Positions 1 to 64,000 of a stretch of DNA of 64,000 bases are shown here, piece after piece. The stretch spans positions 617,847-681,846 of the forward strand of contig CAWHFX010000002.1 of NCBI GenBank assembly GCA_963828715.1. The letters run 5' to 3'. The notes under the pieces were generated by a model that was not told the origin of the DNA, did no database searches, and saw only the letters and a list, made by a program, of their open reading frames with translations. Numbering within the stretch: position 1 is the first letter of the stretch; every line of letters begins with the position of its first letter. The DNA comes from an uncultured beta proteobacterium. Lineage in GTDB: Bacteria > Pseudomonadota > Gammaproteobacteria > Burkholderiales > SG8-41. The position numbers and the translations under genes were made by a program.

Positions 1-490
1 GGCAAGTGCGACGCCGACCTGTGAATCATCCTTGAACCCGCCGATGCCGGGGCCGTGCCCCGCGCGCGGATCGATGATGATGTAGGGCCGCTTCTTCGCA
101 TCGACAGTCACGCCGGCCGGCGGTTTGATCGCGACGAGGGCGTAATTGACCGGCCGCTCGAAGTGCCGGGCATCCACGATCGTGTCGTATTCGAAATTGA
201 GCACCGGAGGCATGCCCTTGCGCGTATGCTCGATGAAGTTGTTGCCGCGCTGACGCAGCGTATCCCAGAACAGGATCGACCGCTGCGCGAAGTCAACGCT
301 GTAGCGATACATGCTCGTCCACGGGTCTGCGGTCTGAACTGCGGCCGCTGCTGCCGCGGCGTGCGCCTTGTAAGCCTGCTCGACGCGTTGCGTATAGTGC
401 TCCTGCGCGATTTTCATCCGCTTTTGCAAGAGCGAAGCGACTTTGGTCGCCACATCCTGACTATGGGCGAGCTGACTGGAGAAATCCATG
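1..490 (-). CDS. DUF3141-family (PHA-synthase-like alpha/beta hydrolase) protein, N-terminal part; the gene runs off the window start
   Basis: Absent from the ORF track because it is open at the window edge. My minus-strand translation from the ATG at 488-490 gives MDFSSQLAHSQDV...DPWTSMYRYSVDFAQRSILFWDTLRQRGNNFIEH...IIIDPRAGHGPGIGGFKDDSQVG. I recognise this as the conserved DUF3141 N-terminus. The + ORF 55..696 is its antisense shadow. Confidence 0.6.
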
Positions 491-611
491 GGGACCACCT
501 GTTCGAAGCGAACGGCCGTTCAGTGAAATTGCCGGTAGCGCCACGCGGCGGGCGCGTCACGCTGGCTAATGCGAGTTACTTCGATACTGTCCCCGGGCAC
601 TGGGCCGATAC

Positions 612-629
612 AATTGGACTTTGGTCCCA
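612..629. repeat. palindrome family copy a: AATTGGACTTTGGTCCCA
   Basis: Read directly and cross-checked against an overlapping ORF translation. Sits in the gap between the secreted-protein stop (670) and the DUF3141 start (490). Confidence 0.9.
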
Positions 630-669
630 GCACCCGGTGGTGGCGTTACTGCGGTTTGTTACGGTCTTC

Positions 670-1254
670 TCATTTCTTCGCGTCGGACTTCGCTGATCCG
701 CCTTCCGCCATCATTTGCAACGCAACCGCTTCTACGTACGTAATCCCGATCGTGTCGCCGACAGCCATGTCGTCGAAGCTTTTCACCTCGTCGGCAACTT
801 TGAGTGCCATCTCGTTCTTTTGCGGTCCCTGCACCGTGATCGTGCGCGTCGGGCGGTCGATCGCTGTGATCAGGGCCGTAATCTGCTTCGTCTGAACGAT
901 AGTGCCGCCCGGTGTGCCGCCCTTGGGCGCAACCTTGACGGTCCGACCTCCGGATTCCGAAGCAACCCCGCCTTTGTTGAGCGACAGTGCGAGCGCTTCC
1001 GTGTAACGTGCCTTGAACTTGTCGCCGGGCTTCACGCGGTCCAGATTCTGCGCCTCGGCTGGAACGATGAAGGTGAACGTAGCACCGGTCGGCCCGCGGA
1101 CGGTCGCGTGACGCGTCTTGCGATCGATCGAAACCAGCTCGACGATGGCTTCGCTTTCCTGCACCGCCACAGCGGAAGCCTGCGGCGGTTTATCGGCCGC
1201 TGTTGATATCGCCGTCAGAGAAGTGAGAATCGCAGCAAAGAGAATGCGCTTCAT
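670..1254 (-). CDS. secreted protein of unknown function with two internal ~60 aa repeats
   Basis: ORF 670..1329. The likely start is the ATG at 1252-1254 (MKRILFAAILTSLTAISTAADK, a signal peptide). Two repeats share IDRxTRxxTVxGP...GD...YxEAxAL. Confidence 0.6.
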   Translation of the reverse strand: MKRILFAAILTSLTAISTAADKPPQASAVAVQESEAIVELVSIDRKTRHATVRGPTGATFTFIVPAEAQNLDRVKPGDKFKARYTEALALSLNKGGVASESGGRTVKVAPKGGTPGGTIVQTKQITALITAIDRPTRTITVQGPQKNEMALKVADEVKSFDDMAVGDTIGITYVEAVALQMMAEGGSAKSDAKK

Positions 1255-1338
1255 GACAAAGGCCTTTCGAGTTGGTTGGAAGAGTCGGCACGAGCATGCG
1301 CGCCGCATGCATCCTCGCTTGCCGTCCATTTGGACGCT

Positions 1339-1355
1339 ATTGGCCTTTGGTCCCG
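1339..1355. repeat. palindrome family copy b: ATTGGCCTTTGGTCCCG (plus an extra TTGGAC half-site at 1330-1335)
   Basis: Read directly. Sits in the gap between the K+ channel stop (1379) and the secreted-protein start (1254). Confidence 0.85.
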
Positions 1356-1378
1356 GCGCTCAAAAGCGCGGGCGCGCG

Positions 1379-1726
1379 TCACTCGGTGCTCTCGCGCTCC
1401 TCGGGCGGGTGAAGTGCCTGCTGCAGCGCCTGCACGGCAACCGCCGTTACGAGGCCCACGGCCATGACACCCGTCAAGCCGATCGTGATTGCGCATACGC
1501 GCGAAAGCGTGCGCTTCGGCACGAGATCGCCGTAGCCGATGGTGAGACCGGACACGAACGCGAAGTAAAGCCCGTCACCGAGGTGCCAGCGCTCGAGAAC
1601 CGCCACGAGCATCCCGATGCCCATCATCAGTACGAGCAGGATGGACAAAATAGGCCAGATCACCCTGAGGCCCGCGCACAGATTCGCCACAAACCGCCGC
1701 GTAAGTGGATTTAGCGTAAGCGGCAC
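1379..1726 (-). CDS. small two-TM potassium channel (KcsA-like pore-only, Ion_trans_2 type)
   Basis: 115 aa with two hydrophobic helices flanking a pore helix and the selectivity filter TIGYGD (FVSGLTIGYGDLVP). GTG start 4 nt after the atpC stop. Confidence 0.8.
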   Translation of the reverse strand: MPLTLNPLTRRFVANLCAGLRVIWPILSILLVLMMGIGMLVAVLERWHLGDGLYFAFVSGLTIGYGDLVPKRTLSRVCAITIGLTGVMAVGLVTAVAVQALQQALHPPEERESTE

Positions 1727-1730
1727 CGAC

Positions 1731-2153
1731 TCAGCGTTGCCTGAACCTGCGCAGCGCTGTCAACTGTGCGGCGAGCGCGGCGATTTCCGCTTCTACTGCG
1801 GCAACCTCCTGTTTGTCGCGAGCGCGGCCGCGTGCCTCTTCCGCCTTTTTCAAGGCTTCGTTCGCCCGCGCTTCGTCGAGGTCCGCCCCTCGAATTGCCG
1901 TGTCCGCGAGAACCGTCACCACCGTGGGCTGGACTTCGAGCAGCCCTCCCGCAACGAAGATCAGATCTTCCTCCCCGCCGCCGGCCGGCTTGATGCGCAC
2001 GGCGCCCGCTCTGATGCGGGTGATGAGCGGGGTATGGCGCGGATACACGCCGAGCTCGCCCGCTTCTCCGGGCAGCACGACGAACTCGGCCTCGCCGGAA
2101 TAGATGCTCTCTTCCGCGCTTACGACATCGATGTGCAGCGTGGCAACAGCCAT
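1731..2153 (-). CDS. atpC: F1 ATP synthase subunit epsilon
   Basis: 140 aa. [54 protein letters not shown] is a typical epsilon beta-sandwich, followed by a helical A/E/R-rich C-terminus. ATG at 2151-2153. Confidence 0.9.
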
Positions 2154-2178
2154 GACTCGAATTCTCCGGATCGGGCGC

Positions 2179-3042
2179 TCAAACGGCAGCAGCGCCCCCG
2201 ACGATTTCGGCGATTTCGCGCGTGATCGCCGCCTGTCGGTTCTTGTTGTAGATCAGCGTCAGCTCGTCGATGAGAGCCCCTGCGTTGTCGGAGGCAGCCT
2301 TCATTGCGACCATGCGCGCCGCCTGTTCGGACGCCATGTTCTCGGCGATGGCCTGATGAATAAGCGCTTCGATATAGCGCGTCATCGCCGCGTCGATCAC
2401 CGTCTGCGCTTCCGGCTCGTAGATGTAGTCCCACAGCCCCTCCGGGGCGCCCAGCCGTTCTCCGGCGAGCGGCAGGAGTTGTTCGTTCACCGGCTCCTGT
2501 TTCATCGTGTTGACGAAGCGCGTATAGACCATCGAGAGACGGTCGATGCGCCCGTCGATGTACGCGTCAAGGATGACTTTGACGGCGCCCAGCAGCATCT
2601 CCATGACGGGCCTGTCGCCGAGCTGGGTCACGTATGAGACGACGTTGGCACCGAGCCGCTGCATGAAACCGAGCGCGCGTCCGCCGATCGCACACACGTC
2701 CACTTCGACCCCTTCCGTCTCCCAGCGGCGCATTTCCTGTAAAGCGAGCCGCAGCGCATTCACGTTCATCCCGCCGCACAGACCTTTGTCGGTGCTCACG
2801 ACGATGATTCCGATACGCTTTACGGACTTGCGCTGGATGAGAAACGGGTGGCGGTATTCCGGATTGGAATGGCTCATATGCGCCGCCAGATTGCGAATCT
2901 TCTCGCCGTACGGCCGGCTCGCACGCATTCGCTCCTGCGAACGCCGCATCTTCGATGCGGCCACCATCTGCATTGCGCGGGTGATCTTGCGCGTGCTTTC
3001 AACGCTGCGGATCTTGACGCGGATCTCTTTGGTGCTCGCCAT
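2179..3042 (-). CDS. atpG: F1 ATP synthase subunit gamma
   Basis: 287 aa with canonical gamma termini: [34 protein letters not shown]... and ...[25 protein letters not shown]. Confidence 0.92.
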
Positions 3043-3082
3043 TACCGTCGGTTCCTGTCTGCACGACCGAGTTCACACATCG

Positions 3083-3550
3083 TCAGGCGGTTTTTCCCGT
3101 GCTCTCGTTTCTAGTTTCTATTGACGCCTCGGGTGCTGCCGGGCTCGCGGGGCTCGACATCCGTGCCTGATCGGGTTGAATGACCCAGGAAATCGCGTCG
3201 AGCAGCGCCTGGTCGTCAACGGGCTTGCGCAAGAAGCAACGCGCATCGAGCTCGCGCGCGCGGAGGCGCGTATCGTCGTCGTCGCGCGCAGAAACGGCGA
3301 TGACAGGAATGGTGCTGCCGCGCGCCTTGAGCTCGCGCTGCACTTGCAGACCCGTCATTCGCGGCATCGTGATGTCAAGAAGAATACAGGCCGGCACTTC
3401 CGGTCCGAGCTCCTGAAGAAAGCGCTCCTGCGATTCGTAGACTCTCGGGGTGAAGCCGCCGGCGCGCATGAGTCGCGCGAGCCCCTTGCGCACGAGCTCG
3501 TCGTCATCGATGATGTATACGACACATGATTTGGCTGGCGCTGGCACCAT
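3083..3550 (-). CDS. stand-alone response-regulator receiver protein (CheY-like, no output domain)
   Basis: VYIIDDDELVRKGL...LLDITMPRMTGL...IPVIAVSARDD...FLRKPVD give the acidic pocket, phospho-Asp and conserved Lys. The tail is low complexity with no HTH. Confidence 0.85.
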   Translation of the reverse strand: MVPAPAKSCVVYIIDDDELVRKGLARLMRAGGFTPRVYESQERFLQELGPEVPACILLDITMPRMTGLQVQRELKARGSTIPVIAVSARDDDDTRLRARELDARCFLRKPVDDQALLDAISWVIQPDQARMSSPASPAAPEASIETRNESTGKTA

Positions 3551-3573
3551 GAATCCCGGTAAGTCGTCCTACG

Positions 3574-4770
3574 CTAAGGGGTGGGCGTAGGACCGGCAAG
3601 TGGACCTTGGTCGCACTCCGCCTCCCCGCCCACCCATGCCTTGAGCAGCGTGTAAACGACCGCCAGCACGACCGGGCCCAGGAAAATGCCGACCAGGCCG
3701 AAGCTCAGCAGCCCGCCGATGACACCGGCAAATACGATGAGCAGCGGCAGGTCGCCGCCGCTGCGCTGGATCAGTATCGGACGCAGCACGTTGTCGATCA
3801 CGCCGACGAAAAGACACCAGACCAGCAGCGCACTGGGTATCCACGCGCTGTCGCTGGTCCAGTACATCCACGCGACCGCCCCGATGAGAATCGGCGCTGG
3901 GCCGATCTGCGCCACGCCGAGCACGAACATGATCACCGTCAGTAAGGCCGCGAACGGTATCCCGGCCACGGCGAAACCGATGCCGCCGAGGGTGCTCTGA
4001 ATCAGCGCGGTCAGGACCACCCCGATCGCGACACTGCGAATGGCGCTGCCCGCGAGAATCAGCACGTTCTCGCCATGCACGCCGGCGAGTCTGCGGAAGA
4101 ACCCGAGCAGCCCGCCGGCGACGCTCTCACCACGAGCAAAAAATATCGCTGCAATCAGCACGGTGAGCAGAAACTGGACAATCAGCATCCCGACACTGCC
4201 GACCTTGGCGACGAGCCAGCTCGCCGCTGCCCGCGCGTAAGGCTGCAGTTTTTCGACAAGCTGTTCCTGCGGCATCCTGGCGACGTCGTTCCAGGTGGCC
4301 ACAATGCGCGGTCCCGCCACCGGCACCTGCTCCACCCACGTCGGCGCCGGAGGCACGCGGACCTGGCGCAGCGTCTGCGCCCACTCTCCGACGTCCTCAG
4401 TATGCGCAACGACGCCCATGATCGCGAATGAGAGCGGCATGACCAGCACCAGCAGCAGTCCCACCGTCATCACCGTGACGGCAGCCCAGCGCTTGCCGCC
4501 CAGTCGTGCCTGTACTCCCAACATTGCCGGCCATAACGCGACCACGATCATGGCGGCCCAGACCATCGCGAATACGAACGGTCTCAGAATCCACAGTGCG
4601 GCCGCGCCCAGAATCACCATGAAGAAGACCGCGATCGTGGTTCGCGCCAGGTCGGCGCCGCGCGCAGAGATCCCCGCCTGTACGGGCTCGGCCTGCAGCG
4701 GCACGGTGGGAACGATGTCAGTGTCCTGCCCGGAGCTGATGATTTCTCGTGCCATCACCGATCGAACCAT
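3574..4770 (-). CDS. AI-2E family (PerM/UPF0118) membrane transporter
   Basis: 398 aa polytopic membrane protein. Segments such as LRPFVFAMVWAAMIVVALWP and DNVLRPILIQRSGGDLPLLIVFAGVIGG resemble the AI-2E family. An alternative ATG lies at 4755. Confidence 0.7.
   Translation of the reverse strand: MVRSVMAREIISSGQDTDIVPTVPLQAEPVQAGISARGADLARTTIAVFFMVILGAAALWILRPFVFAMVWAAMIVVALWPAMLGVQARLGGKRWAAVTVMTVGLLLVLVMPLSFAIMGVVAHTEDVGEWAQTLRQVRVPPAPTWVEQVPVAGPRIVATWNDVARMPQEQLVEKLQPYARAAASWLVAKVGSVGMLIVQFLLTVLIAAIFFARGESVAGGLLGFFRRLAGVHGENVLILAGSAIRSVAIGVVLTALIQSTLGGIGFAVAGIPFAALLTVIMFVLGVAQIGPAPILIGAVAWMYWTSDSAWIPSALLVWCLFVGVIDNVLRPILIQRSGGDLPLLIVFAGVIGGLLSFGLVGIFLGPVVLAVVYTLLKAWVGGEAECDQGPLAGPTPTP
3598..3615. 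repeat. palindrome family copy c: AAGTGGACCTTGGTCGCA
   Basis: Read directly. Lies 48 nt upstream of the receiver gene start (3550), inside the last codons of the AI-2E gene. Confidence 0.8.
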
Positions 4771-5648
4771 CGATACTGGAGCGCAACGGAAATGATTTCG
4801 TAATCACCACCGGCGCGCACAGTGAATCCTTTCGACCATGCAACCTTCCCCGACCAACTCCTGCTGAACGGAACGGAGAGGGTCACACCGTAGCGTGAGT
4901 TGTCCTGCTTGTCGTCGCTGCGGGCCCCGTCCACGGTGGTTCTGCCGCCCGTCACGTAAGCAGCATCCACCGCGAGCCACAGCCCGGGCCTGAAGTTGTA
5001 GCCCATGTGCAGTTGCCCGGAATACAACGCGTCCTGGCTGCGGTGCTTGCCGCCGAAAAAATCGTCGTTGTCGGTATAGAGCCACGCGCCCGCCGACGCT
5101 TCGAAGAACCAGTCGCCGCGCGGATACGAAAAGCCGACCTCCGGCTTGAACGCCCATCGGTTCGTGCCCACGTTGACGAGCCGCGAGGGCACATACTGCC
5201 CGGTCGGCGTAACCACGCTGAGACTTGCCCCGACGGTCGTCTCGGGCGTGCGCCTTGCAAACTCCTGCGGCGTCATCGCGGGATTGCCGATGAAGTTCAC
5301 CGCAAAACGCAGCCGTACGTCGCCCAGCCCCGCGCGATGCACCTGCCGGGCGTCGTCCAACACGTCGCCGCTGATGTCCCCGCGCGCGTACGGCACGACC
5401 AGGCCGAGACTTGCCGTGTGACCCGCCAGTCCGAACGTGCGCGCATACCCGAGAACGTACAGATCGATCTTCGCCTGCACGTTCTTGATCGGCAGCGACG
5501 GATCGGTCAGAACATCTCCGTCCAGCCGCGTGTAGTTGAGGACGGCGAAGTTCGTTCCCACCGGCGCGGCCGAGTATGCTCGTGGCTCCAGGTCCTGCGC
5601 CCGCGCTCCCGCACAGATGAGCATCAGGACGATTGCCGCACGAGCCAT
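4755..5648 (-). CDS. outer-membrane beta-barrel transporter, MetA-pathway (phenol degradation)-like family
   Basis: ORF 4755..5867. The likely ATG is at 5646-5648, giving the signal peptide MARAAIVLMLICAGARAQDLEPRAY. Also shows AAPVGTNFAVLNYTR and an alternating beta-strand pattern to the C-terminus ALQYRWFDR. Confidence 0.65.
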   Translation of the reverse strand: MARAAIVLMLICAGARAQDLEPRAYSAAPVGTNFAVLNYTRLDGDVLTDPSLPIKNVQAKIDLYVLGYARTFGLAGHTASLGLVVPYARGDISGDVLDDARQVHRAGLGDVRLRFAVNFIGNPAMTPQEFARRTPETTVGASLSVVTPTGQYVPSRLVNVGTNRWAFKPEVGFSYPRGDWFFEASAGAWLYTDNDDFFGGKHRSQDALYSGQLHMGYNFRPGLWLAVDAAYVTGGRTTVDGARSDDKQDNSRYGVTLSVPFSRSWSGKVAWSKGFTVRAGGDYEIISVALQYRWFDR

Positions 5649-5841
5649 AAGGCAGAGCGAACCACATGTGGTGTCTCCGAGCAGGGAATGCGTTACCGCT
5701 GGTCTCTCCCCGTCACCCGACGGCGGCTGTGCCCAATATGGTGAGTGAGGTGTGCATGGGATCTCCCGAAGTACCATACAGGCGCACAAGCCGCACATCG
5801 GATTGTGCAGCGACAAGCTAAATCGGCGGCTTAGTGCGGGC

Positions 5842-5859
5842 AATTGGACGAAGGTCCCA
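5842..5859. repeat. palindrome family copy d: AATTGGACGAAGGTCCCA
   Basis: Read directly. Sits in the gap between the histidine kinase stop (5935) and the OMP start (5648). Confidence 0.9.
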
Positions 5860-5934
5860 TGCGTCATAACCGTTTGTTGCGAGGTGGGTATGTCGCCGCC
5901 CGCGCGTTGCGCGGGGCGCGCGCCGCTACGCGAA

Positions 5935-8900
5935 CTATTCGCTGTATGCCGGGACGGTGAAATGAAAGGTAGTGCCGTGATCCGGATTGTTTTCCGCCCA
6001 CAGCCGCCCGCGATGCGCCTCGATGATCGTGCGGCAGATCGAAAGGCCCATACCGAGCCCGTCCCGCTTCGTCGTGTAGAACGGCTGGAATATCCTGCCC
6101 AAGTCCTCGCTACTGAGGCCGGGGCCGCAGTCGCAGATCGAGACGCGCGCCATCGCTCCTTCGTCAGCCGCAGCGCGCACCTGGACCTTTCGAGCCTCGG
6201 CCGGCGTGTTCTTCATGGCGTCGAAAGCGTTGAGAAGGATGTTGAGTACGACCTGCTGCAGCTGTACCGCGCCACCGCGCACGGCCGGAAGGTCGTCCTC
6301 GACCTCCACGAAGATGCGAATGTCCTGCAGAATGGCATCGCCGTGAACGAGCGCGACAACTTCGCGAACGACGCTCCCTACATCGACGGCTCCGAATTCG
6401 CGACCGTTTTCTTCCTTTTTTACCAGAGCCCGTGTCTGCCGAATGATCTCGGCCGCGCGATGGTCGGCCGAGACGATGTCGTTCAGCGCTTCGCGCACTT
6501 CTTGCAGGTTGATCGGTTCGTATTCCATGAACCGCAACGCGGCCCTCGCATTGCTGAGTATCGCAGCGAGCGGCTGATTCAGTTCATGCGCGAGCGAGGC
6601 GGTGAGCTCTCCCATGATGGCGACGCGCGCAACATGGGTGAGTGCCGCACGCTGTTCCTGCAACTGTATTTCCGTTTGCCTGCGAAGCGTGATGTCGGTC
6701 GATGCGCCAAGAACGTCGTTTGCACGGCCGTCCACACCGATGAGCGGCCGCTTCACGGTCTGCAGCCAGCGGACCCGGCCTCGTGTATCGGTGATGCGCT
6801 CTTCCGGGATGAAGCGCTCCTGCAGCGTGTCCATCACTTCGAGATCCACGTTCCGAAAGAATCGAATCTCTTCCGGGTTTCGATTGAAATCAGCGTCCGT
6901 CCTGCCGATCAACCCGTTCACCGTCACGCCATACACGTCGGCCACGGCTTTGTTTGCCAGCGTGAAACGTCCTTCGCGATCTTTGGCGAAGATGAAGTTC
7001 GGATTGACGTCGATCACCTGGCGCAGGAACGCACGCTCCTTTCTCAGCGACTCTTCCGCTGCTTTGCGCTCCGTCACGTCCATGCACGAACCGATGTAAC
7101 CGAGGAAGATGCCGTCGGGCTGAAACCGCGGCGCCCCATGGTCGAGTATGTAACGGTATTCGCCATCCCATCTCCGGAGGCGATATTCCATACGGAACTG
7201 CGCGCGATTGTCGAACGCGGCGCCGTATACGGCGAGACAGCGCTCGAGGTCGTCTGCGTGCACGTCCCGGGTCCAGCCATCGCCGAGCTCCTGATCCAGA
7301 GTGCGGCCGGTAAAATCGAGCCACGCCTCGTTGAAAAAGGTGCACAGCTTATCCGTTCCCGACATCCAGATCATCGCGGGTGCGGCGTTGGCCATCGTGC
7401 GGAACCTGTCTTCGCTCTCCCGTAGTTTCTCCTCTGCCTGCCTGCGCTCCGTCAGATCCAAAACCACACCCATCCTGCGGGTGTGGCCACTCGACGTCGG
7501 GACCGTGCGACCGCGGGCAAGAACCCACCGTTCCGTGCCATTTGGAAGGCTGATGCAGAATTCGGTCTGGAACGGTATTCCCTTTGCCTGCGCACGCTCC
7601 ATCTCTCCGATCGCACGCGCGCGATCGCTCCAGTGCACGCGCGCCAGCGCATCCTCGAAGTGCGCTGGCTCCTGCGGACCCAGGTCGAAGAGACGGCGCA
7701 TCGACGCGTTCGCCCAGAAATCACCGCTTTTTATGTCCCGTGACCACAAGCCCAGCCCGCCGGCTTCGGTGGCCAATGCCATGAGTTGCTGGTTGTGAGT
7801 GAGCGCATCCTGCATGCGGCGCAGCCGACTTCGCTGAACGGCGAGCGCAACGATCGTCGCGCTCTGCATGACGATGATGAGGAGAGCCGCCGTGATATAC
7901 CAGCGATACTGCTCCCATATCGACTCGGGTCTGAAGCGGACGATGCTGCCCGGCGGCAGGCGACTCTCGTCGATGCTCCATCGCTTGAGGGCGCGCCAGT
8001 CGAACATGGGCACGGTTGCTGTGAGAACTTCGAAGCGAAGCGCTTCCTCCGCTGCACCTGTCAGCGTGCGTCGCGCGAGCTCACCCGCGCGCTGCCCGAA
8101 AGCCTCGATGCTGGCGACCGATCCCCCGACCGCACCGGTACCGAAAGCACCGTCGGACAGTACGTAAACCGGTGCATTCGCCCATTCGCTCAGCCACCGT
8201 CCCACCTGGGCTGAAATGGTCGCTTGTCCCGCCCCGTCCTGAAACATTCTCGTGAACAGGATGGCGCTTCGCGGCGGGAGGTGCGTTGCGCGTTCACGCA
8301 ACTCGCTCACGCGCACGTTGTTCCAGATCTGAATGTCGAGCTTTCCCTTCAGGCCGTGGGCGGCAGACTCGACGCGCCGGAGCAACTGTCGGTCGATCTC
8401 TGCAGTCCCCGCCACGATCACCAGTCGCTCCAAGGAAGGCTGCAGGCGCAGGATCACCCTCAACGTCGCCTCAGGGTCCGTGCGCTGCGCGAAGCCTCCG
8501 ACGCTGCTTCCGAATTCGTCCTCTCGAAGCACCTCCTCGGTCAGGCCGGCAACGATCACCGGTGTCGCGGGAAACAGTTCCGACAAGATTTTGCCAGGGG
8601 GCGCAACACTGCCGACGAAGAGCAGCATGATCAGATCGGGCGGATAGTCGGCGTATTTCTCCGCGAGGTACTCGGCGAATATCCGCTGGGAACGCTCGGC
8701 GGGAAATCTGACGGTGTCGAGATTCTCGGCATAGATCTCCACCTTGGGCGCCGGCGTCCTGTTCAAAGCGGCGAGGATCTGCTGATCGACGATGATGAAG
8801 CCCGGCGCCAATCGGCTGCCCGTCGAAATCAGCAACAAGCGTTTTACAGGACCAGTTCCCGGCTCGGCGGCATGCGTAAACGAAGCAGCGAAACAGGCCA

Positions 8901-8991
8901 CTAGTAGAGCGAGCACCGTCCACTGCAGCGATCCCTGCGTCAGCCGCCATCCAGTGTGCGAAACAGTACTCCGTCGCGTCGCGGTCCCCAT
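5935..8991 (-). CDS. sensor histidine kinase with a periplasmic solute-binding-like domain, multiple PAS domains, HisKA and HATPase
   Basis: ORF 5935..9063 has a GTG at 9063; the ATG at 8989-8991 is preferred. Order of parts: signal-anchor, ~300 aa periplasmic domain, a TM segment, about three PAS-like repeats, H-box LAHELNQPLAAI, then ATPase boxes NLLLNAFDAM, DCGPGL and GLGMGLSICR. Confidence 0.85.
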   Translation of the reverse strand: MGTATRRSTVSHTGWRLTQGSLQWTVLALLVACFAASFTHAAEPGTGPVKRLLLISTGSRLAPGFIIVDQQILAALNRTPAPKVEIYAENLDTVRFPAERSQRIFAEYLAEKYADYPPDLIMLLFVGSVAPPGKILSELFPATPVIVAGLTEEVLREDEFGSSVGGFAQRTDPEATLRVILRLQPSLERLVIVAGTAEIDRQLLRRVESAAHGLKGKLDIQIWNNVRVSELRERATHLPPRSAILFTRMFQDGAGQATISAQVGRWLSEWANAPVYVLSDGAFGTGAVGGSVASIEAFGQRAGELARRTLTGAAEEALRFEVLTATVPMFDWRALKRWSIDESRLPPGSIVRFRPESIWEQYRWYITAALLIIVMQSATIVALAVQRSRLRRMQDALTHNQQLMALATEAGGLGLWSRDIKSGDFWANASMRRLFDLGPQEPAHFEDALARVHWSDRARAIGEMERAQAKGIPFQTEFCISLPNGTERWVLARGRTVPTSSGHTRRMGVVLDLTERRQAEEKLRESEDRFRTMANAAPAMIWMSGTDKLCTFFNEAWLDFTGRTLDQELGDGWTRDVHADDLERCLAVYGAAFDNRAQFRMEYRLRRWDGEYRYILDHGAPRFQPDGIFLGYIGSCMDVTERKAAEESLRKERAFLRQVIDVNPNFIFAKDREGRFTLANKAVADVYGVTVNGLIGRTDADFNRNPEEIRFFRNVDLEVMDTLQERFIPEERITDTRGRVRWLQTVKRPLIGVDGRANDVLGASTDITLRRQTEIQLQEQRAALTHVARVAIMGELTASLAHELNQPLAAILSNARAALRFMEYEPINLQEVREALNDIVSADHRAAEIIRQTRALVKKEENGREFGAVDVGSVVREVVALVHGDAILQDIRIFVEVEDDLPAVRGGAVQLQQVVLNILLNAFDAMKNTPAEARKVQVRAAADEGAMARVSICDCGPGLSSEDLGRIFQPFYTTKRDGLGMGLSICRTIIEAHRGRLWAENNPDHGTTFHFTVPAYSE

Positions 8992-9229
8992 CTGTTCGTT
9001 CGTGCGGCTACGCCAGCGCCGGCTCGGATGCAGGCGTTGGTGGGGGGTTCCAGGAAATTGCACGTATCATCGCACACTTCCAAGTACGCCCTGCAGCCCG
9101 GGAATGCATCTACCGGTCGCGCCGTGCCGAGCCTCTTTTGAGGTCCCGGAGACGAACGTAGTCACCTGATCGTGCCGTCCTGCGGTCTCATAGCCGGCTG
9201 ATTATCCGAGGGTCAGGCCGCCGCTCAAG

Positions 9230-9249
9230 AATTGGACCAAGGTCCAATT
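9230..9249. repeat. palindrome family copy e: AATTGGACCAAGGTCCAATT (9-nt perfect arms)
   Basis: Read directly. Lies upstream of the histidine kinase and 45 nt upstream of the small + ORF 9294. Confidence 0.9.
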
Positions 9250-9293
9250 TTGGGCGCTTCGCCTCTGCGCTAACTTCGCCCCTGCAGCTATCG

Positions 9294-9578
9294 GTGGCGC
9301 CGGCGGTTGATGCGGCACGAGGCGCGGCATTCCGAATCCATTTCACAGGTTCCAAGAAGAACATGATGGCGGTTCTCAAGTCACTCATCTATTCGGCAGC
9401 AACGATTGGCGCGACCGTAGTCAAGGGCGCGGGCGGCTCTCAATTCCAGAACGACAAGGATGTGTTCCTCAGCGTGAAAAACAAGAGCGAAGGCATCGAG
9501 CTGAATCTGGGTGAGGCTCGTTGGTGTAAACATCGAGTTCTCGAAGTGATCGATACACGCTTCTACCGGTATTCATGA
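9294..9578 (+). CDS. hypothetical small protein (weak call)
   Basis: 94 aa ORF in a locally A+T-richer stretch upstream of atpB. An internal MMAVLKSLIYSAATIGATVV start is possible. I see no recognisable family and it is not AtpI-like. Confidence 0.25.
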   Translation: MAPAVDAARGAAFRIHFTGSKKNMMAVLKSLIYSAATIGATVVKGAGGSQFQNDKDVFLSVKNKSEGIELNLGEARWCKHRVLEVIDTRFYRYS

Positions 9579-9695
9579 ATCTGGTGCCGTCGTTCGCGGC
9601 AGGCTCAGTTCATCTCCCCTTGAGCTTGTCGTCGGGCGGCGGACACCGGACCTTCCACCACCGCAACTGCGCAGGGTACAGATTTCGTGATGTAG

Positions 9696-10613
<918 letters not shown>

Positions 10614-10625
10614 GACCGGAAGTAA

Positions 10626-10934
<309 letters not shown>

Positions 10935-10959
10935 TCGATTCCGGCGCTTTCGAGTTTCC

Positions 10960-11430
10960 ATGAACATCAATCTCACCCTGATCGCCCAGGCGGCGACCTT
11001 CGCGCTGTTCATCTGGTTTAGCGCGCGCTTCATTTGGCCCTATCTGATGGCGGCGATGGAAGCGCGGCAGAAGCAGATTGCCGAGGGACTGGCGGCGGCC
11101 GAACGCGGACGCCAGGACCTGGAGCAGGCTGCGGTACGGACCGCCGATATGCTCAAGGAAGCGCGCCAGCAGGCGCAGGAGATCCTCGCCCAGGCTGAGC
11201 GTCGCGCCGCGCAGATCATCGAAGAGGCGAAGGGGGCGGCCACGCAAGAGGGTCAACGGCTGGTCGCCGGTGCGAAGGCCGAGATCGAGCAGGAAGTGGC
11301 GCGCGCGCGCGAGACGCTGCGCACGCAGGTCGCGGCGCTGGCGCTGGCCGGCGCGGAGCAGATTCTGCGCCGCGAGGTGGACGCGCGGGTGCACGCGGAG
11401 CTGCTCTCGAGCTTGCAGAACCAGCTCTAG
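10960..11430 (+). CDS. atpF: Fo ATP synthase subunit b
   Basis: 156 aa. N-terminal TM segment ([20 protein letters not shown]), then a long charged helix ([11 protein letters not shown]...), in the expected operon position. Confidence 0.9.
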
Positions 11431-11437
11431 CGCGATC

Positions 11438-11974
11438 ATGGCTGAGCTCATTACCGTCGCGCGCCCGTATGCCGAAGCCGCCTTCAAGCTGGCGCGCGAA
11501 GCGAATGCGCTCGAGCACTGGTCGGACATGCTGGCGCTGATCGAAGGGGTGGTGAGCGATGAGAACATCGCCTCGCGTGTGGGCGACCCCAATGTCGATG
11601 AGCGGGCGCTCGAAGGGGTGATTCTCGGTGCCGCGGGCGAGCGGCTCGACGGGCCCGCACGCAACCTGGTGCAGTTACTCATTGAAAACGGGCGGCTCGA
11701 TCTGGTGCCGCAGGTACGCACGCTGTTCGAAGCCCTGAGGCGCGAGCAGGAAGGGGTAGTGGAGGCGCGCATCATCTCGGCGCTGCCGATCGCAGAAGAG
11801 CAGGTGCGGCCGTTATTGGAGGCGCTCGAACGCAAGTATGGCCGCAAGGTCAATGCGCAGGTCGAGATCGAGCCGGAGTTAATTGGCGGGGTGCGCATCA
11901 TCGTGGGCGACAAGGTGATCGACGCGACGGTACGCGGGCGGCTTGAATCGATGGCGGTGGCGCTCGCGCACTAG
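11438..11974 (+). CDS. atpH: F1 ATP synthase subunit delta (OSCP)
   Basis: In the frame of ORF 11078..11974, ATG at 11438. MAELITVARPYAEAAFKLA... and ...IGGVRIIVGDKVIDATVRGRLESM are typical of delta. Confidence 0.9.
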   Translation: MAELITVARPYAEAAFKLAREANALEHWSDMLALIEGVVSDENIASRVGDPNVDERALEGVILGAAGERLDGPARNLVQLLIENGRLDLVPQVRTLFEALRREQEGVVEARIISALPIAEEQVRPLLEALERKYGRKVNAQVEIEPELIGGVRIIVGDKVIDATVRGRLESMAVALAH

Positions 11975-11995
11975 GCAAGGACAAGGAGTCATGAC

Positions 11996-15054
<3,059 letters not shown>

Positions 15055-15368
15055 GAGAGGCGGCACATCTCGACGACGCCACCGGGGCCGGTTGAGTAGC
15101 GGGATTGGTGGCGAGCGGCAGCGGCGGCGCGGAAGTCGAACCCGTATAGCGGCTGCTGACTCGTGAGCGCGTGAAATCCACACGAAATGGCGCTGGGGGG
15201 CAGAGCCGCTAAGCCGAATCGACTGTCCCGGCGGACTTTGGGTCGCCCAGGCGCGACAACTCGATGTGCATGGTAAGACCGCGGTCGGTACGCCGACGTC
15301 CATGGCCGGAAATGCGATCCCTGCTGGCACACGATCGCCCGGGCAAACACGACGTAGGAAAGCAGCGC

Positions 15369-16547
15369 CTACTTGACCTGCTCGAGCACCCAGTTCGGAA
15401 TATCGCCGGTGTTGGGCGGAACGGTCATCCAATGGTCGGGCTTCTTCGCCATCGCGCGTCCCGCGTCGAACGCCGCCCGCATCTGTTTCGGATCGAAAGC
15501 AAGCGGGTCGTTGCCGATATCTACGTCGTTGGGAATGGCTGCCAATTTGAAGTTATAGCCCAAGAACTTGGCGCCGAAATACGAGCGCGTCATTGCCGTG
15601 AGCATCGACTGGTCCATCATGACGCTGACGGTCGTGGCCGCCACGTCACCGAGAGCCCTGCGCAAAGCCCCGGGCGGGCTATGCAGCCTGCCGTTGTCGA
15701 TCAGGTATATGTTTCCCGCTCCATAGAGCGGAGGCGGGGCACGCTCGGACCCGCCCAATCCCGCAATGACGACATTCGAACGGGCCGCGCCGTCGACGAA
15801 CAGGTGACCGTCGATTTCCACCGGCGGGAACACAATGGGAAACGATGCGGAGGCGAGCAATACCTGGTGATAAAGCTCCAGGTTGCCGTCCTTCGCGATC
15901 AGCGACATGTTCCAGATCCAAGTCTGGCCGTAATCGATGTTGGTCGTACCTATGAAGAGGTATCGGTTGTCGTTGTACGCGGCAGCCACGCGCTTCAGGG
16001 TGTCCGCGGTAATGTATTTGGCGATGAGCGCCCGCAGCGGTGCGGTGTCCGAGAGTGAATCGGCGCCGAACGCGAGGCTGAAGATCCCTCTTTCGCTATG
16101 GATATTTTTCTTGCTGATCTGGGTGTACATCTCTTCGAGCTGCGCATCGTCGGCCGGCGTGCCGAGCAGCGCGTGGGTCGCCAGCAAGGCGCCGGTGCTC
16201 ACCCCGCCAACCATATCGAACTGGGGGCGTTGACCGCTTTCGCGCCAACCGTTCAGCAGGCCCGCACCGAACGCGCCGTTCTGGCCGCCGCCCGAGAGGG
16301 ACAGCATATTGAGCGCGCGGCCTAGCTTGCGTTCCAGCAGGCGCACGCCATTCGGTTCCCCCTCTGTAGCGGCGGCGTACATGGGCGAAACCCGTTGCGG
16401 ATTGAGCGGATCCATTCCGTTCGGCAACATGGCATACGCCGGACTCTTTTGCGAAAGCACCCTTCCCGGAGGGGACGCACATCCCGCGAGCAGCAGCGCG
16501 CCGACCGCCGTCGCAAAAACGGTCAATTTTTCGTGTCGCATGGCCAT
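15369..16547 (-). CDS. patatin-like phospholipase, predicted lipoprotein
   Basis: ORF 15369..16733, ATG at 16545-16547. Lipobox LLLAGC, oxyanion SGGGQNGAFGAG, nucleophile elbow GVSTGA (GxSxG) and catalytic Asp motif FVDGAA. Confidence 0.85.
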   Translation of the reverse strand: MAMRHEKLTVFATAVGALLLAGCASPPGRVLSQKSPAYAMLPNGMDPLNPQRVSPMYAAATEGEPNGVRLLERKLGRALNMLSLSGGGQNGAFGAGLLNGWRESGQRPQFDMVGGVSTGALLATHALLGTPADDAQLEEMYTQISKKNIHSERGIFSLAFGADSLSDTAPLRALIAKYITADTLKRVAAAYNDNRYLFIGTTNIDYGQTWIWNMSLIAKDGNLELYHQVLLASASFPIVFPPVEIDGHLFVDGAARSNVVIAGLGGSERAPPPLYGAGNIYLIDNGRLHSPPGALRRALGDVAATTVSVMMDQSMLTAMTRSYFGAKFLGYNFKLAAIPNDVDIGNDPLAFDPKQMRAAFDAGRAMAKKPDHWMTVPPNTGDIPNWVLEQVK

Positions 16548-16653
16548 CCTTTTGTCTGCACCGCAGAACGTCCTTAAATAGATACGGCGACGCGGTAACG
16601 TGGGGGACAATCGTATTCCTCGTCGAAAGCATCTACGAAAAGTGCGCGAGATT

Positions 16654-17694
16654 TCATTGTGCTCCCATCCCGGGCAGCCCCGCGCGTATACGGCGCGAAA
16701 AGTCCGGAGCGTTGTCTGCGGCACGCGCCGCATCGTTGACCTGGGACCGGCGCATGAACTCGTGGAACGGCAGGCTCGTGTCGAGTCGACCCGTCTCGTA
16801 CACGTACTCCGGCGTGTACCCCGAGACCAGTATCTTCCACGAATAGGCGAGATGATCCGGGTTCACGCGGGCGTTCATCAGGATTCCGGTCGTGCAATTC
16901 GTCAACAGCGTGTTGTAGAACTCAGGCTGAGCGCGCAGCCGGTTGATGGCGTTGATGTATTCCAGGAAAAACCGCCGCCCGTTCTCAATCGGACCCTTCA
17001 CGCGCAGAAGGTAGACGTCCTCCGGCGGATCCTTACGGTAGTTGGTGCGTAGCCGTATCAAGTCGCGTTCGTCGCCCACGATGTAAATCAGCTCGTACTG
17101 CCGGAAAAAGCCGCCGAGCGTCGAGTAGTCTTCAGTGCGCTCCTTGCGCGCCTCGATGGAGACGGCGAGGTGATCGTCTCCAAAACCGAAAGTCACGAAG
17201 AGGTGCGCGATGGCAGGTCCCATCCAATAGGCAGCGACCAAATCCACGCTGTCGAGCTGACGCAGATCGAAGGTGCGGTCGTAGTAACGCGGAGTGAAGT
17301 CGGTTTCGGTGCGATAGTCGAAGTTGCGGATGTTGTGGACGGTCACGAGATCGCCGTCGATCGTGGCATGCGGAAGCTCCGAGACCTCGGCACGCCATTC
17401 GCGATCATTCGACGGTTGAATACCGCTCCACCAGATCACGAGTGTCACGAGCATGATGCCGAAGGTTGCGAGGCTCGCCTGACGCCAGCGGGGAACGAAG
17501 AGCGCGCCTATTGCGCCAAGGCCGACGATGACAGGGATGATCGCGAGTGCCGCGCGCATGTGCTCTTCATTCGGGCCGGTGAAATAGAGAAGCCCCGCCC
17601 CCCACGCACTCGAGCAGGCGATTGTCAGCCCGGCAACGACAACGCCCGCCATACGACTTGCGTTACGCGCGGGAAATCGCCGGGGCGGGCTCAC
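16654..17694 (-). CDS. DUF4105 (Lnb N-terminal periplasmic domain)-family membrane protein
   Basis: 346 aa. N-terminal TM segments, then SNDREWRAEVSELPHATIDGDLVTVHNIRNFDYR...WMGPAIAHLFVTFGF, which I recognise as DUF4105-like. GTG at 17694, alternative ATG at 17652. Confidence 0.6.
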   Translation of the reverse strand: MSPPRRFPARNASRMAGVVVAGLTIACSSAWGAGLLYFTGPNEEHMRAALAIIPVIVGLGAIGALFVPRWRQASLATFGIMLVTLVIWWSGIQPSNDREWRAEVSELPHATIDGDLVTVHNIRNFDYRTETDFTPRYYDRTFDLRQLDSVDLVAAYWMGPAIAHLFVTFGFGDDHLAVSIEARKERTEDYSTLGGFFRQYELIYIVGDERDLIRLRTNYRKDPPEDVYLLRVKGPIENGRRFFLEYINAINRLRAQPEFYNTLLTNCTTGILMNARVNPDHLAYSWKILVSGYTPEYVYETGRLDTSLPFHEFMRRSQVNDAARAADNAPDFSRRIRAGLPGMGAQ

Positions 17695-17786
17695 ATCTCG
17701 TTGTGCTTTCCTGGTTTGTGTCGGCTGAAATTTGCGAAACTCTGGGCCTCTGGGGCGCCATTTCAGACTCGGCCATCCGCTCGAGC

Positions 17787-17804
17787 TATTGGACCTTGGT
17801 CCAC
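17787..17804. repeat. palindrome family copy f: TATTGGACCTTGGTCCAC
   Basis: Read directly. Lies 94 nt upstream of the DUF4105 gene start (17694). Confidence 0.9.
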
Positions 17805-17936
17805 TGTCGGCAAGTTCTCGTGAGTTTCACTTATCGTGCGCGCAAGGGACTTCGTGCCCGCCATGACGAGAGGACTGGGTGACGCTCGTGCGGTGGGTAT
17901 CGCAATCGCGAACGCGGTGAGCCGAAGGAGGGGCGG

Positions 17937-17971
17937 TTGCGGAGGGGAACCATCGGTTCACCTCTGTTCGT
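17937..17971. repeat. 35-nt hairpin-forming element, copy 1: TTGCGGAGGGGAACCATCGGTTCACCTCTGTTCGT
   Basis: 30 of 35 positions are identical to 62694-62728. The 10-bp stem GAGGGGAACC/GGTTCACCTC has one mismatch. Confidence 0.7.
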
Positions 17972-18002
17972 TTTCGGGGACCTGAGTCCCGCCCGCGGTA
18001 CG

Positions 18003-18035
18003 AAAAAAAGAGCGGCGTTTCTGCCGCTCTTTTTT
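18003..18035 (-). terminator. bidirectional rho-independent terminator (ends the 6S RNA transcript)
   Basis: AAAAAAA-GAGCGGC-GTTTCT-GCCGCTC-TTTTTT: a perfect 7 bp GC-rich stem flanked by an A-run and a T-run. Confidence 0.8.
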
Positions 18036-18200
18036 AGTCCCTCAGGTCGGGACCCCCGCCTGTGCCGTCAGGTCTGAACTCTTGAACCTGCGGTTCAAGA
18101 TGGTCGCCTTCCGAGCCCTTCAGGCGCTTCCCATTGGGACGCGCACACCAGGCAACTATAGTCGGCAACGCGAGGTACCCTATTGGCTCAGAGAATTAGA
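18036..18200 (-). ncRNA. ssrS: 6S RNA (ends approximate)
   Basis: Lies directly downstream of zapA, as in E. coli (zapA-ssrS). The minus strand reads AATTCTCTGAGCC... (compare E. coli AUUUCUCUGAG), with a CTTGAACCGCAGGTTCAAG hairpin (compare E. coli CCUUGAACCAAGGGUUCAAGG). The 3' CCTGAGGGA can pair with the 5' end, and a terminator follows. Confidence 0.75.
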
Positions 18201-18256
18201 CCTAAAATACGAACACCGCAGGGGAAGCTTTTGAACGGTCAGAGCTCAGGCCGATT

Positions 18257-18562
18257 TCAGAACAGTTTTGTTTGCTCGGACATCGCCTGATCGATAACCG
18301 TTTCCATGCGAGTCATTCTACGCTTGATCTCCCCCATGTCAAAGCCGCCGACCTTCGTCGTGAGATATTCATGAGCGATATTAAGCGCAGCCATGATCGC
18401 GATGCGCTCGAGACCGATCACTTTCCCGGCATCGCGTATTTCCAGCATTTTCTTGTTCAGATAATCGACGGCCTCCAACAACGACGCCTGCTCTTCTTCC
18501 GGGCACGCGACACGGAAATCACGTCCCATGACCGTTATCTGCAGACTTCGCGCTTCGCTCAT
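18257..18562 (-). CDS. zapA: cell division protein ZapA
   Basis: 101 aa. ITVMGRDFRVACPEEEQASLLEAVDYLNKKMLEIRDAGKVIGLERIAIMAALNIAHEYL is typical ZapA. Confidence 0.88.
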   Translation of the reverse strand: MSEARSLQITVMGRDFRVACPEEEQASLLEAVDYLNKKMLEIRDAGKVIGLERIAIMAALNIAHEYLTTKVGGFDMGEIKRRMTRMETVIDQAMSEQTKLF

Positions 18563-18765
18563 GCTTCGCCTTCTTCAGCGGGAATCTGTGCAAGCAGGCC
18601 TTCCAGCCGGCTCGTCGCACTGTTGATCTTTTCTTCCAGCCGCTTGCTCTGGTTCATGGCGGACGCAAGCTGCTGACGCAACTGCTGGTTGTCTTCGCGC
18701 AGCCGCTGACACACTTCCACGAACTGAGTGATCTTCGATTCGAGTGCTTTGAGTTCCGAGTCCAT
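18559..18765 (-). CDS. small coiled-coil protein, ZapB-like (TIGR02449-type)
   Basis: ORF 18559..18801, ATG at 18763-18765. MDSELKALESKITQFVEVCQRLREDNQQLRQQL is heptad-rich. Overlaps the zapA start by 4 nt. Confidence 0.6.
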   Translation of the reverse strand: MDSELKALESKITQFVEVCQRLREDNQQLRQQLASAMNQSKRLEEKINSATSRLEGLLAQIPAEEGEA

Positions 18766-18949
18766 GCGCGCACTATAGTGGCTAAAAATCAGACCGGTCA
18801 ACTGCTAACGTGCACAAGTGAATGTGATTTGACACTTCCGTTGCGAAGTCCCCCGCGATTCGGGAGAGCACTAACCGGCCACGGCGTTACTTACGACGCA
18901 TGCTATGATCGCGCCCGCTGTCCGGGTGCGCTTTCCGTCGAGCGTCGCG

Positions 18950-19170
18950 GCAGCAACCGAAAGGGTGCTCGGTGCCCGCGCGATGCGAGCCCGGGATAAA
19001 CGGGAAACAGGTGTAAGACCTGTGCTGCCCCCGCAACGGTAAGCGAGAGGTGGTGCTCCATTGGGAGCACCACTGGCGTGCGCCATATGCCACTGGGCTT
19101 GAAAGCCCGGGAAGGCGGAGCGCGTTTTCGCGAGCCCGTATACCGGCCCAGTCGGCGATTCTGGTAGACG
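18950..19170 (+). promoter_or_regulatory. cobalamin (B12) riboswitch, boundaries approximate
   Basis: Conserved core GGGAAACAGGTGTAAGACCTGTGCTGCCCCCGCAACGGTAAGC, then GCCACTGGGC...GGGAAGGC, and a B12-box-like GAGCCCGTATACCGGCCC. Sits directly upstream of a TonB-dependent receptor. Confidence 0.8.
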
Positions 19171-19293
19171 AGCCGCGGGGTGTCGTGCTTCTGCCTGCAT
19201 CAGGGCCGCGCAGGTCCTGATTGCGGCCGCCGGGCCTCTCGCCTCGTCGTGTTCGTTCACGGGCGCGCGGCGGGCGCGCCTCGCGAGGCATCA

Positions 19294-21369
19294 ATGAAAG
19301 CGGTTATTCCTGCGCTCGCGGTCTGTACGGCCGCTACGTCAACCTTTGCTTCCGAAGTTCCTGTCACCCGAGGCGATCCGGTCGTCGTCACCGCGACCCG
19401 GTTCGAAGAGCGCCTCACCGACCGTCCGATCAACATGACCGTCATCTCGCGCGAGCAGATCGAAGCGAGTCCGGCACGCACGGTGCCCGATATTCTGGCG
19501 GAGCAGACGGGCATCAACATTCACGACTTCTTCGGCAACAACGCCTCGACGACGACGGTGGACATGCGCGGTTTCGGTATCACGGGAGCCCAGAACACGC
19601 TGGTCCTGGTCGATGGCCGGCGCGTCAACGATATCGATCTCTCCGGGGTGCAATGGTCCGCGATGCCGCTGAGTGCGATCGAGCGCATCGAGATCGTGCG
19701 CGGCGGCGGCAGCGTGCTCTACGGCGAAGGCGCGACGGCGGGCGTGATCAATATCATCACGCGATCGCCGGGACCCGGGAAGAGCTTCGCCATTCGGGGA
19801 TCGGCCGGCAGCTACGGCATGCATGAAGGCACCGTCGAGGGAAGTATCGGCAACAACACCGCCGCGCTGTCGGTGTACGGGGACGCCTTCGAATCGAACG
19901 GCTACCGCGCGAACAATCACAACCGCCAAACCAACGGCATGGCCGATCTCCGCTGGAATACGGGGTTGGGCGATTTCTCGCTCAAGGTGAGCACCGACAG
20001 TCAGGGCATTCGCCTGCCGGGTGCGCGGCAGGTACAGCCGAGCGCCGGGGTCGACGAGCTGGCGACCGACCGCCGCGGCACGTCCACGCCACTCGACTGG
20101 TCGCAGCGCGACGGCAACCGGGCGCTCCTCGACTGGCGGTATCGGTTGGGCGCGTGGGAGCTCAACCTCGGCGGCGGCTGGCGCGACAAGACGCAGAAGT
20201 CGTTCTTCGATTTCGGCGGCTTTCCCGATTACCGCGAAGCCCAGCTGGGCGTGTGGTCGGTCACGCCGCGCGCGAAGCTCGATGCGCCGCTCTTCGGGCG
20301 GCCCAACACGTTTGTGATCGGTCTCGACTGGTATTCGTGGGATTACGAGCTGCGCCGTTCGAGCGCGACCACCACGATCGCCCGTCCTTTCAACACGGTC
20401 AATGCGACGGAGGACACCGTCGGCGTTTACTTCCTCGACACGATCACGATCACCGACGCGCTCGTCGCGAGCGCCGGCGGCCGCCGCGAACGACTGAAGA
20501 TCGATGCGACCGACTTCTTCGATCCGAACGCACCCGGCGGTGCATTCGGGTCCGGTGCGCCTGCCGGCTCGCAGCGGCTTTACGAGAGCGCATACGAGCT
20601 CGGCGTGCGTTATGAATTCACACCTGCCACCGCGGCCATTGCGAAAACCTCGAAAAGCTACCGGTTCGCCAACGTCGATGAAATCTACGAGACGTCCGCC
20701 TCGTTCACCAACCAATTCCAGTTTCTGCAGCCGCAGACGGCGCGCACGCACGAGCTTGGATTGGAAGCGCGCGTTGCGGACATTGCGACGCGAGCCTCGG
20801 TGTTCGAGATCGACGTGGACAACGAAATCCATCTCGATCCGTTCACGAGCGGCGTGGGCAACCGCAACCTGCCGCCGTCGCGGCGCCGCGGCTTCGAGCT
20901 CGAGGCCTCAGCGAGGCCACTTCCTCGCCTGAGTCTCGGGGGCAATTACACCTACATCGAGGCGCGTTTCCGCGAGGGCGTGCTTGCCGGCGACCCGTTC
21001 ACGCAACAAAACGTCGTCATTGCGGGCCGCACCGTGCCGCTCGTTCCGCGCCACAAGATCGGGCTGCGCACGTCATGGGATTTCACGCCGGCAACGCGTC
21101 TCAGCGTGCTGGCGCGGTACGTGAGCTCGCAGTTCATGGACAACGACGAAGGAAATACGCTCGGCACGAAAATACCGCCGTACAAGGTGGTCGATATGAA
21201 GCTCGCGCATCGCCGCGGTCCGCTGACGATCGCCGCGACCGTGAACAACCTCTTCGGCGAGAAGTACTTCAATTACGCCGTGCGCAGTCAGTTCGTGCCG
21301 GATCGCTACAACGCCTACCCGCAGCCGGAACGAAGCGCATTCGTCACAGTCGAGTACGCGTTGCGGTAG
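19294..21369 (+). CDS. btuB: TonB-dependent outer-membrane receptor, probably for cobalamin/corrinoid
   Basis: ORF 19180..21369, ATG at 19294. Signal peptide, TonB-box-like DPVVVTATR, and plug motif IERIEIVRGGGSVLYGEGATAGVINIIT. The substrate is inferred only from the riboswitch. Confidence 0.8.
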   Translation: MKAVIPALAVCTAATSTFASEVPVTRGDPVVVTATRFEERLTDRPINMTVISREQIEASPARTVPDILAEQTGINIHDFFGNNASTTTVDMRGFGITGAQNTLVLVDGRRVNDIDLSGVQWSAMPLSAIERIEIVRGGGSVLYGEGATAGVINIITRSPGPGKSFAIRGSAGSYGMHEGTVEGSIGNNTAALSVYGDAFESNGYRANNHNRQTNGMADLRWNTGLGDFSLKVSTDSQGIRLPGARQVQPSAGVDELATDRRGTSTPLDWSQRDGNRALLDWRYRLGAWELNLGGGWRDKTQKSFFDFGGFPDYREAQLGVWSVTPRAKLDAPLFGRPNTFVIGLDWYSWDYELRRSSATTTIARPFNTVNATEDTVGVYFLDTITITDALVASAGGRRERLKIDATDFFDPNAPGGAFGSGAPAGSQRLYESAYELGVRYEFTPATAAIAKTSKSYRFANVDEIYETSASFTNQFQFLQPQTARTHELGLEARVADIATRASVFEIDVDNEIHLDPFTSGVGNRNLPPSRRRGFELEASARPLPRLSLGGNYTYIEARFREGVLAGDPFTQQNVVIAGRTVPLVPRHKIGLRTSWDFTPATRLSVLARYVSSQFMDNDEGNTLGTKIPPYKVVDMKLAHRRGPLTIAATVNNLFGEKYFNYAVRSQFVPDRYNAYPQPERSAFVTVEYALR

Positions 21370-21476
21370 CCGAGCTGGGGTTCCGATGACAACCCGTTCG
21401 TGAGGCGACCGGACAAACGCCGTACAAGGGTGAAACGCTGCCGCTACTCGCGCTTCGATACGCCACTGCTCCCAGC

Positions 21477-23342
21477 ATGAACGGTGCTTTTGTGGGCGTC
21501 TCTGTGTCGCTCAGCCGACGTCAGGTGGAATGTGGTGCTATTGTTCGCACCGTGGCAGCGTTCACCAGTCTCGATCTCTATTTCCGCCTGCTGCGCTTCG
21601 TGAAGCCGTATGGCGGAAGATTCGCGGTTTCGCTCGCAGGCATGATGATCGTCGCCGCGACCGAGCCGGCGCTTCCCGCGCTGCTCAAGCCGCTCCTCGA
21701 CGGCACGTTCGTCGACAAGGACGAGCGGATCATGCATCTCATGCCGCTTCTGATCGTTGGCGTTTTCGTCGTGCGCGGGGTTTCCGAGTACATCGCGCAG
21801 TACGCCATAAGCTGGGTCGGCAACCGCGTCGTGATGGATCTCAGGAACGCGATGTTCGACAAGCTCCTGATGCTGCCGACGGCGTATTACGACAGCCGTC
21901 CCACGGGCAACCTGATTTCAAAGGTGACGTTCGACGTATCGCAGGTGACGACCGCCGCGACGAGTGTCCTCACGATCATGTTCAAGGATGGGCTCGCCTG
22001 CATCGGGCTGCTCGGCTGGATGCTCTGGCTGAACTGGAAGCTCACCATGTTTTCGCTGCTGATGGTTCCACTCATCGTCTTTATCGTGCGCACCATCAGC
22101 AGGAAGCTCCGCGCATCGAGCCGCAACGTGCAGCGTACGATGGGCGATGTCACGCAGGTGCTGCAGGAAGCAATCGAAGGACACCGGGTGGTCAAGCTCT
22201 TCGGCGGCCGCAATTACGAAGTCGGCCGCTTCCGCGAGGAGGCAAATCGTGTGCGCAACTTCCTCATGAAGCAGACGAAGGCCGCGGCGGCCAGCATACC
22301 TGCGGCGCAGCTCGTCGCCGCGATTGCGCTTTCCCTCATCGTGCTGGTGGCGACCCATCAGTCGAGTGCGAACGAGATCACGGTCGGCGGCTTCGTCTCT
22401 TTCCTGACGGCCATGCTGATGCTGAACACGCCGCTCAAGCGCCTGATGGGCGTCAACGAGCCGCTGCAGCGTGGTCTCGCGGCAGCGGAAAGTGTTTTCG
22501 AGCTGCTCGACGAGCCCGGCGAGCGCGATACGGGTAAGACGGACCTCGGCCGCGCGGCAGGCACGATCCAGTTCGAGCGCGTTTCGTTCTCGTATCCCGG
22601 CTCGGAGCGTCTGGCATTGAGCGATATCCATCTCGCGATTGGCGCGGGCGAAACGATCGCGCTGGTCGGGCCTTCGGGCAGCGGCAAAACGACTCTCGCC
22701 AATCTCGTGCCGCGCTTCTATCACCCACGGTCCGGACGCATAGCAGTGGACGGCCACGACCTCGAGACGCTGAGCCTCGAATCGCTGCGCAGGAACATCG
22801 CGCTCGTCAGCCAGGACGTCGTGCTGTTCAACGACACTGTTGCCGCGAATATCGCCTATGGCAGCGCGCATTCGATGGCCGAGCAGGACATCGTGGCCGC
22901 GGCGCGCGCGGCACATGTGCTCGAATTCGTCGAGCGCATGCCGCAAGGCTTGCAAACGCTGGTGGGCGAAGACGGCGTGCGGCTCTCGGGAGGCCAGCGT
23001 CAGCGCATCGCGATCGCTCGCGCGCTGCTCCGCAACGCCCCCATTCTGATCCTGGACGAAGCCACGTCCGCGCTCGATTCCGAATCCGAACGGCACATTC
23101 AGGCGGCGTTCGAAACGTTGATGCGCGGACGCACGACCATCGTTATCGCGCACCGGCTTTCGACGGTCGAACGGGCCGACCGCATCGCGGTGCTCGACGA
23201 AGGCCGCATTGTCGAAATCGGAACGCACGCGGAGCTGATGTCGGCCGGCGGACTCTATGCACGGCTCTATCGCACGCAGTTCCAGATCGCAGCGGCGGGT
23301 CATGGCGACGCAACGGCGGCGCGGGTCGTCGCGCGCGCCTGA
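21477..23342 (+). CDS. msbA: lipid A export ABC transporter (fused permease/ATPase), MsbA-like
   Basis: 621 aa. FRLLRFVKPYGGRF..., six TM segments, Walker A GPSGSGKTT, signature LSGGQRQRIAIARA, Walker B ILILDEATSALD. Confidence 0.85.
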   Translation: MNGAFVGVSVSLSRRQVECGAIVRTVAAFTSLDLYFRLLRFVKPYGGRFAVSLAGMMIVAATEPALPALLKPLLDGTFVDKDERIMHLMPLLIVGVFVVRGVSEYIAQYAISWVGNRVVMDLRNAMFDKLLMLPTAYYDSRPTGNLISKVTFDVSQVTTAATSVLTIMFKDGLACIGLLGWMLWLNWKLTMFSLLMVPLIVFIVRTISRKLRASSRNVQRTMGDVTQVLQEAIEGHRVVKLFGGRNYEVGRFREEANRVRNFLMKQTKAAAASIPAAQLVAAIALSLIVLVATHQSSANEITVGGFVSFLTAMLMLNTPLKRLMGVNEPLQRGLAAAESVFELLDEPGERDTGKTDLGRAAGTIQFERVSFSYPGSERLALSDIHLAIGAGETIALVGPSGSGKTTLANLVPRFYHPRSGRIAVDGHDLETLSLESLRRNIALVSQDVVLFNDTVAANIAYGSAHSMAEQDIVAAARAAHVLEFVERMPQGLQTLVGEDGVRLSGGQRQRIAIARALLRNAPILILDEATSALDSESERHIQAAFETLMRGRTTIVIAHRLSTVERADRIAVLDEGRIVEIGTHAELMSAGGLYARLYRTQFQIAAAGHGDATAARVVARA

Positions 23343-23354
23343 AGCCCGGGGCCG

Positions 23355-24536
23355 CTAGCGCACGGACGCGCTGGCGAACTCGCGCGCAGCCGCGATCACT
23401 CCGAGCGGGGACAGATGTTCGAGGCAGTCGCTCGCGCTCGCGATGTGGCGTTCACAGCCTTCATTCATGCAGGGCACGCAGCGGGCCCGGCCCTGAATGA
23501 GTCGCACGCGGTTCACCTGCTGATCGCCATGACGGCGCCACGGATTGCGCGGCAGCGTGTAGCCTGCGGGCCACGGCCCCCATTTCACGGGATCGCTCGG
23601 TCCGTATATCGCAATCGTCGGAACACCGAGCGCTGCCGCGGCATGCGTCACCGCTGTATCGGGTCCGATGTAGACAGCAGCATTCGACAGGACGGCCGCG
23701 AGCGCGCCGAGACTCAGCCGTCCGGACAGATCGATCGCGTTCTCGATGCGGGCAGCAATACGCGCCGCGTATTCACGCTCTGGAGCGTCCGGGCCGCCGG
23801 TGATCACGATCCGCAGGCCCTCCCGGGCGAGCCGGTTCCCCACTTCGCCCCAGCCCCGCTCGTGCCACATCTTGTAACGAAATTTGGGAAATGGATGCAG
23901 TACCGCATAGCGCGCGCCAGCGAGGCTCGACAGCGACGCCTCGGCGGCAGCCCGGTCGGCGGCGCTGAACGCCGGCACGACTTCGCGAACGGGCGCGATG
24001 CCGATCGTCTCCAGAATCGCGAGATGCATGAGCACCGTGTGCGTGTTGAGCCCGTCGAACGGCACCCATGCATTGAGCAGCGCCCGCTTCCACCGGTGCT
24101 TGCGGGAATCGATCAGCAGTCCGGCGCGACGTCGCCCCGCGAGGAACGCATACAGCGTGGGCCGATCGCCAGGTACGAGTGACAGCGCGAGGTCGTATCT
24201 GCGGAAAACACGCGCAAGCAGACGCGCGTGATCGCGGCGCGTGGGCCGTTCGGCCACGGTGAGGATGCGATCGAGGTCCGGATTGGCCGTGATAAACCCC
24301 TCCGTGCCACTGAACACCAGCATGTCGAGCTTCGCTTCCGGCCAGGCGGCTTTGAGCGATCGCACCACGGGCGTCGCCAGCAACACGTCGCCGATGCGCC
24401 GCGTGACGACGACGAGAACGCGCCTAGGTGGCCGGTCGAAACTGAGCTGGCCCGACACGGCAGGCGAGGCGTGGATCGAACCCGAGCCGCGCGGCGATGA
24501 CGCAGAAACGCGTTGTAGGACGTGCATACTAGACAT
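23355..24536 (-). CDS. glycosyltransferase family 9 (LPS heptosyltransferase-like)
   Basis: VLVVVTRRIGDVLLATPVVRSLKAAWPEAKLDMLV and GPDTAVTHAAAALGVPTIAIYGPSDP are typical GT9 motifs. Confidence 0.8.
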   Translation of the reverse strand: MSSMHVLQRVSASSPRGSGSIHASPAVSGQLSFDRPPRRVLVVVTRRIGDVLLATPVVRSLKAAWPEAKLDMLVFSGTEGFITANPDLDRILTVAERPTRRDHARLLARVFRRYDLALSLVPGDRPTLYAFLAGRRRAGLLIDSRKHRWKRALLNAWVPFDGLNTHTVLMHLAILETIGIAPVREVVPAFSAADRAAAEASLSSLAGARYAVLHPFPKFRYKMWHERGWGEVGNRLAREGLRIVITGGPDAPEREYAARIAARIENAIDLSGRLSLGALAAVLSNAAVYIGPDTAVTHAAAALGVPTIAIYGPSDPVKWGPWPAGYTLPRNPWRRHGDQQVNRVRLIQGRARCVPCMNEGCERHIASASDCLEHLSPLGVIAAAREFASASVR

Positions 24537-25344
24537 ACTGATTGAGGCCCACCGTGGCGGCCACGCGGTCGGACGCGAGGATTTCGTTCAGGCGCCGCTG
24601 ATTTTCGGAAAGCTCCGCGCGGTCGCGTTCCGGATGCCACAAGTGAAAAACAGGCGCGGCGAAACGCGCGTTCTTGTGCTGCACGCCCGCGTGCAGGAGC
24701 CTGATCACGAGGTCCGAGTCTTCGAGTCCCCAGCCCGAATAGCGCTCGTCGAATCCATTCACGCGCATGAGATCGCTCCGCCATGCCGAGAGGTTGCACG
24801 TCTTTACGCCTTCCCAGCGGCGGGGTTCGCGGCGGCGCCAGGCATCGTCCGCCAGACGGAGGAGAGGCAGCGCGCGATTCACGTCGCGTCTTGCCCACGC
24901 GTACAGCCACCGCGCCGTCGACCACGAGTGCACGGGAATACGATTGCGCAGGACACTATCCGTGAGCCGAGCGGTGAGCAGTATGCGGTTACCGGCGAGG
25001 AAATATCCGCTTTCGGCGAGAGCGCGATGGCGCGACACGAAAGCCGGCGACGGAATACAGTCTCCATCGCTGAAAATGATGTAGTCGGCCGTCGTGTGTG
25101 CGACCGCCCTGTTACGCACTGCTCCAGCGCGAAATCCACAGTCTTCCTGCCACACGTGGCGCAGCAGGAACGGCACCCGCCGCGCGTAGTCCTCGACCAC
25201 TTCGCGCGTCCTCTCGCCGGAACCATCGTCCGCGACCACGAGCTCGAAATCCGAGGTGTCCTGTGCGCAATAACCGTCCAGCACGGCCTCGAGTGCATCC
25301 GGCCGGTTGTATGTTGTGATGACGACGGCGGTATCACTCTTCAC
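24529..25344 (-). CDS. glycosyltransferase family 2
   Basis: VVITTYNRPDALEAVLDGYCAQ...ELVVADDGSGERT...IIFSDGDCIP (DxD). Confidence 0.8.
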   Translation of the reverse strand: MKSDTAVVITTYNRPDALEAVLDGYCAQDTSDFELVVADDGSGERTREVVEDYARRVPFLLRHVWQEDCGFRAGAVRNRAVAHTTADYIIFSDGDCIPSPAFVSRHRALAESGYFLAGNRILLTARLTDSVLRNRIPVHSWSTARWLYAWARRDVNRALPLLRLADDAWRRREPRRWEGVKTCNLSAWRSDLMRVNGFDERYSGWGLEDSDLVIRLLHAGVQHKNARFAAPVFHLWHPERDRAELSENQRRLNEILASDRVAATVGLNQYV

Positions 25345-26144
25345 CCGTCACCGTTCGCTGTCACTTTCAGTTGATCTTCCCGTAGCAGCATGAGCTTCAA
25401 GTAACGATAATACGATCCTTCGGCGTTCGCGACCGCGAGCATGAATCCTTCGCGGCCGTCGAGAAAGCCGGCGCGCAGGACGTACGTTCGAAAGAACGTC
25501 CATGCGCCATGCAGGACCGCCGTCGCGAGCCCCGCGCGCCCACCACGCGAAAGCCGCATCTGTGCCGATGAGGTTGAATATGCGTTCATTTTCGCCACCA
25601 TCTGGTCGAGGTCGATGATTGCCTCGTGCATGATCGGCTCGCGCAGCCGCCCCACCGTGCCGGCGACGACGAGACGTTCGTGAATGACGTCGTCCGTGAA
25701 GCGGCCGTGCGCGCGCCGGAACAGCCGCAGCACATAGTCGGGCCACCAGCCGGAGTGGTGCATGGCTCGCCCGCAGAAGCTCGAGCGGCGCGGCATCTCG
25801 TAACCGTTTCGCGCATGCGGCTCAGCGACGGCGCGCACGATCTCGGCCCGCAACGCCGGCGTAATCCACTCGTCCGAATCGAGCGACAGCACCCAGTCGC
25901 AGGTGGCACGGTCGAGCGCGCGATTTTTCTGAGGGCCGTGTCCGGGCCAGTCAGCGGTCACGTGGAACTGTACGCCGAGGCTGCGGCAGATCTCCGACGT
26001 GCGGTCGCTGCTGCCCGAATCGACGACGATGATCTCGTCCGCCCACCGCACGGATTCGATGCAACGGGCGATCATGCGCTCATTGTCGCGCACGATGATG
26101 ATGGCCGAGATACCCGGGCCGCTCCGCTCCGCGTTCGAGGTCAT
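25341..26144 (-). CDS. glycosyltransferase family 2 (LPS core type)
   Basis: ORF 25341..26162. ISAIIIVRDNERMIARCIESVRWADEIIVVDSGSSDRT...VLSLDSDE. Confidence 0.75.
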   Translation of the reverse strand: MTSNAERSGPGISAIIIVRDNERMIARCIESVRWADEIIVVDSGSSDRTSEICRSLGVQFHVTADWPGHGPQKNRALDRATCDWVLSLDSDEWITPALRAEIVRAVAEPHARNGYEMPRRSSFCGRAMHHSGWWPDYVLRLFRRAHGRFTDDVIHERLVVAGTVGRLREPIMHEAIIDLDQMVAKMNAYSTSSAQMRLSRGGRAGLATAVLHGAWTFFRTYVLRAGFLDGREGFMLAVANAEGSYYRYLKLMLLREDQLKVTANGDG

Positions 26145-26226
26145 CCTGGCGACGGGGTCCACCGTGCGTTGAACGAAACGCGTCCCGGTCGCGTCGCATG
26201 GCCGGCGCGGCCTGTGGCCGTGGTTC

Positions 26227-27456
26227 TCACGCGCGAGTCCCGCTTACCTGCGGTTGTGGTGCCGGCGTGGCCTGCGCGCAGAGCAGCCCGACGAACCACG
26301 CGAGAAGTAAACCTTCGGTGTGGTCGAACAGCAGCGAATTGAAAAGACCGCCCACCCCGAGCGCAATGACGACACCGCGCAACAAATCGCGTTGCAGCCG
26401 CGATTCGAGGTGCGACGCGTAGCGCCAGGTCACCACATAGAACCCGATCAGGAGCACCATGGCCGGTATCCCTGCCTGCGCCGCCAGCAGCAGGTAATCG
26501 TTGTGAGGATTGTCGGTCATCATCGCCGGCGTTCCGCGTATCTTCTCGGCGAAAGCGCGAGTGAATCCCCCGGTGCCCACGCCGACGAGCGGATGATCCT
26601 CGATGATCTCCAATGTCGTCCGATAGAATTCGATGCGCTGACCGACCGACGTCGAGTCGCGGGCGCCGGGACGCCACTGCTGCAGTTCGGAAGGGATTTC
26701 GTCGATGCGGGTGCGAAAGTTTTCCGAGCCGACATAAGCGCCGGCCATGACCGCGAGCACCAGCATGCCCGCTACGAGCGCTGCGCGCGATCCGCGCAGT
26801 GACGCGAGTACGAAGTACGTCAGCAGGAGCCCGAGGACCACGTAGCCCGTGCGGCCGATGACGATGAACAGCACGTTGTGTGCGCAGATCGCGGCGAGCA
26901 CGAACAGCGCGATGCGCCAGCGCCGATCCGTCGCTTCGCGCGCCCATAGAAGAAAGAGAAACCCGCCGAGCGAAACCATCAGACTATGCGTGACCGAGGC
27001 TTTGAAGCCGATCGGATAATGCGCGTGCCTCAACCCGGGCAGACCTGCCGCGGCGCTGTAGGACACGTAGAGGTTGAGGACCATCGCGACTCCATACCAC
27101 ACGAGCGCGCGACGTCGTACGTTCTCATCACAAACGGTCCAGGCAAGGACCGGGATCAGGATGAGATCGAGGTATTTTCCGAGCGCATCGAACGCTTCCG
27201 TCGGAGGTGCGGTACTGTATGCGCACCTGATGAGCAGCCACAGGTACAGCGCAAGTGCGACGGCCATCGGCGGCACATGCGTCACATCTCGCCAGGCTGC
27301 GCGGATTACGTCGCGAGCGCTCACCACTGCCGCGAGAAGGAGGATTCCGAGCAGGATCGAATCGATTGCGATCGAGATGGGAACCGTGAGTCCCAGTGCA
27401 ATCATGCACCAGGCACCGATGCGACGCGCTCGCGTAGCGCGTTCCGGACAGGTCAC
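26227..27456 (-). CDS. O-antigen ligase family membrane protein (WaaL-like)
   Basis: 409 aa, at least 10 TM segments, a large periplasmic loop and an HNDYLLLAAQAGIPAM (Wzy_C-type) motif. Confidence 0.75.
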   Translation of the reverse strand: MTCPERATRARRIGAWCMIALGLTVPISIAIDSILLGILLLAAVVSARDVIRAAWRDVTHVPPMAVALALYLWLLIRCAYSTAPPTEAFDALGKYLDLILIPVLAWTVCDENVRRRALVWYGVAMVLNLYVSYSAAAGLPGLRHAHYPIGFKASVTHSLMVSLGGFLFLLWAREATDRRWRIALFVLAAICAHNVLFIVIGRTGYVVLGLLLTYFVLASLRGSRAALVAGMLVLAVMAGAYVGSENFRTRIDEIPSELQQWRPGARDSTSVGQRIEFYRTTLEIIEDHPLVGVGTGGFTRAFAEKIRGTPAMMTDNPHNDYLLLAAQAGIPAMVLLIGFYVVTWRYASHLESRLQRDLLRGVVIALGVGGLFNSLLFDHTEGLLLAWFVGLLCAQATPAPQPQVSGTRA

Positions 27457-29363
27457 GACCTCACGGCCGGCGGCGCTGGATGGCCAGGGCTGAAAACGGA
27501 TGCTCGGTCACTGAATACGGAACCTACCAGGAGGCCGGCGGGGGGCTGCTCCTGCGCCGGCTGATATTCGTTCACCCAGCGCATCAGGGCCGCGCGCGTT
27601 TCGCCGTCGGCGAGCGTGCGTGTCGCACGCAGCCAGGGAATCAACCGGTCGATCAATTCGGGCGTAGGTGGCGCGAGCCGCACGATTCTCACTTTCGGAT
27701 GCGCGGTGCGCAGCGATTGTTCGTCGCCTCCCATCAGCTCTTCGAACAGCTTCTCTCCCGGTCTCAAGCCCGTGAAAATGATCTTCACGTCGTTCTCCGA
27801 CAGACCCGAGAGCCGGATCATGTCGCGCGCCAGATCGGCGATGCGCACTGGTTTGCCCATGTCGAGCAGGAACACTTCGCCCCCGCCGCCCATGAGCGCA
27901 GCCTGTAACACGAGCTGCGCTGCTTCGGGTATGGACATGAAGTAGCGAATGATGTCGGGATGCGTGACGGTGATCGGGCCGCCGCGCGCGAGCTGGTCCC
28001 TGAACTTCGGAATGACGCTGCCGGTGCTGCCGAGCACGTTGCCGAATCGCACCGCCATGAGCCGCATCGAGGTTCGCTGCTGTAGCGCCTGACATACCTG
28101 CTCGGCCAGCCGCTTGCTCGCGCCCATCACATTGACGGGATTCACCGCCTTGTCGGTGGAGATGAGCACGAAACGCTCGACGGCATGGGCGGCCGCTGCA
28201 GCGGCCAGGGTGTACGTGCCGAGTACGTTGTTCTGAAGCGCGAGCCACGCATTCTCTTCTTCCATGAGCGGCACGTGCTTGTAAGCGGCCGCATGGAATA
28301 CGATGCTCGGCCGATACTTCTCCATCACCTGAGCTGCACGCGCTTCGTCTTTCACATCGCCGATGGCCGACACCTTCGCCAGCGCGGGATAGTGCTCGCT
28401 GAGATCTTCGCTGATCGAATACAACGCGAACTCGCTCAGCTCGAAGAGAATCAAAAGCCGCGGCTGAAAGCGCCCGATCTGGCGGCATAGCTCGGAACCG
28501 ATCGAGCCTCCCGCGCCGCTCACCATCACGACACGGCCGGTGAGGAGATCGTGAAGACCGGCATCGTCCAGAACGACGGGATCGCGCCCCAGCAGGTCGT
28601 CCAGTTCGATCTCGCGCAGGCTGGAAACGGTGATGCGCCCGCTTACCAGATCGTCGTAACTCGGCACGGTGAGCGCCTTCACTTTGGCGTCGCTGCACGC
28701 CTGCACGGCGCGGCGCCGCTCTTCGTGCGTCGCCCCGGGCATCGCAACGATCGCGTGCTGCACGCCGATCTTCTCGGAGATCTGCGGCAGATCGGTGATG
28801 CGACCATAAACCTTCACGCCGTTCAGCAGGAGTCCGATCTTCTTCTCGTTATCGTCCAGAAAGCCCACCACGCGCCACGCGGGGCTGCGTTCGAGCTCGC
28901 GCAGGAGCGTGAGCGCCGCGTCGCCGGCGCCGAGCACGAGCACGGGTTTTCCCTGATAACGCAGGGCGCCGTACACCTCGTGCTCTCTCCACACGCGATA
29001 ACCGAGGCGGCTGCCGCTCATGAGGAGAAGCAGCAGAACGGGATCGAGCAGGAGCACGGTGCGGGGCACCGGCCCGGAAAGCTGCACCATGAAAAGCGCG
29101 ACAGGCGTGACCAGCGCTGCGATGCCGACCGCGTTCAGGATGCGCTTCAGATCCTGCAGGCTCGCGTAGCGCCAGATACCGCGATACAGACCGAAGGTCC
29201 AGAACACGAGTGTCTGGAGCGGAACGATCCAGAACATCGTGCGCAGCATGTGGTCGGTATAGTACGGTGTGATCTCCATGTTGAAGCGCAGCCAGTGCGC
29301 CAGGAACCAGGCTGCGCCGGCTGCAACAACGTCATGGAAAAAGACGAGGAAAACCCGGATCAC
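27453..29363 (-). CDS. membrane-anchored UDP-GlcNAc 4,6-dehydratase (PglF/WbpM/CapD family)
   Basis: 636 aa. Four N-terminal TM segments, VMVSGAGGSIGSEL Rossmann fold and STDKAVNPVNVMGASKRLAE (Polysacc_synt_2). Confidence 0.88.
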   Translation of the reverse strand: MIRVFLVFFHDVVAAGAAWFLAHWLRFNMEITPYYTDHMLRTMFWIVPLQTLVFWTFGLYRGIWRYASLQDLKRILNAVGIAALVTPVALFMVQLSGPVPRTVLLLDPVLLLLLMSGSRLGYRVWREHEVYGALRYQGKPVLVLGAGDAALTLLRELERSPAWRVVGFLDDNEKKIGLLLNGVKVYGRITDLPQISEKIGVQHAIVAMPGATHEERRRAVQACSDAKVKALTVPSYDDLVSGRITVSSLREIELDDLLGRDPVVLDDAGLHDLLTGRVVMVSGAGGSIGSELCRQIGRFQPRLLILFELSEFALYSISEDLSEHYPALAKVSAIGDVKDEARAAQVMEKYRPSIVFHAAAYKHVPLMEEENAWLALQNNVLGTYTLAAAAAAHAVERFVLISTDKAVNPVNVMGASKRLAEQVCQALQQRTSMRLMAVRFGNVLGSTGSVIPKFRDQLARGGPITVTHPDIIRYFMSIPEAAQLVLQAALMGGGGEVFLLDMGKPVRIADLARDMIRLSGLSENDVKIIFTGLRPGEKLFEELMGGDEQSLRTAHPKVRIVRLAPPTPELIDRLIPWLRATRTLADGETRAALMRWVNEYQPAQEQPPAGLLVGSVFSDRASVFSPGHPAPPAVRS

Positions 29364-29379
29364 GCGCGAATACCTCCGC

Positions 29380-30633
29380 TCATGCCGCCGCCGCGGACAT
29401 TACCTTGCGAATCGCCGCAGCGGTGTCCAGCACGTCGAGCCGATGAAGCGTCGGATGCACGAGCACCGAAAGACTCGTCTCGCCGAGATGACGCGCGACG
29501 GGCAGCCGCTCCTGCGGCCGCATATCGGTGCCGGCGAACGCCTCCTCCAGATAGATCTCGCTGCAGCTTCCCGAGATGCACGGTATGCCTTCGGCGTTGA
29601 TTGCTTCTACGATGCGCTCCCGTGTCCAGCCCGGCTTGAGCGCCTTCGGCTCCACGAAGCCATAGTACTTGTAATAGGCGTGCCCGCAGTCGGCACGCGG
29701 AACAGGGATGGTCAGTCCCCGAATGCCCGTGAGCTGCGAGTCCAGCAATTCCGCATGGCGGCGCCGTGCGGCGAGCCAGGTGGGCAGTTTCTTCAGCTGC
29801 TGTCGTCCGATCGCGGCCTGCATTTCAGTCATCCGCCAGTTCGTTCCGAACGACTCGTGGAGCCAGCGGAAGCCGGGTGCATGTTCGCGATTGAATACGG
29901 CATCGTAACTCTTGCCATGGTCCTTGTACGACCACGCACGGTCCCAGATCAGAGGATCGTTGGTCACGAGCATGCCGCCTTCCCCGCCCGTCGTCACGAT
30001 CTTATCCTGGCAGAACGAAAACGCGCCGATATGGCCGATGGAGCCGGTCACGCGGCCCTTGTAGGTTGCGCCGTGACTCTGGGCGCAGTCTTCGATCACC
30101 TTGAGGTTGTGCGCCCGGGCGGCTTCCAGCAGCGGATCCATGTCGCAGGGCCAGCCCGCCAGATGAACGACGATCACCGCCTTCGTTCGCGGCGTCAGCG
30201 CGGCACGCAGCGTTTCGGCGGTAATGTTGCCGGAAACTCCATCGACGTCGGCGAACAGCGGGCGCGCGCCGCGCATCACGACGCAACTCGCGGTTGCCAT
30301 GAACGAGCGCGACGGCACCACCACGTCATCGCCTGGCCCCACCCCGATCGCATGCAGCGCGAGCTCCAGCGCGATGCTGCCGTTCGCGATCGCCACGCCG
30401 TGCTTCGTCCCTACGAAATCGGCGAACTCACGCTCGAACGTCGTTCCTTCGCTGCCCGTCCAGTAGTTCGCTCTGCCGGAAACGAGAACCGCGCGCACGG
30501 CTTCGATCTCATCGGGAGCGAAATAGGGCCACGGCGGCAGCGATCTCGTACGTACGGGCATTCCGCCGTCAACGGCAAGAACGTCGCGGCCGGCTTCGGC
30601 CGCCGCAACCGGGATTATGCGAGCAGGCGACAT
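29380..30633 (-). CDS. DegT/DnrJ/EryC1/StrS sugar aminotransferase (PglE-like)
   Basis: Real gene within ORF 29380..31149, starting at the ATG at 30633 (MSPARIIPV...). GAFSFCQDKIVTTGGEGGMLVT carries the PLP lysine region. Confidence 0.85.
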   Translation of the reverse strand: MSPARIIPVAAAEAGRDVLAVDGGMPVRTRSLPPWPYFAPDEIEAVRAVLVSGRANYWTGSEGTTFEREFADFVGTKHGVAIANGSIALELALHAIGVGPGDDVVVPSRSFMATASCVVMRGARPLFADVDGVSGNITAETLRAALTPRTKAVIVVHLAGWPCDMDPLLEAARAHNLKVIEDCAQSHGATYKGRVTGSIGHIGAFSFCQDKIVTTGGEGGMLVTNDPLIWDRAWSYKDHGKSYDAVFNREHAPGFRWLHESFGTNWRMTEMQAAIGRQQLKKLPTWLAARRRHAELLDSQLTGIRGLTIPVPRADCGHAYYKYYGFVEPKALKPGWTRERIVEAINAEGIPCISGSCSEIYLEEAFAGTDMRPQERLPVARHLGETSLSVLVHPTLHRLDVLDTAAAIRKVMSAAAA

Positions 30634-31250
30634 GGCGTTCCTCCGGCACGAGCGCCGTCCGGCACATCCGAAAGCACGGTCGACCCGGCGCCGATCACGG
30701 CATCCGCGCCGATCCGCACGCTCGGAATGACCGTCGTGCCCGCACCGATCAGCGTCCTCGCTCCTATCACGACATGCCCGCAGAGGTGCGTGCCCGGCCC
30801 GATATGAGCGGCCTCGCCGACTGCGCAATCGTGATCCACGGTTGCCCCGGTATTGATTATCGCGTTGCGGCCGATGTGCGCTCCGGAATTGATTACGCAC
30901 CCGGCCATTACCACGGTGCCCGCTTCGATCTGAACTTCGCGTCCAATGACGGCCGCAGGGTGGACGGCCGTGATGAGCGTGCATCCGTGTTCGACCAGCC
31001 ACTGAGCGACATCCGTGCGTGCGCCGTTGTCGCCGATCGCAACGATCCCGTGGCGGGTCTCGCCGCGCCGCGCGAGAAGCTCGTTGCGGTCGCCGGCGAC
31101 GGGATAGCCCATCAGCGACGTGCCGCGTTTGCCAGCGGCATCGTCGCACACGAAGAGCACTCGGTGCCTTCCGGCGCGCTCGATCGCGTCGATCACGACC
31201 TTGCCGTGACCGCTCGCGCCGAACACGAAGACACCCCCGCCTTCATTCAT
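30615..31250 (-). CDS. hexapeptide-repeat sugar N-acetyltransferase (PglD/NeuD family)
   Basis: VFVFGASGHGKVVIDAIE N-terminal domain followed by left-handed beta-helix repeats (IGRNAIINTGATVDHDCAVGEAAHIGPG...). Confidence 0.85.
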   Translation of the reverse strand: MNEGGGVFVFGASGHGKVVIDAIERAGRHRVLFVCDDAAGKRGTSLMGYPVAGDRNELLARRGETRHGIVAIGDNGARTDVAQWLVEHGCTLITAVHPAAVIGREVQIEAGTVVMAGCVINSGAHIGRNAIINTGATVDHDCAVGEAAHIGPGTHLCGHVVIGARTLIGAGTTVIPSVRIGADAVIGAGSTVLSDVPDGARAGGTPCRLLA

Positions 31251-31863
31251 CGCGCAGGTTGCCGGTGAATTTCGACATGGTCGCGCGCCCCGGCTCTGAA
31301 ATGCCTTGCGGCCGGATGAGGCGCAGCGCCGTCAGTCCCACTATCTTCATATCGAGCTTAAAGGAAAGGCGCTCGACGTACCAGACATCGAGCTCGAACC
31401 GCTGTGGCCACGAGAGCGCGTTACGGCCGTTGACCTGAGCCCAGCCGGTGACGCCGGGCCGCACGTCGTGGCGGCGCGCCTGACGCTCGTCGTACAACGG
31501 CAGGTACTCCATGAGCAGTGGCCGCGGCCCTACGAGGCTCATGTCGCCTCTGAGAACGTTCCACAACTGCGGAAGTTCATCGAGGCTCGACCGCCGCAGC
31601 CATGAACCGAACGCGGTGAGTCGCGACTCGTCGGCGAGTTGTTCACCGCTGCGGCCGCGCGCATCGCTCATCGTCCTGAATTTGTATAGCAGAAACGGGC
31701 GGCCGTTGAGCCCGGGACGCTGCTGCGCGAACAATATCGGGGAGCCGAGAATCGCGCGTATCAGCAGTGCGACAGTCACGATCAGCGGCAGCGTCAGCAA
31801 GAGGCACGTTGCCGAGAGAGATACATCGAGTATGCGTTTTCCCGTGGTTCGATAGAAAGCCAT
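31243..31863 (-). CDS. undecaprenyl-phosphate sugar phosphotransferase (PglC-like small initiating PGT)
   Basis: 206 aa with one N-terminal membrane helix and YKFRTM...DELPQLWNVLRGDMSLVGPRP. Confidence 0.88.
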   Translation of the reverse strand: MAFYRTTGKRILDVSLSATCLLLTLPLIVTVALLIRAILGSPILFAQQRPGLNGRPFLLYKFRTMSDARGRSGEQLADESRLTAFGSWLRRSSLDELPQLWNVLRGDMSLVGPRPLLMEYLPLYDERQARRHDVRPGVTGWAQVNGRNALSWPQRFELDVWYVERLSFKLDMKIVGLTALRLIRPQGISEPGRATMSKFTGNLRDE

Positions 31864-31914
31864 GAGCTGCCGGCGGGCTCGAGCTGCGGCCTCTTGCGCC
31901 GGCGGTATCGAATG

Positions 31915-33093
31915 CTAGCGGCGGCCTTGCTCCGCGTCAAAGCGTCCAGCGCGGGACACTTGACGACTCGCCTGAGGCCTCTGAAGTATGCGCTCGTAAA
32001 ACGCGACGACCGCCGCCGTCACCACATCGCGTGAGAAGTGGTTCAGCGCACGCTCGCGTGCGGCGTGCGCAAGCGCGCGCCGCTTCGGCTCATCGAGCGC
32101 GAGCAGACGCATCGCATCGGCAAGGCCTTCGACATCCGCGGCCGCCACGAGAATGCCCGTAACGCCATCACCTATCGCGTCCGTGATGCCGTAAATGCGC
32201 GAGCCGATCGCGGGCAGGCCGGCCGCTGCGGCCTCGATGATGACAGCGCCAAAGCCTTCGCGATAGCTCGGCAGGCAGAAGACGTCGCCCGCCGCCATGT
32301 ACCGCTCGGGCGCCTCGGTCATGCCGACGAGCCGGAGATTCGCGCCGGCCGCGCTGCGGACAGTGCCGGTCAGCGCTTCCTCGTCCGGTCCGACCAGCAC
32401 GAGATAAGCGTTGGTCTCGGCAGCGACCCGCGCGAACGCCTGCGCGAGATCGACCACGCCCTTGTCGCGTTTGAGCCGCCCGACAAAAACGAACACCGTA
32501 GCGGCATCCGGAATGTCCAGCTCGACGCGGACCAGAGCCCGCGTCGCCGGGTCGGGCCTGAAACGCGCTGCATCCACACCGCTGATCGAGCCGCTGGCGA
32601 GCACTTCACCCTGCCCGGGCCTGAGCACGTGCTGCTCCCGCAGGAAGGCGAGCTGGGACGCGCTGTCGGCGAGGACGTGCGTAGCGCAGGCCGCGAGCAG
32701 CCGGTCCAGCGATTTCAGTAACAGGCGCGTGAAGCCCGTTTGTGTCGCCCAGACCTGTCCGGTGAACGTATGCACTCGCAACGGCACGCCGGCCATGCGG
32801 CTCGCGAGCATTGCCAGCAGTCCCGCTTTGGGCGTAACCGAGTGCACGGCATCGAAGCGCTGCCGCCGACACAGGCGGTAGAGGCTCACCAGCGCGCGCA
32901 CGTCCGCGAGCGGCGAAATGTTGCGCACGATCGGCACCTGGAAGGCGGTAACGGGCATGCCGTGGAACAGTTCCGGCTCGTTATCGCCCGTGGCAATGCT
33001 GAGGTGGTATAGCGCGCTGAGCGCGCGGATCTGATCCATGAGGAACGCGCGGGCCGTGAAGGCGGTAGCCACGACCACGCACACCTTGTTCAT
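31915..33093 (-). CDS. glycosyltransferase family 4 (GT-B)
   Basis: In ORF 31915..33411. ATG at 33093 (MNKVCVVVATAF...) overlaps the upstream stop by 4 nt. EGFGAVIIEAAAAGLPAIGS motif. Confidence 0.8.
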   Translation of the reverse strand: MNKVCVVVATAFTARAFLMDQIRALSALYHLSIATGDNEPELFHGMPVTAFQVPIVRNISPLADVRALVSLYRLCRRQRFDAVHSVTPKAGLLAMLASRMAGVPLRVHTFTGQVWATQTGFTRLLLKSLDRLLAACATHVLADSASQLAFLREQHVLRPGQGEVLASGSISGVDAARFRPDPATRALVRVELDIPDAATVFVFVGRLKRDKGVVDLAQAFARVAAETNAYLVLVGPDEEALTGTVRSAAGANLRLVGMTEAPERYMAAGDVFCLPSYREGFGAVIIEAAAAGLPAIGSRIYGITDAIGDGVTGILVAAADVEGLADAMRLLALDEPKRRALAHAARERALNHFSRDVVTAAVVAFYERILQRPQASRQVSRAGRFDAEQGRR

Positions 33094-34037
33094 CGGCTGG
33101 CCTGCCAGACCTGAGCGAGCGCGCGAATGCCGGCTTCGACGGGCACGCAGTGCGTATAGCCCAGGTCGTCGCGGGCCCGCGCGATCGGAAAGGATGCGCG
33201 GTTCACCAGCGCGGATAAGCGTTTTTCGTTGAGCGGAAAGCCCGGAATGGGGCCGAGTGCGCGCGCGAGCCAGCGTGCTGGCCGCTCGGGCACGCGCAGG
33301 GTGGGTCTCGGCTTTCCGAGCGCACCTGCAATTTCGGCAACGAAACGCTCGAGGGGACAGTCGTCCGACAGGTTGTAGACGCGGGCGCCCGATGCGTTGC
33401 CGCGTCCGCATCGAATGAGCGCAGCAACCACGTTGTCTACGTGTACATAGTGGGTGAGCGCACCCGGCTCACCTATGAAGAAGAACAGTCCGCGATCGAT
33501 CAGCGCAAACAGACGAAACAGGATGTCGTTGTTCTCGCTGTCGATGCCGGCTCCGAATACTTTGGCCGGTCGCAGCACGCGTGCCGCGAAGCCGCCCTGC
33601 TGCGCTGCCCCGAGCACGATCTGGTCCGCTTCAGCCTTGCTGCGACCGTATAGATCGACTGGGTGCGGCGGCGTATCTTCGGTGATCACGCCTGTTTCCG
33701 GAGTGCCGTAAACCGCGATGCTGCCGAGCTGCACCCAGCAGCGTACCTTTGCGCGTGCAGCGGAAACGAGCCTGCCCGTGCCCGTGACGTTCACCTCCAT
33801 CATGCGCTGCGGATCGCGTATCTCCGCCGCACAGTGATAGAGCACGTCGGCGCCGTCGGCGAAACGTGCAAGCGTTGCGGAATCGGAGGCGAGATCGCCG
33901 CGGTGAACCTCGACCGCGGGCGGCAGCCCCGGTTGCGATTGCCTCGATAACGTGCGCACCAGATCGCCCGCTTCAAGGTGCTGGCTGACAAGCCGTCTTC
34001 CCAACGTCCCGGTGGCGCCGGTGATCGCGACGATCAT
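33090..34037 (-). CDS. NAD-dependent sugar epimerase/dehydratase (SDR family)
   Basis: MIVAITGATGTLGRRL Rossmann motif and YGRSKAEAD (YxxxK). Confidence 0.8.
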   Translation of the reverse strand: MIVAITGATGTLGRRLVSQHLEAGDLVRTLSRQSQPGLPPAVEVHRGDLASDSATLARFADGADVLYHCAAEIRDPQRMMEVNVTGTGRLVSAARAKVRCWVQLGSIAVYGTPETGVITEDTPPHPVDLYGRSKAEADQIVLGAAQQGGFAARVLRPAKVFGAGIDSENNDILFRLFALIDRGLFFFIGEPGALTHYVHVDNVVAALIRCGRGNASGARVYNLSDDCPLERFVAEIAGALGKPRPTLRVPERPARWLARALGPIPGFPLNEKRLSALVNRASFPIARARDDLGYTHCVPVEAGIRALAQVWQASR

Positions 34038-34049
34038 GGAAGCGTTTCT

Positions 34050-35000
34050 CTACGCATCTTCCAGCGCTGATCGCACGTCGGCGCGGCCGAGCAGCGAGCG
34101 CACGCAGATTCCGATCGCCTGCGCTTGTCCGAGCGTATTCTGCAGTCCTGCCGCATCGCGCCGTATGAGCGCGGCGAGCCCCTGACTCGCGCACTTCGCC
34201 GTCAGCATGGCGAGACAGGCCGAGCGCGAAAGCTCGGGATGCGACGATGCGAAGTAAAAGGTTGCAAGCGATGATTTGTGGCCGCGAAAGCGGTGCACCG
34301 CGTTGGGCGGAAACTGATCGAACGTCGCGACAACACGCACCTTCGCGTCCGCGCACACGTAAAGCGGATGTTGCTTGCCGACAGGGTAGCTGAACCGGAT
34401 GTCCTCGCCGATTGCCCAGCGCGTCCTCAACTCGGGCTGGCGATACTGCGCGAGGATATCGCGCCTCCAGACGGTATAGCCACCGCCGAGCCATTGTGTC
34501 CGGATGTCATGGTCGATCGCATCGATACGCGAGTTGTAACCCGAGCGCAACACGCGGCCCGGTGCCGGAGAGCGAACGAAAAGGCGTGCAAGCCAGGATG
34601 TGCGATACGGGGGCGCGTTGACGACGTTGAAGCCCACGCCGGCGGTGTCCGGCTCCGCGCGATTCCAGAATTCGATCATGCGCTCGAGCGCATCGGGTTC
34701 GAGGATAAGGTCGTCGTCGAGGAAGCCGATGAGCGGCGTGCGTTCATCCATGTGCGCGAGACCCAGATTGCGCTGGCGGATCTGGCCCGGCGGCTCGCAG
34801 TGGAAATACTCGACCGGCAAACGATCGCGAAAGCCGAGGACGTCGTCTTCGATGCGCATCCCGCTCGCCACGACAATCACGCGCCCGCACGGAACGGTCT
34901 GCGCGGCAAGGCTGTCGAGGAGGCTGCGGACGAGAGCAGGCCGGTCCTTGGTGGGAATGAGCCACGCCAGATCGCGACCGGTGTATGAACGCCGCGTCAT
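34050..35000 (-). CDS. glycosyltransferase family 2
   Basis: WLIPTKDRPALVRSLLDSLAAQT...IGFLDDDLILEP (DxD). Confidence 0.7.
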   Translation of the reverse strand: MTRRSYTGRDLAWLIPTKDRPALVRSLLDSLAAQTVPCGRVIVVASGMRIEDDVLGFRDRLPVEYFHCEPPGQIRQRNLGLAHMDERTPLIGFLDDDLILEPDALERMIEFWNRAEPDTAGVGFNVVNAPPYRTSWLARLFVRSPAPGRVLRSGYNSRIDAIDHDIRTQWLGGGYTVWRRDILAQYRQPELRTRWAIGEDIRFSYPVGKQHPLYVCADAKVRVVATFDQFPPNAVHRFRGHKSSLATFYFASSHPELSRSACLAMLTAKCASQGLAALIRRDAAGLQNTLGQAQAIGICVRSLLGRADVRSALEDA

Positions 35001-36682
35001 CAGCCGAGCACCGCGTGCGTCATCTGCCGCATTGCTTCTGTGCTCGGCGCGCGCAGGTATGTTTCCGCATAGTCGCGCGCCTCGGCCCTCAATGCTGCGA
35101 GCGCCTGTGCGTCCATGCGGCCCACGCGATCGATCGTGTCGGCAAGCGCTTTCCCTCCGCTCACGCCGAATTTGAAGCGATAGTCACCGATGATCGGATC
35201 GCCGCTCGGCAGATCCCCGATCTCGACGTAAACGGGCAGGCGCCCGTAGAGCATGCCTTCGAGAGCGACCGTGGAAGAACTGTATGCCACCGCGCTTACG
35301 CGCGAGAGGTCTTCCGCCAGAGTACGTCCAGTCGAGAGCTGCACGTTCGGTTTCGAAGCGAACAGTGCGAAGAGGTCTTCCACCGGGATGGTGGGATGCG
35401 TGCGCACGATGAACGACACGCGAGTGAGCGCCGCGGCTTCGTGCGTCGTCTTGAGCAGGCTCAGCGCTTCGTTGCGGTTGGACGAAATCGCGACAAGCAC
35501 CGCAGCCGATGTTGGTGGGGGCACGTTTTGCCGGACCGTGCGCAGACTTGCGCCAACCGTGATTCTGCCGGCGAGCGTGGGCGCCCATTCCTTCAGCAGA
35601 CTTTCCGTTTGAGCGCCGATCGTGACGATACAGTCGGGCAGATATCGCGAAGCGTCTTCTCCGTCGGCGATGTGAAACGCGAGATGGCGCGGCGTGATGG
35701 ACGAGTGCTGATAGCCCACGCGCCGATGGACGCCATGACGCTGCGCCTGTGCGAGAAGATGCTTTTCCCAGCTCCGATTTTCGAATGGATAGACGAGCAC
35801 GTCCGCGCGCACGTGTCTCAGCATGCCGGCGAAACCGACTTCGAGGACTCGCTGCATGAAATACTCGCCCGAGCGGATTTCGGTCAGACGCATGTACCGA
35901 TGCAGTGCGGCAAGCGAGGCGTGCTGCGGGACCTTCGCGTCGCGTGCCGCCCAGAACAGAGCGCGGAACCATGCGCAGACGACCGACAGCGGCGTTACGA
36001 AGGCCTCGAATGGCGCACGCGCTGCATCCGCCGGCAAACGCACGGTCGATCCCGATGCGAGATAAACCGTACGCGTGGGCGCTTCATTGCCAAGGGTTTG
36101 CGCCAGATCACCGAAGTACGCGTCCGCGGACTGGCGCGGCACACCGCTGCTCAAGGTAAAGAACAGAACTCGTGCGGAGAATCGGCTGGCTCTGTTCAGA
36201 ACCGTTCGCAGGAGGGTGCGCGTGAAGCGTGCCCACGCCCGTCGCGAGGGGAGCGTGGACGTTCGCCCCACGGGTACGCCGCAGAAGAGCTCTGCGAAGA
36301 GCGAACGCAGGCGTGGATCGGGTGCGAGGACCAGAACGTCGCGATCAGGGTATGCGGCAGCCGAAGCCTTCACGAGAAATACATTCTGCAGATCCTGGTA
36401 GCCGGGTATCGATAGCACGACTTTCGACGAATAGGCGAAGCGCCAATTCGGATCGGACTGCGCGGCTTCACCGAAAAACTCATGAATCGCAGTCAGCGCT
36501 GCGCGCCGAATGCGTTCGTCGGCATCGAGCGCGCTGTGCCCACGCTGCCGCACGGATTCCTCCAGACGGAGCACCTCGGCCGGAACGAGCCGGTCGCGGT
36601 TACAGATCGCGTATGCGCATGAGGTCGCACCCGCGAGCGCATCCGCAAAAACCTGCAGATCGTGAAAGAGGCGCAACGGCAT
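35000..36682 (-). CDS. uncharacterised surface-carbohydrate biosynthesis protein (possible GT-B-like transferase)
   Basis: 560 aa ORF with coding-like composition in a polysaccharide operon. I see no diagnostic motif. Tentatively resembles the family annotated 'surface carbohydrate biosynthesis protein' (from memory only). Confidence 0.4.
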   Translation of the reverse strand: MPLRLFHDLQVFADALAGATSCAYAICNRDRLVPAEVLRLEESVRQRGHSALDADERIRRAALTAIHEFFGEAAQSDPNWRFAYSSKVVLSIPGYQDLQNVFLVKASAAAYPDRDVLVLAPDPRLRSLFAELFCGVPVGRTSTLPSRRAWARFTRTLLRTVLNRASRFSARVLFFTLSSGVPRQSADAYFGDLAQTLGNEAPTRTVYLASGSTVRLPADAARAPFEAFVTPLSVVCAWFRALFWAARDAKVPQHASLAALHRYMRLTEIRSGEYFMQRVLEVGFAGMLRHVRADVLVYPFENRSWEKHLLAQAQRHGVHRRVGYQHSSITPRHLAFHIADGEDASRYLPDCIVTIGAQTESLLKEWAPTLAGRITVGASLRTVRQNVPPPTSAAVLVAISSNRNEALSLLKTTHEAAALTRVSFIVRTHPTIPVEDLFALFASKPNVQLSTGRTLAEDLSRVSAVAYSSSTVALEGMLYGRLPVYVEIGDLPSGDPIIGDYRFKFGVSGGKALADTIDRVGRMDAQALAALRAEARDYAETYLRAPSTEAMRQMTHAVLG

Positions 36683-36711
36683 GAGCCGTTACACGCGGAG
36701 AACACTGACGG

Positions 36712-37845
36712 CTATTCGCCCTTCGCGCGATACTGCTCGCTCAGGCGCTCGTTCTCGAGCTCTCTGCCGTCCACCAGATTGTACAAGTCGGTATTGGATA
36801 GCTTGACCGCTTCTTCCGGTGGCAGGTTGTGGCGGTTCGTATAGATCAGCGCGTCGGCATGCGGGCGAAGCTGATCGCACTGGTCGCAGTAAGGGAACAT
36901 GCCAAACTCTTTCGCGCGATGGGCGAACCGCAACAGCCGGTATTTCGGGCTGTTGAGTAGTTCGAGGACGCCCTGCTCGAAGGCGTTGCCGAGCACGATG
37001 TGATTGTTGTAGTCGTAGCAGCAGGGTATCACCTCCCCGTTCCACTGGATCTGGAACGGGCCGTTCTCGGGGCGTCCGCAGGTGGTCTTGTCTTCGCTGC
37101 GTGCGCGATAGTCGCGGCCATCGCCGAAATTGTGCGGCTTCCATATTTCGACGGCATTCACACGCGGCACCCAGAATTCGCGGAAAGCGTCGGTATCCGA
37201 CTTGTTTTCCGGCAGCTCGAGGTAGGAGATCTGGACGCGCGTGTTCGACCCGAGCTCTCCGCGGATGCGCAGAAACTCGAGGACGCCCTTCATCGTTCGG
37301 TTGAAATCGAGCCCCTGCATCACGGCGTTGTAAGTTTCCGGACGCATGCCATAGAAGCTCACGCGCATCTCGGAGAGCCCGGACTCCATCAGCTTGCGCG
37401 AGCGTCGCGGCGTTAGCGCCGAACCGTTCGTAATGAAGTAAGTGGACAGGCCCTTGCCGTGCGCGTACGCGATCTTGTCTTCGAGGCGCTTGTCGAGCAT
37501 CGGCTCGCCGAAGCCCGTCAGCACGATCTTTTTCGCCCCGAGCTGCACGACTTCATCGATGCTGCGCTCGTACTTCCCCTGGTCCATGATGCCGTGCTCG
37601 CGGCCGTGCTCGTGCTTGTCGCGCGGGCACATGATGCAGGTCGCGTTGCAGTTGTCCGTGACTTCGTAGCGGACTTCGGGGTGGAGGAGGCGGGTGATCT
37701 CCGGCTCGTTTTCGAGCTCGCGCAGAAGAGCCGCGAGACGCGCCGACTCCGCGACGACGCTGCCATCCGCAAGCAGCCGCGGCTGTCCGTAGCGGTCCTC
37801 GTCCAGGGCGCGGATTGGAATAATGCGTTTAGCGGTTGCCAGCAC
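36712..37845 (-). CDS. radical SAM enzyme with a SPASM-like C-terminal Cys cluster
   Basis: CNATCIMC (CX3CX2C), GFGEPML, and C-terminal CGRPENGPFQIQWNGEVIPCCYDYN...CDQCDQ. Confidence 0.8.
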   Translation of the reverse strand: MLATAKRIIPIRALDEDRYGQPRLLADGSVVAESARLAALLRELENEPEITRLLHPEVRYEVTDNCNATCIMCPRDKHEHGREHGIMDQGKYERSIDEVVQLGAKKIVLTGFGEPMLDKRLEDKIAYAHGKGLSTYFITNGSALTPRRSRKLMESGLSEMRVSFYGMRPETYNAVMQGLDFNRTMKGVLEFLRIRGELGSNTRVQISYLELPENKSDTDAFREFWVPRVNAVEIWKPHNFGDGRDYRARSEDKTTCGRPENGPFQIQWNGEVIPCCYDYNNHIVLGNAFEQGVLELLNSPKYRLLRFAHRAKEFGMFPYCDQCDQLRPHADALIYTNRHNLPPEEAVKLSNTDLYNLVDGRELENERLSEQYRAKGE

Positions 37846-38392
37846 CGGTGGTTCCTTGAATTAACGCGCGATTTTACACGAAGTCACTGATTCGTTGCAG
37901 TTTATCGGCTTACTTATCCTGCGGTGAAACCTGAGCCGAGCGATGTCGGGACTGCAGACCCTCCAGGCTGGCGAAATCTCGTGGGCTCGCATGCGACCGT
38001 AGTCCGATATGAGGCAAGGCGCGCCGCTCCGAGTTCCGCAGACTGCTCACATTCCGATTGCCCACGGTCCGAGTTGTCGTGCGGGCGTGAGCCGGCGCGG
38101 CAGAAAGACGTTTTGAAGCGTCGTTCAGGACGTACTATTTCTGGCCAAGTCTCTGAAAAACTGAGGACAACTTGAAATTGAAGACCGTAACGACGCTTTA
38201 CGAAGCGTCGTTTATGAACACTGCTTCTCGTTGAACTAAACCGCTTCTCGGTGGTTGTCGCACTGCCTGCTGTTCTCTCCGCGCTGGTCGATAGTCGATT
38301 GCCGTTGCTGATCGTGCGGGCCGCGAGGACGCTGGTGCGCCTGTGTCAGGCTGTTTTCGGGAATGTTCCCGAGCTTGATACAGGAGACCGTG

Positions 38393-38470
38393 ATGAGCGC
38401 GTTGCGCAAGCAGATGGAAGAAGCGATGGCCGTGCGCGGGTTGGCCCACCGCACACACAACGCTTCGGTT
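38393..38470 (+). pseudogene. remnant of the N-terminus of a tyrosine recombinase/integrase (SAM-like N-terminal domain); about 26 codons only
   Basis: MSALRKQMEEAMAVRGLAHRTHNASV matches the stereotyped start of IS91/Tn-associated phage-integrase-family proteins (MSxLRxxMIEDMxLRGLSxxTQxxY). Similarity stops where the antisense methyltransferase gene begins. Confidence 0.5.
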
Positions 38471-38478
38471 GCTTTAGT

Positions 38479-39363
38479 TCATTCCTTGCACAGGAACACC
38501 AACATATCGTGGCCCGCGCCCATCCAGCGAGATGGCATATTGAGCAGCTCAGAGCCAATCTTGGCGACAGCATGGAGAGGTGTGGATACGGCGTGTTTTT
38601 CAACAAAGCGAACGTTGCGCGTTTCAATGTCTACCAGTTTAAGCCCGCTACGCTGCGCAGCTATACTCATTGAACACGGATTGAAGAAACTGATGTGGCC
38701 ACCCATGCGCCAAAGATCAAAGCCATCCCAGCGGGCACCCATGATGCGCGCAGTCCAGCTGGCCGAATTCGGTGTATTGACAACCAAAATACCGCCGACA
38801 CTTAGAATTCGCGCACACTCCCTGAGCATCACGAGCGGGTCGGTTAGGTGCTCGAGCAGCTCTAACAGCGTAATCACGTCAAATGCGGCGTCGCCGAAAC
38901 GCAGTTCATTCAAATAACCACTGTATACGTTAAGTCCCTTTGCCCGCGCCGCTTCGGCAGGCCTTTCTGCCGGTTCAACACCTGTCGCGTCAATGCCCAT
39001 GCTTAGCGCCACAGCGAGCAGGGCACCGGAAGAACAACCGACATCCAAGAGGCGAACTGGGTGCAAAGCTTTGGGAAGCAGACGGAGTCCTTTACTTAAA
39101 CGCCGCCGCGCAACGATTTCGTGCCGTTTAACCGACTCCACCGAGGGTTCTGTCCCGTTGGCGGTATTCCATTTTTTCAGTGCCGCGCGGTAGTCATTGG
39201 GCGAACACTGGCTGATTAGCTGAGTGCATTCGCGGCACCGCAAAAGCTCGCCCTCGGTAGTGACGATCCCTGAGTCGACCAGCCCGCCTTCGCAGCCGAG
39301 AGGGCAATTCGTCAGTAATCTATGCTCTGTCATGCGCAAACCGCTGTTAATTGCTCGCGCCAT
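38479..39363 (-). CDS. class I SAM-dependent methyltransferase with an N-terminal Cys4 zinc-ribbon-like segment
   Basis: In ORF 38479..39702. Candidate ATGs at 39363 and 39333 (MTEHRLL...). CPLGC...CRECTQ, then motif I LLDVGCSSGALL and LLELLEH. Visibly more A+T-rich than its neighbours. Confidence 0.75.
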   Translation of the reverse strand: MARAINSGLRMTEHRLLTNCPLGCEGGLVDSGIVTTEGELLRCRECTQLISQCSPNDYRAALKKWNTANGTEPSVESVKRHEIVARRRLSKGLRLLPKALHPVRLLDVGCSSGALLAVALSMGIDATGVEPAERPAEAARAKGLNVYSGYLNELRFGDAAFDVITLLELLEHLTDPLVMLRECARILSVGGILVVNTPNSASWTARIMGARWDGFDLWRMGGHISFFNPCSMSIAAQRSGLKLVDIETRNVRFVEKHAVSTPLHAVAKIGSELLNMPSRWMGAGHDMLVFLCKE

Positions 39364-39434
39364 AGAAAGATAGGCTAAGAACACGCGCGGACTTTGTCTA
39401 CCGCCGTCGCTTCGCGAAGCCGCGAACGGCCCTG

Positions 39435-40487
39435 CTAGTGCTGACCCGGCACTGCACGAGCGAACGCATTCAGCCGCGACACCAGCTTCTGTGTTGCCGA
39501 CGCGTGCACATCGAAATAGTCGTCGAACGAACGAAGCAGATGGTCGCGGAAACTCGCGTCCGATAACAAGCGCCTCAGCGACGGCTCGACGGACTTCGCC
39601 GAACTCACGACATCGACGGCCCCCGCCGTGCAGAACGGCGGAACCGCATAGCCCTTCTTCTCGCGCAGACGTGCACCGCCCGCATCCGGCAGCAGCACGC
39701 AAAGGCCCGGTATGCCGTAGAAGCCCGCTTCGATGGCGACCGAGGAGAATTGCGTGATGACGAGTCGCGGGCCGGCAGCAAGCGCATCAGCCACACTCAG
39801 CGCCGTCATGTCCTCATAAGCGATTGCTGCGTCTTCGAGTAGCTTCTGATAGCTACCGTCCGCATAGCCCGGATCGCGGGGATGTGCTTTCAGCATGACG
39901 CTCGCGCCGCACGGGCGCAGCGCCGGGACCAGTGCGTTCAGCGTCCGGAGGCAATCCGCGGTTTCGGGCTGCCCGGCCCACAGCACGGGAGGACTCCGCG
40001 CGTTCTGTAGACGCCAGCGTGCTTCTGTCGCTTCTCTTAGCTCGGCGAGCCGCGCGCGATACACGTCGTAGCGCGCCGGACTCAGGACCTCGCACGGCGG
40101 TGCCAAACGACCGAGCTTTTGCACGCACAGTTCACGTGCAGGCAGGCTTTCCACGATCGCGAGGCTCGCTTCGCCGCCCCGCACATCGGAGTAGTTACCG
40201 GGAAAGTCTTCGATAGCGACGACCGGAAAACCGGCTGCCCGCGCACTGCGTCGCGCTGCGCTCTCGACGCGGCGACCCCGATCGCTGTCGGATGTGCCGA
40301 CAACCAGCACCGATGCGACCGTGTTCGCAAAGCGCTTCCGCCAATACGCTTCGTCCGCGCACTCGGCTGAAGCGATGTCCTCCAGCGCGACGTCGAGCGC
40401 GTCTCCAACCGGCTTCAGCGCATCGCGCGCACCTCCGTCGCACGCGACGAGTACGAAACGCATGAAGTCCGGCGCGTTTGCCGCCAC
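39435..40487 (-). CDS. hypothetical protein, possibly a GT-B-fold transferase
   Basis: 350 aa with two Rossmann-like halves (FVLVACDGG...VLVVGTS...; VLWAGQPE...VITQFSSVAIEAGFYGIP). No firm family assignment. Confidence 0.4.
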   Translation of the reverse strand: MAANAPDFMRFVLVACDGGARDALKPVGDALDVALEDIASAECADEAYWRKRFANTVASVLVVGTSDSDRGRRVESAARRSARAAGFPVVAIEDFPGNYSDVRGGEASLAIVESLPARELCVQKLGRLAPPCEVLSPARYDVYRARLAELREATEARWRLQNARSPPVLWAGQPETADCLRTLNALVPALRPCGASVMLKAHPRDPGYADGSYQKLLEDAAIAYEDMTALSVADALAAGPRLVITQFSSVAIEAGFYGIPGLCVLLPDAGGARLREKKGYAVPPFCTAGAVDVVSSAKSVEPSLRRLLSDASFRDHLLRSFDDYFDVHASATQKLVSRLNAFARAVPGQH

Positions 40488-41489
40488 TCAGTCGATGTTA
40501 CCCAGATTGCGTCCGCCGCTCGCCCATCCGCCGTACGTCGGAAAGAGCATCCGGTGCAGGCGGTAGAAGACATGCGAGAGCAGGCCGCGGCCACGGAAGT
40601 GAGGCACACGCGTCGATACGCGCACGTCCGCGCGCAGCCGCCGTTCGATCTCCGCTGCAATGCTCGGCTCAAAGAGACCGGTATTCGGCCGCAGCAACTC
40701 CAACGCGTAATCGACGTATCCGTAAAGCAGGCAGACAGACATCGCGCGCAGCAACACACCGCGGCGCACGTGCACTTCCGCCATGTCCGCGAGCCGTTGC
40801 TGAAATCGCTCTTCCGTAACGAAATACAACGCATCGCCGAAGACGAGCTGTCCTTTCGGACCGCCGAAGCGGGCGCCGTATAGACGTTTCCAGTAAGCAG
40901 GACGAAGATCGATGAGCTGAAGCCCGAGCGCGCGCAGAAACGCATCCAGTTCGCCGAAAGTGGGCTGTCCCACGTAGAGCGGGCCGAAATTCACTTCCAG
41001 CTCGACGCCGAATACGTGCTGCGCGAGCGTTCGCCGGGCGCCCTGGAGGATCGCAAGCTCCGCGCCCTGCGTGTCGATCTTGAGGAAATCGACCGCACCC
41101 ATATCGTTTGCCGCGAGGACGTTGTCGAGCGTGTCCGCACGCAATCGCACCTGCTTGACGACTTCGAAACGCTCGGCTTCCGGAAAGCGGCTCAGAAAAG
41201 CGTGATTTGCTTCGAGCAGAGAGGACGTACCGGGACTGCGCGCGAGATTCAGCGCGACCTCGCCCGGTGCGCCGTGGAGCGCCACGTCGAAGTAGATGCG
41301 CCCACGCTCCTGCTTGCTGGCAAGTCGCGCGAACTCTTCGGGATCGGGCTCGAAGCCGATGACGCGCAGGTGTCGTGTCGCCTTCCGCCAGTTCGGTTGC
41401 AGCCCGCCCCGCGCTCCGATGTCGACGAGCGTCAGCGGGTGAGCGGTGTATTCGGCTTCCGCGATGTTGCCGAAGTAAATGTCCATCAC
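40488..41489 (-). CDS. FkbM-family methyltransferase
   Basis: LVDIGARGG and DFLKIDTQGAELAIL motifs (Methyltransf_21). Confidence 0.8.
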   Translation of the reverse strand: MMDIYFGNIAEAEYTAHPLTLVDIGARGGLQPNWRKATRHLRVIGFEPDPEEFARLASKQERGRIYFDVALHGAPGEVALNLARSPGTSSLLEANHAFLSRFPEAERFEVVKQVRLRADTLDNVLAANDMGAVDFLKIDTQGAELAILQGARRTLAQHVFGVELEVNFGPLYVGQPTFGELDAFLRALGLQLIDLRPAYWKRLYGARFGGPKGQLVFGDALYFVTEERFQQRLADMAEVHVRRGVLLRAMSVCLLYGYVDYALELLRPNTGLFEPSIAAEIERRLRADVRVSTRVPHFRGRGLLSHVFYRLHRMLFPTYGGWASGGRNLGNID

Positions 41490-43258
41490 GCACCGGTCGC
41501 GACGTTGAAAATGCGTCGGTAGTGCTCGCCGCTATGCCGCAGCCGCGCCTGGGGGCCGGCCTCCACGACGCAGCCATCCTGGATCACGAGCACTTCGTCC
41601 ACCAGCGGCAGGAGTGTTTCCTTGTGGGTCACGAAAAGGATGCCGCGCCCGCCGCGCGCACCGACCAGGCTCGACATGATGCGCATCTCGGTCTCTGCGT
41701 CGAGCGCGCTGGTCGGCTCGTCCAGGATCAGCACCTCGGCTTCGGAGACGAACGCACGCGCGAGCGCGATGCGCTGGCGCTGGCCGCCCGAAAGCGACTG
41801 GCCGCGGTCTGCCAGCACGGTCTCGATGCCGCGCGGCATCTCACGTACGAACTCCGCCGCACCCGCTACTCGCAGCGCTGCTTCGATCGCCGCATCGCTC
41901 ACGTGCGGATTGCCGAGCCGGATGTTGTCGGCGATGGAAGCGTGAAAGAGAAACGGCTCCTGTCCGAGATAGCCGAAGCGCCGCCGCCACTCGCGCAGCC
42001 CCAGCGACTTCACGTCGATGTCATCGAGCATAAGACGGCCGCTTTGCGGCTCGATGAAGCGCAGGATGAGATCGATGATCGTCGACTTTCCCTCACCCGA
42101 CACGCCGACGATCGCGGTGACGCCGCCGAGATGGATCGAGGCCTGAAAGGCATCGAGCACGCGCTTCTCGTCGTATGCGAAGCTCACGTCCTCGAATCGA
42201 AGCGAGCGCCGCGCGAGGTCAGGCGGCACCGGCGCGCCGACGTCAGCCGCCGATTCGACCGGCACGTTCGTGCGCAGCTCGCAATACGTGCGCAGATTGG
42301 GAAGCGCCTGCATGATCTGCATGCGCGCGTTGCCCAGCGAGGACAGTGTCGGCAGCACGCGCGTAATGCCCAGGAAATAGACGGCGAGCGTCGGCACTTC
42401 GGACATGAGACTGTCGCCGCGCCCGATCGCGAGCAGGACGATCCCGAGGAAGAGTACGAGCACCATGTATTCCAGGGCGCGTGCCGGCAGCGATCCCCAG
42501 TACATCGACCGCTGCATCGCGAGCTGCGCGTCACGCGCCGCCTGGTCGAAATCGTGCACCCAGTCGGGAATCGCGAAAAGCGCTTTCAGATAGCGCACGC
42601 CGGTAATACCCTCGTTCACGATCTGCGTCTGGGCCTTCACCGCGGCGGCCTGCTCTTCCCCCGACTTGTACGAGACCTCGATACTCAGCCGGCGCACGAT
42701 GATGGTGTAGAACACCGCGATCGCCGCCGCTACCAGAAGGAGCGTCCACGACACCAGCGCGAGTGTGGCGAAGAGCGCTGCCATCATGATCCCCGTCGAG
42801 CTGTAGCGCGCGAGATGCAGATAGAACACCGCCGCGAAGGACGGTCCCTCCATGATGTGATAGAGGTGCTCGCCGCCCTTGTGCTGCACGAGGTAGCGCA
42901 GGTGCGCCGCCAGGTGCTGTTCGAGCATCTTGCGTTGCATGCTGCGGCGCATGTCAGTCCACAGTGCGCTCATGCGCCATTCGAGCCGTAACGTGAGCGC
43001 GAAACGCGCAGTCGCAAGGACGAAGACGACACCCGCTTGTGCCCAGAGGGGCATACCCGAGAGAAAGCCGCTGAGCGACGGGCGGCTCGGGGCGCCGCTC
43101 GACGTGTGCTCGCCGATCAGGTCCGCGACGAAGGCAAAGACCGCGATAAGCGTCGCAGATTCGACGACGGCAGCAATCGTTCCGAGCAGCGTGATGCGGG
43201 CGATGCTGCCGCGGTAGCCCTCGGCGCCGCGCCACGCGAGCTCGAGCAGCGGACTCAT
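41486..43258 (-). CDS. fused TMD-NBD ABC exporter (MsbA/PglK-like), candidate lipid-linked glycan flippase
   Basis: 590 aa with six TM segments, Walker A GVSGEGKSTI, signature LSGGQRQRIALARA and Walker B VLILDEPTSALD. Confidence 0.8.
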   Translation of the reverse strand: MSPLLELAWRGAEGYRGSIARITLLGTIAAVVESATLIAVFAFVADLIGEHTSSGAPSRPSLSGFLSGMPLWAQAGVVFVLATARFALTLRLEWRMSALWTDMRRSMQRKMLEQHLAAHLRYLVQHKGGEHLYHIMEGPSFAAVFYLHLARYSSTGIMMAALFATLALVSWTLLLVAAAIAVFYTIIVRRLSIEVSYKSGEEQAAAVKAQTQIVNEGITGVRYLKALFAIPDWVHDFDQAARDAQLAMQRSMYWGSLPARALEYMVLVLFLGIVLLAIGRGDSLMSEVPTLAVYFLGITRVLPTLSSLGNARMQIMQALPNLRTYCELRTNVPVESAADVGAPVPPDLARRSLRFEDVSFAYDEKRVLDAFQASIHLGGVTAIVGVSGEGKSTIIDLILRFIEPQSGRLMLDDIDVKSLGLREWRRRFGYLGQEPFLFHASIADNIRLGNPHVSDAAIEAALRVAGAAEFVREMPRGIETVLADRGQSLSGGQRQRIALARAFVSEAEVLILDEPTSALDAETEMRIMSSLVGARGGRGILFVTHKETLLPLVDEVLVIQDGCVVEAGPQARLRHSGEHYRRIFNVATGA

Positions 43259-43902
43259 TCGACGCGGGAGAACGTCATGAGCGAGACACGATGCTCCGGC
43301 GCCGCTGCGGACGCCGGGCGCCTGAGGTGCGTCAGCTCGAAGCCTTCCCGCGCGAATTCGTACTCCCAGAAGCGCGGGTAGGCGTGGCCCGCTTCGGTGA
43401 TCACGAGTACGGCGTGGCGCTTCGCGATACGGCAGACATGGTGAATCAGCGGGAACGCCGGATGTACGAGCTCGAACGTGGCGCCGCGCGTATAGACCAG
43501 ATCCACCGGTTCACGGGCAGCGCCGAGGAAATCCTCGAACGAAGCGCGCGTCAGCATCGCGTTTGCGTGCATGTCCGGATAACGGGCAGCCATGTCTCGC
43601 AACGCGCTCTCGCTCCAGTCGACGCCGTGCAGGTTGCGATAACCCTGTCCATGCAGATAGGCGAGATGCCGCCCGACGTTACAACCGAGATCAAGGATCG
43701 CCGCGTTGCGTTCGGGCGCGAGCGCCATGATCTCGTCCATCTGCACCTGGCTCGCTGGATCGATACCTTCGAACGCAGCGGCCGTGGGATGCTTCTCCCA
43801 ATGTTCGCGCGTGCCCGCGCCGCCCTGGCGCCGCACGAGAAACGGCAGGAACGTGCAGGCGAAGCGCCGCGCAAGACGCTGGCGAGAGACTGGCGTCGTC
43901 AC
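43255..43902 (-). CDS. class I SAM-dependent methyltransferase
   Basis: Motif I ILDLGCNVGRHL, then GVDWSESAL. Confidence 0.7.
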   Translation of the reverse strand: MTTPVSRQRLARRFACTFLPFLVRRQGGAGTREHWEKHPTAAAFEGIDPASQVQMDEIMALAPERNAAILDLGCNVGRHLAYLHGQGYRNLHGVDWSESALRDMAARYPDMHANAMLTRASFEDFLGAAREPVDLVYTRGATFELVHPAFPLIHHVCRIAKRHAVLVITEAGHAYPRFWEYEFAREGFELTHLRRPASAAAPEHRVSLMTFSRVE

Positions 43903-43942
43903 GTTCTACTTCTCGCGCGTGCGTGCGCGCTGGATTTTCCGC

Positions 43943-44437
43943 TCATGAGTAAGTCAATGTGAAGAGCACGATCGACGCGAACAGATAGCTCAGCGGATTG
44001 TCCCTGAAGCGTTCCTCGAAATCCAATTTGTAGCCGCGGTACTTGTCCGAGGATTCCATGAACTGTGGCGGCATAGGGTGACGGTGCGTAAACGCAATGC
44101 GCTGCAGCGCGAGGCCATAGGCCGAGCGGAGATGCGCCGGATACGTCATGGGATTGATGCGGCGTTTCGGCAGCACGTCGCGCTCGGGGGCGTCGTCAGT
44201 GATGTATGGAATGATCTGCTCGCGCCAGAATTCGACGGTATAGCGGTTGAAGGTCGCGAGCGAGATCAGGTTTTCGCCCGAGCCGCAGCCGAAGTCGAAA
44301 ATCCGCAAGCGCTCTCCCGGCGGGAGCAATGCGTTGAACGTGTTGAACCGGTTGCGCTGATATCCCGCCGCGTAGTTCGTCTGATGCAGGTTCATGTAGC
44401 GATCAACGATGCTGCGGTAGTACTCGGTGCGGTGCAT
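43943..44437 (-). CDS. hypothetical 164 aa protein with a methyltransferase-like motif I only
   Basis: Coding part of ORF 43943..45061, starting at MHRTEYY. It has IFDFGCGSGENL but lacks later MTase motifs, and ends in a hydrophobic tail LFASIVLFTLTYS. Confidence 0.45.
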   Translation of the reverse strand: MHRTEYYRSIVDRYMNLHQTNYAAGYQRNRFNTFNALLPPGERLRIFDFGCGSGENLISLATFNRYTVEFWREQIIPYITDDAPERDVLPKRRINPMTYPAHLRSAYGLALQRIAFTHRHPMPPQFMESSDKYRGYKLDFEERFRDNPLSYLFASIVLFTLTYS

Positions 44438-44457
44438 AGCCCAGAGTCTCTCGTCGG

Positions 44458-46284
44458 TCAGAGCGGAACGGTGACTCGCGATGGTGTGACTGCCTCCACC
44501 CCTCGCGCACAGATCGGCTCGCCCCGTGCAGCCGCCGCAATCACGGCGGCTGCTTCGTCTTCCGTCTGTATGGTGATGTTCCTGTACTGTCGCGCGGACG
44601 GCCAGTTGGCGCGCCTGAGCGGATCGAGGTAGAAGGCCGGACGCCCGATCGCATGCGCCGCCAGCACGGGCGAGGTGTAAGGGACGCCGAGCGCGACGTC
44701 GCATGCCGCAATGGGCAGATAGGGATCGACGTTCACGTCGATTACGATGATGCGTCCCGCCCGCGCGTGTTCTCCTGAAGGATCGACGAGCTTCTGCAGC
44801 AACTCGGGCGCCGAACGGTAGGCATGACGCATGTCGCGCTTGAGCTTGAGCAGCGCGAAGCAGTCCGGAACGCGCAACAGGAGGCGTTCGATCGCGTGCC
44901 AGAAGGCTACATAGGAGTCGATGTCGATCATGGGCGGGCCACCGCCGAACGTATCGCGCCAGAGATCGTTCATGGGGGGCATGTCGAAGATTGCGACGCA
45001 CGTTCCTGCGGCCGGCAATCCCAGGCGGGATCGTGCCTCGCGCGAATCGAGGTCGAGCCATCTTGCGTCACCACACATGAGCGGGCCGACGGTCCGCACC
45101 TCACAGCGGGCTTCGCCGTCTTCGACCTGTCTCGCAGCGAGCCAGGCCGCATACGCCTCGTTCCACACCCAGAACTCGCGCGCGACGATCACGGAGCGGG
45201 GTACCCCCAGGTCGCGGAAGCTCGCGCTTTCAAGCGCGAAAGTCGGCGAGTTTGCGCTGTACGCCCATATGATCGTCCGGATGCCGCGCGCGCGGGCGAC
45301 CGCGACCTCCGGCTTCTCCGGCCACGAGTGGCTCGTGGACGTAACGTAAACGGCCGCGTGCAACACGTTGAATGCGGCTTCCCAGTAGCGGGCACGTGGA
45401 ATGAGGCGCGCAAGCAAAGGCCCAACCGCCGGAGCACGGAATGCAGCCGCCAGGAAACCGCGCAGCATCGCGGCTGCGACGCGCACGCGTTCGCTGCGAT
45501 CGAGAAGACCGAACGTGTGCTGCGGTTCGACGAGCTGAATGCCGTTGCGCGTGTAATGCGCGCGCTGCGCCGCTGTCGCCCGCGTCGGCGGGAAGAAGAT
45601 CGCATCGCGCGGCGACACGTGGCCGAAGCGCGCGGCCCAGGCGAAATCGAGACGCCCGTCGCGGTCGGCGATCTCCTGAGGGCTGATGCCCAGCCAGACG
45701 AGGCGGCCGCCGATCAACATTCGCGGTGGACTGAACAGGTCGCGCGCGGCGTAACCCAGCTCCCGCGCGAGATGGGCGAGGGAGATGCACCAGTGGTAAA
45801 GCGCTTCGAGGAAGCGGTTCACTGCCGAGTGTTGGATGCGAATGCCCGAGAACATCCGGTCGAGCTCTTCGGGCGTGAACGCGCGTGCGATCCACGGCTC
45901 CACCACACTCGCTGCTGGCGCGTCCGTACGCTGCGATTTCGCGAGCATGGCGGAGAACAGAAACAGGCTCTCGAATTCAGCGCCGAGGAGTTGCCAGACG
46001 TTGCGCGAGAAATCGACGTCGCGATGGCCGATCCGTGCGACGACGCGATGGCGGGACGAAAGAGAAGGAAACGCCTCGCGGCTCCATGCGTCGAACGCGG
46101 CATCGTGCGCGAGCAGCCATTCGTCGCGTGTGAATATGCGGTACGGCCGAACACGTTCGAAGCGGCGCGCAAGCCACGGCGGCAACGCGATGCGCCATGC
46201 GGCCACCGGCCGGCGCAGGCTCAACCACAACGCGTAGAGAAAGTTGGCGGGCGAGATGCGAACGAAGTAGTACGGCTCCGCCAT
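44458..46284 (-). CDS. large uncharacterised polysaccharide-biosynthesis protein (possibly the 'PFTS-motif' family)
   Basis: ORF 44458..46335. The ATG at 46284 (MAEPYYFVRIS) removes the overlap with the upstream gene. GVPYTSPVLAAHAIGRP near the C-terminus resembles the PFTS motif (from memory, unverified). Confidence 0.45.
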   Translation of the reverse strand: MAEPYYFVRISPANFLYALWLSLRRPVAAWRIALPPWLARRFERVRPYRIFTRDEWLLAHDAAFDAWSREAFPSLSSRHRVVARIGHRDVDFSRNVWQLLGAEFESLFLFSAMLAKSQRTDAPAASVVEPWIARAFTPEELDRMFSGIRIQHSAVNRFLEALYHWCISLAHLARELGYAARDLFSPPRMLIGGRLVWLGISPQEIADRDGRLDFAWAARFGHVSPRDAIFFPPTRATAAQRAHYTRNGIQLVEPQHTFGLLDRSERVRVAAAMLRGFLAAAFRAPAVGPLLARLIPRARYWEAAFNVLHAAVYVTSTSHSWPEKPEVAVARARGIRTIIWAYSANSPTFALESASFRDLGVPRSVIVAREFWVWNEAYAAWLAARQVEDGEARCEVRTVGPLMCGDARWLDLDSREARSRLGLPAAGTCVAIFDMPPMNDLWRDTFGGGPPMIDIDSYVAFWHAIERLLLRVPDCFALLKLKRDMRHAYRSAPELLQKLVDPSGEHARAGRIIVIDVNVDPYLPIAACDVALGVPYTSPVLAAHAIGRPAFYLDPLRRANWPSARQYRNITIQTEDEAAAVIAAAARGEPICARGVEAVTPSRVTVPL

Positions 46285-46288
46285 GCGG

Positions 46289-47551
46289 CTAGAGAAAGTT
46301 ATAGCCGCCGCCTTCCATGATGTGCGGATCGGCAAGCGTATTCTTCGAGTTCATGATGAAGCCGCCGCCACCTTTGAACGGCAGGCGCACGGCATCGACG
46401 CCGGGATCGCCCTTGTGGTTGCCGATGTGATCCTTCGGAGCCCATTTGCGCGTCGTGGGATCACGGCCCCAGATACGTTCGTCCCGTAACGGCTCGACCA
46501 GTGCCTCGAACTGATCCTCGGTGATCTTCAGAAAGTCGAGCAGCAGGTCGAGATCGCGTGGACGCCGCGGATCATGCTTTACGACGAGATCGATGGCTTC
46601 TTCGCGCGTGAGCCGGCCGTGGCGGATCTCGGTGCTGGCATCGTCTGTCGCGCGGCCGTATCCGAATTTGAGGTATTTGAGATAGTCGTGAACGCCGTTG
46701 GCGTGCACGTCGTCGAGCTTGTCGTAGATGTTGAAGGTCCGATCACGCTCGCGCGCGGTCTCGAAGTCGTATTCGCGGATCATCTGCTCGCACTGCGCCT
46801 TCGCGTTCCAGGAGATGTAGTTGCTGAGATAGATCCCGCGTAAGCCCACCTCTTCGATCTCTTCGTCGCTCGGGTAGAAGAAAGGCGCCAGATCGCGCAG
46901 CTCGAACGGCGAATCGGGCTGGTTCAGCAGATCCTCCGGCTCGAAGCCGCGCATGTCGTGTTCCTGCCTCTTCTTCTTGGTGAACTCGACCATGTCGTCC
47001 TGATTGAACATGCCGGTGAGCTCGGAAAATCCTTCCTCGCCCCAGATCATGAGTGGAATTTTGAATTTCACGGCGATCTGGATCGGGAACGTCATGATGC
47101 CGGCGTGATAGTGCCAGGTGACGTCGCCGATCTTTTCCAGCATGTAGCGCGAGATCCGGCGTGCCGAGTCCGGATTCGTCGAGAAGCGGATCAGGTCGCA
47201 ACTGAACTTGCGGAACATGTTTTCGAGGTTCCGCAGGCCGACCTTCGTGTTGTACAGGTGGTTGTAGGTGACGAACAGCGGGTTCATGCCGTACTTCACC
47301 TTCATGAGGTACGCCTGGTAATGGCTGTCCTTGCCGCCGCTCACCGGAATGATGCAGTCGTATGGATTGCGCGCGGCCTTCGCTTTGCTCTTGTATTCAT
47401 CGAGAAGCTCGACGAGCCAGCGTTCGCGCTCGGCCCAGTCGATCGAGGGCCTGCTCTCGACCACGCGGCACCCGCTGCAGACGCCCTGTTCGTCGAAGAT
47501 GATGCTGGGCTGCGCGTTTTCGGGATAGCAGCATCGCTGGCAATATCTCAA
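46289..47551 (-). CDS. N-acetyl sugar amidotransferase (PP-loop ATPase; WbuX/PseA/LfnA type)
   Basis: MRYCQRCCYPENA...CSGC zinc ribbon, PP-loop IPVSGGKDS and FKIPLMIWGEEG. Confidence 0.85.
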   Translation of the reverse strand: MRYCQRCCYPENAQPSIIFDEQGVCSGCRVVESRPSIDWAERERWLVELLDEYKSKAKAARNPYDCIIPVSGGKDSHYQAYLMKVKYGMNPLFVTYNHLYNTKVGLRNLENMFRKFSCDLIRFSTNPDSARRISRYMLEKIGDVTWHYHAGIMTFPIQIAVKFKIPLMIWGEEGFSELTGMFNQDDMVEFTKKKRQEHDMRGFEPEDLLNQPDSPFELRDLAPFFYPSDEEIEEVGLRGIYLSNYISWNAKAQCEQMIREYDFETARERDRTFNIYDKLDDVHANGVHDYLKYLKFGYGRATDDASTEIRHGRLTREEAIDLVVKHDPRRPRDLDLLLDFLKITEDQFEALVEPLRDERIWGRDPTTRKWAPKDHIGNHKGDPGVDAVRLPFKGGGGFIMNSKNTLADPHIMEGGGYNFL

Positions 47552-47587
47552 TTCAAGCTCCTGTCTTCGCCGGCTTCAACGCAATAA

Positions 47588-48397
47588 TCAATAGTGTTTG
47601 TAGCGCGGCCGGCGCGGGATCGAGACACGATAGAAGAAGGTGTCTCTGACATCCACGCCCGCGTTGCGCAGATACTCTTTCGCTTTTTTCGTGCTGTGCT
47701 CGGTGAAGTGAAAGATGTTGCCCGCCGACACCGCGTCCGCGCCCCCTTCGGTGACGCCCGCAACCATATGCGACCAATGACCGACGCCGCCGAATGCAAT
47801 CACCGGCACGCTTACGGCCGCCGAGACGCTCTTCATGAGCGGGAGATCGTATCCTTTACGCATGCCGTCGTGATCGATCGAGGTCAGCAGGATCTCTCCG
47901 GCGCCTGCATCCACGGCGCGCTTTGCCCATTCGACCGCGGTGACGCCGGTCGACTCTTGTCCACGATCGATCCATACGATCGGCGCGCCATCGGCATCGC
48001 GCTTCACATCGATCGAAACGACGACGCATTGCGAGCCGAACACCTTCGCCGCTTCCGTAACGAAGGCGGGATTGCGGAACGCATGCGTGTTCACCGTGAT
48101 CTTGTCGGCGCCGTGCTCGAGCAGCGTTTCGATCTCGGGGATCGACGTGATCCAGCCGCCCACGGCGAGCGGCACGAAACAGCGTTCGGAAAGCTCGTCT
48201 ACGATATCCAGGAACTCTTCGCGGCCGGTGTGCTCGCGCGAGACGTCGAGGATCAGGATCTCGTCGACCGCCCACCCGTTGAAGAAATCGACGGCGGTAA
48301 TGACGTTGCCGATGACGTTCGTGTGCCTGAACTGCACACTCTGGACGATGCGGCCGTCACGTACGAGCAGCGACGGGATCAGGCGTTTTTTCAGCAT
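47588..48397 (-). CDS. HisF-like cyclase subunit of the acetamidino-modification system (AglZ/HisF2/WbuZ type)
   Basis: ORF 47588..48418, preferred ATG at 48397 (MLKKRLIPSLLVRDGRIVQSV). DEILILDV, GAGEILLTSIDHDGMRKGYD and IAFGGVG. Confidence 0.85.
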   Translation of the reverse strand: MLKKRLIPSLLVRDGRIVQSVQFRHTNVIGNVITAVDFFNGWAVDEILILDVSREHTGREEFLDIVDELSERCFVPLAVGGWITSIPEIETLLEHGADKITVNTHAFRNPAFVTEAAKVFGSQCVVVSIDVKRDADGAPIVWIDRGQESTGVTAVEWAKRAVDAGAGEILLTSIDHDGMRKGYDLPLMKSVSAAVSVPVIAFGGVGHWSHMVAGVTEGGADAVSAGNIFHFTEHSTKKAKEYLRNAGVDVRDTFFYRVSIPRRPRYKHY

Positions 48398-49025
48398 GCG
48401 CGCGGGCGTAATCGGCAAAATTCTTGAGGATCGCGAGACCGGCGCCCTGACTTTTCTCCGGGTGGAACTGCACGCCGAAAATATGTCCGCGCTGAACGGC
48501 GGCTACAACGGGCATGCCATGCTCGGTCGTCGCGACGACACACGGGGCGGATGTAGTGGCAGGCGAGAAATGGTAGCCGTGCAGGAAATAGACGGCGGTG
48601 CCCGGGGTCACGTCGCGAACGAGCGGCGACGCCGCGTCCACGATCTCGAGCTCGTTCCAGCCCATGTGCGGCACCTTGAGGCTCGCGTCGCCGGGTGTGA
48701 GGCGCTCGACGTCGCCCGCAATCCAGTCGAAGCCGGCATGCTCGCCGTGCTCGAAGCTGCGGGTTGCGAGGAACTGCATGCCGAGACAGACGCCGAGGTA
48801 AGGCGTCCGCCGCTCGACGACCTGCTCGCGCAAGGCATCCACGAGTCCGCGCCGCTCGAGTGCGCGCATGCCGTCCCCGAACGCGCCGACGCCGGGCAGG
48901 ATGATCGCGGTCGCGCGCGAGACCACCGCCGGATCGCCCGACACTTCGTGCGCGATTCCGAGCGCCTTGAGCGCGTTCGACATGGATTTGAGATTGCCCA
49001 TGTCGTAATCGATGACGACGAACAT
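48357..49025 (-). CDS. HisH-like glutamine amidotransferase subunit (WbuY type)
   Basis: In ORF 48357..49136, ATG at 49025 (MFVVIDYDMGNL). IILPGVGAFG, GVCLGMQ (nucleophile Cys) and GVQFHPEKS. Confidence 0.85.
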   Translation of the reverse strand: MFVVIDYDMGNLKSMSNALKALGIAHEVSGDPAVVSRATAIILPGVGAFGDGMRALERRGLVDALREQVVERRTPYLGVCLGMQFLATRSFEHGEHAGFDWIAGDVERLTPGDASLKVPHMGWNELEIVDAASPLVRDVTPGTAVYFLHGYHFSPATTSAPCVVATTEHGMPVVAAVQRGHIFGVQFHPEKSQGAGLAILKNFADYARAHAEKTPDPVAART

Positions 49026-49045
49026 TGGCCGCGTCCAGGGCCGCC

Positions 49046-49306
49046 CTATGCGGCCGCGTGCTCCACGAGATACGCGGCCAGATTGTCCACCTTGAGGAGT
49101 CCGCGTGCGTCGATTTCCTCGTCGGCTATTTTGCATCCGAACCGTTCTTCGACCAGCAGCACGAACTTGATGACGTCGAGCGAATCGAGGCCGAGGTCCT
49201 GCGTGAGATGCTTGTCACGGATGCTCGAAGCCGACGCGGACTTCAGCTTGTCGTCCACTTCGTGCAGGAGCTGCGCGATTTTTTCGTACGTTGCGGCGGA
49301 ATCCAC
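49046..49306 (-). CDS. acyl carrier protein
   Basis: DLGLDSLDVIKF phosphopantetheine attachment motif. The start is uncertain: GTG at 49306 or GTG at 49354. Confidence 0.8.
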   Translation of the reverse strand: MDSAATYEKIAQLLHEVDDKLKSASASSIRDKHLTQDLGLDSLDVIKFVLLVEERFGCKIADEEIDARGLLKVDNLAAYLVEHAAA

Positions 49307-49317
49307 GGAGACATGTC

Positions 49318-50271
49318 TCAGGTTGCACAGAGTTCGAGAACGTTCGTCGCCCACGACAGCCCGACGCCGAACCCGGAAATCAGTATCCGGCGAGGGCGCT
49401 CATCCAGCAGCGGCTCGAGCGCAATCGGGATCGTGGAGCCGACGGTATTGCCGCCGTCGGCCACGTCGATCACGACTTTGCCCGGGGGCAGCTTCATGCG
49501 GTCGCGCAGCGACTCCAGCATGAAGCGATTCGCCTGGTGGAACACGAAGCGGTCGATGTCATCCAGTTTGAGCCCGTTCAACGCGAGACACTGCTCGACG
49601 TGTCGCGGGACCCTGGACATCGCGAACGAATAAATCGCGCGTCCGTCCATGAACAGCTTGCTGTGCTCGGACGGCGCGCGCGAGCCGCCGGATTTTACTA
49701 TAAGCGCTCCGGCGCCGCCGCCGTCGGTCCCGAAGACGGCTTTACCGGGGCGATACAGCGGCTGCTCGGTGAGGAGTGTCGCCGCCGCCGCGTCGCTGAA
49801 GAGCGGCGCGGTCGCGCGGTCGGTCTCGTCCATCACCTTGCTGTAGCAATCGGCCGTGATGAGCAGGGCCCGCGTGTGGCCGTCTTGCCCCAGGAACGGC
49901 GCGACGGCGGACAGCCCGTATACGTAGCCCGAGCAGCCGAGGCTCATGTCGAAGCTCGCGACCGAAGCCGGGAGGCCGAGCCTCTTCTGGACCAGCGCCG
50001 CCGTGTGCGGAAGCTGGTAATCGGGCGTTTGCGACACCACCACGAGCGCACCGATTTCCTGCGCCGGTACACCCGTCTTCTCCAGCAGCGCACAGGCCGC
50101 TTCCGTAGCGAGGTCGGAGGTGGCCTGATCGTCCGCCGCGACATAACGCGTCGCGATGCCGAGTTTTTCGCGCACGAAGGACGCGTCGAAGCCGCGCTGC
50201 ACGCCGTCGGCCACGTTGTCGATGCGCCTGCGCCCGTAGGCGTGCGCGATGGCCGAGATTCCAATTGTCAC
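49318..50271 (-). CDS. 3-oxoacyl-ACP synthase III (FabH-like KASIII)
   Basis: C-terminal third of the artefactual 778 aa ORF. The GTG at 50271 overlaps the upstream stop (GTGA). Catalytic triad contexts are SLGCSGYVYG, FHQAN and GNTVGSTIP. Confidence 0.85.
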   Translation of the reverse strand: MTIGISAIAHAYGRRRIDNVADGVQRGFDASFVREKLGIATRYVAADDQATSDLATEAACALLEKTGVPAQEIGALVVVSQTPDYQLPHTAALVQKRLGLPASVASFDMSLGCSGYVYGLSAVAPFLGQDGHTRALLITADCYSKVMDETDRATAPLFSDAAAATLLTEQPLYRPGKAVFGTDGGGAGALIVKSGGSRAPSEHSKLFMDGRAIYSFAMSRVPRHVEQCLALNGLKLDDIDRFVFHQANRFMLESLRDRMKLPPGKVVIDVADGGNTVGSTIPIALEPLLDERPRRILISGFGVGLSWATNVLELCAT

Positions 50272-50922
50272 GCGTGCTCCTTCACGGCCGGCGCGATCTC
50301 GAAGCAGACCATGAGCGAGGTTGGGGCGCCAGCGAGCGCCGTATACGTTAGTCGGTTGATCGTGAGAACGCCGTTGCCCGTCTTGCGCGTGATGAGATTC
50401 TTCGCTTCCAGCGTGCCGCTGAATGCCGTGTCCGCCGGCGGGACCGCCCAATTCTCCAGGTATCCAAAGCGTACGACCGCAGGTTCGCTTCCGCCCACGG
50501 TGAGCTCGTGGAAGCGCTTGTTTGCCTCGATCGTCGCGCGCACCAGATCCTTGCGGTTCGCCGGTGCGATCCGGCACATTCCGCCGAACGCCTTCGCGCG
50601 CGACATCCGAAACCGCATAGCTTACGTGTTCACGCCGACGTACTGGGGCGCCGTCCTCCGCAAAGAATCCATGACAGAGCGCACCGTCCACCGTCGCGAC
50701 GAATGTGGCATTCGCGGCATCGAGCTCACGGTCGGCGCGCGCTTCGTGTCCCAGCACGAGTCGCCCGTTCGATGTCGCGGTCCGCTGCAGCTTGAGACGT
50801 TTGACCATGACAGCCGCGCCCGGAAGTCGCTCTGCCGCGTCCAGGAACGCATCGAGTATCGACGTTCCGTGAATGTAATCGCGCGTGCCGAGAAATGGAA
50901 AATCGGTGCGGACTTCGATCAT
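50268..50922 (-). pseudogene. unknown-function gene 'X' (~217 aa) with its reading frame broken once (one extra base near 50576-50620)
   Basis: The start MIEVRTDFPFLGTRDYIHGTSILDAF... (ATG 50922, 4-nt overlap with the GNAT stop) is in one frame. The end ...CRIAPANRKDLVRATIEANKRFHELTVGG...CFEIAPAVKEHA (ORF 50268..50618, stop overlapping the KASIII GTG) is in another. Both ends are translationally coupled to their neighbours. Confidence 0.55.
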
Positions 50923-51654
50923 GCGAGCCGCAGGCGCGAGTAATGATCGTCTATGGTTGTCGCAAGCACTTTCTGCAACTTCTGTTCGAGGCTTTCCCCG
51001 GGCAGGTCCCGGATGAGCGCCATGATCCGGTCCTGCCCCGGCCAGAGACGTCCGCCGCGCACGCACTTCAACGCGAGATAGTCTTCGAGCAGGCAGCCGG
51101 AAACCATCAGATCGTGAGGTCCGATGGCCTTTGCGGAAGGCTTTGCGCATGATGCCTTCCATTTTGTAGCCGAACAGGATCTGCCAGCGCTGCCAGTCCT
51201 TGAGCGCCGTCGACTGGTACGAATTGATGCGCTCGAGGCCGACCGTGTCGAATGCGTGCTCGGTCATGAGGCATTTCGCTTCCATGCCGTAGAAGCTGCT
51301 CTTGAATGTCTCCGAGCGCTTCGCGACGATCATCGCGAAATCGGCCTGCCGCGTCACATGAGAAATCCTGGACAGAGAACAGATGCCGACCACACGATCT
51401 TCGTTCTTCGGCTTGATCATGAGCGCGATGCGGGACTGTGTGCTGCGCAATTCGGCGAGGAACGCCTCCTGCTGCACGGCAGAGGTCGGGTACATGCCCT
51501 GTTCCATGTTGCGCGTGAGCGTCTGGTCGTTGAGCCACGTGTGCCACCGATCGACATGGATCGCGCGCTCGTTGGGCAGCACGAGGTCGACGAGCTCGCC
51601 CGCGAGAAACATGTCGTAATGCGGAGCGCTCGAAGGTGCGGTTGCTTCGGTCAT
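50919..51654 (-). pseudogene. GNAT (RimJ/RimL-type) N-acyltransferase with its reading frame broken once (one extra base near 51117-51135)
   Basis: The N-terminal ~176 aa (…GMEAKCLMTEHAFDTVGLERINSYQST...GYKMEGIMRKAFRKG) are in the 51654 frame. The expected continuation PHDLMVSGCLLEDYLAL...SRLRLA is in ORF 50919..51107. Confidence 0.65.
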
Positions 51655-52742
51655 CCGTTCGTCTCCCGACGTGCGTTGTCGTCGACCAGATCCCAGGTCA
51701 TGGGTGTGCCCCGCTCAACCTTGCGCGTCACGCGCTTCCCGAGCAGCGCGTCCATGTGCTTCGGCGCGAGCCCGAGACCGGGCCGTATCGCGCGCAGGTT
51801 ACGTTGCGTCAGCGTGTCTCCGGGCTCGAGGTCCTCGACCACGTACAGAGAGCGCCGGAACTGGAGCGATGTGCGCTCCGCTTCCGTGGGGCCATAACGC
51901 ACATCACCGAGCGCGAGCCACGCCCGCTCGCTCTCCGCCACGAGCGTTTTCAGCTCGTCGGGTTCCAGCGAGAACGCGGAATCCACGCCGCCGTCGGCCC
52001 GGCTCAGCGTGAAATGCTTTTCGATCACGCTTGCGCCGAGTGCGACCGCGGCAACGGCCACACCGATGCCGCCGGTGTGGTCCGAAAGGCCTGCCTCGCA
52101 CGAGAACGCTTCGCGCAGTGCCTCGATCGTCCGCAGGTTCGTGTTTTCCGGAGAAGCCGGATACGTACTCGTGCATTTGAGCAGCACGAGGTCGCGGCAG
52201 CCGGCCCTGCGCGCTTCGCTCACGCTTTCCTCGAGCTCCGCCCGCGTCGCCATGCCGGTCGAGATGATCATCGGTTTCCCGGTCGCCGCGACTCTGCGGA
52301 TCAGCGGAATGTCGGTGTTTTCGAAGGAGGCGATCTTGTAGCACGGCACGTCGAGCTGCTCCAGAAAATCGACCGCGCTCGCGTCGAACGGCGCGCTGAA
52401 GCCGATCAACCCGCGGGCGCGGCAGCGCTCGAAAATCGGCGCGTGCCATTCCCACGGTGTGTGCGCCTCGTCGTAGAGATCGTGAAGGCTGCGTCCGCGC
52501 CACAGGCTGCCGGCGTCGTCGATACGGAACTCACCACGATCGACATCGATCGTCATCGTGTCCGCGGTGTAGGTCTGGATCTTCACCGCATGTGCGCCGG
52601 CATCGGCGGCTGCATCCACGATGGCCAGGGCGCGGTCGAGCGAACGGTTGTGGTTGCCCGACATCTCCGCCACGACGAACGGTCTTGCGTCGCGGGCGAT
52701 GCGCCTGCCGCCGATGGTGACCGCGGTATCGCGCTTATCCAT
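51651..52742 (-). CDS. pseI: pseudaminic acid synthase
   Basis: In ORF 51651..52877, ATG at 52742. PFVVAEMSGNHNRSLDRALAIVDAAADAGAHAVKIQTYTADTMT...YKIASFENTDIPLI...GLSDHTGGIGVAVAAVALGA plus a C-terminal SAF domain. Confidence 0.88.
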   Translation of the reverse strand: MDKRDTAVTIGGRRIARDARPFVVAEMSGNHNRSLDRALAIVDAAADAGAHAVKIQTYTADTMTIDVDRGEFRIDDAGSLWRGRSLHDLYDEAHTPWEWHAPIFERCRARGLIGFSAPFDASAVDFLEQLDVPCYKIASFENTDIPLIRRVAATGKPMIISTGMATRAELEESVSEARRAGCRDLVLLKCTSTYPASPENTNLRTIEALREAFSCEAGLSDHTGGIGVAVAAVALGASVIEKHFTLSRADGGVDSAFSLEPDELKTLVAESERAWLALGDVRYGPTEAERTSLQFRRSLYVVEDLEPGDTLTQRNLRAIRPGLGLAPKHMDALLGKRVTRKVERGTPMTWDLVDDNARRETNG

Positions 52743-52744
52743 CT

Positions 52745-54280
52745 CTATAGCTCGAGCGTCCAGATCTCGCGCACCCGTCTGTAACCGGCATTGCTGAACG
52801 CACGCAGCGACGCCACGTTCTCGCGGTGAATCTCGGCGTGCACGCGAGACGCATTCGGGCGGTGCTCCCGCAGCCACTGCGTGCCGGCGCGAAGGAGCGC
52901 AGTGCCGAGGCCGCGCCCAGCTTCTTCGGGCACCATGTATACGGAGGCGGTCGCTTCATCTCCCGCCATATCATAGCGCAGCACTCCGACCGGCCGGCCC
53001 GCAGCCTCACCGACGAGCAGCACGACGTCGGGCTCGCGCAGCACGCGTTCAAACCAGCGCCGGTGCTCGGTGAGCGCGATGGCTTGCGTGCTGTTCGAGT
53101 AGCGGCGCGTGCTCTCCGCGTTGCGCCAGGCGTATATTGCCTCGCAGTCGGACGTTTGCGCCGTCCGCAGGGAAATCGGTGCAGGCAGCATGCACGCGGC
53201 CGCACGCCGCGCGCCGAGACCATCGGTAAGCGCGGCGGCTCGCGCCGCAAGCGCCGAGAGAAGCGATGGGGTACCCGCCAGGGCGCGCAGATGAGCGCTC
53301 AGTGTCTCGGCACGCCAGTCTGTCGCGGCGCCGAGATAGATGCACGCCCGATCCGCTGCAAGATCGACCGCGACGACGTGCTGGTTTTCCGCGACGCTCA
53401 CGACGATCGCCGGCACGCCGACGGCCGCACGTTCCCAGTTCATCACGCCGCTCGCACCGATCGCAAGGTCCGCCTGTACCATGAGACCGGCCATGCGTGT
53501 CACGTCGAAATGTACCTGCCAGCCAGCCTGCCGGCAGCGCTGCTCGATCTCGGTCCGGTCTGGATGGTCGCCCGAGACGACAACGTCCGCCGATAGGCCA
53601 TCGAGCCCGGCCTGTTCGAGCGCCCGCAGCGCGCGCAGTGTCTGCCGCATGCCGTCGAAACCGCCGAAACACACGAATACACGCCGCAAGCGCCCGTCGC
53701 GCTCCGCGCTCCTTCCGCGCGCCTGCGCGAACTCCTCGCGCAGCAGCGCGAACCGCGGCCCGAGCAGGCGCTCGGCGTGCGCCGGCATACGCGCGTGGTA
53801 TCGCGTTTGCGCGTCGAGAAAAAAGTTCTGGTCCAGCAGCGCATCGCACACGTGATCGCGGTCGGCCAGATCGTCGATGACGAGAATGCGCCCGACGTGC
53901 GGCTGAACGATGCGTTCCCAGCGCGCATCCAGCGCGTAGTGATCGACGATCAGCCAGTCGGGACGGTCGCCTGCACGCAGCACCGCGGCTGTCTGGGCCG
54001 CGTCCAGTTGCTGCGGCACCGGCAGCCACGCGGCGTGTGCGAGCGGCGGGCTCCCGTCCGGCTCGAAATCGGCGGCGGGCGTGGGAACGGTTTCGAGGGC
54101 GTGCACGGGTACGCGCAGGGGCGTGACGAGAAGCTCGCGAACCCGCTCCGGAAGTCCGCGCGAGGCAAGCTCGATGCGCGCGCCGCGTTCCTTCAGTGCA
54201 TGCGCAAGCGCCATGCAGCGCGCAAGGTGTCCGCCGCCCATGGCGGCGGACGCATCACAGCGAATCACCACACGCGTCAT
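52745..54280 (-). CDS. pseG: bifunctional PseG (UDP-sugar hydrolase) / PseH (GNAT N-acetyltransferase) fusion
   Basis: N-terminal MTRVVIRCDASAAMGGGHLARCMALAHAL (PseG). C-terminal ~160 aa GNAT (ISLRTAQTSDCEAIYAWRN...GRGLGTALL...ENVASLRAFSNAGY). Confidence 0.85.
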   Translation of the reverse strand: MTRVVIRCDASAAMGGGHLARCMALAHALKERGARIELASRGLPERVRELLVTPLRVPVHALETVPTPAADFEPDGSPPLAHAAWLPVPQQLDAAQTAAVLRAGDRPDWLIVDHYALDARWERIVQPHVGRILVIDDLADRDHVCDALLDQNFFLDAQTRYHARMPAHAERLLGPRFALLREEFAQARGRSAERDGRLRRVFVCFGGFDGMRQTLRALRALEQAGLDGLSADVVVSGDHPDRTEIEQRCRQAGWQVHFDVTRMAGLMVQADLAIGASGVMNWERAAVGVPAIVVSVAENQHVVAVDLAADRACIYLGAATDWRAETLSAHLRALAGTPSLLSALAARAAALTDGLGARRAAACMLPAPISLRTAQTSDCEAIYAWRNAESTRRYSNSTQAIALTEHRRWFERVLREPDVVLLVGEAAGRPVGVLRYDMAGDEATASVYMVPEEAGRGLGTALLRAGTQWLREHRPNASRVHAEIHRENVASLRAFSNAGYRRVREIWTLEL

Positions 54281-55575
54281 TCAGCGGACCCGGAAGACCG
54301 GCTGTATCGGCGGTCCGAGAAGCCGTTTTCCGATGTCGCCGGCGTCGAGCGCTTCACGCACCGCGGTACACGCTTCCCGCTGGGCGCGGTCGAGCTGAGC
54401 AAGGTCGCTTTCGCCGTGCGCATAGCACATGTTGTACGAGCCTGCCGTCAGGATGCCGCGTCCGATCAGTTCCTGGAGAAAGAGCGACTTCACCTGCGCT
54501 GCCGTCGCTCCGGCGGCATCCCTGAACTGCATCAGGCTCCAGCTCGGTTTGCCGCAGATCGCGATCGCCGCGGAAAGCCCATTCCGCTCCACATTGGCGC
54601 GCGTCAATGCGATCACGCGCTCTCCCATCGCGTTCAGCTTCTCGTGCACCGGTTCGCGCTGCATCTTGCGTACGGTCGCGAGCGAGGCGGCAAGGCTCAC
54701 CGTTTCACCCCCGAACGTGCTCGAAAAGAAAATCTCTTCCATCTCGGCCATGTAACGCGCGCGCCCCACCACGGCGGAAATGGGAAAGCCGTTGCCCATG
54801 CTCTTGCCGAACGTTGCAAGGTCGGGAACGACGTCGAACAGCGTCTGGGCGCCGCCGATGTGGTAGCGGAAACCGGTGATGATCTCGTCGAGGATGAAAA
54901 GGGCGCCGTACTCGTGCGCGAGATCGCGAACAGCCTGCAGGTAGCCCTCCCGCGGCTCTTCCGCGTTCATCGCCTCCATCATCACCGCGGCGAACTCGCC
55001 CTTGCGGCTTTCGAGCGTGTTGCGCAGCGCGTCGAGATCGTTGTATGGAAATTTGTGCGTCAGATCGCCGACGACCGCCGGTACCCCTTTGTTGCGCGTG
55101 GTGGCGCCGATGTACCAGTCCTGCCAGCCGTGATAGCCGCATACGGCGACGCGATCGCGACCGGTGTAGGCGCGTGCGATGCGGATCGCCCCGACTCGTC
55201 GCGTCGCTGCCGTTCTTGCCGAAGCGAACCATTTCCGCGCACGGAATGAGCTCGCATAGCAACTCGGCCAGCTCGATTTCGAGCTCGGTCGCGAGACTGA
55301 ACGTGACGCCACGCTTGAGCTGAGCGGTGACGGCTTCGGTGACGTCGGGGTCATCGTAGCCGAGGATCACCGGCAGGAGGCCGTTCACGAAGTCGACGTA
55401 TTCGTTGCCGTCCACGTCCCATACATGGCTGCCGCGTCCGTGGCTCAGAAAGAGCGGCGCGGCGTTCGCCGGATACACGATGCGGCTCTTGCTGAAGGTC
55501 TGCGCTGCCGAGCGGAATGACGCGCTCCGCGCGTTCCAGCAGCGCTCGGCTTTTCTGGTATCGATCGGGCTTCAC
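54281..55575 (-). pseudogene. class-III (glutamate-1-semialdehyde aminomutase-like) aminotransferase with its reading frame broken twice
   Basis: Three consecutive frames carry one protein: MKPDRYQKSRALLERAERVIPLGS (from 55575); QTFSKSRIVYPANAAPLFLSHGRGSHVWDVDGNEYVDF...FGKNGSDATS (ORF 54705..55478); AIRIARAYTGRDRVAVCGYHGWQDWY...STFGGETVSL... (ORF 54281..55354). The shifts lie near 55500-55506 and at the C4/G4 run 55189-55192. Confidence 0.75.
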
Positions 55576-56591
55576 GCGTTTGCGCTCACGTAGGTTGGCC
55601 GCTTTGCCGTCCCGCCCGCGCGCGCAGATTCGAGTGCGGCGAGCGCGACGCTGAGAACGTCGGCTGCGTCGGCGGCGGATAGCAGTGGGGTCGTGCCCGG
55701 TTCCTCGATTTCGCGCAGGAACGCACGCATGAGGTCCTGATAGGGCTTCGCCGTATCGACCTTCGTCACCTCGTCAATTGTCTTCCACGTCCCGCCGTCC
55801 AGCGGAAAAAAACGTACGGAGCAATGCTCCGGGTCCTTGCCGTCGCTGTGCCACGCGAGCACCCCATGCGTGCCGATGATCTCGCAGCCGCGGCTCTTGC
55901 GCGGCCTCAGATAGTCGAGCTCGGCGGACGCCCGCGTGCCTGCGGCATGTTCGATCGAGAGCAGCGCGTGGTCCTCGACATCGATATCGAGGGCCGAGAG
56001 CTTCTCCGCGCGGCAGGTCACGTTCGCGACTTTACCGAAGAGCCAGGTGAGATAGTCGATCTCGTGCACGGCGTCGAGCACGACGCCGCCACCTTCGGCA
56101 CGGCGTGCGGCGTAAAGCGCGCGGTAATCGCGTCCGGGTCGCATCGACGGAAGGAAATTGCCCACGTGTGCGCGCGCGAAAAGGGGCGTGCCGACGCGGG
56201 GGAGCGATCGTTTCAACGCCGCGGGGCCGGGATGGAAACGCATGTTGCAGACGACGTAGGCCCGACGACCACGCGCATTCGCAGCATCGAGAAACTCGCG
56301 CACGCCGTCGAGATCGTGCGACAGCGGCTTTTCGACGAGAACATCCGCGCCGGCCTCGATGGCGCGCTTTGCGAGCGCCACATGCGAGCGATGAGGGGTC
56401 GCGACGACGACGGCCCGCGGTCCCCACGCCAGCGCCTCCTCGAGGGTCGCGAAGGCGATCGCTCCGGCAGCAGCTGCGCAGGTCCGTGCGTTCTCGGCAA
56501 TGCTGTCCGTGACAGCAACCGTGGCGAGCGAAGAAGCATTCTGCGCATGCCGCGTGCCGATAGAGCCGCAGCCCACGACCAGCACCTTCAT
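55572..56591 (-). CDS. Gfo/Idh/MocA-family NAD(P)-dependent oxidoreductase
   Basis: In ORF 55572..56807. ATG at 56591 (4-nt overlap with the pseF stop). MKVLVVGCGSIGTRH and VLVEKPL. Confidence 0.8.
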   Translation of the reverse strand: MKVLVVGCGSIGTRHAQNASSLATVAVTDSIAENARTCAAAAGAIAFATLEEALAWGPRAVVVATPHRSHVALAKRAIEAGADVLVEKPLSHDLDGVREFLDAANARGRRAYVVCNMRFHPGPAALKRSLPRVGTPLFARAHVGNFLPSMRPGRDYRALYAARRAEGGGVVLDAVHEIDYLTWLFGKVANVTCRAEKLSALDIDVEDHALLSIEHAAGTRASAELDYLRPRKSRGCEIIGTHGVLAWHSDGKDPEHCSVRFFPLDGGTWKTIDEVTKVDTAKPYQDLMRAFLREIEEPGTTPLLSAADAADVLSVALAALESARAGGTAKRPTYVSANA

Positions 56592-57274
56592 GCCGCGCGC
56601 CTCTGTGCGAGTGCGCGTGCAAGCTCCAGATCGGCCGGCTCGTCGATGTCGATCGAGCGCTCGCGCGGCATCACGTGACCGCGCAGGCGTGAGCCGTAGA
56701 ACGTGCGCTCGGCGCGAAATCCGCTCACGGTCACGAAGTACGTACTCCCGTTGTCGACCAGAAGCTGCGGCGTTTCCTGCGAACGCAGGTTGATGAACTC
56801 GGGCCACATCGGCGCAAGGAATCCATCCTCACGGGCGCGCAGCGCCTGCAGCGGCGGCAGCGGATACGTCGTCACCGCCATTGCGAAATCGCAGACGTCG
56901 GGTTCGAGCAGCGCGCGCGTCCGGCGGACGTCCTCGGCGTTGCGCATGGGGGCGGTCGCGAGCAGACACCCCAGCACGTCCCACTGCTGGCCCGCCGACT
57001 CTTGGTCAGCGAGAAAACCGAGGCAGACATCAGTGAGACGCGCCGTGTCGCTGGCGAGCGTGGAGGCGCGCACGTGCACTTCAGCGCCAGCGTGGCGAGC
57101 GATCTCCGCGATCTCTTCATCTTCCGTCGACACCACGACGCGGGAGAAGACACCGCTTTCAGCTGCCGCGTCGATGCTGTAGGCAATGATCGGTCGCCCG
57201 AGGAACTCGATGACGTTCTTGCGCGGCAGGCGCTTCGAGCCGCCGCGTGCCGGAATCACGCAGACTGCGCGCAT
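56588..57274 (-). CDS. pseF: acylneuraminate (pseudaminic acid) cytidylyltransferase
   Basis: VCVIPARGGSKRLPRKN at the N-terminus; 228 aa, CMP-NeuAc synthetase family. Confidence 0.85.
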   Translation of the reverse strand: MRAVCVIPARGGSKRLPRKNVIEFLGRPIIAYSIDAAAESGVFSRVVVSTEDEEIAEIARHAGAEVHVRASTLASDTARLTDVCLGFLADQESAGQQWDVLGCLLATAPMRNAEDVRRTRALLEPDVCDFAMAVTTYPLPPLQALRAREDGFLAPMWPEFINLRSQETPQLLVDNGSTYFVTVSGFRAERTFYGSRLRGHVMPRERSIDIDEPADLELARALAQRRAA

Positions 57275-58350
57275 CAGTTCGCCTTCACGGCGAGGTCTCC
57301 GTGTCGGACGATCTCGCCCGCTTGCAGGTCGCGGACGAAGGCAGACCCGAGATAAACCTCGATCTGGTCGGGTGCGACGCCGTAGCCGGGCCGCCGGAAC
57401 TCGATCGCATCCATATCGAGCACGTCGCCTTTGCGTACTGCACGCTTCACGTGCGCGCTGCGGCGAATGGCGGTGCGCTTCTCCAGCTCCGTATCAGAGA
57501 GTTGCTTGCGCGTGGAGCCCAGTGCGATTTCCAGATCGCGCACGGCACGCACGAATGCGGCCATGTCCGCGGGCTCGAGCGAGAACATATGCTCGACGCT
57601 GCGCGTCATGCGGTCATGCGTGATCGTCTTCTCGACCATGTTCGCGCCCAGCGCGATTGCGGCGATGTCCATGTCCCGGCCGGGCGTGTGATCGGAGTAG
57701 GCGATGGGAAGACCGAACATCGTCTTGAGCGTGGAGATGATGCGCAGGTTGATGCTTTCCAGCCGGGCGGGATAGCCGGACGGACAATGGTGAATCACGA
57801 CGTGTTCGTTGCCGGCGCGTCGGATTACGTCCACGGCGGCTTCTACTTCACCGATGGTCGCATTGCCGGTGTCGATCTGGATGGAGGGCAGGCGTCGGGC
57901 CGCGTGAACGATGAGCGGATAGTGATTGACGTCCGCGGACGCGATCTTCACGGAGTCGCATCCGATCGCCTGCAGAAATTCGACTTCGTCCGGGAAACCG
58001 ACCGTCGCGAAGAATGCGAGTCCCAGGCTGTCGCAATAGTTCTTGAGCTTGCGCCACTCCGATTGCGGCATGCTGCGCCGGCAGAGAATGTCGTAAAGGG
58101 GCTCGGATACCGTCTCGGTGCGCGCGGATGCGCGGTCTGCGAGGACGTCGTACGAGAAGAGCTGTTTGCGGTCGGCGACCAGGCGATCGGGATCGAGGAT
58201 CTGGTACTTGACCGCGTCCGCGCCCGCTTCGGCTGCGAGCCGCGCGAGATCGATTGCCATGTCGAGTCCGTCGTGAGTGGGACCCGCTTCGTAAACGATG
58301 AAGCAGGGCGCTCCGTCCCCGACCGTGCGTTTACCGATTGAAAATCCCAC
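57274..58350 (-). CDS. second NeuB-family (sialic-acid-synthase-like) aldolase, divergent subfamily
   Basis: 358 aa. PCFIVYEAGPTHDG (instead of SGNHNG), ADAVKYQ, VKIASADV, AYSDHTPG and a C-terminal SAF-like domain (RSAHVKRAVRKGDVL). Confidence 0.75.
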   Translation of the reverse strand: MGFSIGKRTVGDGAPCFIVYEAGPTHDGLDMAIDLARLAAEAGADAVKYQILDPDRLVADRKQLFSYDVLADRASARTETVSEPLYDILCRRSMPQSEWRKLKNYCDSLGLAFFATVGFPDEVEFLQAIGCDSVKIASADVNHYPLIVHAARRLPSIQIDTGNATIGEVEAAVDVIRRAGNEHVVIHHCPSGYPARLESINLRIISTLKTMFGLPIAYSDHTPGRDMDIAAIALGANMVEKTITHDRMTRSVEHMFSLEPADMAAFVRAVRDLEIALGSTRKQLSDTELEKRTAIRRSAHVKRAVRKGDVLDMDAIEFRRPGYGVAPDQIEVYLGSAFVRDLQAGEIVRHGDLAVKAN

Positions 58351-58352
58351 GT

Positions 58353-59558
58353 CTAACCCGACGCCGAAAGCGCCCGGCGCTGTGCGCCGGAAACGAGATC
58401 GGTCACGCCCGCGATCACGGTGGCCACGTCGGCATCGCTCATGCCGAAGTAGAGCGGTATCGTGAGCGCCTCCCGATAGTAGTGCTCCGCATGCGGCCAG
58501 CTCCCTTGCGCGAGGCCCTTCTGCCGGTAGTAAGGCTGGTAGGGCACCGGAATGTAATGCACCTGCGAGCCGATGCCGCGCTCGCGCAGCGCGAGCATCA
58601 TCTGTCCGCGCGTGAGACCGATGCGGCGAAAGTCCATGCGAGTGATGTAGAGATGATGCGCACTGCGCTCACGGTCGCGCTGCTGCGGGAGCACGATCGC
58701 TTCCATGCCCTCAAACGCCGCGTCGTAACGTCGCGCGATCTCGAGACGACGTGACAGAAACCGGTCCAGCTTCTTGAACTGAGAGATCGCGAGCGCGCAC
58801 TGGATGTCGGTCATCCGATAGTTCAGTCCCAGCGCCTGCATCTCGTAATACCACGGGTTGGGTTCGCCCTGTTCGAAGCCTTGCGTCTCTTCCACGAAAT
58901 CAGACGGAACCTTGGTCATGCCGTGATTGCGCAGGAGCAGCAGCTTGCGATAAAGCGACTGGTCGTTCGTCGTGACCATTCCGCCTTCGCCGGCCGCGAT
59001 CAACTTGACCGGATGGAACGAGAATGTGCACATGTCGGCGTAGCGGCAGTTGCCTACGCGGGAGCCGTCCGCGTAATGCGCGCCGAGCGCATGGCATGCG
59101 TCCTCGATGACGGATGCGCCATTCGCGCGCGCGATCTCGGAAATCGCCGCCATGTCGCAGGGCAGTCCCGCAAAGTGCACCGGGATCACCGCCTTGATAC
59201 CGGCTTGCGTCCGAAAGGCGTCGCGTAGCGCTTGCAGACCGAGATTGAGCGTTTCGGGATCGATGTCGGAGAACGCGGGACGCGCGCCGACGTAGAGCGC
59301 GCAATTGGCGCTGGCGAGAAATGTGTTCGGCGTCGTGAGGACCGTGTCGCCGGGGCCGAGGCCGAGCGCGAGACATGCGAGATGAAGCGCCGCCGTGCCG
59401 TTTGCAACCGACACCGCGTAACGCGCGCCGACGTAATCCGCTACGAGTCGCTCGAACGCGGCTGCCTGAGGACCCTGTGTAATCAACTCGCCGCGCATCA
59501 CTTCCGCGACAGCCTGTACGTCGTCCTCGTCGATATGGTGGCGCCCGTATGGAATCAT
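58353..59558 (-). CDS. pseC: UDP-4-amino-4,6-dideoxy-N-acetyl-beta-L-altrosamine transaminase
   Basis: In ORF 58353..59696. ATG at 59558 (4-nt overlap with the pseB stop). MIPYGRHHIDEDDVQAV...ITQGP... and FSFHPVKLIAAGEGGMV. Confidence 0.85.
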   Translation of the reverse strand: MIPYGRHHIDEDDVQAVAEVMRGELITQGPQAAAFERLVADYVGARYAVSVANGTAALHLACLALGLGPGDTVLTTPNTFLASANCALYVGARPAFSDIDPETLNLGLQALRDAFRTQAGIKAVIPVHFAGLPCDMAAISEIARANGASVIEDACHALGAHYADGSRVGNCRYADMCTFSFHPVKLIAAGEGGMVTTNDQSLYRKLLLLRNHGMTKVPSDFVEETQGFEQGEPNPWYYEMQALGLNYRMTDIQCALAISQFKKLDRFLSRRLEIARRYDAAFEGMEAIVLPQQRDRERSAHHLYITRMDFRRIGLTRGQMMLALRERGIGSQVHYIPVPYQPYYRQKGLAQGSWPHAEHYYREALTIPLYFGMSDADVATVIAGVTDLVSGAQRRALSASG

Positions 59559-60550
59559 ACTTCGATGATTTCCTTGCGCAGCAAAGCGCCCAGTTGATCG
59601 CGCGTCATCCACACCGGATTCGAATCGCTGCTGTACTGGAAGCCTTCGCGCACCGGTTCGCCCCCGCTTGCTTCCAGGTATTCCGCGCGATCCCACCAGA
59701 CGTCGTTCGGCTGAATGACGTAATGATCCCGGAACTCGACCGTGTGATAGGCGTCATCGGCCGTGATCAGCATTTCGTGCAGCTTCTCGCCGGGGCGGAC
59801 GCCGATGATCTCGGTGCGGCACTCCGGTGCAACCACCTTCGCGACATCCATGATGTTCATGCTCGGGATCTTCGGCACGAAGATTTCGCCCCCGTGCATG
59901 CGCGCGACGCTGTCGAGCACGAACTGAACGCCCTGACCGAGCGTGATCCAGAAACGCGTCATCCGCTCGTCGGTGATCGGAAGCACACCGTTCTTGCGAC
60001 ATTGCATGAAGAAGGGAATGACGCTGCCGCGCGACCCGATGACGTTGCCGTAACGCACCACCGAGAAGCGCGTTCGATGCCGCCCCGAAAGCGTATTCGC
60101 CGCTATGAAAAGCTTGTCGGCGCACAGCTTGGTCGCACCGTAGAGATTGACCGGGTTCGCGGCCTTATCGGTGGAAAGGGCGATCACGTGCTGCACTTCC
60201 TGGTCGATGCACACGTTGATCACGTTCTCGGCACCCATGATGTTCGTCTTGATCGCCTCCATCGGGTTGTACTCCGAGGCGGGCACCTGCTTCATCGCGG
60301 CCGCATGGATCACGACCTTGATGCCGTCGAACGCGCGGTAGAGTCGTTCCTTGTCGCGAACGTCGCCGAGGAAGTAGCGCAGGTTCGGCGCCTTCAAGAC
60401 CTGCTGCATCTCGAACTGCTTCAGCTCGTCGCGGCTGAAGACGACCAGCCGCTTGGGACTGTGCTGTTCGAGGACGGCGCGGACAAAGCGCTTACCGAAC
60501 GATCCCGTGGCACCGGTGACCAAAACCTCTTTATCGTCGAGAAAAGACAT
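59555..60550 (-). CDS. pseB: UDP-N-acetylglucosamine 4,6-dehydratase (inverting)
   Basis: VLVTGATGSFGKRF, AAAMKQVPASEYNPMEAIKTNIMGAENV and STDKAANPVNLYGATKL. Confidence 0.9.
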   Translation of the reverse strand: MSFLDDKEVLVTGATGSFGKRFVRAVLEQHSPKRLVVFSRDELKQFEMQQVLKAPNLRYFLGDVRDKERLYRAFDGIKVVIHAAAMKQVPASEYNPMEAIKTNIMGAENVINVCIDQEVQHVIALSTDKAANPVNLYGATKLCADKLFIAANTLSGRHRTRFSVVRYGNVIGSRGSVIPFFMQCRKNGVLPITDERMTRFWITLGQGVQFVLDSVARMHGGEIFVPKIPSMNIMDVAKVVAPECRTEIIGVRPGEKLHEMLITADDAYHTVEFRDHYVIQPNDVWWDRAEYLEASGGEPVREGFQYSSDSNPVWMTRDQLGALLRKEIIEV

Positions 60551-60552
60551 GA

Positions 60553-61458
60553 CTACTCCGTTACCGCCGCCCGCAGCTCTCCGCGGCGGCCCGCGCGTTC
60601 CTGGCTTTGCAGAAGTTCAAGAAACTCGGCGACGGAGCCGAGCGAACTGCCGAGGCGTTCGCGCGCCTTCGCGTTGTCGAGAGACATGTCGGGCGGGCGC
60701 TTTGCCGAGAGATTCGAAGCAGCGATTTTAGCAGGTATTAACAATGACCTAGTCAGCTCGAAGGCGTCGGCCAGCTGCACTCCGAAGTCGTACTTCGACA
60801 CGCGTTCTTCTCCCACTATGTTGTGGATTCCGGATGCGCCGAGTGCCAGCAGCCGATGCGCATGAATGGCAAGGCGGTCGGCGATGATCGGTGTGATGAA
60901 GACGTCGTCGAACATCGTAAGCGGCGTGTCGGCGCGAAGGTTGTAGTAAATCCAGTCGCTGAACGACTGCCGCAGCCGGTGTCCCCATCCGAAGAAGTTC
61001 GTGCGCACGAGGAGCGCCTGGGCGTTCTCTTCCCGTACCCACTCTTCTGCGAGCAGCTTCGTGCGCGCATACACGTTGAGGGGCTCGGGAATGTCCGTCT
61101 CGGTGTAGAACGCACGCTTGCCGGCGAACAGGTGGTCTGTCGAGATGTGAATGAGTCGGGCCCCGCTGCGGGCAGCGGCGCGTGCGACATTGCGCGCGAG
61201 ATCCGCGTTCGCGTGCTGTGCGAGCGCCGGATCGTGCTCGCAATCTTCAACGCTCGTGAGCCCGGCGGTGTGGACGATCACCTCCGGCGCGATGCGCTCG
61301 AACTCGCGCGTGAGCGCATCCGCATCGTCGAGTGCCAGCGGCGTGGTCGTCGCGCCTGCAAGGGACACGCGTCGCGTGTGCGTCGCGAGCACTACGTCGT
61401 GCTCGCCGCGGATAGCGCACGCCCAGTTCAGCGCGAGCAGGCCGCTGCCTCCGGTCAA
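60553..61458 (-). CDS. RmlD-substrate-binding-domain SDR reductase (sugar 4-ketoreductase-like)
   Basis: TGGSGLL Rossmann motif and YARTKLLAE (YxxxK). The track start is a TTG. The expected N-terminus (M)KVLLTGGSG would need a CTG at 61470. Confidence 0.7.
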   Translation of the reverse strand: MTGGSGLLALNWACAIRGEHDVVLATHTRRVSLAGATTTPLALDDADALTREFERIAPEVIVHTAGLTSVEDCEHDPALAQHANADLARNVARAAARSGARLIHISTDHLFAGKRAFYTETDIPEPLNVYARTKLLAEEWVREENAQALLVRTNFFGWGHRLRQSFSDWIYYNLRADTPLTMFDDVFITPIIADRLAIHAHRLLALGASGIHNIVGEERVSKYDFGVQLADAFELTRSLLIPAKIAASNLSAKRPPDMSLDNAKARERLGSSLGSVAEFLELLQSQERAGRRGELRAAVTE

Positions 61459-61501
61459 CAGTACCTTCAGGCGGCGTTACCTCGTGCGGCGGGGTATCGC
61501 G

Positions 61502-62620
61502 TCACGCGACACTCCGGCGTACCGCATCGACGATGTCGTCCTGAAGCGCCGGATCGAGGTCCGGATACATGGGAAGGCTGATCACGTGATCGGCGAGATC
61601 GTCGGAGACCGGCAGACGCGCCTCGAGCCCGTATTGACGGTACGCAGGCTGCCGGTGCAGCGGAATCGGGTAATGAATGGCAGTGGGAACGCCGCGCGCC
61701 CGTAGTGCTGTCTCCACGCGGCCGCGATCCTCCGCGAGTATGGTGTACTGCGCGTACACGCTCGTGCGGTCGGGCCGCAATTCAAGCACGCGAATGCCCG
61801 GGATGGCTTTGAGAAGCTCGCTGTATCGGGCTCCGATCTCACGCCGCCGCGTCACTTCCCAATCGAAGCGCTCGAATTTCGCCAGCAGCACCGCACACTG
61901 CAGCGTGTCCATGCGGCCGCCGACGCCGACGCGCGTGTGCACGTAGCGCTCGGGCTGTCCGTGCACGCGAATCTCGCGCATTGCCTGCGCGAGCGCGTCA
62001 TCGTTCGTGAAAAGCGCGCCGCCGTCCCCGTAGCACCCGAGCGGCTTGCTCGGAAAGAAGCTGGTGCAGCCGATCGTCGAGAGATTGCAACTCGCGCGCT
62101 GCCTGTAAGTCGCCCCGAAGCTTTGCGCGGCGTCCTCGATCACCGGCAGGGAATGCCGTGCGGCGACCGCGTTTATTTCGTCCATGTCGGCGGGCTGTCC
62201 ATAAAGGGCAACCGGCATGATGGCGCGGGTGCGCGGCGTGATCGCGGCTTCGATCTTTGCTGCATCGATGTTGCACGTGTCGGGCTCGACGTCCACGAAC
62301 ACCGGCGTTGCGCCCGCGAGCACGACGACCTCGGCGGTAGCGACGAACGTGAACGGCGTCGTGATGACTTCGTCGCCGGCCTTTACGTCGAGCGCCATCA
62401 GCGCGATCAGCAGGGCTTCGGTGCCGCTCGCGCATGTCACGCAGTGAGCCGCGCCTGTATACCGCGCAAGGCGCTCTTCGAGCTCGAGCACCTCGGGTCC
62501 CATGATGTACTGGCCGTGCTCGAGCACCGCTTTCATGCGCGCATCGATGCTTTCGCGCAGCGCACGGTAGGGCGTTTTCAGATCGATGAAGGGCGTGGCC
62601 GTTTTGACAGGTGAGCTCAT
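61502..62620 (-). CDS. DegT/DnrJ/EryC1/StrS sugar aminotransferase
   Basis: 372 aa. ASGTEALLIALMAL...TTPFTFVATA...FFPSKPLGCYGDGGALFT (PLP lysine). Confidence 0.85.
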   Translation of the reverse strand: MSSPVKTATPFIDLKTPYRALRESIDARMKAVLEHGQYIMGPEVLELEERLARYTGAAHCVTCASGTEALLIALMALDVKAGDEVITTPFTFVATAEVVVLAGATPVFVDVEPDTCNIDAAKIEAAITPRTRAIMPVALYGQPADMDEINAVAARHSLPVIEDAAQSFGATYRQRASCNLSTIGCTSFFPSKPLGCYGDGGALFTNDDALAQAMREIRVHGQPERYVHTRVGVGGRMDTLQCAVLLAKFERFDWEVTRRREIGARYSELLKAIPGIRVLELRPDRTSVYAQYTILAEDRGRVETALRARGVPTAIHYPIPLHRQPAYRQYGLEARLPVSDDLADHVISLPMYPDLDPALQDDIVDAVRRSVA

Positions 62621-62693
62621 GTTCCCGCGGAGCTATGAGGTCTTGGCAGCGTGTCGAACTTGCCAAACCGACACGCGGCGAAGGGAAAGGAGG

Positions 62694-62728
62694 TTACGGA
62701 GGGAAACCATCGGTTTCCTTCTGTTCGT
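62694..62728. repeat. 35-nt hairpin-forming element, copy 2: TTACGGAGGGAAACCATCGGTTTCCTTCTGTTCGT
   Basis: The stem GAGGGAAACC/GGTTTCCTTC has one G-U pair. One stem position covaries with copy 1 (G-C versus A-T). Overlaps the last codons of rmlD. Confidence 0.7.
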
Positions 62729-63635
62729 GGGCGGCGAGGCCCGAGCCGGAGGCGAGCGCCGCCCTCAGCTCGCGCACACACGCCCTGAGCTGATGTTCCC
62801 AGGTCGCCGGCCGCACGTCGAACGTGGACGTGAGCTTCCTGTTATCGAGCACCGAATTGAGCGGACGTCGCGCGGGCAATGGGAACTCCGAAGTACTGAT
62901 TCTAACGAGCCGCGGCCGCGAGCCTCCCGCATTCGACGCCGGCTCGAGCTCGAGCACGCGTCGCGCGAAATCGAACCGGCTCACAGCCCCTTCGGCGGCG
63001 AGGTTGTAGACCCCGCTCGCATCTCGCGCGCGGGCCACATCTCCGAGCAGACATGCGGTCGTTTGCGCGATCGCAGATGCCCATGTCGGTGAGCCGACCT
63101 GATCGTCGACGACCCGCAGGACGTCGCGCTCGGCGGCGAGCTCCAGTATGGTGAGCAGGAAATTGCGGCCCCGAACGTCGTACACCCAGCTCGCGCGCAG
63201 GATCAGGTAATCGCCCGCAGCCGCTGCGACCGCGCGTTCGCCGGCAAGCTTCGATCGTCCGTACGCGTTGATCGGATGCGGCGCATCGTTTTCCGAATAC
63301 GGTCCGGGTTTGGTGCCGTCGAACACGTAAACGGAGGAGTAGTGAACGAGAAGCGCGCCGATGCGTTTTGCTTCCTCGGCGAGAATACCGGGCGCAATGG
63401 CATTCACCTGCTGCGCGTGACGTGCGTCCGACTCCACTTTGTCTACGGCCGTATAGCCGGCTGCGTTGACGATCACGTTCGGCCGCATCTCTCGCACGGT
63501 CCGGCGTATTGCATCGGCGTGCGCAAGGTCGAGACTTTCGCGTCCGGTCGCATATACGTGGCCAAGCGCCGGGAGCATGCGCGCGAGGTGCGCGCCGAGC
63601 TGCCCATCTTTCCCGGTGACGAGAATCTTCGTCAT
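62694..63635 (-). CDS. rmlD: dTDP-4-dehydrorhamnose reductase
   Basis: In ORF 62694..63761. ATG at 63635 (4-nt overlap with the rmlA stop). MTKILVTGKDGQLG, YGRSKLAGE and VDDQVGSPTWA. Confidence 0.88.
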   Translation of the reverse strand: MTKILVTGKDGQLGAHLARMLPALGHVYATGRESLDLAHADAIRRTVREMRPNVIVNAAGYTAVDKVESDARHAQQVNAIAPGILAEEAKRIGALLVHYSSVYVFDGTKPGPYSENDAPHPINAYGRSKLAGERAVAAAAGDYLILRASWVYDVRGRNFLLTILELAAERDVLRVVDDQVGSPTWASAIAQTTACLLGDVARARDASGVYNLAAEGAVSRFDFARRVLELEPASNAGGSRPRLVRISTSEFPLPARRPLNSVLDNRKLTSTFDVRPATWEHQLRACVRELRAALASGSGLAAHEQKETDGFPP

Positions 63636-64000
63636 CGTGGCGCCTCGCGCAGCACGTCCAGGAGATAACTTCCATACGCATTGCCCTGCATCGAAGCTGC
63701 GAGGCTTTCGAGCGCGGCGGCGTCGATGAAACCCATGCGATAGGCGATCTCCTCCGGGCATGAAACCTTCAGTCCCTGCCGTTTTTCGATCGTCTCGATG
63801 AACATCGATGCGTCGAGCAGCGCTTCGTGCGTTCCGGTATCGAGCCAGGCCATGCCCCGGCCGATGAGCTTCACGTCGAGCTTGCCGCGCCGCAGATAAT
63901 GCCGGTTCACGTCCGTTATCTCGAGCTCGCCACGTTCGGACGGACGCAGCGTGCGTGCGATTTCGATCACGTCGTTGTCGTAAACGGAGAAGCCGGTCAG
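63632..64000 (-). CDS. rmlA: glucose-1-phosphate thymidylyltransferase, C-terminal part (gene continues beyond the window)
   Basis: ELEITDVNRHYLRRGKLDVKLIGRGMAWLDTGTHEALLDASMFIETIEKRQGLKVSCPEEIAYRMGFI is a near-canonical RmlA C-terminus. Confidence 0.9.
   Translation of the reverse strand: MTGFSVYDNDVIEIARTLRPSERGELEITDVNRHYLRRGKLDVKLIGRGMAWLDTGTHEALLDASMFIETIEKRQGLKVSCPEEIAYRMGFIDAAALESLAASMQGNAYGSYLLDVLREAPR

Follow-up and report, generated by a model that had tools for sequence, protein, structure and literature searches.

Several families of regulators bind inverted repeats next to bacterial promoters. LuxR-type activators use lux or tra boxes, inverted repeats of ~18–20 bp that overlap the −35 element of a weak σ70 promoter and, in class II arrangements, are centred near −42.5. 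The DosR/DevR box of Mycobacterium (TTSGGGACTWWAGTCCCSAA) has the core GGAC-N4-GTCC with a WW centre; such boxes precede many of the units in a clustered regulon for stress or energy, and the DosR recognition helix starts EKTVK. FixJ acts at the fixK and nifA promoters through an imperfect palindrome adjoining −35 (TAAGTAATTTCCCTTA), with footprints from −69 to −31 (PMC4999443). TodT and StyR, the partners of PAS kinases (PMC5874301), use the Tod/STY box, ATAAAC-N4-GTTTAT. EL222, a light-sensing one-component LOV-HTH protein of Erythrobacter litoralis, has the published site RGNCY-WW-RGNCY (PMC10521638), as exemplified by its C120 operator (TAGGTAGCCTTTAGTCCATG); in E. coli, transcription is activated when such a site overlaps −35 (PMC5001607).

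Here we describe a palindrome, (A)TTGGAC-N4-GTCC(AAT), of which six copies lie in the first 18 kb of a 64-kb window (the whole stretch of DNA analysed). It is probably the operator of a dimeric FixJ/NarL-family activator, encoded outside the window, that would co-activate this island. Its consensus would read ATTGGACC-WW-GGTCCAAT, and the DNA specificity of the activator is probably of the EL222 type. The element is of an ordinary kind; the regulon that it defines is undescribed.

Six palindromes in an 18-kb island

A sequence-only reading had listed six copies, and pattern search recovered each of them where it had been placed (Table 1; copies aligned to ATTGGACNNNNGTCCAAT on the plus strand). 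With at most one mismatch, TTGGACN4GTCC gave 12 strand-hits compared with 3.6 ± 1.8 in shuffled sequence, and 0 of 100 shuffles reached 12 or more. A weight matrix (PWM) trained on other organisms' sites only and scanned over the 64 kb returned four window copies as its top four hits (null maximum: mean 5.4, 95th percentile 10.8 bits). We grade these as strong and the two others, at 1339 and 3599, as weak; each of the latter is alone within PWM noise and is credible only because of its placement and EL222-type core fit. Copy 5 has the highest score in the window, and the perfect 9-nt arms ascribed to it are present, flanking an AA centre; the promoter-distal half-site is degraded in five of the six sites. 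Between 18 and 64 kb, where none had been seen by eye, the scan found no credible copy, the best match (37989–38010, 10.3 bits) being at noise level. A supposed degenerate copy in a convergent gap (15232–15249) received no PWM score and was rejected.

Table 1 Putative operator copies, predicted promoter elements and genes of the island, in order of position
Feature	Position	Strand	Sequence	PWM (bits)	Context and basis
DUF3141 gene, 5′ part	1..489	−			First gene of operon running left of window; Pfam, start codon
Copy 1	613..630	−	ATTGGACTTTGGTCCCAG	14.1	Upstream of DUF3141 operon; centre 132 nt before ATG 489
Copy 2 (weak)	1339..1356	−	ATTGGCCTTTGGTCCCGG	8.7	Upstream of 194-aa secreted protein gene
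Ion_trans_2 K+ channel	1379–1726	−			Downstream of receiver gene (set 1379..3042); Pfam
atpC	1731–2153	−			Downstream of receiver gene; Pfam
atpG	2179–3042	−			Downstream of receiver gene; Pfam, NCBIfam gamma equivalog (449 bits)
Receiver-only protein	3083..3550	−			First gene behind copy 3; CheY-like, FixJ-type receiver; Pfam Response_reg only
Predicted −10, receiver-atpG-atpC-channel	3571..3576	−	TAGCGT		Offset 23 from copy 3; prediction only
Copy 3 (weak)	3599..3616	−	AGTGGACCTTGGTCGCAC	7.3	Within AI-2E gene 3′ end
Predicted −10, OMP/AI-2E	5815..5820	−	TAGCTT		Offset 23 from copy 4; prediction only
Copy 4	5843..5860	−	ATTGGACGAAGGTCCCAT	18.1	Upstream of OMP (Phenol_MetA_deg)-AI-2E unit
PAS sensor histidine kinase	5935..9063	−			Pfam PAS (two), HisKA, HATPase_c; FixL-type kinase core
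Predicted −10, kinase	9201..9206	−	GATAAT		Consensus promoter scan, 9/12 positions
Predicted −35, kinase	9223–9228	−	TTGAGC		TTGAGC-16-GATAAT abuts copy 5
Copy 5	9231..9248	.	ATTGGACCAAGGTCCAAT	29.6	Perfect palindrome between divergent kinase gene (−) and atp operon (+)
Predicted −10, atpBEFHAD operon and preceding 94-aa ORF	9271..9276	+	TAACTT		Offset 23 from copy 5
atpB, atpE, atpF, atpH, atpA, atpD	9729..15054	+			Pfam, NCBIfam
atpF	10960–11430	+			Translation
atpH	about 11440–11974	+			Pfam, NCBIfam
DUF4105 (Lnb_N) and patatin-like phospholipase genes	15369..17694	−			Unit behind copy 6; Pfam
Copy 6	17788..17805	−	ATTGGACCTTGGTCCACT	26.4	Upstream of DUF4105(Lnb_N)-patatin

The operon behind copy 1 continues in strain variant L045 as DUF3141-pta-ackA-CoA transferase A/B-3-hydroxyacyl-CoA dehydrogenase, and the copy itself is unchanged in variants L016, L044 and L045; within sites, the window and L045 differ twice, at degenerate Y and R positions. 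The centre of copy 2 is 93 nt before ATG 1254 of the secreted protein gene, a start based on gene calls in L013 and L045. Copy 3 is 57 nt before the start of the receiver-only gene at 3550, and the centre of copy 4 is about 203 nt before the OMP start at 5648 (a 297-aa call); copy 6 is centred 102 nt ahead of the DUF4105-patatin start (17694). The copies had been assigned to non-coding gaps, which fails for copy 3: it falls within the final codons of the AI-2E coding sequence. They had also been placed upstream of minus-strand units throughout; this placement stands, but copy 5 in addition heads the plus-strand atp operon. That operon lacks atpG and atpC, which lie in the minus-strand receiver unit, and a complete ATP synthase is encoded in the island.

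Conservation beside kinase and regulator genes

Comparison loci were chosen for orthologues of the window PAS kinase (42–62% identity). In 155.8 kb of such loci we found 18 perfect copies of the 18-mer beside the kinase orthologues (0.0004 expected) and six with one mismatch (0.019 expected). Loci with distant kinases only (193 kb) held no perfect and one one-mismatch 18-mer. Unrelated loci from soil metagenomes and MAGs carry this same palindrome, ATTGGACYWWRGTCCAAT, and the lineages that share it, Binatia-type and other soil MAGs, are distant and uncultured.

The sequence-only reading had offered, as an alternative, a REP-like or RNA hairpin element (GGAC-loop-GUCC); such a repeat, or hairpin in a transcript, would act structurally, in termination or in the stability of mRNA. 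The sequence is indeed a palindrome; in tandem gene arrays several copies closely follow the 3′ end of the preceding gene, and copy 3 is itself part of a coding sequence. However, a sequence kept across distant lineages, beyond mere pairing, fits a species-specific REP poorly; no pair has changed on both sides and 13 departures break pairing; no T-run or other terminator feature was found at any window copy, nor an Rfam family matching the palindrome; the copies are confined to the island; and their register and orientation are fixed relative to −10 hexamers, as described below. We regard this explanation as highly improbable.

The gene order site–kinase–REC+GerE regulator–site–receiver-only gene is found in L002, L003, L017, L019, L024, L028, L032 and L037, and three loci selected for the regulator alone (L053, L054 and L055) have a perfect site directly behind the regulator gene. 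Copy 3 is positioned equivalently to the site upstream of the receiver-only genes in L002, L003, L017, L019, L028 and L054. The window's receiver-only protein, in which no HTH was found, is 36–39% identical to those encoded behind the site in relatives; across relatives this gene is a conserved putative target. The window kinase is an orphan, with no adjacent regulator, unlike its orthologues. Domain and HTH searches confirmed that the window encodes no DNA-binding regulator: no LuxR/GerE HTH was found in the 64 kb or in about 8 kb to its left, as seen in strain variants. The closest PDB entries to the kinase are chimeric kinases that contain the kinase core of FixL (E 1e-46). Kinases with a core of this type partner FixJ-family regulators, which supports a FixJ-type operator. 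The kinase would be the sensor half of the system, paired with the regulator by synteny in organisms of only 42–62% identity.

In the relatives, the regulator is a FixJ-family response regulator composed of a receiver and a LuxR/GerE HTH. The helix TVEKT(I/V)KVHRARVM is common to every motif-associated regulator, whereas L034 and L036, loci without the motif, encode more distant regulators with TSERTIKFHRHNVM. The closest solved HTH, ahead of StyR and FixJ, is that of EL222 (E 2e-15, helix SEKTVKMHRGLVMEK), with which the regulators share EKTxKxHR..VMEK, and the 12-bp core GGACC-WW-GGTCC conforms to the EL222 site (PMC10521638). Four window cores match the EL222 consensus RGNCYWWRGNCY at 12/12 positions, among them copies 1 (GGACTTTGGTCC), 2 (GGCCTTTGGTCC) and 6, and two, including copy 3, at 11/12; only five 12/12 matches occur in 64 kb, four of them window sites. 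The natural sites here are longer and far more specific (ATTGGAC...GTCCAAT, 14 conserved positions), and the regulators are phosphorylation-controlled two-component proteins, whereas EL222 is a one-component protein.

StyR belongs to the same family and gives the best full-length match in the PDB (E 1e-58), and its box likewise has two inverted half-sites of 6–7 bp, 4 bp apart; the half-site sequence differs, however, as does one of the contact residues Lys175, Val176 and His179 (His179 is Ala here), and the regulon is not one of aromatic catabolism. Kinase and regulator are of the FixL/FixJ type and the FixJ box is also a 16–18-bp palindrome, but of unrelated sequence; the kinase scores 277 bits against an NCBIfam FixL cut-off of 850 and the regulator 222.6 bits against a FixJ equivalog cut-off of 255, and we found neither a fixK target nor any sign of a haem PAS domain. 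The DosR/DevR box resembles the palindrome in core, WW centre and clustered multi-unit regulon, and the EKTVK start of the helix is shared, but its flanks are GGGAC rather than TTGGAC, and DevR is a distant match (E 8e-13 full length, 7e-4 HTH), more so than StyR, EL222 or FixJ. In contrast to LuxR-type activators, the proteins here are not acyl-homoserine-lactone receptors, and the lux/tra sequence is another.

The palindrome could instead serve a different LuxR/GerE-type protein, either a one-component sensor-HTH like EL222 or the regulator of another kinase; the orphan state of the window kinase, the one-component nature of the protein with the closest solved HTH and the presence in L053 of the same regulator type behind a MASE1-PAS kinase would agree with this. 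Yet every relative with enough sequence pairs the site with a REC+GerE regulator adjoining a kinase, and the best site stands at the kinase gene itself, in the window as in orthologues, making such a protein unlikely.

Promoter register and proposed activation

Among the 22 non-redundant sites of relatives, 13 are followed 23–24 nt downstream by TANNNT, on the gene side only, and in the window copies 3, 4 and 5 (plus side) have a −10-like hexamer at offset 23. The central dinucleotide AA points towards the gene in 20 of these 22 sites and in five of six window sites; in copy 5 it reads towards the atp operon. The predicted −10 of copy 3 overlaps the AI-2E stop codon, those of copies 1, 2 and 6 are poor (copy 6 has TGAAAT at offset 23, 17760–17765) and the kinase-side predicted promoter is shifted by 2 nt. 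With an offset of 23 nt, a weak −35 hexamer would begin at the last T of the site and the site centre would be at about −43/−44, like a lux box. Distant conservation, the 23-nt register and the EL222 fit together back the shared operator for a dimeric regulator that the sequence-only reading had suggested.

Like those of activator-dependent promoters, the −35 hexamers by the sites are poor (TATACA, TAGTCC and TTGCCG). The palindrome is located upstream of −35 and not between −35 and −10, and its centre is 31.5 nt from −10, as for class II lux/tra-box activators. These features make it quite improbable that the palindrome is a repressor operator, with bound protein occluding −35 and the island silent until a signal removes it, even though it adjoins or partly covers −35, an EL222 site placed inside a promoter can repress (PMC5001607) and repression by unphosphorylated FixJ has been reported in R. 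palustris (PMC13327599). An inverted repeat over a weak σ70 −35 is equally the design by which EL222 activates (PMC5001607).

We infer that a FixJ-type regulator binds these sites in this organism in response to a signal, and that it activates rather than represses. The window kinase would phosphorylate the regulator, encoded elsewhere in the genome; the phosphorylated dimer would bind the 18-bp site and recruit σ70 RNA polymerase. Seven transcription units would thereby be co-activated: the DUF3141(-pta-ackA...) operon, the secreted 194-aa protein, receiver-atpG-atpC-K+ channel, OMP-AI-2E, the kinase itself, atpBEFHAD and DUF4105-patatin.

Two points were absent from the sequence-only reading: the PAS kinase as candidate sensor half, and the position of the 9231 site at the head of the plus-strand ATP synthase operon.

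Palindrome copies in the first 18 kb of the window

All six palindromes recorded by the sequence-only reading were recovered in the window (G+C content of 63%), each within its first 18 kb, hereafter the island. Matches to TTGGACN4GTCC with at most one mismatch amount to 12 strand-hits compared with 3.6 ± 1.8 in shuffled sequence, and none of 100 shuffles reached 12. The motif, ATTGGAC-N4-GTCCAAT, has the geometry expected of a site for a GerE-type helix–turn–helix (HTH) dimer (two inverted 6–7-bp half-sites, 16–20 bp overall), with copy 5 perfectly palindromic. In the orientation of the gene behind each copy, the consensus is xTGGGACC-WW-GGTCCAAT, and the promoter-proximal half (GGTCCAAT) is far better kept in the window copies than the distal half. 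The copies are real and probably form a cis-regulatory element.

Features of the island and its right border (gene map of the first 18 kb from Pfam and NCBIfam searches and translations)
Feature	Position	Strand	Plus-strand reading or remark
Copy 1	613–630		ATTGGACTTTGGTCCCAG
Copy 2	1339–1356		ATTGGCCTTTGGTCCCGG
Copy 3	3599–3616		AGTGGACCTTGGTCGCAC
Copy 4	5843–5860		ATTGGACGAAGGTCCCAT
Copy 5	9231–9248		ATTGGACCAAGGTCCAAT
Copy 6	17788–17805		ATTGGACCTTGGTCCACT
DUF3141	1–489	−	
194-aa protein	670–1254	−	no family
K+ channel	1379–1726	−	
atpC	1731–2153	−	
atpG	2179–3042	−	
Receiver-only protein	3083–3550	−	
AI-2E transporter	3574–4770	−	
Outer-membrane protein	4755–5648	−	
PAS histidine kinase	5935–9063	−	1,042 aa
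94-aa ORF	9294–9578	+	no family
atpB, atpE, atpF, atpH, atpA, atpD	9729–15054	+	
Patatin	15369–16733	−	
DUF4105	16654–17694	−	
6S RNA	18049–18227	−	closes the island together with zapA
Cobalamin riboswitch	18953–19165	+	94.6 bits; ahead of TonB-dependent receptor
TonB-dependent receptor	19180–21369		after cobalamin riboswitch

A weight matrix (PWM) of the 18-bp site, trained on three loci from other genomes (L002–L004) and on no window sites, ranks copies 5, 6, 4 and 1 as the best four positions of the 64 kb (29.6, 26.4, 18.1 and 14.1 bits, respectively; null maximum, mean of 5.4 and 95th percentile of 10.8 bits), with copies 2 and 3 (8.7 and 7.3 bits) inside the noise. On the promoter side of copy 2, 4 nt away and at the −35 position, lies an everted half-site pair (GTCCATTTGGAC, 1324–1335) that may compensate for this weak copy or may be due to chance.

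The same scan found no credible copy in the remaining 46 kb, in agreement with the sequence-only reading; from 19 to 64 kb the window carries the cobalamin riboswitch, the TonB receptor, ABC exporters and lipopolysaccharide (LPS)/nonulosonic-acid genes. The sole PWM match outside the island (37989–38010, 10.3 bits) and a match to the consensus of the light-activated factor EL222 at 44112 were rejected, both being at noise level, without the flanks and inside the LPS cluster. The former falls in a 1.6-kb stretch of that cluster (37846–39435) with lower G+C (0.56) and no confident gene call. A degenerate copy proposed earlier at 15232–15249 received no PWM score and was discarded. The palindrome GGGACCTGAGTCCC (17978–17989) shares the GGAC-N4-GTCC core; it is not counted as a member because the TTGG/CCAA flanks are absent and its position is about 60 nt 3′ of the 6S RNA gene, of which it could be the 3′-end hairpin. 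The 6S RNA gene itself is directly downstream of zapA (65.7 bits).

In the island, seven of seven transcription units have a copy 57–203 nt (from the site centre) upstream of the start codon. The earlier placement of the copies upstream of minus-strand units holds but was too narrow as to strand, as copy 5 is common to the divergently transcribed kinase gene and plus-strand atp operon. Likewise, the description of the copies as lying in non-coding gaps fails for copy 3, which falls in the last codons of the AI-2E gene.

Conservation with the kinase and regulator in relatives

Using the PAS histidine kinase of the window as the probe, we identified orthologues at three loci in species-representative genomes (42–46% identity; Binatia and ‘delta proteobacterium’ metagenome-assembled genomes) and at about twenty further loci in metagenomes (49–62% identity), in addition to same-species contigs. 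These loci are rich in the perfect palindrome ATTGGAC-YWWR-GTCCAAT, with 18 perfect and 6 one-mismatch copies in 155.8 kb compared with 0.0004 and 0.019 expected; 193 kb of loci with distant kinases only hold no perfect and one one-mismatch copy. The perfect 18-mer recurs in kinase-orthologue loci of distant organisms, a check on conservation that the sequence-only reading had proposed. Variation among the relatives’ sites (C/T at Y, A/G at R and an AA/TT centre) falls on the degenerate positions. Footprinting with four strain variants of the window (L016, L030, L044 and L045) was uninformative because their 98–99% identity is too close, save for two polymorphisms within sites in L045, both at degenerate positions.

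In nine loci (L002, L003, L017, L019, L024, L025, L028, L032 and L037), the gene directly behind the kinase orthologue encodes a 206–260-aa protein that combines receiver and LuxR/GerE HTH domains (the regulator), and the palindrome comes next in eight of them, with none on the 4.3-kb contig of L025. Where the contig goes on past the palindrome, the next genes encode a receiver-only protein and a 560-aa protein without a known family, and the kinase gene often has a further copy ahead of it. Three loci picked through the regulator alone (L053–L055) all have a perfect site right behind the regulator gene, which in one case lies behind a MASE1-PAS kinase. The window keeps the kinase, its preceding site and the pair of site and receiver-only gene; the regulator is absent from it and would in this organism be encoded outside the sequence covered. 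Pfam and NCBIfam searches and a search of all six frames with GerE HTH domains found no DNA-binding regulator in the window, as had been noted from the sequence, and the roughly 8 kb to its left, read from strain-variant contigs, holds neither a regulator nor additional sites. All relatives with sufficient sequence have the regulator gene together with the site.

The other reading proposed earlier, a REP/BIME repeat (many scattered, species-specific copies, chiefly 3′ of genes or between convergent genes, that keep their hairpin potential) or RNA hairpin, is counted against by several observations: within the 64 kb, the six copies are confined to one island and upstream of genes, the site sequence itself is conserved between distant organisms, and among 14 distinct sites no stem pair has changed on both sides, with 13 departures that break pairing. 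Rfam gave no match at the copies. An intrinsic terminator (GC-rich hairpin with a T-run behind it) was also rejected, as none of the 14 terminator-like matches coincides with a copy.

Two further sites were recorded. At 12655–12700 of L004, a perfect site is followed 12 nt on by a second copy with a 3-nt rather than a 4-nt centre (TTGGACCAAGTCCAAT), which looks like a local duplication or an assembly indel; the kinase gene there is fragmented. A one-mismatch copy (TTTGGACAAAAGTCCAAT) at 1151–1168 of L007, a Calditrichaceae contig of 37% G+C with a distantly related kinase nearby, lacks a −10 at the usual offset; the motif may reach into further phyla, or the copy may have arisen by chance (about 1e-3 expected).

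Regulator specificity and promoter register

The best solved relatives of the full-length regulator are StyR (E = 1e-58) and FixJ, and the HTH domain alone is, among solved proteins, closest to EL222 (E = 2e-15). The recognition helix TVEKT(I/V)KVHRARVM is common to all motif-associated regulators; the regulators of L034 and L036 (47% identical), both loci without the motif, have TSERTIKFHRHNVM. The helix is EL222-like (EKTIKVHRARVMEK in the relatives’ regulators versus EKTVKMHRGLVMEK in EL222), with EKTxKxHR..VMEK common to these regulators and EL222 (helix, SEKTVKMHRGLVMEK); the StyR helix reads EVTVKVHRHN and that of FixJ PRTIEVYRAN.

The highest-scoring NCBIfam model is FixJ for the regulator (222.6 bits; cut-off, 255) and FixL for the kinase (277.7 bits; cut-off, 850). 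The FixLJ system proper (oxygen-sensing FixL, FixJ and fixK target) was rejected as both thresholds are missed. The core of the kinase aligns with the FixL module of solved chimeric kinases (E = 1e-46), and the first 450 residues of the whole kinase have no family match. The DosR/DevR box (GGGACT-WW-AGTCCC) has the GGAC-N4-GTCC core in common with the sites here and was rejected because the flanks are TTGGAC/GTCCAA and DevR is a distant match, the regulators being StyR/EL222/FixJ-like. The sites of StyR/TodT (ATAAAC-N4-GTTTAT; PMC5874301) and FixJ (TAAGTAATTTCCCTTA; PMC4999443) share this geometry but not the half-site sequences. Half-site and spacing also differ for CRP/FNR-type sites (TTGAT-N4-ATCAA; TTGAT/TGTGA half-sites) and the Burkholderia low-oxygen lxa motif (TGA-N6-TCA; PMC3721108), both of which were rejected; no CRP-family gene was found in the window or the relatives’ loci.

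Four window cores (GGACTTTGGTCC, GGCCTTTGGTCC, GGACCAAGGTCC and GGACCTTGGTCC) match the EL222 consensus RGNCY-WW-RGNCY (PMC10521638) at 12 of 12 positions and the other two at 11; just five matches to this consensus occur in the 64-kb window, four of which are these sites. A literature search by sequence strings returned primers and unrelated matches only. These comparisons support the palindrome as the probable operator of a response regulator of the FixJ/LuxR type whose specificity is EL222-like; a less likely alternative is that a different GerE protein of the organism binds it.

In 13 of 22 non-redundant relatives’ sites, a −10-like TANNNT starts 23–24 nt past the last base of the 18-mer, always on the downstream-gene side and with no other offset occurring more than once; most of the remainder carry TAAAAA, TAAATA or TAACTA at that offset. 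The sequence past the site usually begins ATACA, which with the final T of the site forms a weak −35 element (TATACA) separated from the −10 by 17 bp. In the window, TAGCGT, TAGCTT and TAACTT lie at offset 23 of copies 3, 4 and 5 (plus side), respectively, copy 6 has TGAAAT at this offset, and a consensus scan of the kinase side of copy 5 gives TTGAGC-16-GATAAT, with a shift of 2 nt. In the receiver–atpG promoter, the predicted −10 (TAGCGT, 3571–3576) contains the AI-2E stop codon TAG. Read towards the gene, the two central bases are AA in 20 of 22 relatives’ sites and 5 of 6 window sites, which gives the symmetrical element a direction. The fixed offset places the site centre near −43/−44, the position of lux and tra boxes. 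An EL222 site in this arrangement activates an Escherichia coli promoter (PMC5001607). By analogy, we infer that the sites act in activation here; repression is a less likely alternative. The mechanism would not be new, the site being of the classical LuxR/FixJ activator type. Distant conservation, regulator synteny and the fixed −10 register together support the first proposal of the sequence-only reading, a shared operator for a dimeric regulator.

Putative regulon and its energy genes

Putative targets in relatives are envelope proteins (Mla components, DUF3300/DUF2950, OmpA, MipA, ecotin–PliI and the 560-aa protein); a literature search on DUF3300/DUF2950 found nothing relevant. Those in the window are energy functions, namely the F1Fo ATP synthase and the K+ channel, to which strain variants reaching left of the window add DUF3141–pta–ackA–CoA transferase–3-hydroxyacyl-CoA dehydrogenase. 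In one of these (L045, 98.7% identical; 9409–16121, left of window position 1), the DUF3141 gene encodes 785 aa, and behind it come pta, ackA and genes for two CoA-transferase subunits and 3-hydroxyacyl-CoA dehydrogenase. Because of this gene order, copy 1 probably heads a substrate-level phosphorylation/polyhydroxyalkanoate-type operon.

The regulator family is very large: a database search gave no fewer than 7,949 members at E ≤ 1e-40, which carry just the annotation ‘FixJ family’ and are too many for the copy of this organism to be singled out. We tentatively propose, as a serious possibility rather than the likelier outcome, that the palindrome marks an undescribed regulon of a very abundant, uncharacterized FixJ-like subfamily of soil bacteria with EL222-type specificity, through which one signal would elicit an energy-stress or dormancy programme with a logic comparable to that of the DosR regulon. 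If so, one signal would co-induce a complete F1Fo ATP synthase, the DUF3141–pta–ackA substrate-level phosphorylation operon and envelope proteins, and the gamma/epsilon rotor-stalk genes would have moved into a second operon that also encodes a CheY-like receiver and a K+ channel. The finding of the element predicts signal-dependent transcription of the whole ATP synthase, from two operons, along with the acetate-kinase fermentation genes and the K+ channel. It also supplies a well-defined cis-element that can be tested and points to the type of regulator that may act in a two-component system widespread among uncultured soil bacteria and of undescribed function, and the 18-mer is directly usable to map the regulon in metagenome-assembled genomes.

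The ATP synthase genes are split: atpB-E-F-H-A-D lie together without atpG and atpC, which are found 7 kb away on the opposite strand (1731–3042), behind the CheY-like receiver gene and before the K+ channel gene. By score, the subunits are canonical F-type and not N-ATPase, with an E. coli-like Asp carboxylate in the c subunit, and they look gamma/beta-proteobacterial. An apparent b–delta fusion gene (11078–11974) was rejected as an ORF artefact, translation showing atpF (10960–11430) and atpH to be separate genes. Between copy 5 and atpB, the 94-aa ORF is the first behind the predicted atp promoter, and the gene calls of two independent assemblies (L044 and L045) include it too.

Follow-up and report, generated by a model that had tools for sequence, protein, structure and literature searches.

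The 64,000-nt stretch of DNA analysed here (the window) carries four translationally coupled genes between pseI and an acetamidino module: a GNAT acyltransferase, a protein that we call X, a FabH-like condensing enzyme (KASIII), and an acyl carrier protein (ACP). We read GNAT-X-KASIII-ACP as a conserved and transferable cassette that N-acylates an amino sugar of the pseudaminic (nonulosonic) acid pathway from an ACP-bound donor, in which X, KASIII, and ACP would form a short acyl-ACP factory, and we judge the chances of this reading to be slightly better than even.

The four genes are all encoded on the minus strand, in the order pseI, GNAT, X, KASIII, ACP, followed by hisH, hisF, and the gene for a WbuX amidotransferase (Table 1). 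Junction sequences contained ATGA overlaps at pseI/GNAT and GNAT/X and a GTGA overlap at X/KASIII, and 11 nt separated KASIII from ACP. The ORFs and these overlaps confirm the gene boundaries and the translational coupling reported in the first-pass annotation, and its flanks also agreed with ours, with PseI upstream (502 bits) and hisH, hisF, and WbuX downstream. The arrangement is far beyond chance, with the same order recurring in more than 15 independent contigs. A 778-aa ORF at 49318-51654 in the mechanical ORF list was rejected as an artefact of stop-poor frames in DNA of 63% GC.

Table 1 Features of the cassette and its flanks in the window.
Feature	Coordinates	Strand	Description or evidence
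Gfo/Idh/MocA oxidoreductase	55575-56591	-	Gfo Pfam domains
HemL-like class III aminotransferase	54284-55560	-	L001 orthologue 443 bits vs PRK06209
pseG + PseH-like GNAT domain, fused	52745..54280	-	TIGR03590 PseG 256.9 bits (cut-off 153.55)
pseI	51651..52742	-	TIGR03586 PseI 501.9 bits (cut-off 340.25)
GNAT	51654 (ATG) to 50919 (TGA)	-	~244 aa, RimL/SpeG-type
X	50922 (ATG) to 50268 (TGA)	-	~217 aa, compact double hot-dog
KASIII	50271 (GTG) to 49318 (TGA)	-	317 aa, FabH-like condensing enzyme
ACP	49306 (GTG) to 49046	-	86 aa, dedicated acyl carrier protein
hisH	49025-48357	-	acetamidino module (46289..49025)
hisF	48418-47588	-	acetamidino module
WbuX-type N-acetyl sugar amidotransferase	47551-46289	-	TIGR03573 350.1 bits (cut-off 203.2)

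The window is predicted to encode a pseudaminic acid pathway, with PseB (533.5 bits, cut-off 407.75), PseC (500.3 bits, cut-off 423.5), PseG, and PseI all above equivalog cut-offs and PseF slightly under its own (187.4 bits, cut-off 205.7). The PseH-like domain of the PseG fusion spans residues 374-504 and scored 42 bits (PseH cut-off 93). HisH and HisF shared 80-86% identity with genes of the fully syntenic Burkholderiales locus L001 that have GATase and His_biosynth domains. The Gfo/Idh/MocA oxidoreductase and the class III aminotransferase look like an oxidise-then-transaminate pair. The oxidoreductase had been suggested as a possible reductase of the cassette, a role for which we found no support. 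It travels with the HemL-like aminotransferase, and L026 and the closer (tier 1) loci kept the pair; the oxidoreductase was lacking in several cassette loci. Both enzymes are possible partners of the cassette, outside its conserved unit.

The cassette order is conserved well beyond this lineage. GNAT-X-KASIII-ACP directly followed a PseI-type NeuB gene in Burkholderiales, Betaproteobacteria, Bacteroidetes, and Dehalococcoidia MAGs, a Desulfobacteraceae contig, and others, with that gene directly upstream of GNAT in nearly all loci, and the order persisted down to about 22% X identity. Every carrier is uncultured. This recurrence beside PseI-type NeuB across phyla, found in more than 15 independent contigs, supports the proposal that the four genes form one functional module tied to pseudaminic acid synthesis. 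The cassette is not bound to the acetamidino module: hisH, hisF, and WbuX follow it only here and in tier 1, and the more distant cassettes were without them. X, the cassette KASIII clade, and ACP occurred together at every examined locus but two, L003 and L023, which had no KASIII. L003 kept X, ACP, and GNAT, and L023 kept X and ACP on a short contig that ends before the GNAT position. X, KASIII, and ACP are the core of the cassette, and the adjacent acyltransferase varies. At L026, a remote locus, an LpxD-like LbH enzyme (200 bits, cut-off 207) replaced GNAT, which fits ACP as the acyl donor for an amino group, and genes for HMG-CoA-synthase-like and MaoC/HadB-like proteins directly adjoined X-KASIII-ACP. 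In the P0202 and L028 loci the genes ran KASIII-ACP-X, and the next one encodes a ~390-aa protein without a Pfam match; P0202 also had DegT and a FemAB-like enzyme that is possibly an alternative partner acyltransferase.

The cassette KASIII matched ACP_syn_III (PF08545, 64.7 bits) and ACP_syn_III_C (PF08541, 82 bits) above both cut-offs and had 60 FabH-type matches in the PDB, the best being 3gwa (210 bits). Its Cys (GCSG), His (HQAN), and Asn (GNT) aligned with the FabH triad columns of 3gwa and of E. coli FabH, and the triad was kept in 8/8 cassette KASIIIs compared. Housekeeping FabH models scored below cut-off (PRK09352, 240.3 bits vs 249; TIGR00747, 195.7 bits vs 292), and the sequence places this KASIII in a divergent dedicated clade rather than with housekeeping FabH. 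Its best 120 homologues were all from metagenomes or MAGs. Several of these lie on contigs that agree in length with X-bearing ones. The ACP matched Pfam PP-binding (PF00550) with 32.2 bits (cut-off 20.8), and its matches to NCBIfam ACP models reached 43 bits or less, all below cut-offs. The DSL phosphopantetheine serine was present (...DLGLDSLDVIKF...), and alignment with residue 1 of the L001 ACP, together with the junction sequence, supported the annotated start. The intact Cys-His-Asn triad and the DSL motif noted in the first pass were both upheld.

The cassette GNAT matched Pfam Acetyltransf_3 (32 bits, cut-off 25.4), and the sole NCBIfam model that it touched was PseH (TIGR03585), at 24.7 bits against an equivalog cut-off of 93.1. 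Tier 1 GNATs were 59-96% identical to it, and tier 2 GNATs 43-53%. The AF2 model (pLDDT 91.8) had extra helices at 189-242 that form a conserved 3-helix C-terminal extension, and Foldseek retrieved SpeG, RimJ, and RimL-like enzymes (E about 1e-12). The modelled amine-acylating SpeG/RimL fold and the weak PseH resemblance would favor N-acylation. Like PseH, this is a GNAT within a pse locus, but it differs from PseH in its low score and C-terminal extension, and a separate PseH-like domain is fused to PseG. Acyl-CoA is the usual GNAT donor, which counts against the use of ACP by this enzyme.

X had been called unassignable, and its fold can now be assigned as a compact double hot-dog. The AF2 model (pLDDT 94.1) consists of two helix-in-sheet repeats, and PKS dehydratase domains and thioesterases headed the best 50 Foldseek matches, with TM about 0.5. 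The matches included PKS dehydratase domains (probability 1.00 to DH domains 5e1v, 3kg8, and 6mbh), TesB, and FatA/FatB, all double hot dogs, with TM 0.43-0.54 to the FatA/FatB-type thioesterases. Profile and sequence searches with the X family found no match in Pfam, NCBIfam, or PDB sequences. A full scan gave 219 family representatives, all from metagenomes or MAGs. Polar residues were conserved across the family: R14 (100%), Y16 (89%), N134 (95%), K135 (97%), N52/G53, H138, and N189. With their polar character, these residues are more in keeping with a charged substrate (malonyl or CoA) than with a fatty chain. The Tyr, conserved at 89-100%, lies three residues ahead of the first central helix, with conserved Arg and Asn residues.

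We infer a reaction sequence whose catalytic steps, acceptor amine, and acyl group go beyond the gene order, folds, triad, synteny, and frameshifts that were observed. X would prime the carrier by transferring malonyl to it from malonyl-CoA, by converting malonyl-ACP to acetyl-ACP through decarboxylation, or by both, as LnmK and MadA/MadB do. KASIII could then condense the acetyl primer with malonyl-ACP to acetoacetyl-ACP, and the C4 unit may be used unchanged or may first be reduced by an enzyme that the cassette does not encode. GNAT would move the acyl group from ACP to an amino group. The likeliest acceptor is the 4-amino group of UDP-4-amino-4,6-dideoxy-beta-L-AltNAc, the usual acetylation site of PseH, which would become N7 of Pse, although the PseH-like domain already present in the PseG fusion means that the acceptor amine may differ. 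WbuX, HisH, and HisF may then turn the remaining N-acetyl into acetamidino in this lineage. Because the cassette has no ketoreductase, a 3-hydroxy product needs outside help, and the 3-hydroxybutyryl product proposed earlier is a guess. In the description of Acinetobacter strains producing Pse5Ac7(3-hydroxybutanoyl), only psaA-F are given (PMC11494974).

The closest precedents for X as a loader or decarboxylase are double or single hot dogs that work with carrier proteins. LnmK, a double hot-dog acyltransferase/decarboxylase, uses a Tyr nucleophile to supply propionyl-ACP to an HMG synthase; Tyr62 is the acyl acceptor, and Phe65 stabilises the enolate (PMC11350588). LnmK-LnmL-LnmM of leinamycin resembles the cassette in placing a double hot-dog beside a dedicated ACP and a thiolase-fold condensing enzyme, an arrangement echoed at L026 by the HMG-CoA-synthase-like gene beside X-KASIII-ACP, and X appears to have its nearly invariant Tyr at a comparable place. 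LnmK is about 320 aa long, compared with about 215 aa for X. It also differs in that it shared no detectable sequence similarity with X, was absent from the best 50 Foldseek matches, and serves a trans-AT polyketide synthase rather than amino-sugar biosynthesis. MadA is a GNAT fused to an Asn-dependent hot-dog malonyl-ACP decarboxylase, whose product, acetyl-ACP, is a preferred acyl donor when GlmU N-acetylates amino sugars (PMC8666670). The partnership of hot-dog and GNAT, fused in MadA (YiiD) and translationally coupled in the cassette, is shared with MadA/MadB. However, MadA and MadB are single hot dogs that dimerise, belong to PF09500, and are without a dedicated KASIII or ACP; none of 101 X family members matched PF09500 at E <= 0.01, and no sequence similarity was detected between X and MadB.

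Transfer from acyl-ACP to the amino group of a UDP-sugar is the logic shared with LpxD/LpxA, and at L026 an LpxD-like enzyme stands in for GNAT. LpxD is the textbook case of an enzyme that N-acylates a UDP-amino sugar from acyl-ACP. It is a left-handed beta-helix that uses housekeeping AcpP with long 3-hydroxyacyl chains, whereas the cassette has a GNAT, a private ACP, and a single priming condensing enzyme. Dedicated ACPs and fatty-acid-type genes with a presumed role in glycan decoration are also found in ACP-FabG-AMP-ligase-LuxE-LuxC cassettes. Vibrio cholerae O1 RfbK-O is grouped with these. The LuxE-LuxC cassettes occur among pse genes in Aeromonas and enterobacterial flagellin glycosylation islands (PMC7874193, PMC4875605). 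The flagellin-island cassettes differ from ours in having a ligase, a reductase, and LuxE/LuxC instead of KASIII, a hot dog, and GNAT, in lacking an X homologue, and in belonging to cultured pathogens.

We weighed other roles for X and for the module as a whole. X could be a dehydratase or hydratase of the FabZ/PKS-DH type, such that KASIII makes acetoacetyl-ACP, housekeeping FabG reduces it, X converts it to crotonyl-ACP (or runs the reverse hydration), and GNAT transfers an enoyl or 3-hydroxy C4 group. The best Foldseek matches were indeed PKS dehydratase domains (5e1v, CurJ, GphF, and ambruticin DH), and H18 just ahead of the first central helix, with an E-A-N-K-[R/Q] motif on the second, recalls the His and D/ExxxQ/H of those enzymes. 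However, X does not have the invariant His paired with Asp/Glu of dehydratases: H18 is Asn in several complete-cassette orthologues (P0164, P0166, P0172, and P0036, the last from the fully syntenic L001). The conserved core is also without a ketoreductase and hence supplies no substrate from the cassette alone, a MaoC/HadB-like dehydratase already adjoins X in L026, and hhalign gave no match of X to FabZ. Retention of X at the loci without KASIII fits a loader/decarboxylase better than a dehydratase, and we consider the dehydratase role unlikely. The ACP could be charged by FabD, and a loader of its own is thus not indispensable to the cassette, which counts against our own assignment. A thioesterase or editing hydrolase, releasing product or clearing mis-primed ACP while GNAT independently uses acyl-CoA, would agree with the presence of TesB, FatA/FatB, and the bacterial acyl-ACP thioesterase 2own among the Foldseek matches and with the weak match of one of 101 family members to Acyl-ACP_TE_C (PF20791, E = 3e-4). 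A free acid, though, would leave the neighbouring acyltransferase without an activated donor, since the cassette has no ligase, and editing is not expected of the most constant KASIII/ACP partner across ~220 representatives and three architectures. We regard this role as quite improbable.

Least probable of all, with only a slim chance, is a lipid pathway unrelated to sugar N-acylation, such as one for the lipid anchor or primer of a polysaccharide exported by an ABC transporter. This locus has an ABC transporter, together with methyltransferases of the kind usual in ABC-dependent glycan export, and the fatty-acid-type genes of flagellin glycosylation islands have been interpreted as pointing to a 'liposugar' (PMC7874193, PMC4875605). 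Against this, the cassette has a priming KASIII alone, and elongating KAS I/II, reductases, and enoyl reductase are all absent from it; PseI/NeuB adjoins it in most loci, together with amino-sugar genes (DegT, PIG-L, PseG); and the transferase paired with it is either a GNAT of amine-acylating type or an LpxD-like N-acyltransferase.

The antigenicity of pseudaminic and legionaminic acids, their recognition by antibodies, and the specificity of enzymes are shaped by their N-acyl groups. Few of the genes that add acyl groups other than acetyl are known, as has been stated explicitly for acetimidoyl and glyceroyl (PMC5378307). The cassette offers a defined, portable four-gene candidate for one non-acetyl N-acylation route, and X is an unannotated protein family with testable enzymology. 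Should X prove to be a hot-dog loader/decarboxylase, the rare LnmK-type chemistry would gain a second and far smaller example, and glycoengineering a compact tool for short acyl-ACPs and tailored nonulosonic acids. A bolder and rather doubtful extension is that X founded a group of compact (~215 aa) double hot-dog malonyl-CoA:ACP acyltransferase/decarboxylases. X-KASIII-ACP would then be a FabD-independent, three-protein 'minimal polyketide synthase' in the amino-sugar pathways of many uncultured phyla, with interchangeable transferases (GNAT, LpxD-like, possibly FemAB-like) for non-acetyl N-acyl groups. Its product here would be an undescribed Pse with acetamidino and a C4 keto- or hydroxy-acyl group, perhaps on a third amino group made by the Gfo/Idh/MocA and class III aminotransferase enzymes.

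Three genes are frameshifted in this genome: GNAT by one single-base insertion at about 51119, X by one at about 50603, and the class III aminotransferase by two 1-nt insertions (55503 and 55193). The references were two environmental contigs, L015, 99.5% identical over 14,847 nt, and L010 (98%). Relative to L015, these four insertions were the only indels in 14.8 kb. None of the four lies inside a run of its own base (the GNAT insertion adjoins a single identical C), and reading frames are unbroken in the window's housekeeping genes and in the other genes of the cluster. These observations favor a dead remnant, in which GNAT, X, and the aminotransferase are pseudogenes and the strain makes only N-acetyl or acetamidino Pse, and we give this an even chance. 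On the other side, KASIII and ACP are intact, and the frameshifted genes showed no excess of non-synonymous changes, with synonymous/non-synonymous substitutions of 1/1 in GNAT, 0/1 in X, and 13/4 in the aminotransferase. The lack of such an excess implies that inactivation was very recent or that the insertions are assembly errors, so the cassette in this genome is either freshly inactivated in the strain or mis-assembled. A dead remnant would concern one strain and is compatible with ACP-dependent N-acylation as the best explanation of the cassette as such. The first-pass annotation had raised the prospect that GNAT and X are pseudogenes in all relatives; both were intact in L010 and L015, and the genes are thus not dead in all relatives.

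Four minus-strand genes directly after pseI, encoding a RimL/SpeG-type GNAT, a protein of about 217 aa (X), a FabH-like condensing enzyme (KASIII) and an acyl carrier protein (ACP), form a cassette that is followed on its 3' side by hisH, hisF and a WbuX-type N-acetyl sugar amidotransferase (350 bits, cut-off 203). The mechanical ORF list held a single 778-aa ORF at 49318-51654, which three-frame translation and comparison with relatives resolved into GNAT, X and KASIII. HMM searches with Pfam and NCBIfam supported three of the four assignments (GNAT, KASIII and ACP) and gave no match for X; the sole NCBIfam match of the GNAT was PseH, with 24.7 bits (cut-off 93). Stop and start codons overlap at pseI/GNAT (ATGA), GNAT/X (ATGA) and X/KASIII (GTGA), which indicates translational coupling of pseI, GNAT, X and KASIII, and 11 nt separate KASIII from ACP. 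PseB, PseC, PseG and PseI exceeded their NCBIfam equivalog cut-offs, PseF fell slightly below its own, and PseG is fused to a PseH-like GNAT domain. The HMM matches, junction overlaps and flank scores bear out the first-pass annotation, which had placed four coupled genes between pseI and an acetamidino module. The Cys-His-Asn triad was kept in all eight cassette KASIIIs compared, and the nearest 120 KASIII homologues were all of metagenome or MAG origin, several of them on contigs equal in length to contigs that encode X. The window module combines a dedicated ACP, a condensing enzyme with an intact triad, a double hot-dog protein and a GNAT of the amine-acylating type, tightly coupled and co-inherited beside PseI.

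Coordinates of features in the window and in relative loci (L numbers, environmental or MAG contigs)
Feature	Sequence	Position	Strand	Details
GNAT	window	51654-50919	-	three-frame translation and comparison with relatives; Acetyltransf_3 32 bits (cut-off 25.4)
X	window	50922-50268	-	three-frame translation and comparison with relatives; no HMM match
KASIII	window	50271-49318	-	both ACP_syn_III domains; PRK09352 240 bits, slightly below cut-off 249
ACP	window	49306-49046	-	PP-binding match; DSL serine present
Gfo/Idh/MocA oxidoreductase and HemL-like class III aminotransferase	window	54284-56591	-	
Insertions in class III aminotransferase	window	55503 and 55193		relative to L015
Insertion in GNAT	window	~51119		relative to L015
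Insertion in X	window	50603		relative to L015
Second NeuB paralogue	window	57277-58350	-	
PFTS motif protein	window	44461-46335	-	
PFTS motif protein	L011	10760-12397		
PFTS motif protein	L014	9915-11480		
Surface-polysaccharide region	window	23000-62600		~40 kb
WbpM/PglF-like dehydratase	window	27456-29399		surface-polysaccharide region
Radical SAM/SPASM protein	window	36715-37860		surface-polysaccharide region
350-aa ORF without family	window	39438-40487		surface-polysaccharide region
ABC exporter	window	41486-43258		surface-polysaccharide region
RmlD-like reductase	window	60556-61476		surface-polysaccharide region
Second DegT aminotransferase	window	61520-62545		surface-polysaccharide region
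atpA	window	11996-13537	+	
atpD	window	about 13654-15054	+	
Cassette locus	L026	5408-10662		
Cassette locus	L027	6653-12631		
KASIII-ACP-X locus	L028	7702-10844		
X-ACP junction	L003	10645-10922		
X-ACP junction	L023	718-808		
~252-aa protein	L011	1759-2517		
~252-aa protein	L013	2163-2921		
~252-aa protein	L014	6468-7229		

Comparison of about 25 loci placed the cassette, always, in a setting of amino-sugar or polysaccharide biosynthesis. Tier 1 loci (X at least 35% identical) came from MAGs of Burkholderiales, other Betaproteobacteria, a Bacteroidetes and a Dehalococcoidia and from soil and groundwater contigs; they had the order PseI-GNAT-X-KASIII-ACP-hisH-hisF(-WbuX), and on the longer contigs the entire cluster from pseB to the ABC transporter was syntenic with the window. 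Tier 2 loci (GNAT 43-53% identical), including one Desulfobacteraceae contig, kept NeuB/PseI-GNAT-X-KASIII-ACP without the acetamidino genes and had a PFTS-motif protein or other genes in their place 3' of the cassette. L014, whose X is remote (about 22% identical), still had GNAT-X-KASIII-ACP in a nonulosonic acid locus. The same was true of L027, where IS/transposase (rve) genes lie on both sides and the GNAT is split into two ORFs, a hint that the cassette is mobile and decaying. A genome scan of 185,579 species returned only three distinct true cassette loci, all in MAGs and one of them already known; two further matches (L008 and L009) were spurious and short. Beside NeuB or the cassette, three remote loci (L011, L013 and L014) also encode a protein of ~252 aa without a Pfam or NCBIfam match.

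The acyltransferase was the variable member. L026 has the order LpxD-like N-acyltransferase, HMG-CoA-synthase-like, MaoC/HadB-like, X, KASIII, ACP and PIG-L, adjoining NeuB, PseG/H, Gfo and an aminotransferase; here an LpxD-like LbH enzyme (200 bits, cut-off 207) stands in place of the GNAT, and the gene set suggests a branched C6 N-acyl group (HMG or methylglutaconyl-type) on a nonulosonic acid. In L028 and the locus of family member P0202, two polysaccharide loci in which NeuB was not visible and one of which comes from a Candidatus Binatia MAG, KASIII-ACP-X is followed by a ~390-aa protein without a Pfam match that may be another unannotated acyltransferase; the P0202 locus also has DegT and a FemAB-like enzyme nearby. 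L003 and L023 lack KASIII and have ACP directly after X; in L003 the two are separated by about 275 bp of non-coding DNA that is GC-rich and repeat-like. On the basis of these gene orders, X, KASIII and ACP are the conserved core and the acyltransferase is exchangeable.

X belongs to a small family. Only 42 relatives, all of ~215 aa and none with a Pfam domain, were found among 5.8 billion proteins, and when 1.84 billion cluster representatives were scanned in full with HMMER, 219 reached E <= 1e-3; almost all of these stand alone and are about 200-245 aa long, the others being shorter fragments. All X clusters looked up had a metagenome or MAG source. None of 101 family members had a convincing Pfam match, searches of Pfam, NCBIfam and PDB sequences with X singly and as 42- and 101-sequence profiles gave nothing above chance, and hhalign of the X profile with E. 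coli FabZ gave a probability of 0.2%. The AlphaFold2 model from the 42-sequence alignment (pLDDT 94.1, pTM 0.89) has two helix-wrapped-by-sheet repeats, and Foldseek against the PDB returned double hot-dog proteins exclusively (E about 1e-5, TM about 0.5, identity 5-16%): PKS dehydratase domains of both the trans-AT and the cis-AT kind, TesB, and the acyl-ACP thioesterases FatA/FatB. X therefore has a compact double hot-dog fold and represents a new sequence family, so that the protein previously called unassignable still lacks a sequence family in Pfam, NCBIfam and PDB but now has a fold. Its family-conserved residues are polar: R14 (100%), Y16 (89%) and the usually present H18 shortly ahead of the first central helix; N52 and G53, which form a hairpin; the motif E-A-N134-K135-x-x-H, carried by the second central helix; and N175, T187 and N189.

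In the mechanism that we propose, KASIII would form acetoacetyl-ACP, and the GNAT, or the LpxD-like enzyme elsewhere, would pass the acyl group from ACP to an amine of the sugar; we infer that the best indirect evidence that the donor is an acyl-ACP is the replacement of the GNAT by an LpxD-like enzyme. By analogy, we favor a role for X upstream of KASIII, in which it would load malonyl onto ACP, decarboxylate malonyl to acetyl-ACP, or both. This role is favored because KASIII and ACP are accompanied most constantly by X and not by any ketoreductase, because X stays where KASIII is absent, and because the conserved Arg, Tyr and Asn fit a malonyl or CoA substrate. L026 argues in the same direction, since it already has a separate MaoC-type dehydratase and its HMG-synthase-like gene lies beside X, as LnmM does with LnmK/LnmL; LnmK and MadA/MadB are two characterized precedents. 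The Foldseek matches to PKS dehydratase domains raise the alternative of a dehydratase with a classical His-based mechanism, which we disfavor: H18 is Asn in several complete-cassette orthologues, including a fully syntenic Burkholderiales locus, and a dehydratase would rely on the ketoreductase that is not a constant partner.

The acceptor amine would most simply be that of the PseC product, with the GNAT taking the role of PseH; this would account for the PseI variant that accompanies the cassette. PseG, however, already carries a fused PseH-like domain. Alternatively, the acyl group may go to an additional amino group from the Gfo/Idh/MocA oxidoreductase and HemL-like aminotransferase, a pair that was kept in tier 1 loci and L026, looks like an oxidize-then-transaminate module and could install a third amine; the aminotransferase of L013 and L014 is partnered by a YafV-like omega-amidase instead. 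The first-pass annotation had considered Gfo/Idh/MocA as the possible ketoreductase of the cassette, an assignment we reject as the gene co-varies with the class III aminotransferase and not with the cassette. Of that broader reading, the dedicated acylation unit linked to pseudaminic acid stands, given the coupling and co-inheritance beside PseI, but the reductase assignment and a 3-hydroxybutyryl product are unsupported.

The N-acylation of sugars from an ACP follows an established logic, as in LpxD, Vibrio cholerae O1 RfbK-O, NodF/E/A and tunicamycin TunC/TunK. C. jejuni 11168 presumably has acpP2, fabH2 and acpP3 near Cj1298. Literature searches on Campylobacter Cj1298-Cj1304/fabH2, Tannerella Pse5Am7Gra and 3-hydroxybutanoyl-Pse genes turned up no GNAT/hot-dog/KASIII/ACP cassette, which therefore appears to be a new form of that logic with a new protein family. 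Aeromonas and Enterobacteriaceae pse loci contain the fatty-acid-type genes ACP-FabG-AMP-ligase-LuxE-LuxC (PMC7874193, PMC4875605), an enzyme set unlike that of the cassette, and only psaA-F are described in Acinetobacter loci tied to Pse5Ac7(3-hydroxybutanoyl) (PMC11494974), so this known 3-hydroxybutanoyl route needs no such cassette. LnmK, with nucleophile Tyr62, is a double hot dog like X (PMC11350588), and the HMG-synthase-like gene beside X in L026 recalls LnmM, but X has no detectable sequence similarity to LnmK, which was absent from its top structural matches. MadA/MadB, an Asn-dependent hot-dog protein that often has a GNAT fused to it, makes acetyl-ACP, which GlmU prefers (PMC8666670); X again has no detectable sequence similarity to it, and we treat both comparisons as analogy rather than demonstrated relationship. 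Which genes underlie the variety of N-acyl groups on nonulosonic acids is a recognized gap (PMC5378307), on which this compact, directly testable cassette, widespread in uncultured bacteria, bears.

We placed the frameshifts in this copy by alignment to two near-identical environmental contigs, L010 (98% identical over 3 kb) and L015 (99.5% over 14,847 nt, window 42271-57117), the GC3 frame plot being too noisy for this. The alignment to L015 had 71 substitutions and four gaps in all, every gap being due to one extra base in the window. None of the four lies inside a run of its own base, and the one in the GNAT adjoins a single identical C. Reading frames were intact in the remaining twelve genes covered by the alignment and in those housekeeping genes that were checked in other parts of the window. 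Non-synonymous changes were not in excess among the substitutions in GNAT, X and the aminotransferase, so the alignment points either to very recent loss of function of the three genes in this strain or to local assembly errors. Intact GNAT and X copies in close and distant relatives remove the concern, raised in the first-pass annotation, that both are dead in every relative. That the aminotransferase is frameshifted along with GNAT and X is suggestive, not conclusive, of a functional link.

The second NeuB paralogue of the window, about 33% identical to pseI, scored below both NCBIfam cut-offs (256 bits NeuB, 210 bits PseI) and was kept between pseC and pseF in L001, L003 and L007; the remote loci L011, L013 and L027 have two NeuB genes each. 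The window locus may make two different nonulosonic acids. The protein with a 'PFTS motif', of a polysaccharide biosynthesis family (TIGR04417, 72.6 bits, below the cut-off of 100), lies directly after the cassette in remote loci and after the acetamidino genes in the window, and may transfer or polymerize the modified nonulosonic acid. Elsewhere in the window, atpD directly follows atpA: a gamma-subunit gene is missing from the interval and an epsilon gene is not obvious beyond atpD, an arrangement that is unusual for ATP synthase genes. The pse cluster occupies the distal end of the surface-polysaccharide region, which also contains GT4 and GT2 glycosyltransferases and an FkbM methyltransferase.

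Follow-up and report, generated by a model that had tools for sequence, protein, structure and literature searches.

Four single-base frameshifts interrupt three accessory genes of the pseudaminic acid region in the window (the whole 64,000-nucleotide stretch of DNA analyzed here). Judged from sequence comparisons, the four extra bases are probably (with a probability of roughly 0.7) artefacts of consensus calling or polishing, at a locus that varies between strains, and not mutations present in the organism. All three genes lie on the minus strand: a class-III (GSA-aminomutase-like) aminotransferase (54281..55575, 430 aa when repaired), a GNAT-type N-acyltransferase (50919..51654, 244 aa), and an uncharacterized gene with a predicted double hot-dog fold, gene X (50268..50921, 217 aa). 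Three-frame translation finds two breaks in the aminotransferase, whose copy in the window is thus spread over three frames (2 to 0 to 1), and one each in the GNAT and gene X (both 2 to 0). When near-identical contigs are aligned with gaps allowed, one extra base appears at each break, at window positions 55503, 55193, 51118, and 50603 (sites 1 to 4). A preliminary description had reported four breaks in the same direction, each mended by the deletion of one base, and both translation and alignment agree; all four bases fall inside the intervals it had given or within 1 nt of them. Deletion of the four bases leaves all three genes free of stops.

The extra base at site 1 (minus strand) is the G in GGCAGC[G]CAGACC, which duplicates neither of its neighbors and is missing from nine of the nine contigs spanning the site. 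No population variant is found in its vicinity, the nearest polymorphic site being 28 nt away. At site 2 (minus strand), a C precedes a G4 run (ACGAGT[C]GGGG); it is missing from 7/7 short-read contigs, and long-read contig L083 lacks it as well. A second long-read contig, L102, reads AGTCGGGCG here, with a C replacing the first G at the identical position. Site 3 (51118..51121, minus strand) has both an extra C (CGGAC[C]TCACG) and, 3 nt from it at 51121, a substitution that is unique to the window and differs from all 16 covering short-read contigs; the 17 comparators of this region all read CGTACT(C/T)AC, and the site sits 2 nt from a common C/T SNP (His/Tyr). The T at site 4 (GGATG[T]CGCGCG, minus strand) falls exactly on a C/T SNP of the population (Ala/Val), of which the window has both alleles in tandem. 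T replaces C at this position in L084, L085, L104, and L105, and the other 13 comparators have C.

None of the four inserted bases extends a run of more than 1 nt, and three of them copy no adjacent base. The longest runs within 12 nt of the sites measure 2, 4, 2, and 3 nt, respectively, and the three genes contain homopolymers of up to 5 nt. A search of the surroundings for a shared methylation-type motif found none, GATC occurring 4 to 6 nt downstream of sites 2 and 3 only. These properties bear on the idea of phase-variable contingency sites, at which reversible slippage at simple repeats would switch glycan modification. Phase variation is known at nonulosonic-acid modification genes of other bacteria, such as the Campylobacter flagellar glycosylation loci, and the genomic context here would fit. 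Nevertheless, no site has a repeat tract, the inserted bases extend none of the runs nearby, and every other population sample is in the ON state at all four sites. For want of repeats, phase variation was rejected and has next to no probability.

Evidence for the artefactual origin of the extra bases comes from some 20 metagenome contigs that were assembled independently and belong to the same population (97–99.9% identical), drawn from JGI, ENA, and Logan and representing more than 15 samples. All of them lack the four bases and encode intact proteins of 430, 244, and 217 aa, and the four extra bases are the only gaps in the alignment with short-read contigs over 43861–64000. An intact 430 aa aminotransferase is encoded by L081, L082, and L098–L102. 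The repaired window proteins, moreover, exist as such: the aminotransferase equals P0017 exactly, which is intact on one other contig, the GNAT equals P0022 (intact on six contigs), and gene X equals P0037 (on ten). In the GNAT and gene X, the closest contigs differ from the window at insertion sites only; L097 is 100% identical except at site 4, and L094 and L096 differ at sites 3 and 4. Frameshifted products were found nowhere else among some 15 billion proteins, which is weak evidence given that the lineage has possibly been sampled only once. A scan of metagenome-contig DNA for site 3, in either length, returned one already known contig and no independent frameshift allele. Burkholderiales MAGs are the closest relatives bearing a name, which would fit an unannotated MAG as the source, and a PseG-H scan of genome contigs gave a best match of 62% identity among the matches listed, with no close genome there.

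More distant orthologues in L001 and L002 (PseG-H identity of 62% and 55%) are single ORFs, as in L081–L105. A comparison of orthologues had been proposed beforehand, and its outcome is that related sequences encode single intact ORFs without the four bases. Programmed +1 ribosomal frameshifting, by which full-length proteins would still be made, could account for the common direction of the four shifts and for the seamless continuation of each downstream frame. The shift, however, occurs in no orthologue, near or distant, and the sites (AGC-G-CAG, AGT-C-GGG, ACC-T-CAC, and GAT-GT-CGC) have no common motif. To our knowledge, four recoding sites in three adjacent genes of a single strain are without precedent. 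As the interrupted frames are not conserved, recoding was rejected, and hardly any credence is left for it.

A more serious contender, although a rather unlikely one, is that the breaks are real and very recent, with four independent 1-nt insertions inactivating the side-branch genes (aminotransferase, GNAT, and gene X) while the core Pse pathway was kept; selection might, for example, have come from phages or predators that target a decorated surface glycan. Glycan-modification genes are commonly lost by frameshift in bacteria. Consistent with such loss, the breaks are limited to three functionally linked accessory genes, and PseG-H, PseI, KASIII, and the other genes tested are intact. The assembly is also not error-prone in general, as disruptive indels relative to short-read contigs are absent elsewhere, and the C shared by L102 at site 2 could be a real base in that lineage. 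That the hits spare PseG-H and PseI and all lie in accessory genes counts against an error, the chance of this placement being about 0.07 by length alone, and the same placement would also be expected from selective loss of the side branch.

Against real pseudogenization stands, first, that other datasets contain the exact repaired alleles but never the frameshifted ones. Second, differences unique to the window in the three genes (2.7 kb) comprise four insertions versus one substitution, which is far from the natural spectrum; over the 9.5 kb covered by at least three comparators, unique substitutions number six. In mutation-accumulation data for Burkholderia cenocepacia, there is reportedly about one indel for every ten substitutions. 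Insertions are no more common than deletions among Burkholderia pseudogenes or in a B. cenocepacia mutation-accumulation experiment (PMC6054270), and yet all lesions here are insertions, all of 1 nt, and three are non-templated. Third, a second hit in the aminotransferase cannot be selected, yet this gene shows 13 synonymous and 4 non-synonymous codon changes relative to L081, a ratio resembling that of purifying selection, and it has no stop, deletion, or other lesion. Signs of neutral decay were sought in all three genes and not found: there are no deletions or nonsense changes, and the non-synonymous fraction is low. Finally, the base inserted at site 4 is the other allele of the SNP at that very position. 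The insertions might also be real through an unusual local process, either insertion-prone repair or recombination at SNP-bearing heteroduplexes or strong parallel selection that switches off each side-branch step, which is very improbable. The heteroduplexes could in that case come from exchange between co-occurring strains, and the side branch could be an N-acyl/amino modification on pseudaminic acid. Were such a process at work, the window would capture a soil Burkholderiales lineage in the first moments of losing its glycan decoration.

The preliminary description had listed pseudogenization, strain heterogeneity, and sequencing errors without ranking them. Error or strain heterogeneity is now favored, and real pseudogenization less so, because the bases are missing from every near-identical independent assembly, because the repaired alleles are found intact elsewhere, because natural decay would give neither such an indel-to-substitution ratio nor such non-templated insertions, and because two of the insertions (sites 2 and 4) match alternative bases seen at these exact positions. 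The source would most likely be a long-read or hybrid MAG of an uncultured soil Burkholderiales bacterium. Frameshift-causing indels are well documented in long-read assemblies (PMC9262707). The locus itself provides an example: L083, a Flye-style long-read contig from the same population, differs from the short-read contig L081 by 46 indel events, 28 of them insertions and 35 of them not of the homopolymer type. Its indels relative to the window are strongly clustered, reaching 35 per kb at 56–57 kb with none from 43 to 49 kb, and errors of this type, clustered in this manner, therefore do occur at this locus. The rest of the window is very clean, which excludes errors that arise uniformly and makes it necessary to assume a local cause. 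A spurious base may be emitted by the consensus where reads of co-occurring strains are collapsed or where local coverage is poor. Within the locus, variation between strains is greatest in the pseudaminic acid accessory genes; polymorphic sites make up 5.6% of the GNAT and 3.5% of gene X versus 1.3% overall, making these two the most polymorphic segments. At some sites, both alleles of a SNP may have been emitted one after the other. As a general rule for every insertion, this mechanism is only partial, being clean at site 4 and partial at site 2. For site 1, it is unsupported, with no variant known nearby, and for site 3, the haplotype it requires, CGGACCTAC, was not found among the comparators.

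If the extra bases are such artefacts, the true aminotransferase, GNAT N-acyltransferase, and double hot-dog protein would be intact. The intact aminotransferase orthologue was scored against profiles and matches Pfam Aminotran_3 (PF00202) with an E-value of 1e-47 (163 bits versus a cut-off of 30.5), and it scores 441 bits with NCBIfam PRK06209, under the cut-off of 486. The GNAT matches Pfam Acetyltransf_3 (E = 3e-7). Gene X has no match in Pfam or NCBIfam profile searches; its homologues form 32 clusters of 205–222 aa, except for one of 137 aa. Its AF2 model (pLDDT 93) resembles PKS dehydratase (DH) domains and acyl thioesterases in Foldseek (probability 1.0, TM of about 0.5, identity 8–15%), and on the basis of this model gene X is predicted to be a double hot-dog fold protein. 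Together with KASIII, ACP, and WbuX/Y/Z-type amidation genes, the three proteins would decorate a nonulosonic acid.

The genes surrounding the breaks are intact. The two pairs of insertions flank a 511 aa PseG-PseH fusion (52745..54280, minus strand), which scores 255 bits with NCBIfam PseG (cut-off 153.6), carries a GNAT domain at its C-terminus, and has orthologues of identical length. A protein identical to it is encoded on one Logan contig, which stops short of the frameshift sites. The pseudaminic acid synthase PseI (51651..52742, minus strand, 363 aa) scores 500 bits with NCBIfam PseI (cut-off 340), and the FabH-like KASIII (49318..50271, minus strand, 317 aa) matches Pfam ACP_syn_III and ACP_syn_III_C. 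Downstream of KASIII follow an ACP and then WbuX/HisH/WbuZ-type amidation genes, in the gene order of L081; WbuX scores over its NCBIfam cut-off and WbuZ slightly under. The integrity of these core genes bears out what had been described, except that the gene directly upstream of the aminotransferase (55572..56591) encodes a GFO/IDH/MocA oxidoreductase and not PseC. Similarly, the 4-nt overlaps said to be preserved at both ends of the interrupted genes exist for the oxidoreductase/aminotransferase, PseI/GNAT, GNAT/gene X, and gene X/KASIII pairs, whereas the aminotransferase and PseG-H abut with an overlap of 0.

The frame breaks also create a 778 aa ORF (49318..51654, minus strand), which had been regarded as an artefact of open off-frames. 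Alignment by blastp with the intact proteins of L081 resolves it into a chimera of GNAT residues 1–179, an off-frame segment, gene X residues 1–106, a second off-frame segment, and the entire 317 aa KASIII. Among the window's intact genes, the off-frame it uses is stop-free for 65 codons in 57% of sliding windows and for 111 codons in 40%. An off-frame so commonly open supports the view of this ORF as an artefactual fusion. No contig other than the 978,880-bp source contig carries its product, P0019, or the frameshifted P0012.

The remainder of the window was likewise found to be intact, as had been stated, as far as codon usage, protein lengths, and short-read contigs allow this to be tested. 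The GC3 frame plot was too noisy for detecting frameshifts, and a codon-usage Viterbi path was used instead; over the window, it shows no further frame break. Eight other window proteins have cluster relatives, and seven of them are of exactly equal length, the eighth being off by a 2-residue start shift at 25333. Relative to short-read contigs, indels at 1–9898 and 23940–38321 are intergenic or at gene ends only. The window's other indels relative to its relatives are mostly changes in repeat or homopolymer copy number, all of them are intergenic or at gene ends where they are tolerated, and no other disruptive coding indel was found in the roughly 45 kb that can be compared with relatives.

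An annotation that accepted the breaks as they stand would list three pseudogenes and a spurious fusion protein of 778 aa, and it would deny the organism a glycan-modification branch that is very probably present. As this case illustrates, comparison with near-identical metagenome contigs can separate consensus errors from real decay when the reads are unavailable. Real breaks would represent an ordinary case of recent loss of surface-glycan modification genes. As assembly errors, which they most likely are, they make for an ordinary finding of mainly cautionary value.

The breaks resemble the consensus indels of long-read or mixed-strain assemblies in that otherwise intact, conserved genes are split by single-base indels that short-read assemblies of the same population lack, and in that another long-read contig of the population shows the same type and clustering of errors. 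They differ in that the literature on such indels stresses homopolymer deletions, and all four here are insertions, of which none lengthens a run of more than 1 nt; they are also unusually local, with the remainder of the window clean. With young frameshift pseudogenes, they have in common that the disrupted frames belong to a surface-glycan locus and to accessory genes that are dispensable, but relaxed selection and other types of lesion are absent, indels exceed substitutions, and a single assembly is affected. The locus as a whole is similar to Pse loci with WbuX/WbuY/WbuZ-type amidation and acyl modules, as curated models identify PseG-H, PseI, WbuX, HisH, and a WbuZ-like gene, with KASIII, ACP, and the GNAT alongside. 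Unlike standard Pse loci, it additionally contains gene X and the GSA-aminomutase-like aminotransferase with its GFO/IDH/MocA oxidoreductase.

Three genes beside the pseudaminic acid genes are interrupted, all on the minus strand: a class-III aminotransferase (AT, 54281-55575), which in three-frame translation passes from frame 2 to 0 to 1, a GNAT acyltransferase (50919-51654, frame 2 to 0) and X, a gene without family assignment (50268-50921, frame 2 to 0). Intact minus-strand genes for PseG-PseH (52745-54280) and PseI (51651-52742) lie between them. The locus is bordered on its upstream side by a GFO/IDH/MocA oxidoreductase gene (55572-56591), where the preliminary labelling had implied pseC, and on its downstream side by genes for KASIII (49318-50271), ACP, HisH/WbuZ-like proteins and WbuX. 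AT, GNAT and X are single colinear ORFs in two distant orthologous loci (L001 and L002; PseG-H identity 62% and 55%). Besides PseI (363 aa, window 51651-52742), the locus encodes another NeuB-family synthase, a paralogue of 328 aa adjoining the CMP-transferase gene (window ~57.3-58.4 kb); in the close relative L082 they lie at 12832-13494 and 7316-8302, respectively. This may reflect a second nonulosonic-acid branch or duplication followed by divergence.

The AT fragment of the window (357 aa) shares a 90% cluster with full-length proteins, all of 430 aa, and the contigs of these proteins provided two close relatives, L081 (99.42% identity across window 57117-44279) and L082 (99.30% across 64000-52078). 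There are exactly four gaps in the L081 alignment and exactly two in that of L082, each an additional base in the window: s1 at 55503 (GGCAGC[G]CAGACC), s2 at 55193 (ACGAGT[C]GGGG), s3 at 51118 (CGGAC[C]TCACG, with a substitution at 51121) and s4 at 50603 (GGATG[T]CGCGCG), all read on the minus strand. The extra bases are also missing, at every site covered, from eighteen more contigs (97-99.9% identity), which represent many soil and rhizosphere samples in JGI, ENA and Logan assemblies. The frame breaks first described are thus borne out by near-identical contigs and sharpened to four 1-nt insertions found in this assembly alone. Three of the four insertions are not duplicates of an adjacent base, and no run longer than 1 nt is extended by any of them. 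A PseG-H identical to that of the window is present in the Logan/SRA run ERR15459706.

Relaxed selection has left no trace in these genes, because the ORFs are stop-free once the four bases are deleted, the repaired AT, GNAT and X are identical to public proteins (P0017; P0022, on 6 contigs; P0037, on 10 contigs), the codon differences between AT and its L081 counterpart comprise 13 synonymous and 4 non-synonymous changes, and L097 matches the window except at s4, as do L094 and L096 except at s3 and s4. The frameshifted products, P0012 (357 aa) and P0019 (778 aa), occur on the source contig (978,880 bp) only. Nine of the 17 AT differences from L081 are packed into ~100 bp (window 54833-54925) and are absent in L082; this pattern suggests a small patch that may have recombined among co-occurring strains.

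We favor, at a probability of roughly 70%, the reading that the deposited consensus contains localized insertion errors, at a glycan locus that varies among strains. Indels are far rarer than substitutions in natural mutation spectra. The window has 6 unique substitutions in 9.5 kb (at positions with at least three short-read contigs), and AT, GNAT and X together have one, 3 nt from s3, versus four unique insertions. That the frameshifts are real and very recent is unlikely. Neutral decay yielding 1-nt insertions four times out of four, two of them in one otherwise selected-looking gene, is very improbable, and selection for inactivation fails to account for the insertion pattern either; in Burkholderia pseudogenes and a mutation-accumulation experiment, insertions are not commoner than deletions (PMC6054270). 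The four insertions nonetheless spare PseG-H and PseI, as a selective loss of side branches would.

Several observations favor a faulty consensus in a locus that varies among strains. The T inserted at s4 sits where four other contigs carry T for C (an Ala/Val SNP; C/T at 50602/50603), so that the window holds both alleles in tandem. At s2, the inserted C is the base that a long-read contig, L102, carries there instead of G, and a common His/Tyr SNP (C/T, 51116) is 2 nt away from s3, which also has an odd substitution beside it. Polymorphism in the region is highest in GNAT and X. The same population is represented by L083 (ENA ERZ25039581 contig_56543), a long-read contig in Flye style; its indels are mostly non-homopolymer, insertions are in excess, and within this locus the indels cluster strongly, with 35 per kb at 56-57 kb and zero from 43 to 49 kb. 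Its alignment to window 40918-61648 shows 111 gap openings in 20.8 kb, with a concentration at 56-62 kb and almost none at 43-53 kb. Along this single contig, the quality of the consensus at the locus varies sharply. The near-megabase source contig, whose proteins have neither accession nor annotation, fits an unannotated MAG from a long-read assembly, and the closest named relatives of those proteins are Burkholderiales MAGs. Gene-breaking consensus indels are documented for long-read assemblies (PMC9262707). Against consensus error, s1 has no known variant nearby, a search for a haplotype with which s3 could be read as a tandem allele found none, and the window is clean elsewhere, so that a local cause of the errors is assumed rather than demonstrated. 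The preliminary observation was accurate as a description, and its most probable cause is an ordinary one.

A codon-usage Viterbi path detects no further frame break in the window, in agreement with the view that its other genes are unbroken. Eight other window proteins were located in the protein collection, and seven equal their cluster relatives exactly in length; the eighth is 271 rather than 269 aa owing to a start shift at 25333. There, a 1-nt deletion relative to L108 affects the first codons of a GT2 glycosyltransferase, which retains an alternative GTG start, and leaves the stop of the upstream gene unaffected. Short-read contigs L106-L109 span window 1-9898 and 23940-38321, and in these stretches the only other indels are intergenic repeat-unit or homopolymer changes at 9119, 9210 and 37965-38257 and a 7-nt tandem duplication (TAGAAAC) at 3107-3113 relative to the 98.7% identical L109. 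The duplication alters the stop and last ~10 residues of a response regulator (155 versus 156 aa) and looks like a natural, tolerated slippage event. The natural indels of the lineage are thus mostly of repeat type and all tolerated, and the four insertions differ from them in kind, three being non-copying and none extending a run of more than 1 nt. A 1.6 kb stretch without coding signal and of lower G+C (~0.59) separates two glycan gene blocks at 37861-39461; it shows several small indels and denser substitutions relative to L106 and L107, the latter aligning piecemeal, and may mark where exchangeable gene blocks meet. The low-coding stretch at 17.6-19.4 kb contains a 6S RNA (18049-18227, minus strand, 65.7 bits) and a cobalamin riboswitch (18953-19165, plus strand, 94.6 bits) ahead of a plus-strand gene starting at ~19294.

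Programmed +1 frameshifting was rejected, as the interrupted frames are absent from all orthologues, close and distant, and no motif is common to the sites; phase variation was likewise rejected, a repeat tract being absent at all four. The 778 aa ORF, already called an artefact, proved to be GNAT 1-179, X 1-106 and the complete KASIII joined via off-frame stretches. In this DNA, that off-frame remains stop-free over 65 codons in 57% and over 111 codons in 40% of sliding windows, and in this ORF the two insertions offset, by chance, the shifts of -1 at the ATGA overlaps between genes.

By family and fold, AT is a predicted GSA-aminomutase-like class-III aminotransferase, paired with a sugar-3-dehydrogenase-like oxidoreductase, and GNAT is putatively a distant relative of PseH. 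The WbuX, HisH and WbuZ-like proteins suggest an acetamidino group, and X with GNAT, KASIII and ACP suggests that an unusual N-acyl group is made and attached to the nonulosonic acid. The X family is small and unannotated (homologues P0152-P0182; 32 clusters, all but one of 205-222 aa), with these clusters seen in soil metagenomes and Burkholderiales MAGs only. X adjoins GNAT, KASIII and ACP in every locus examined and may belong to a module that supplies pseudaminic acid with an N-acyl side chain. Its confident AF2 model (pLDDT 93) adopts a double hot-dog fold, resembling the dehydratase domains of PKS and acyl-ACP/CoA thioesterases.
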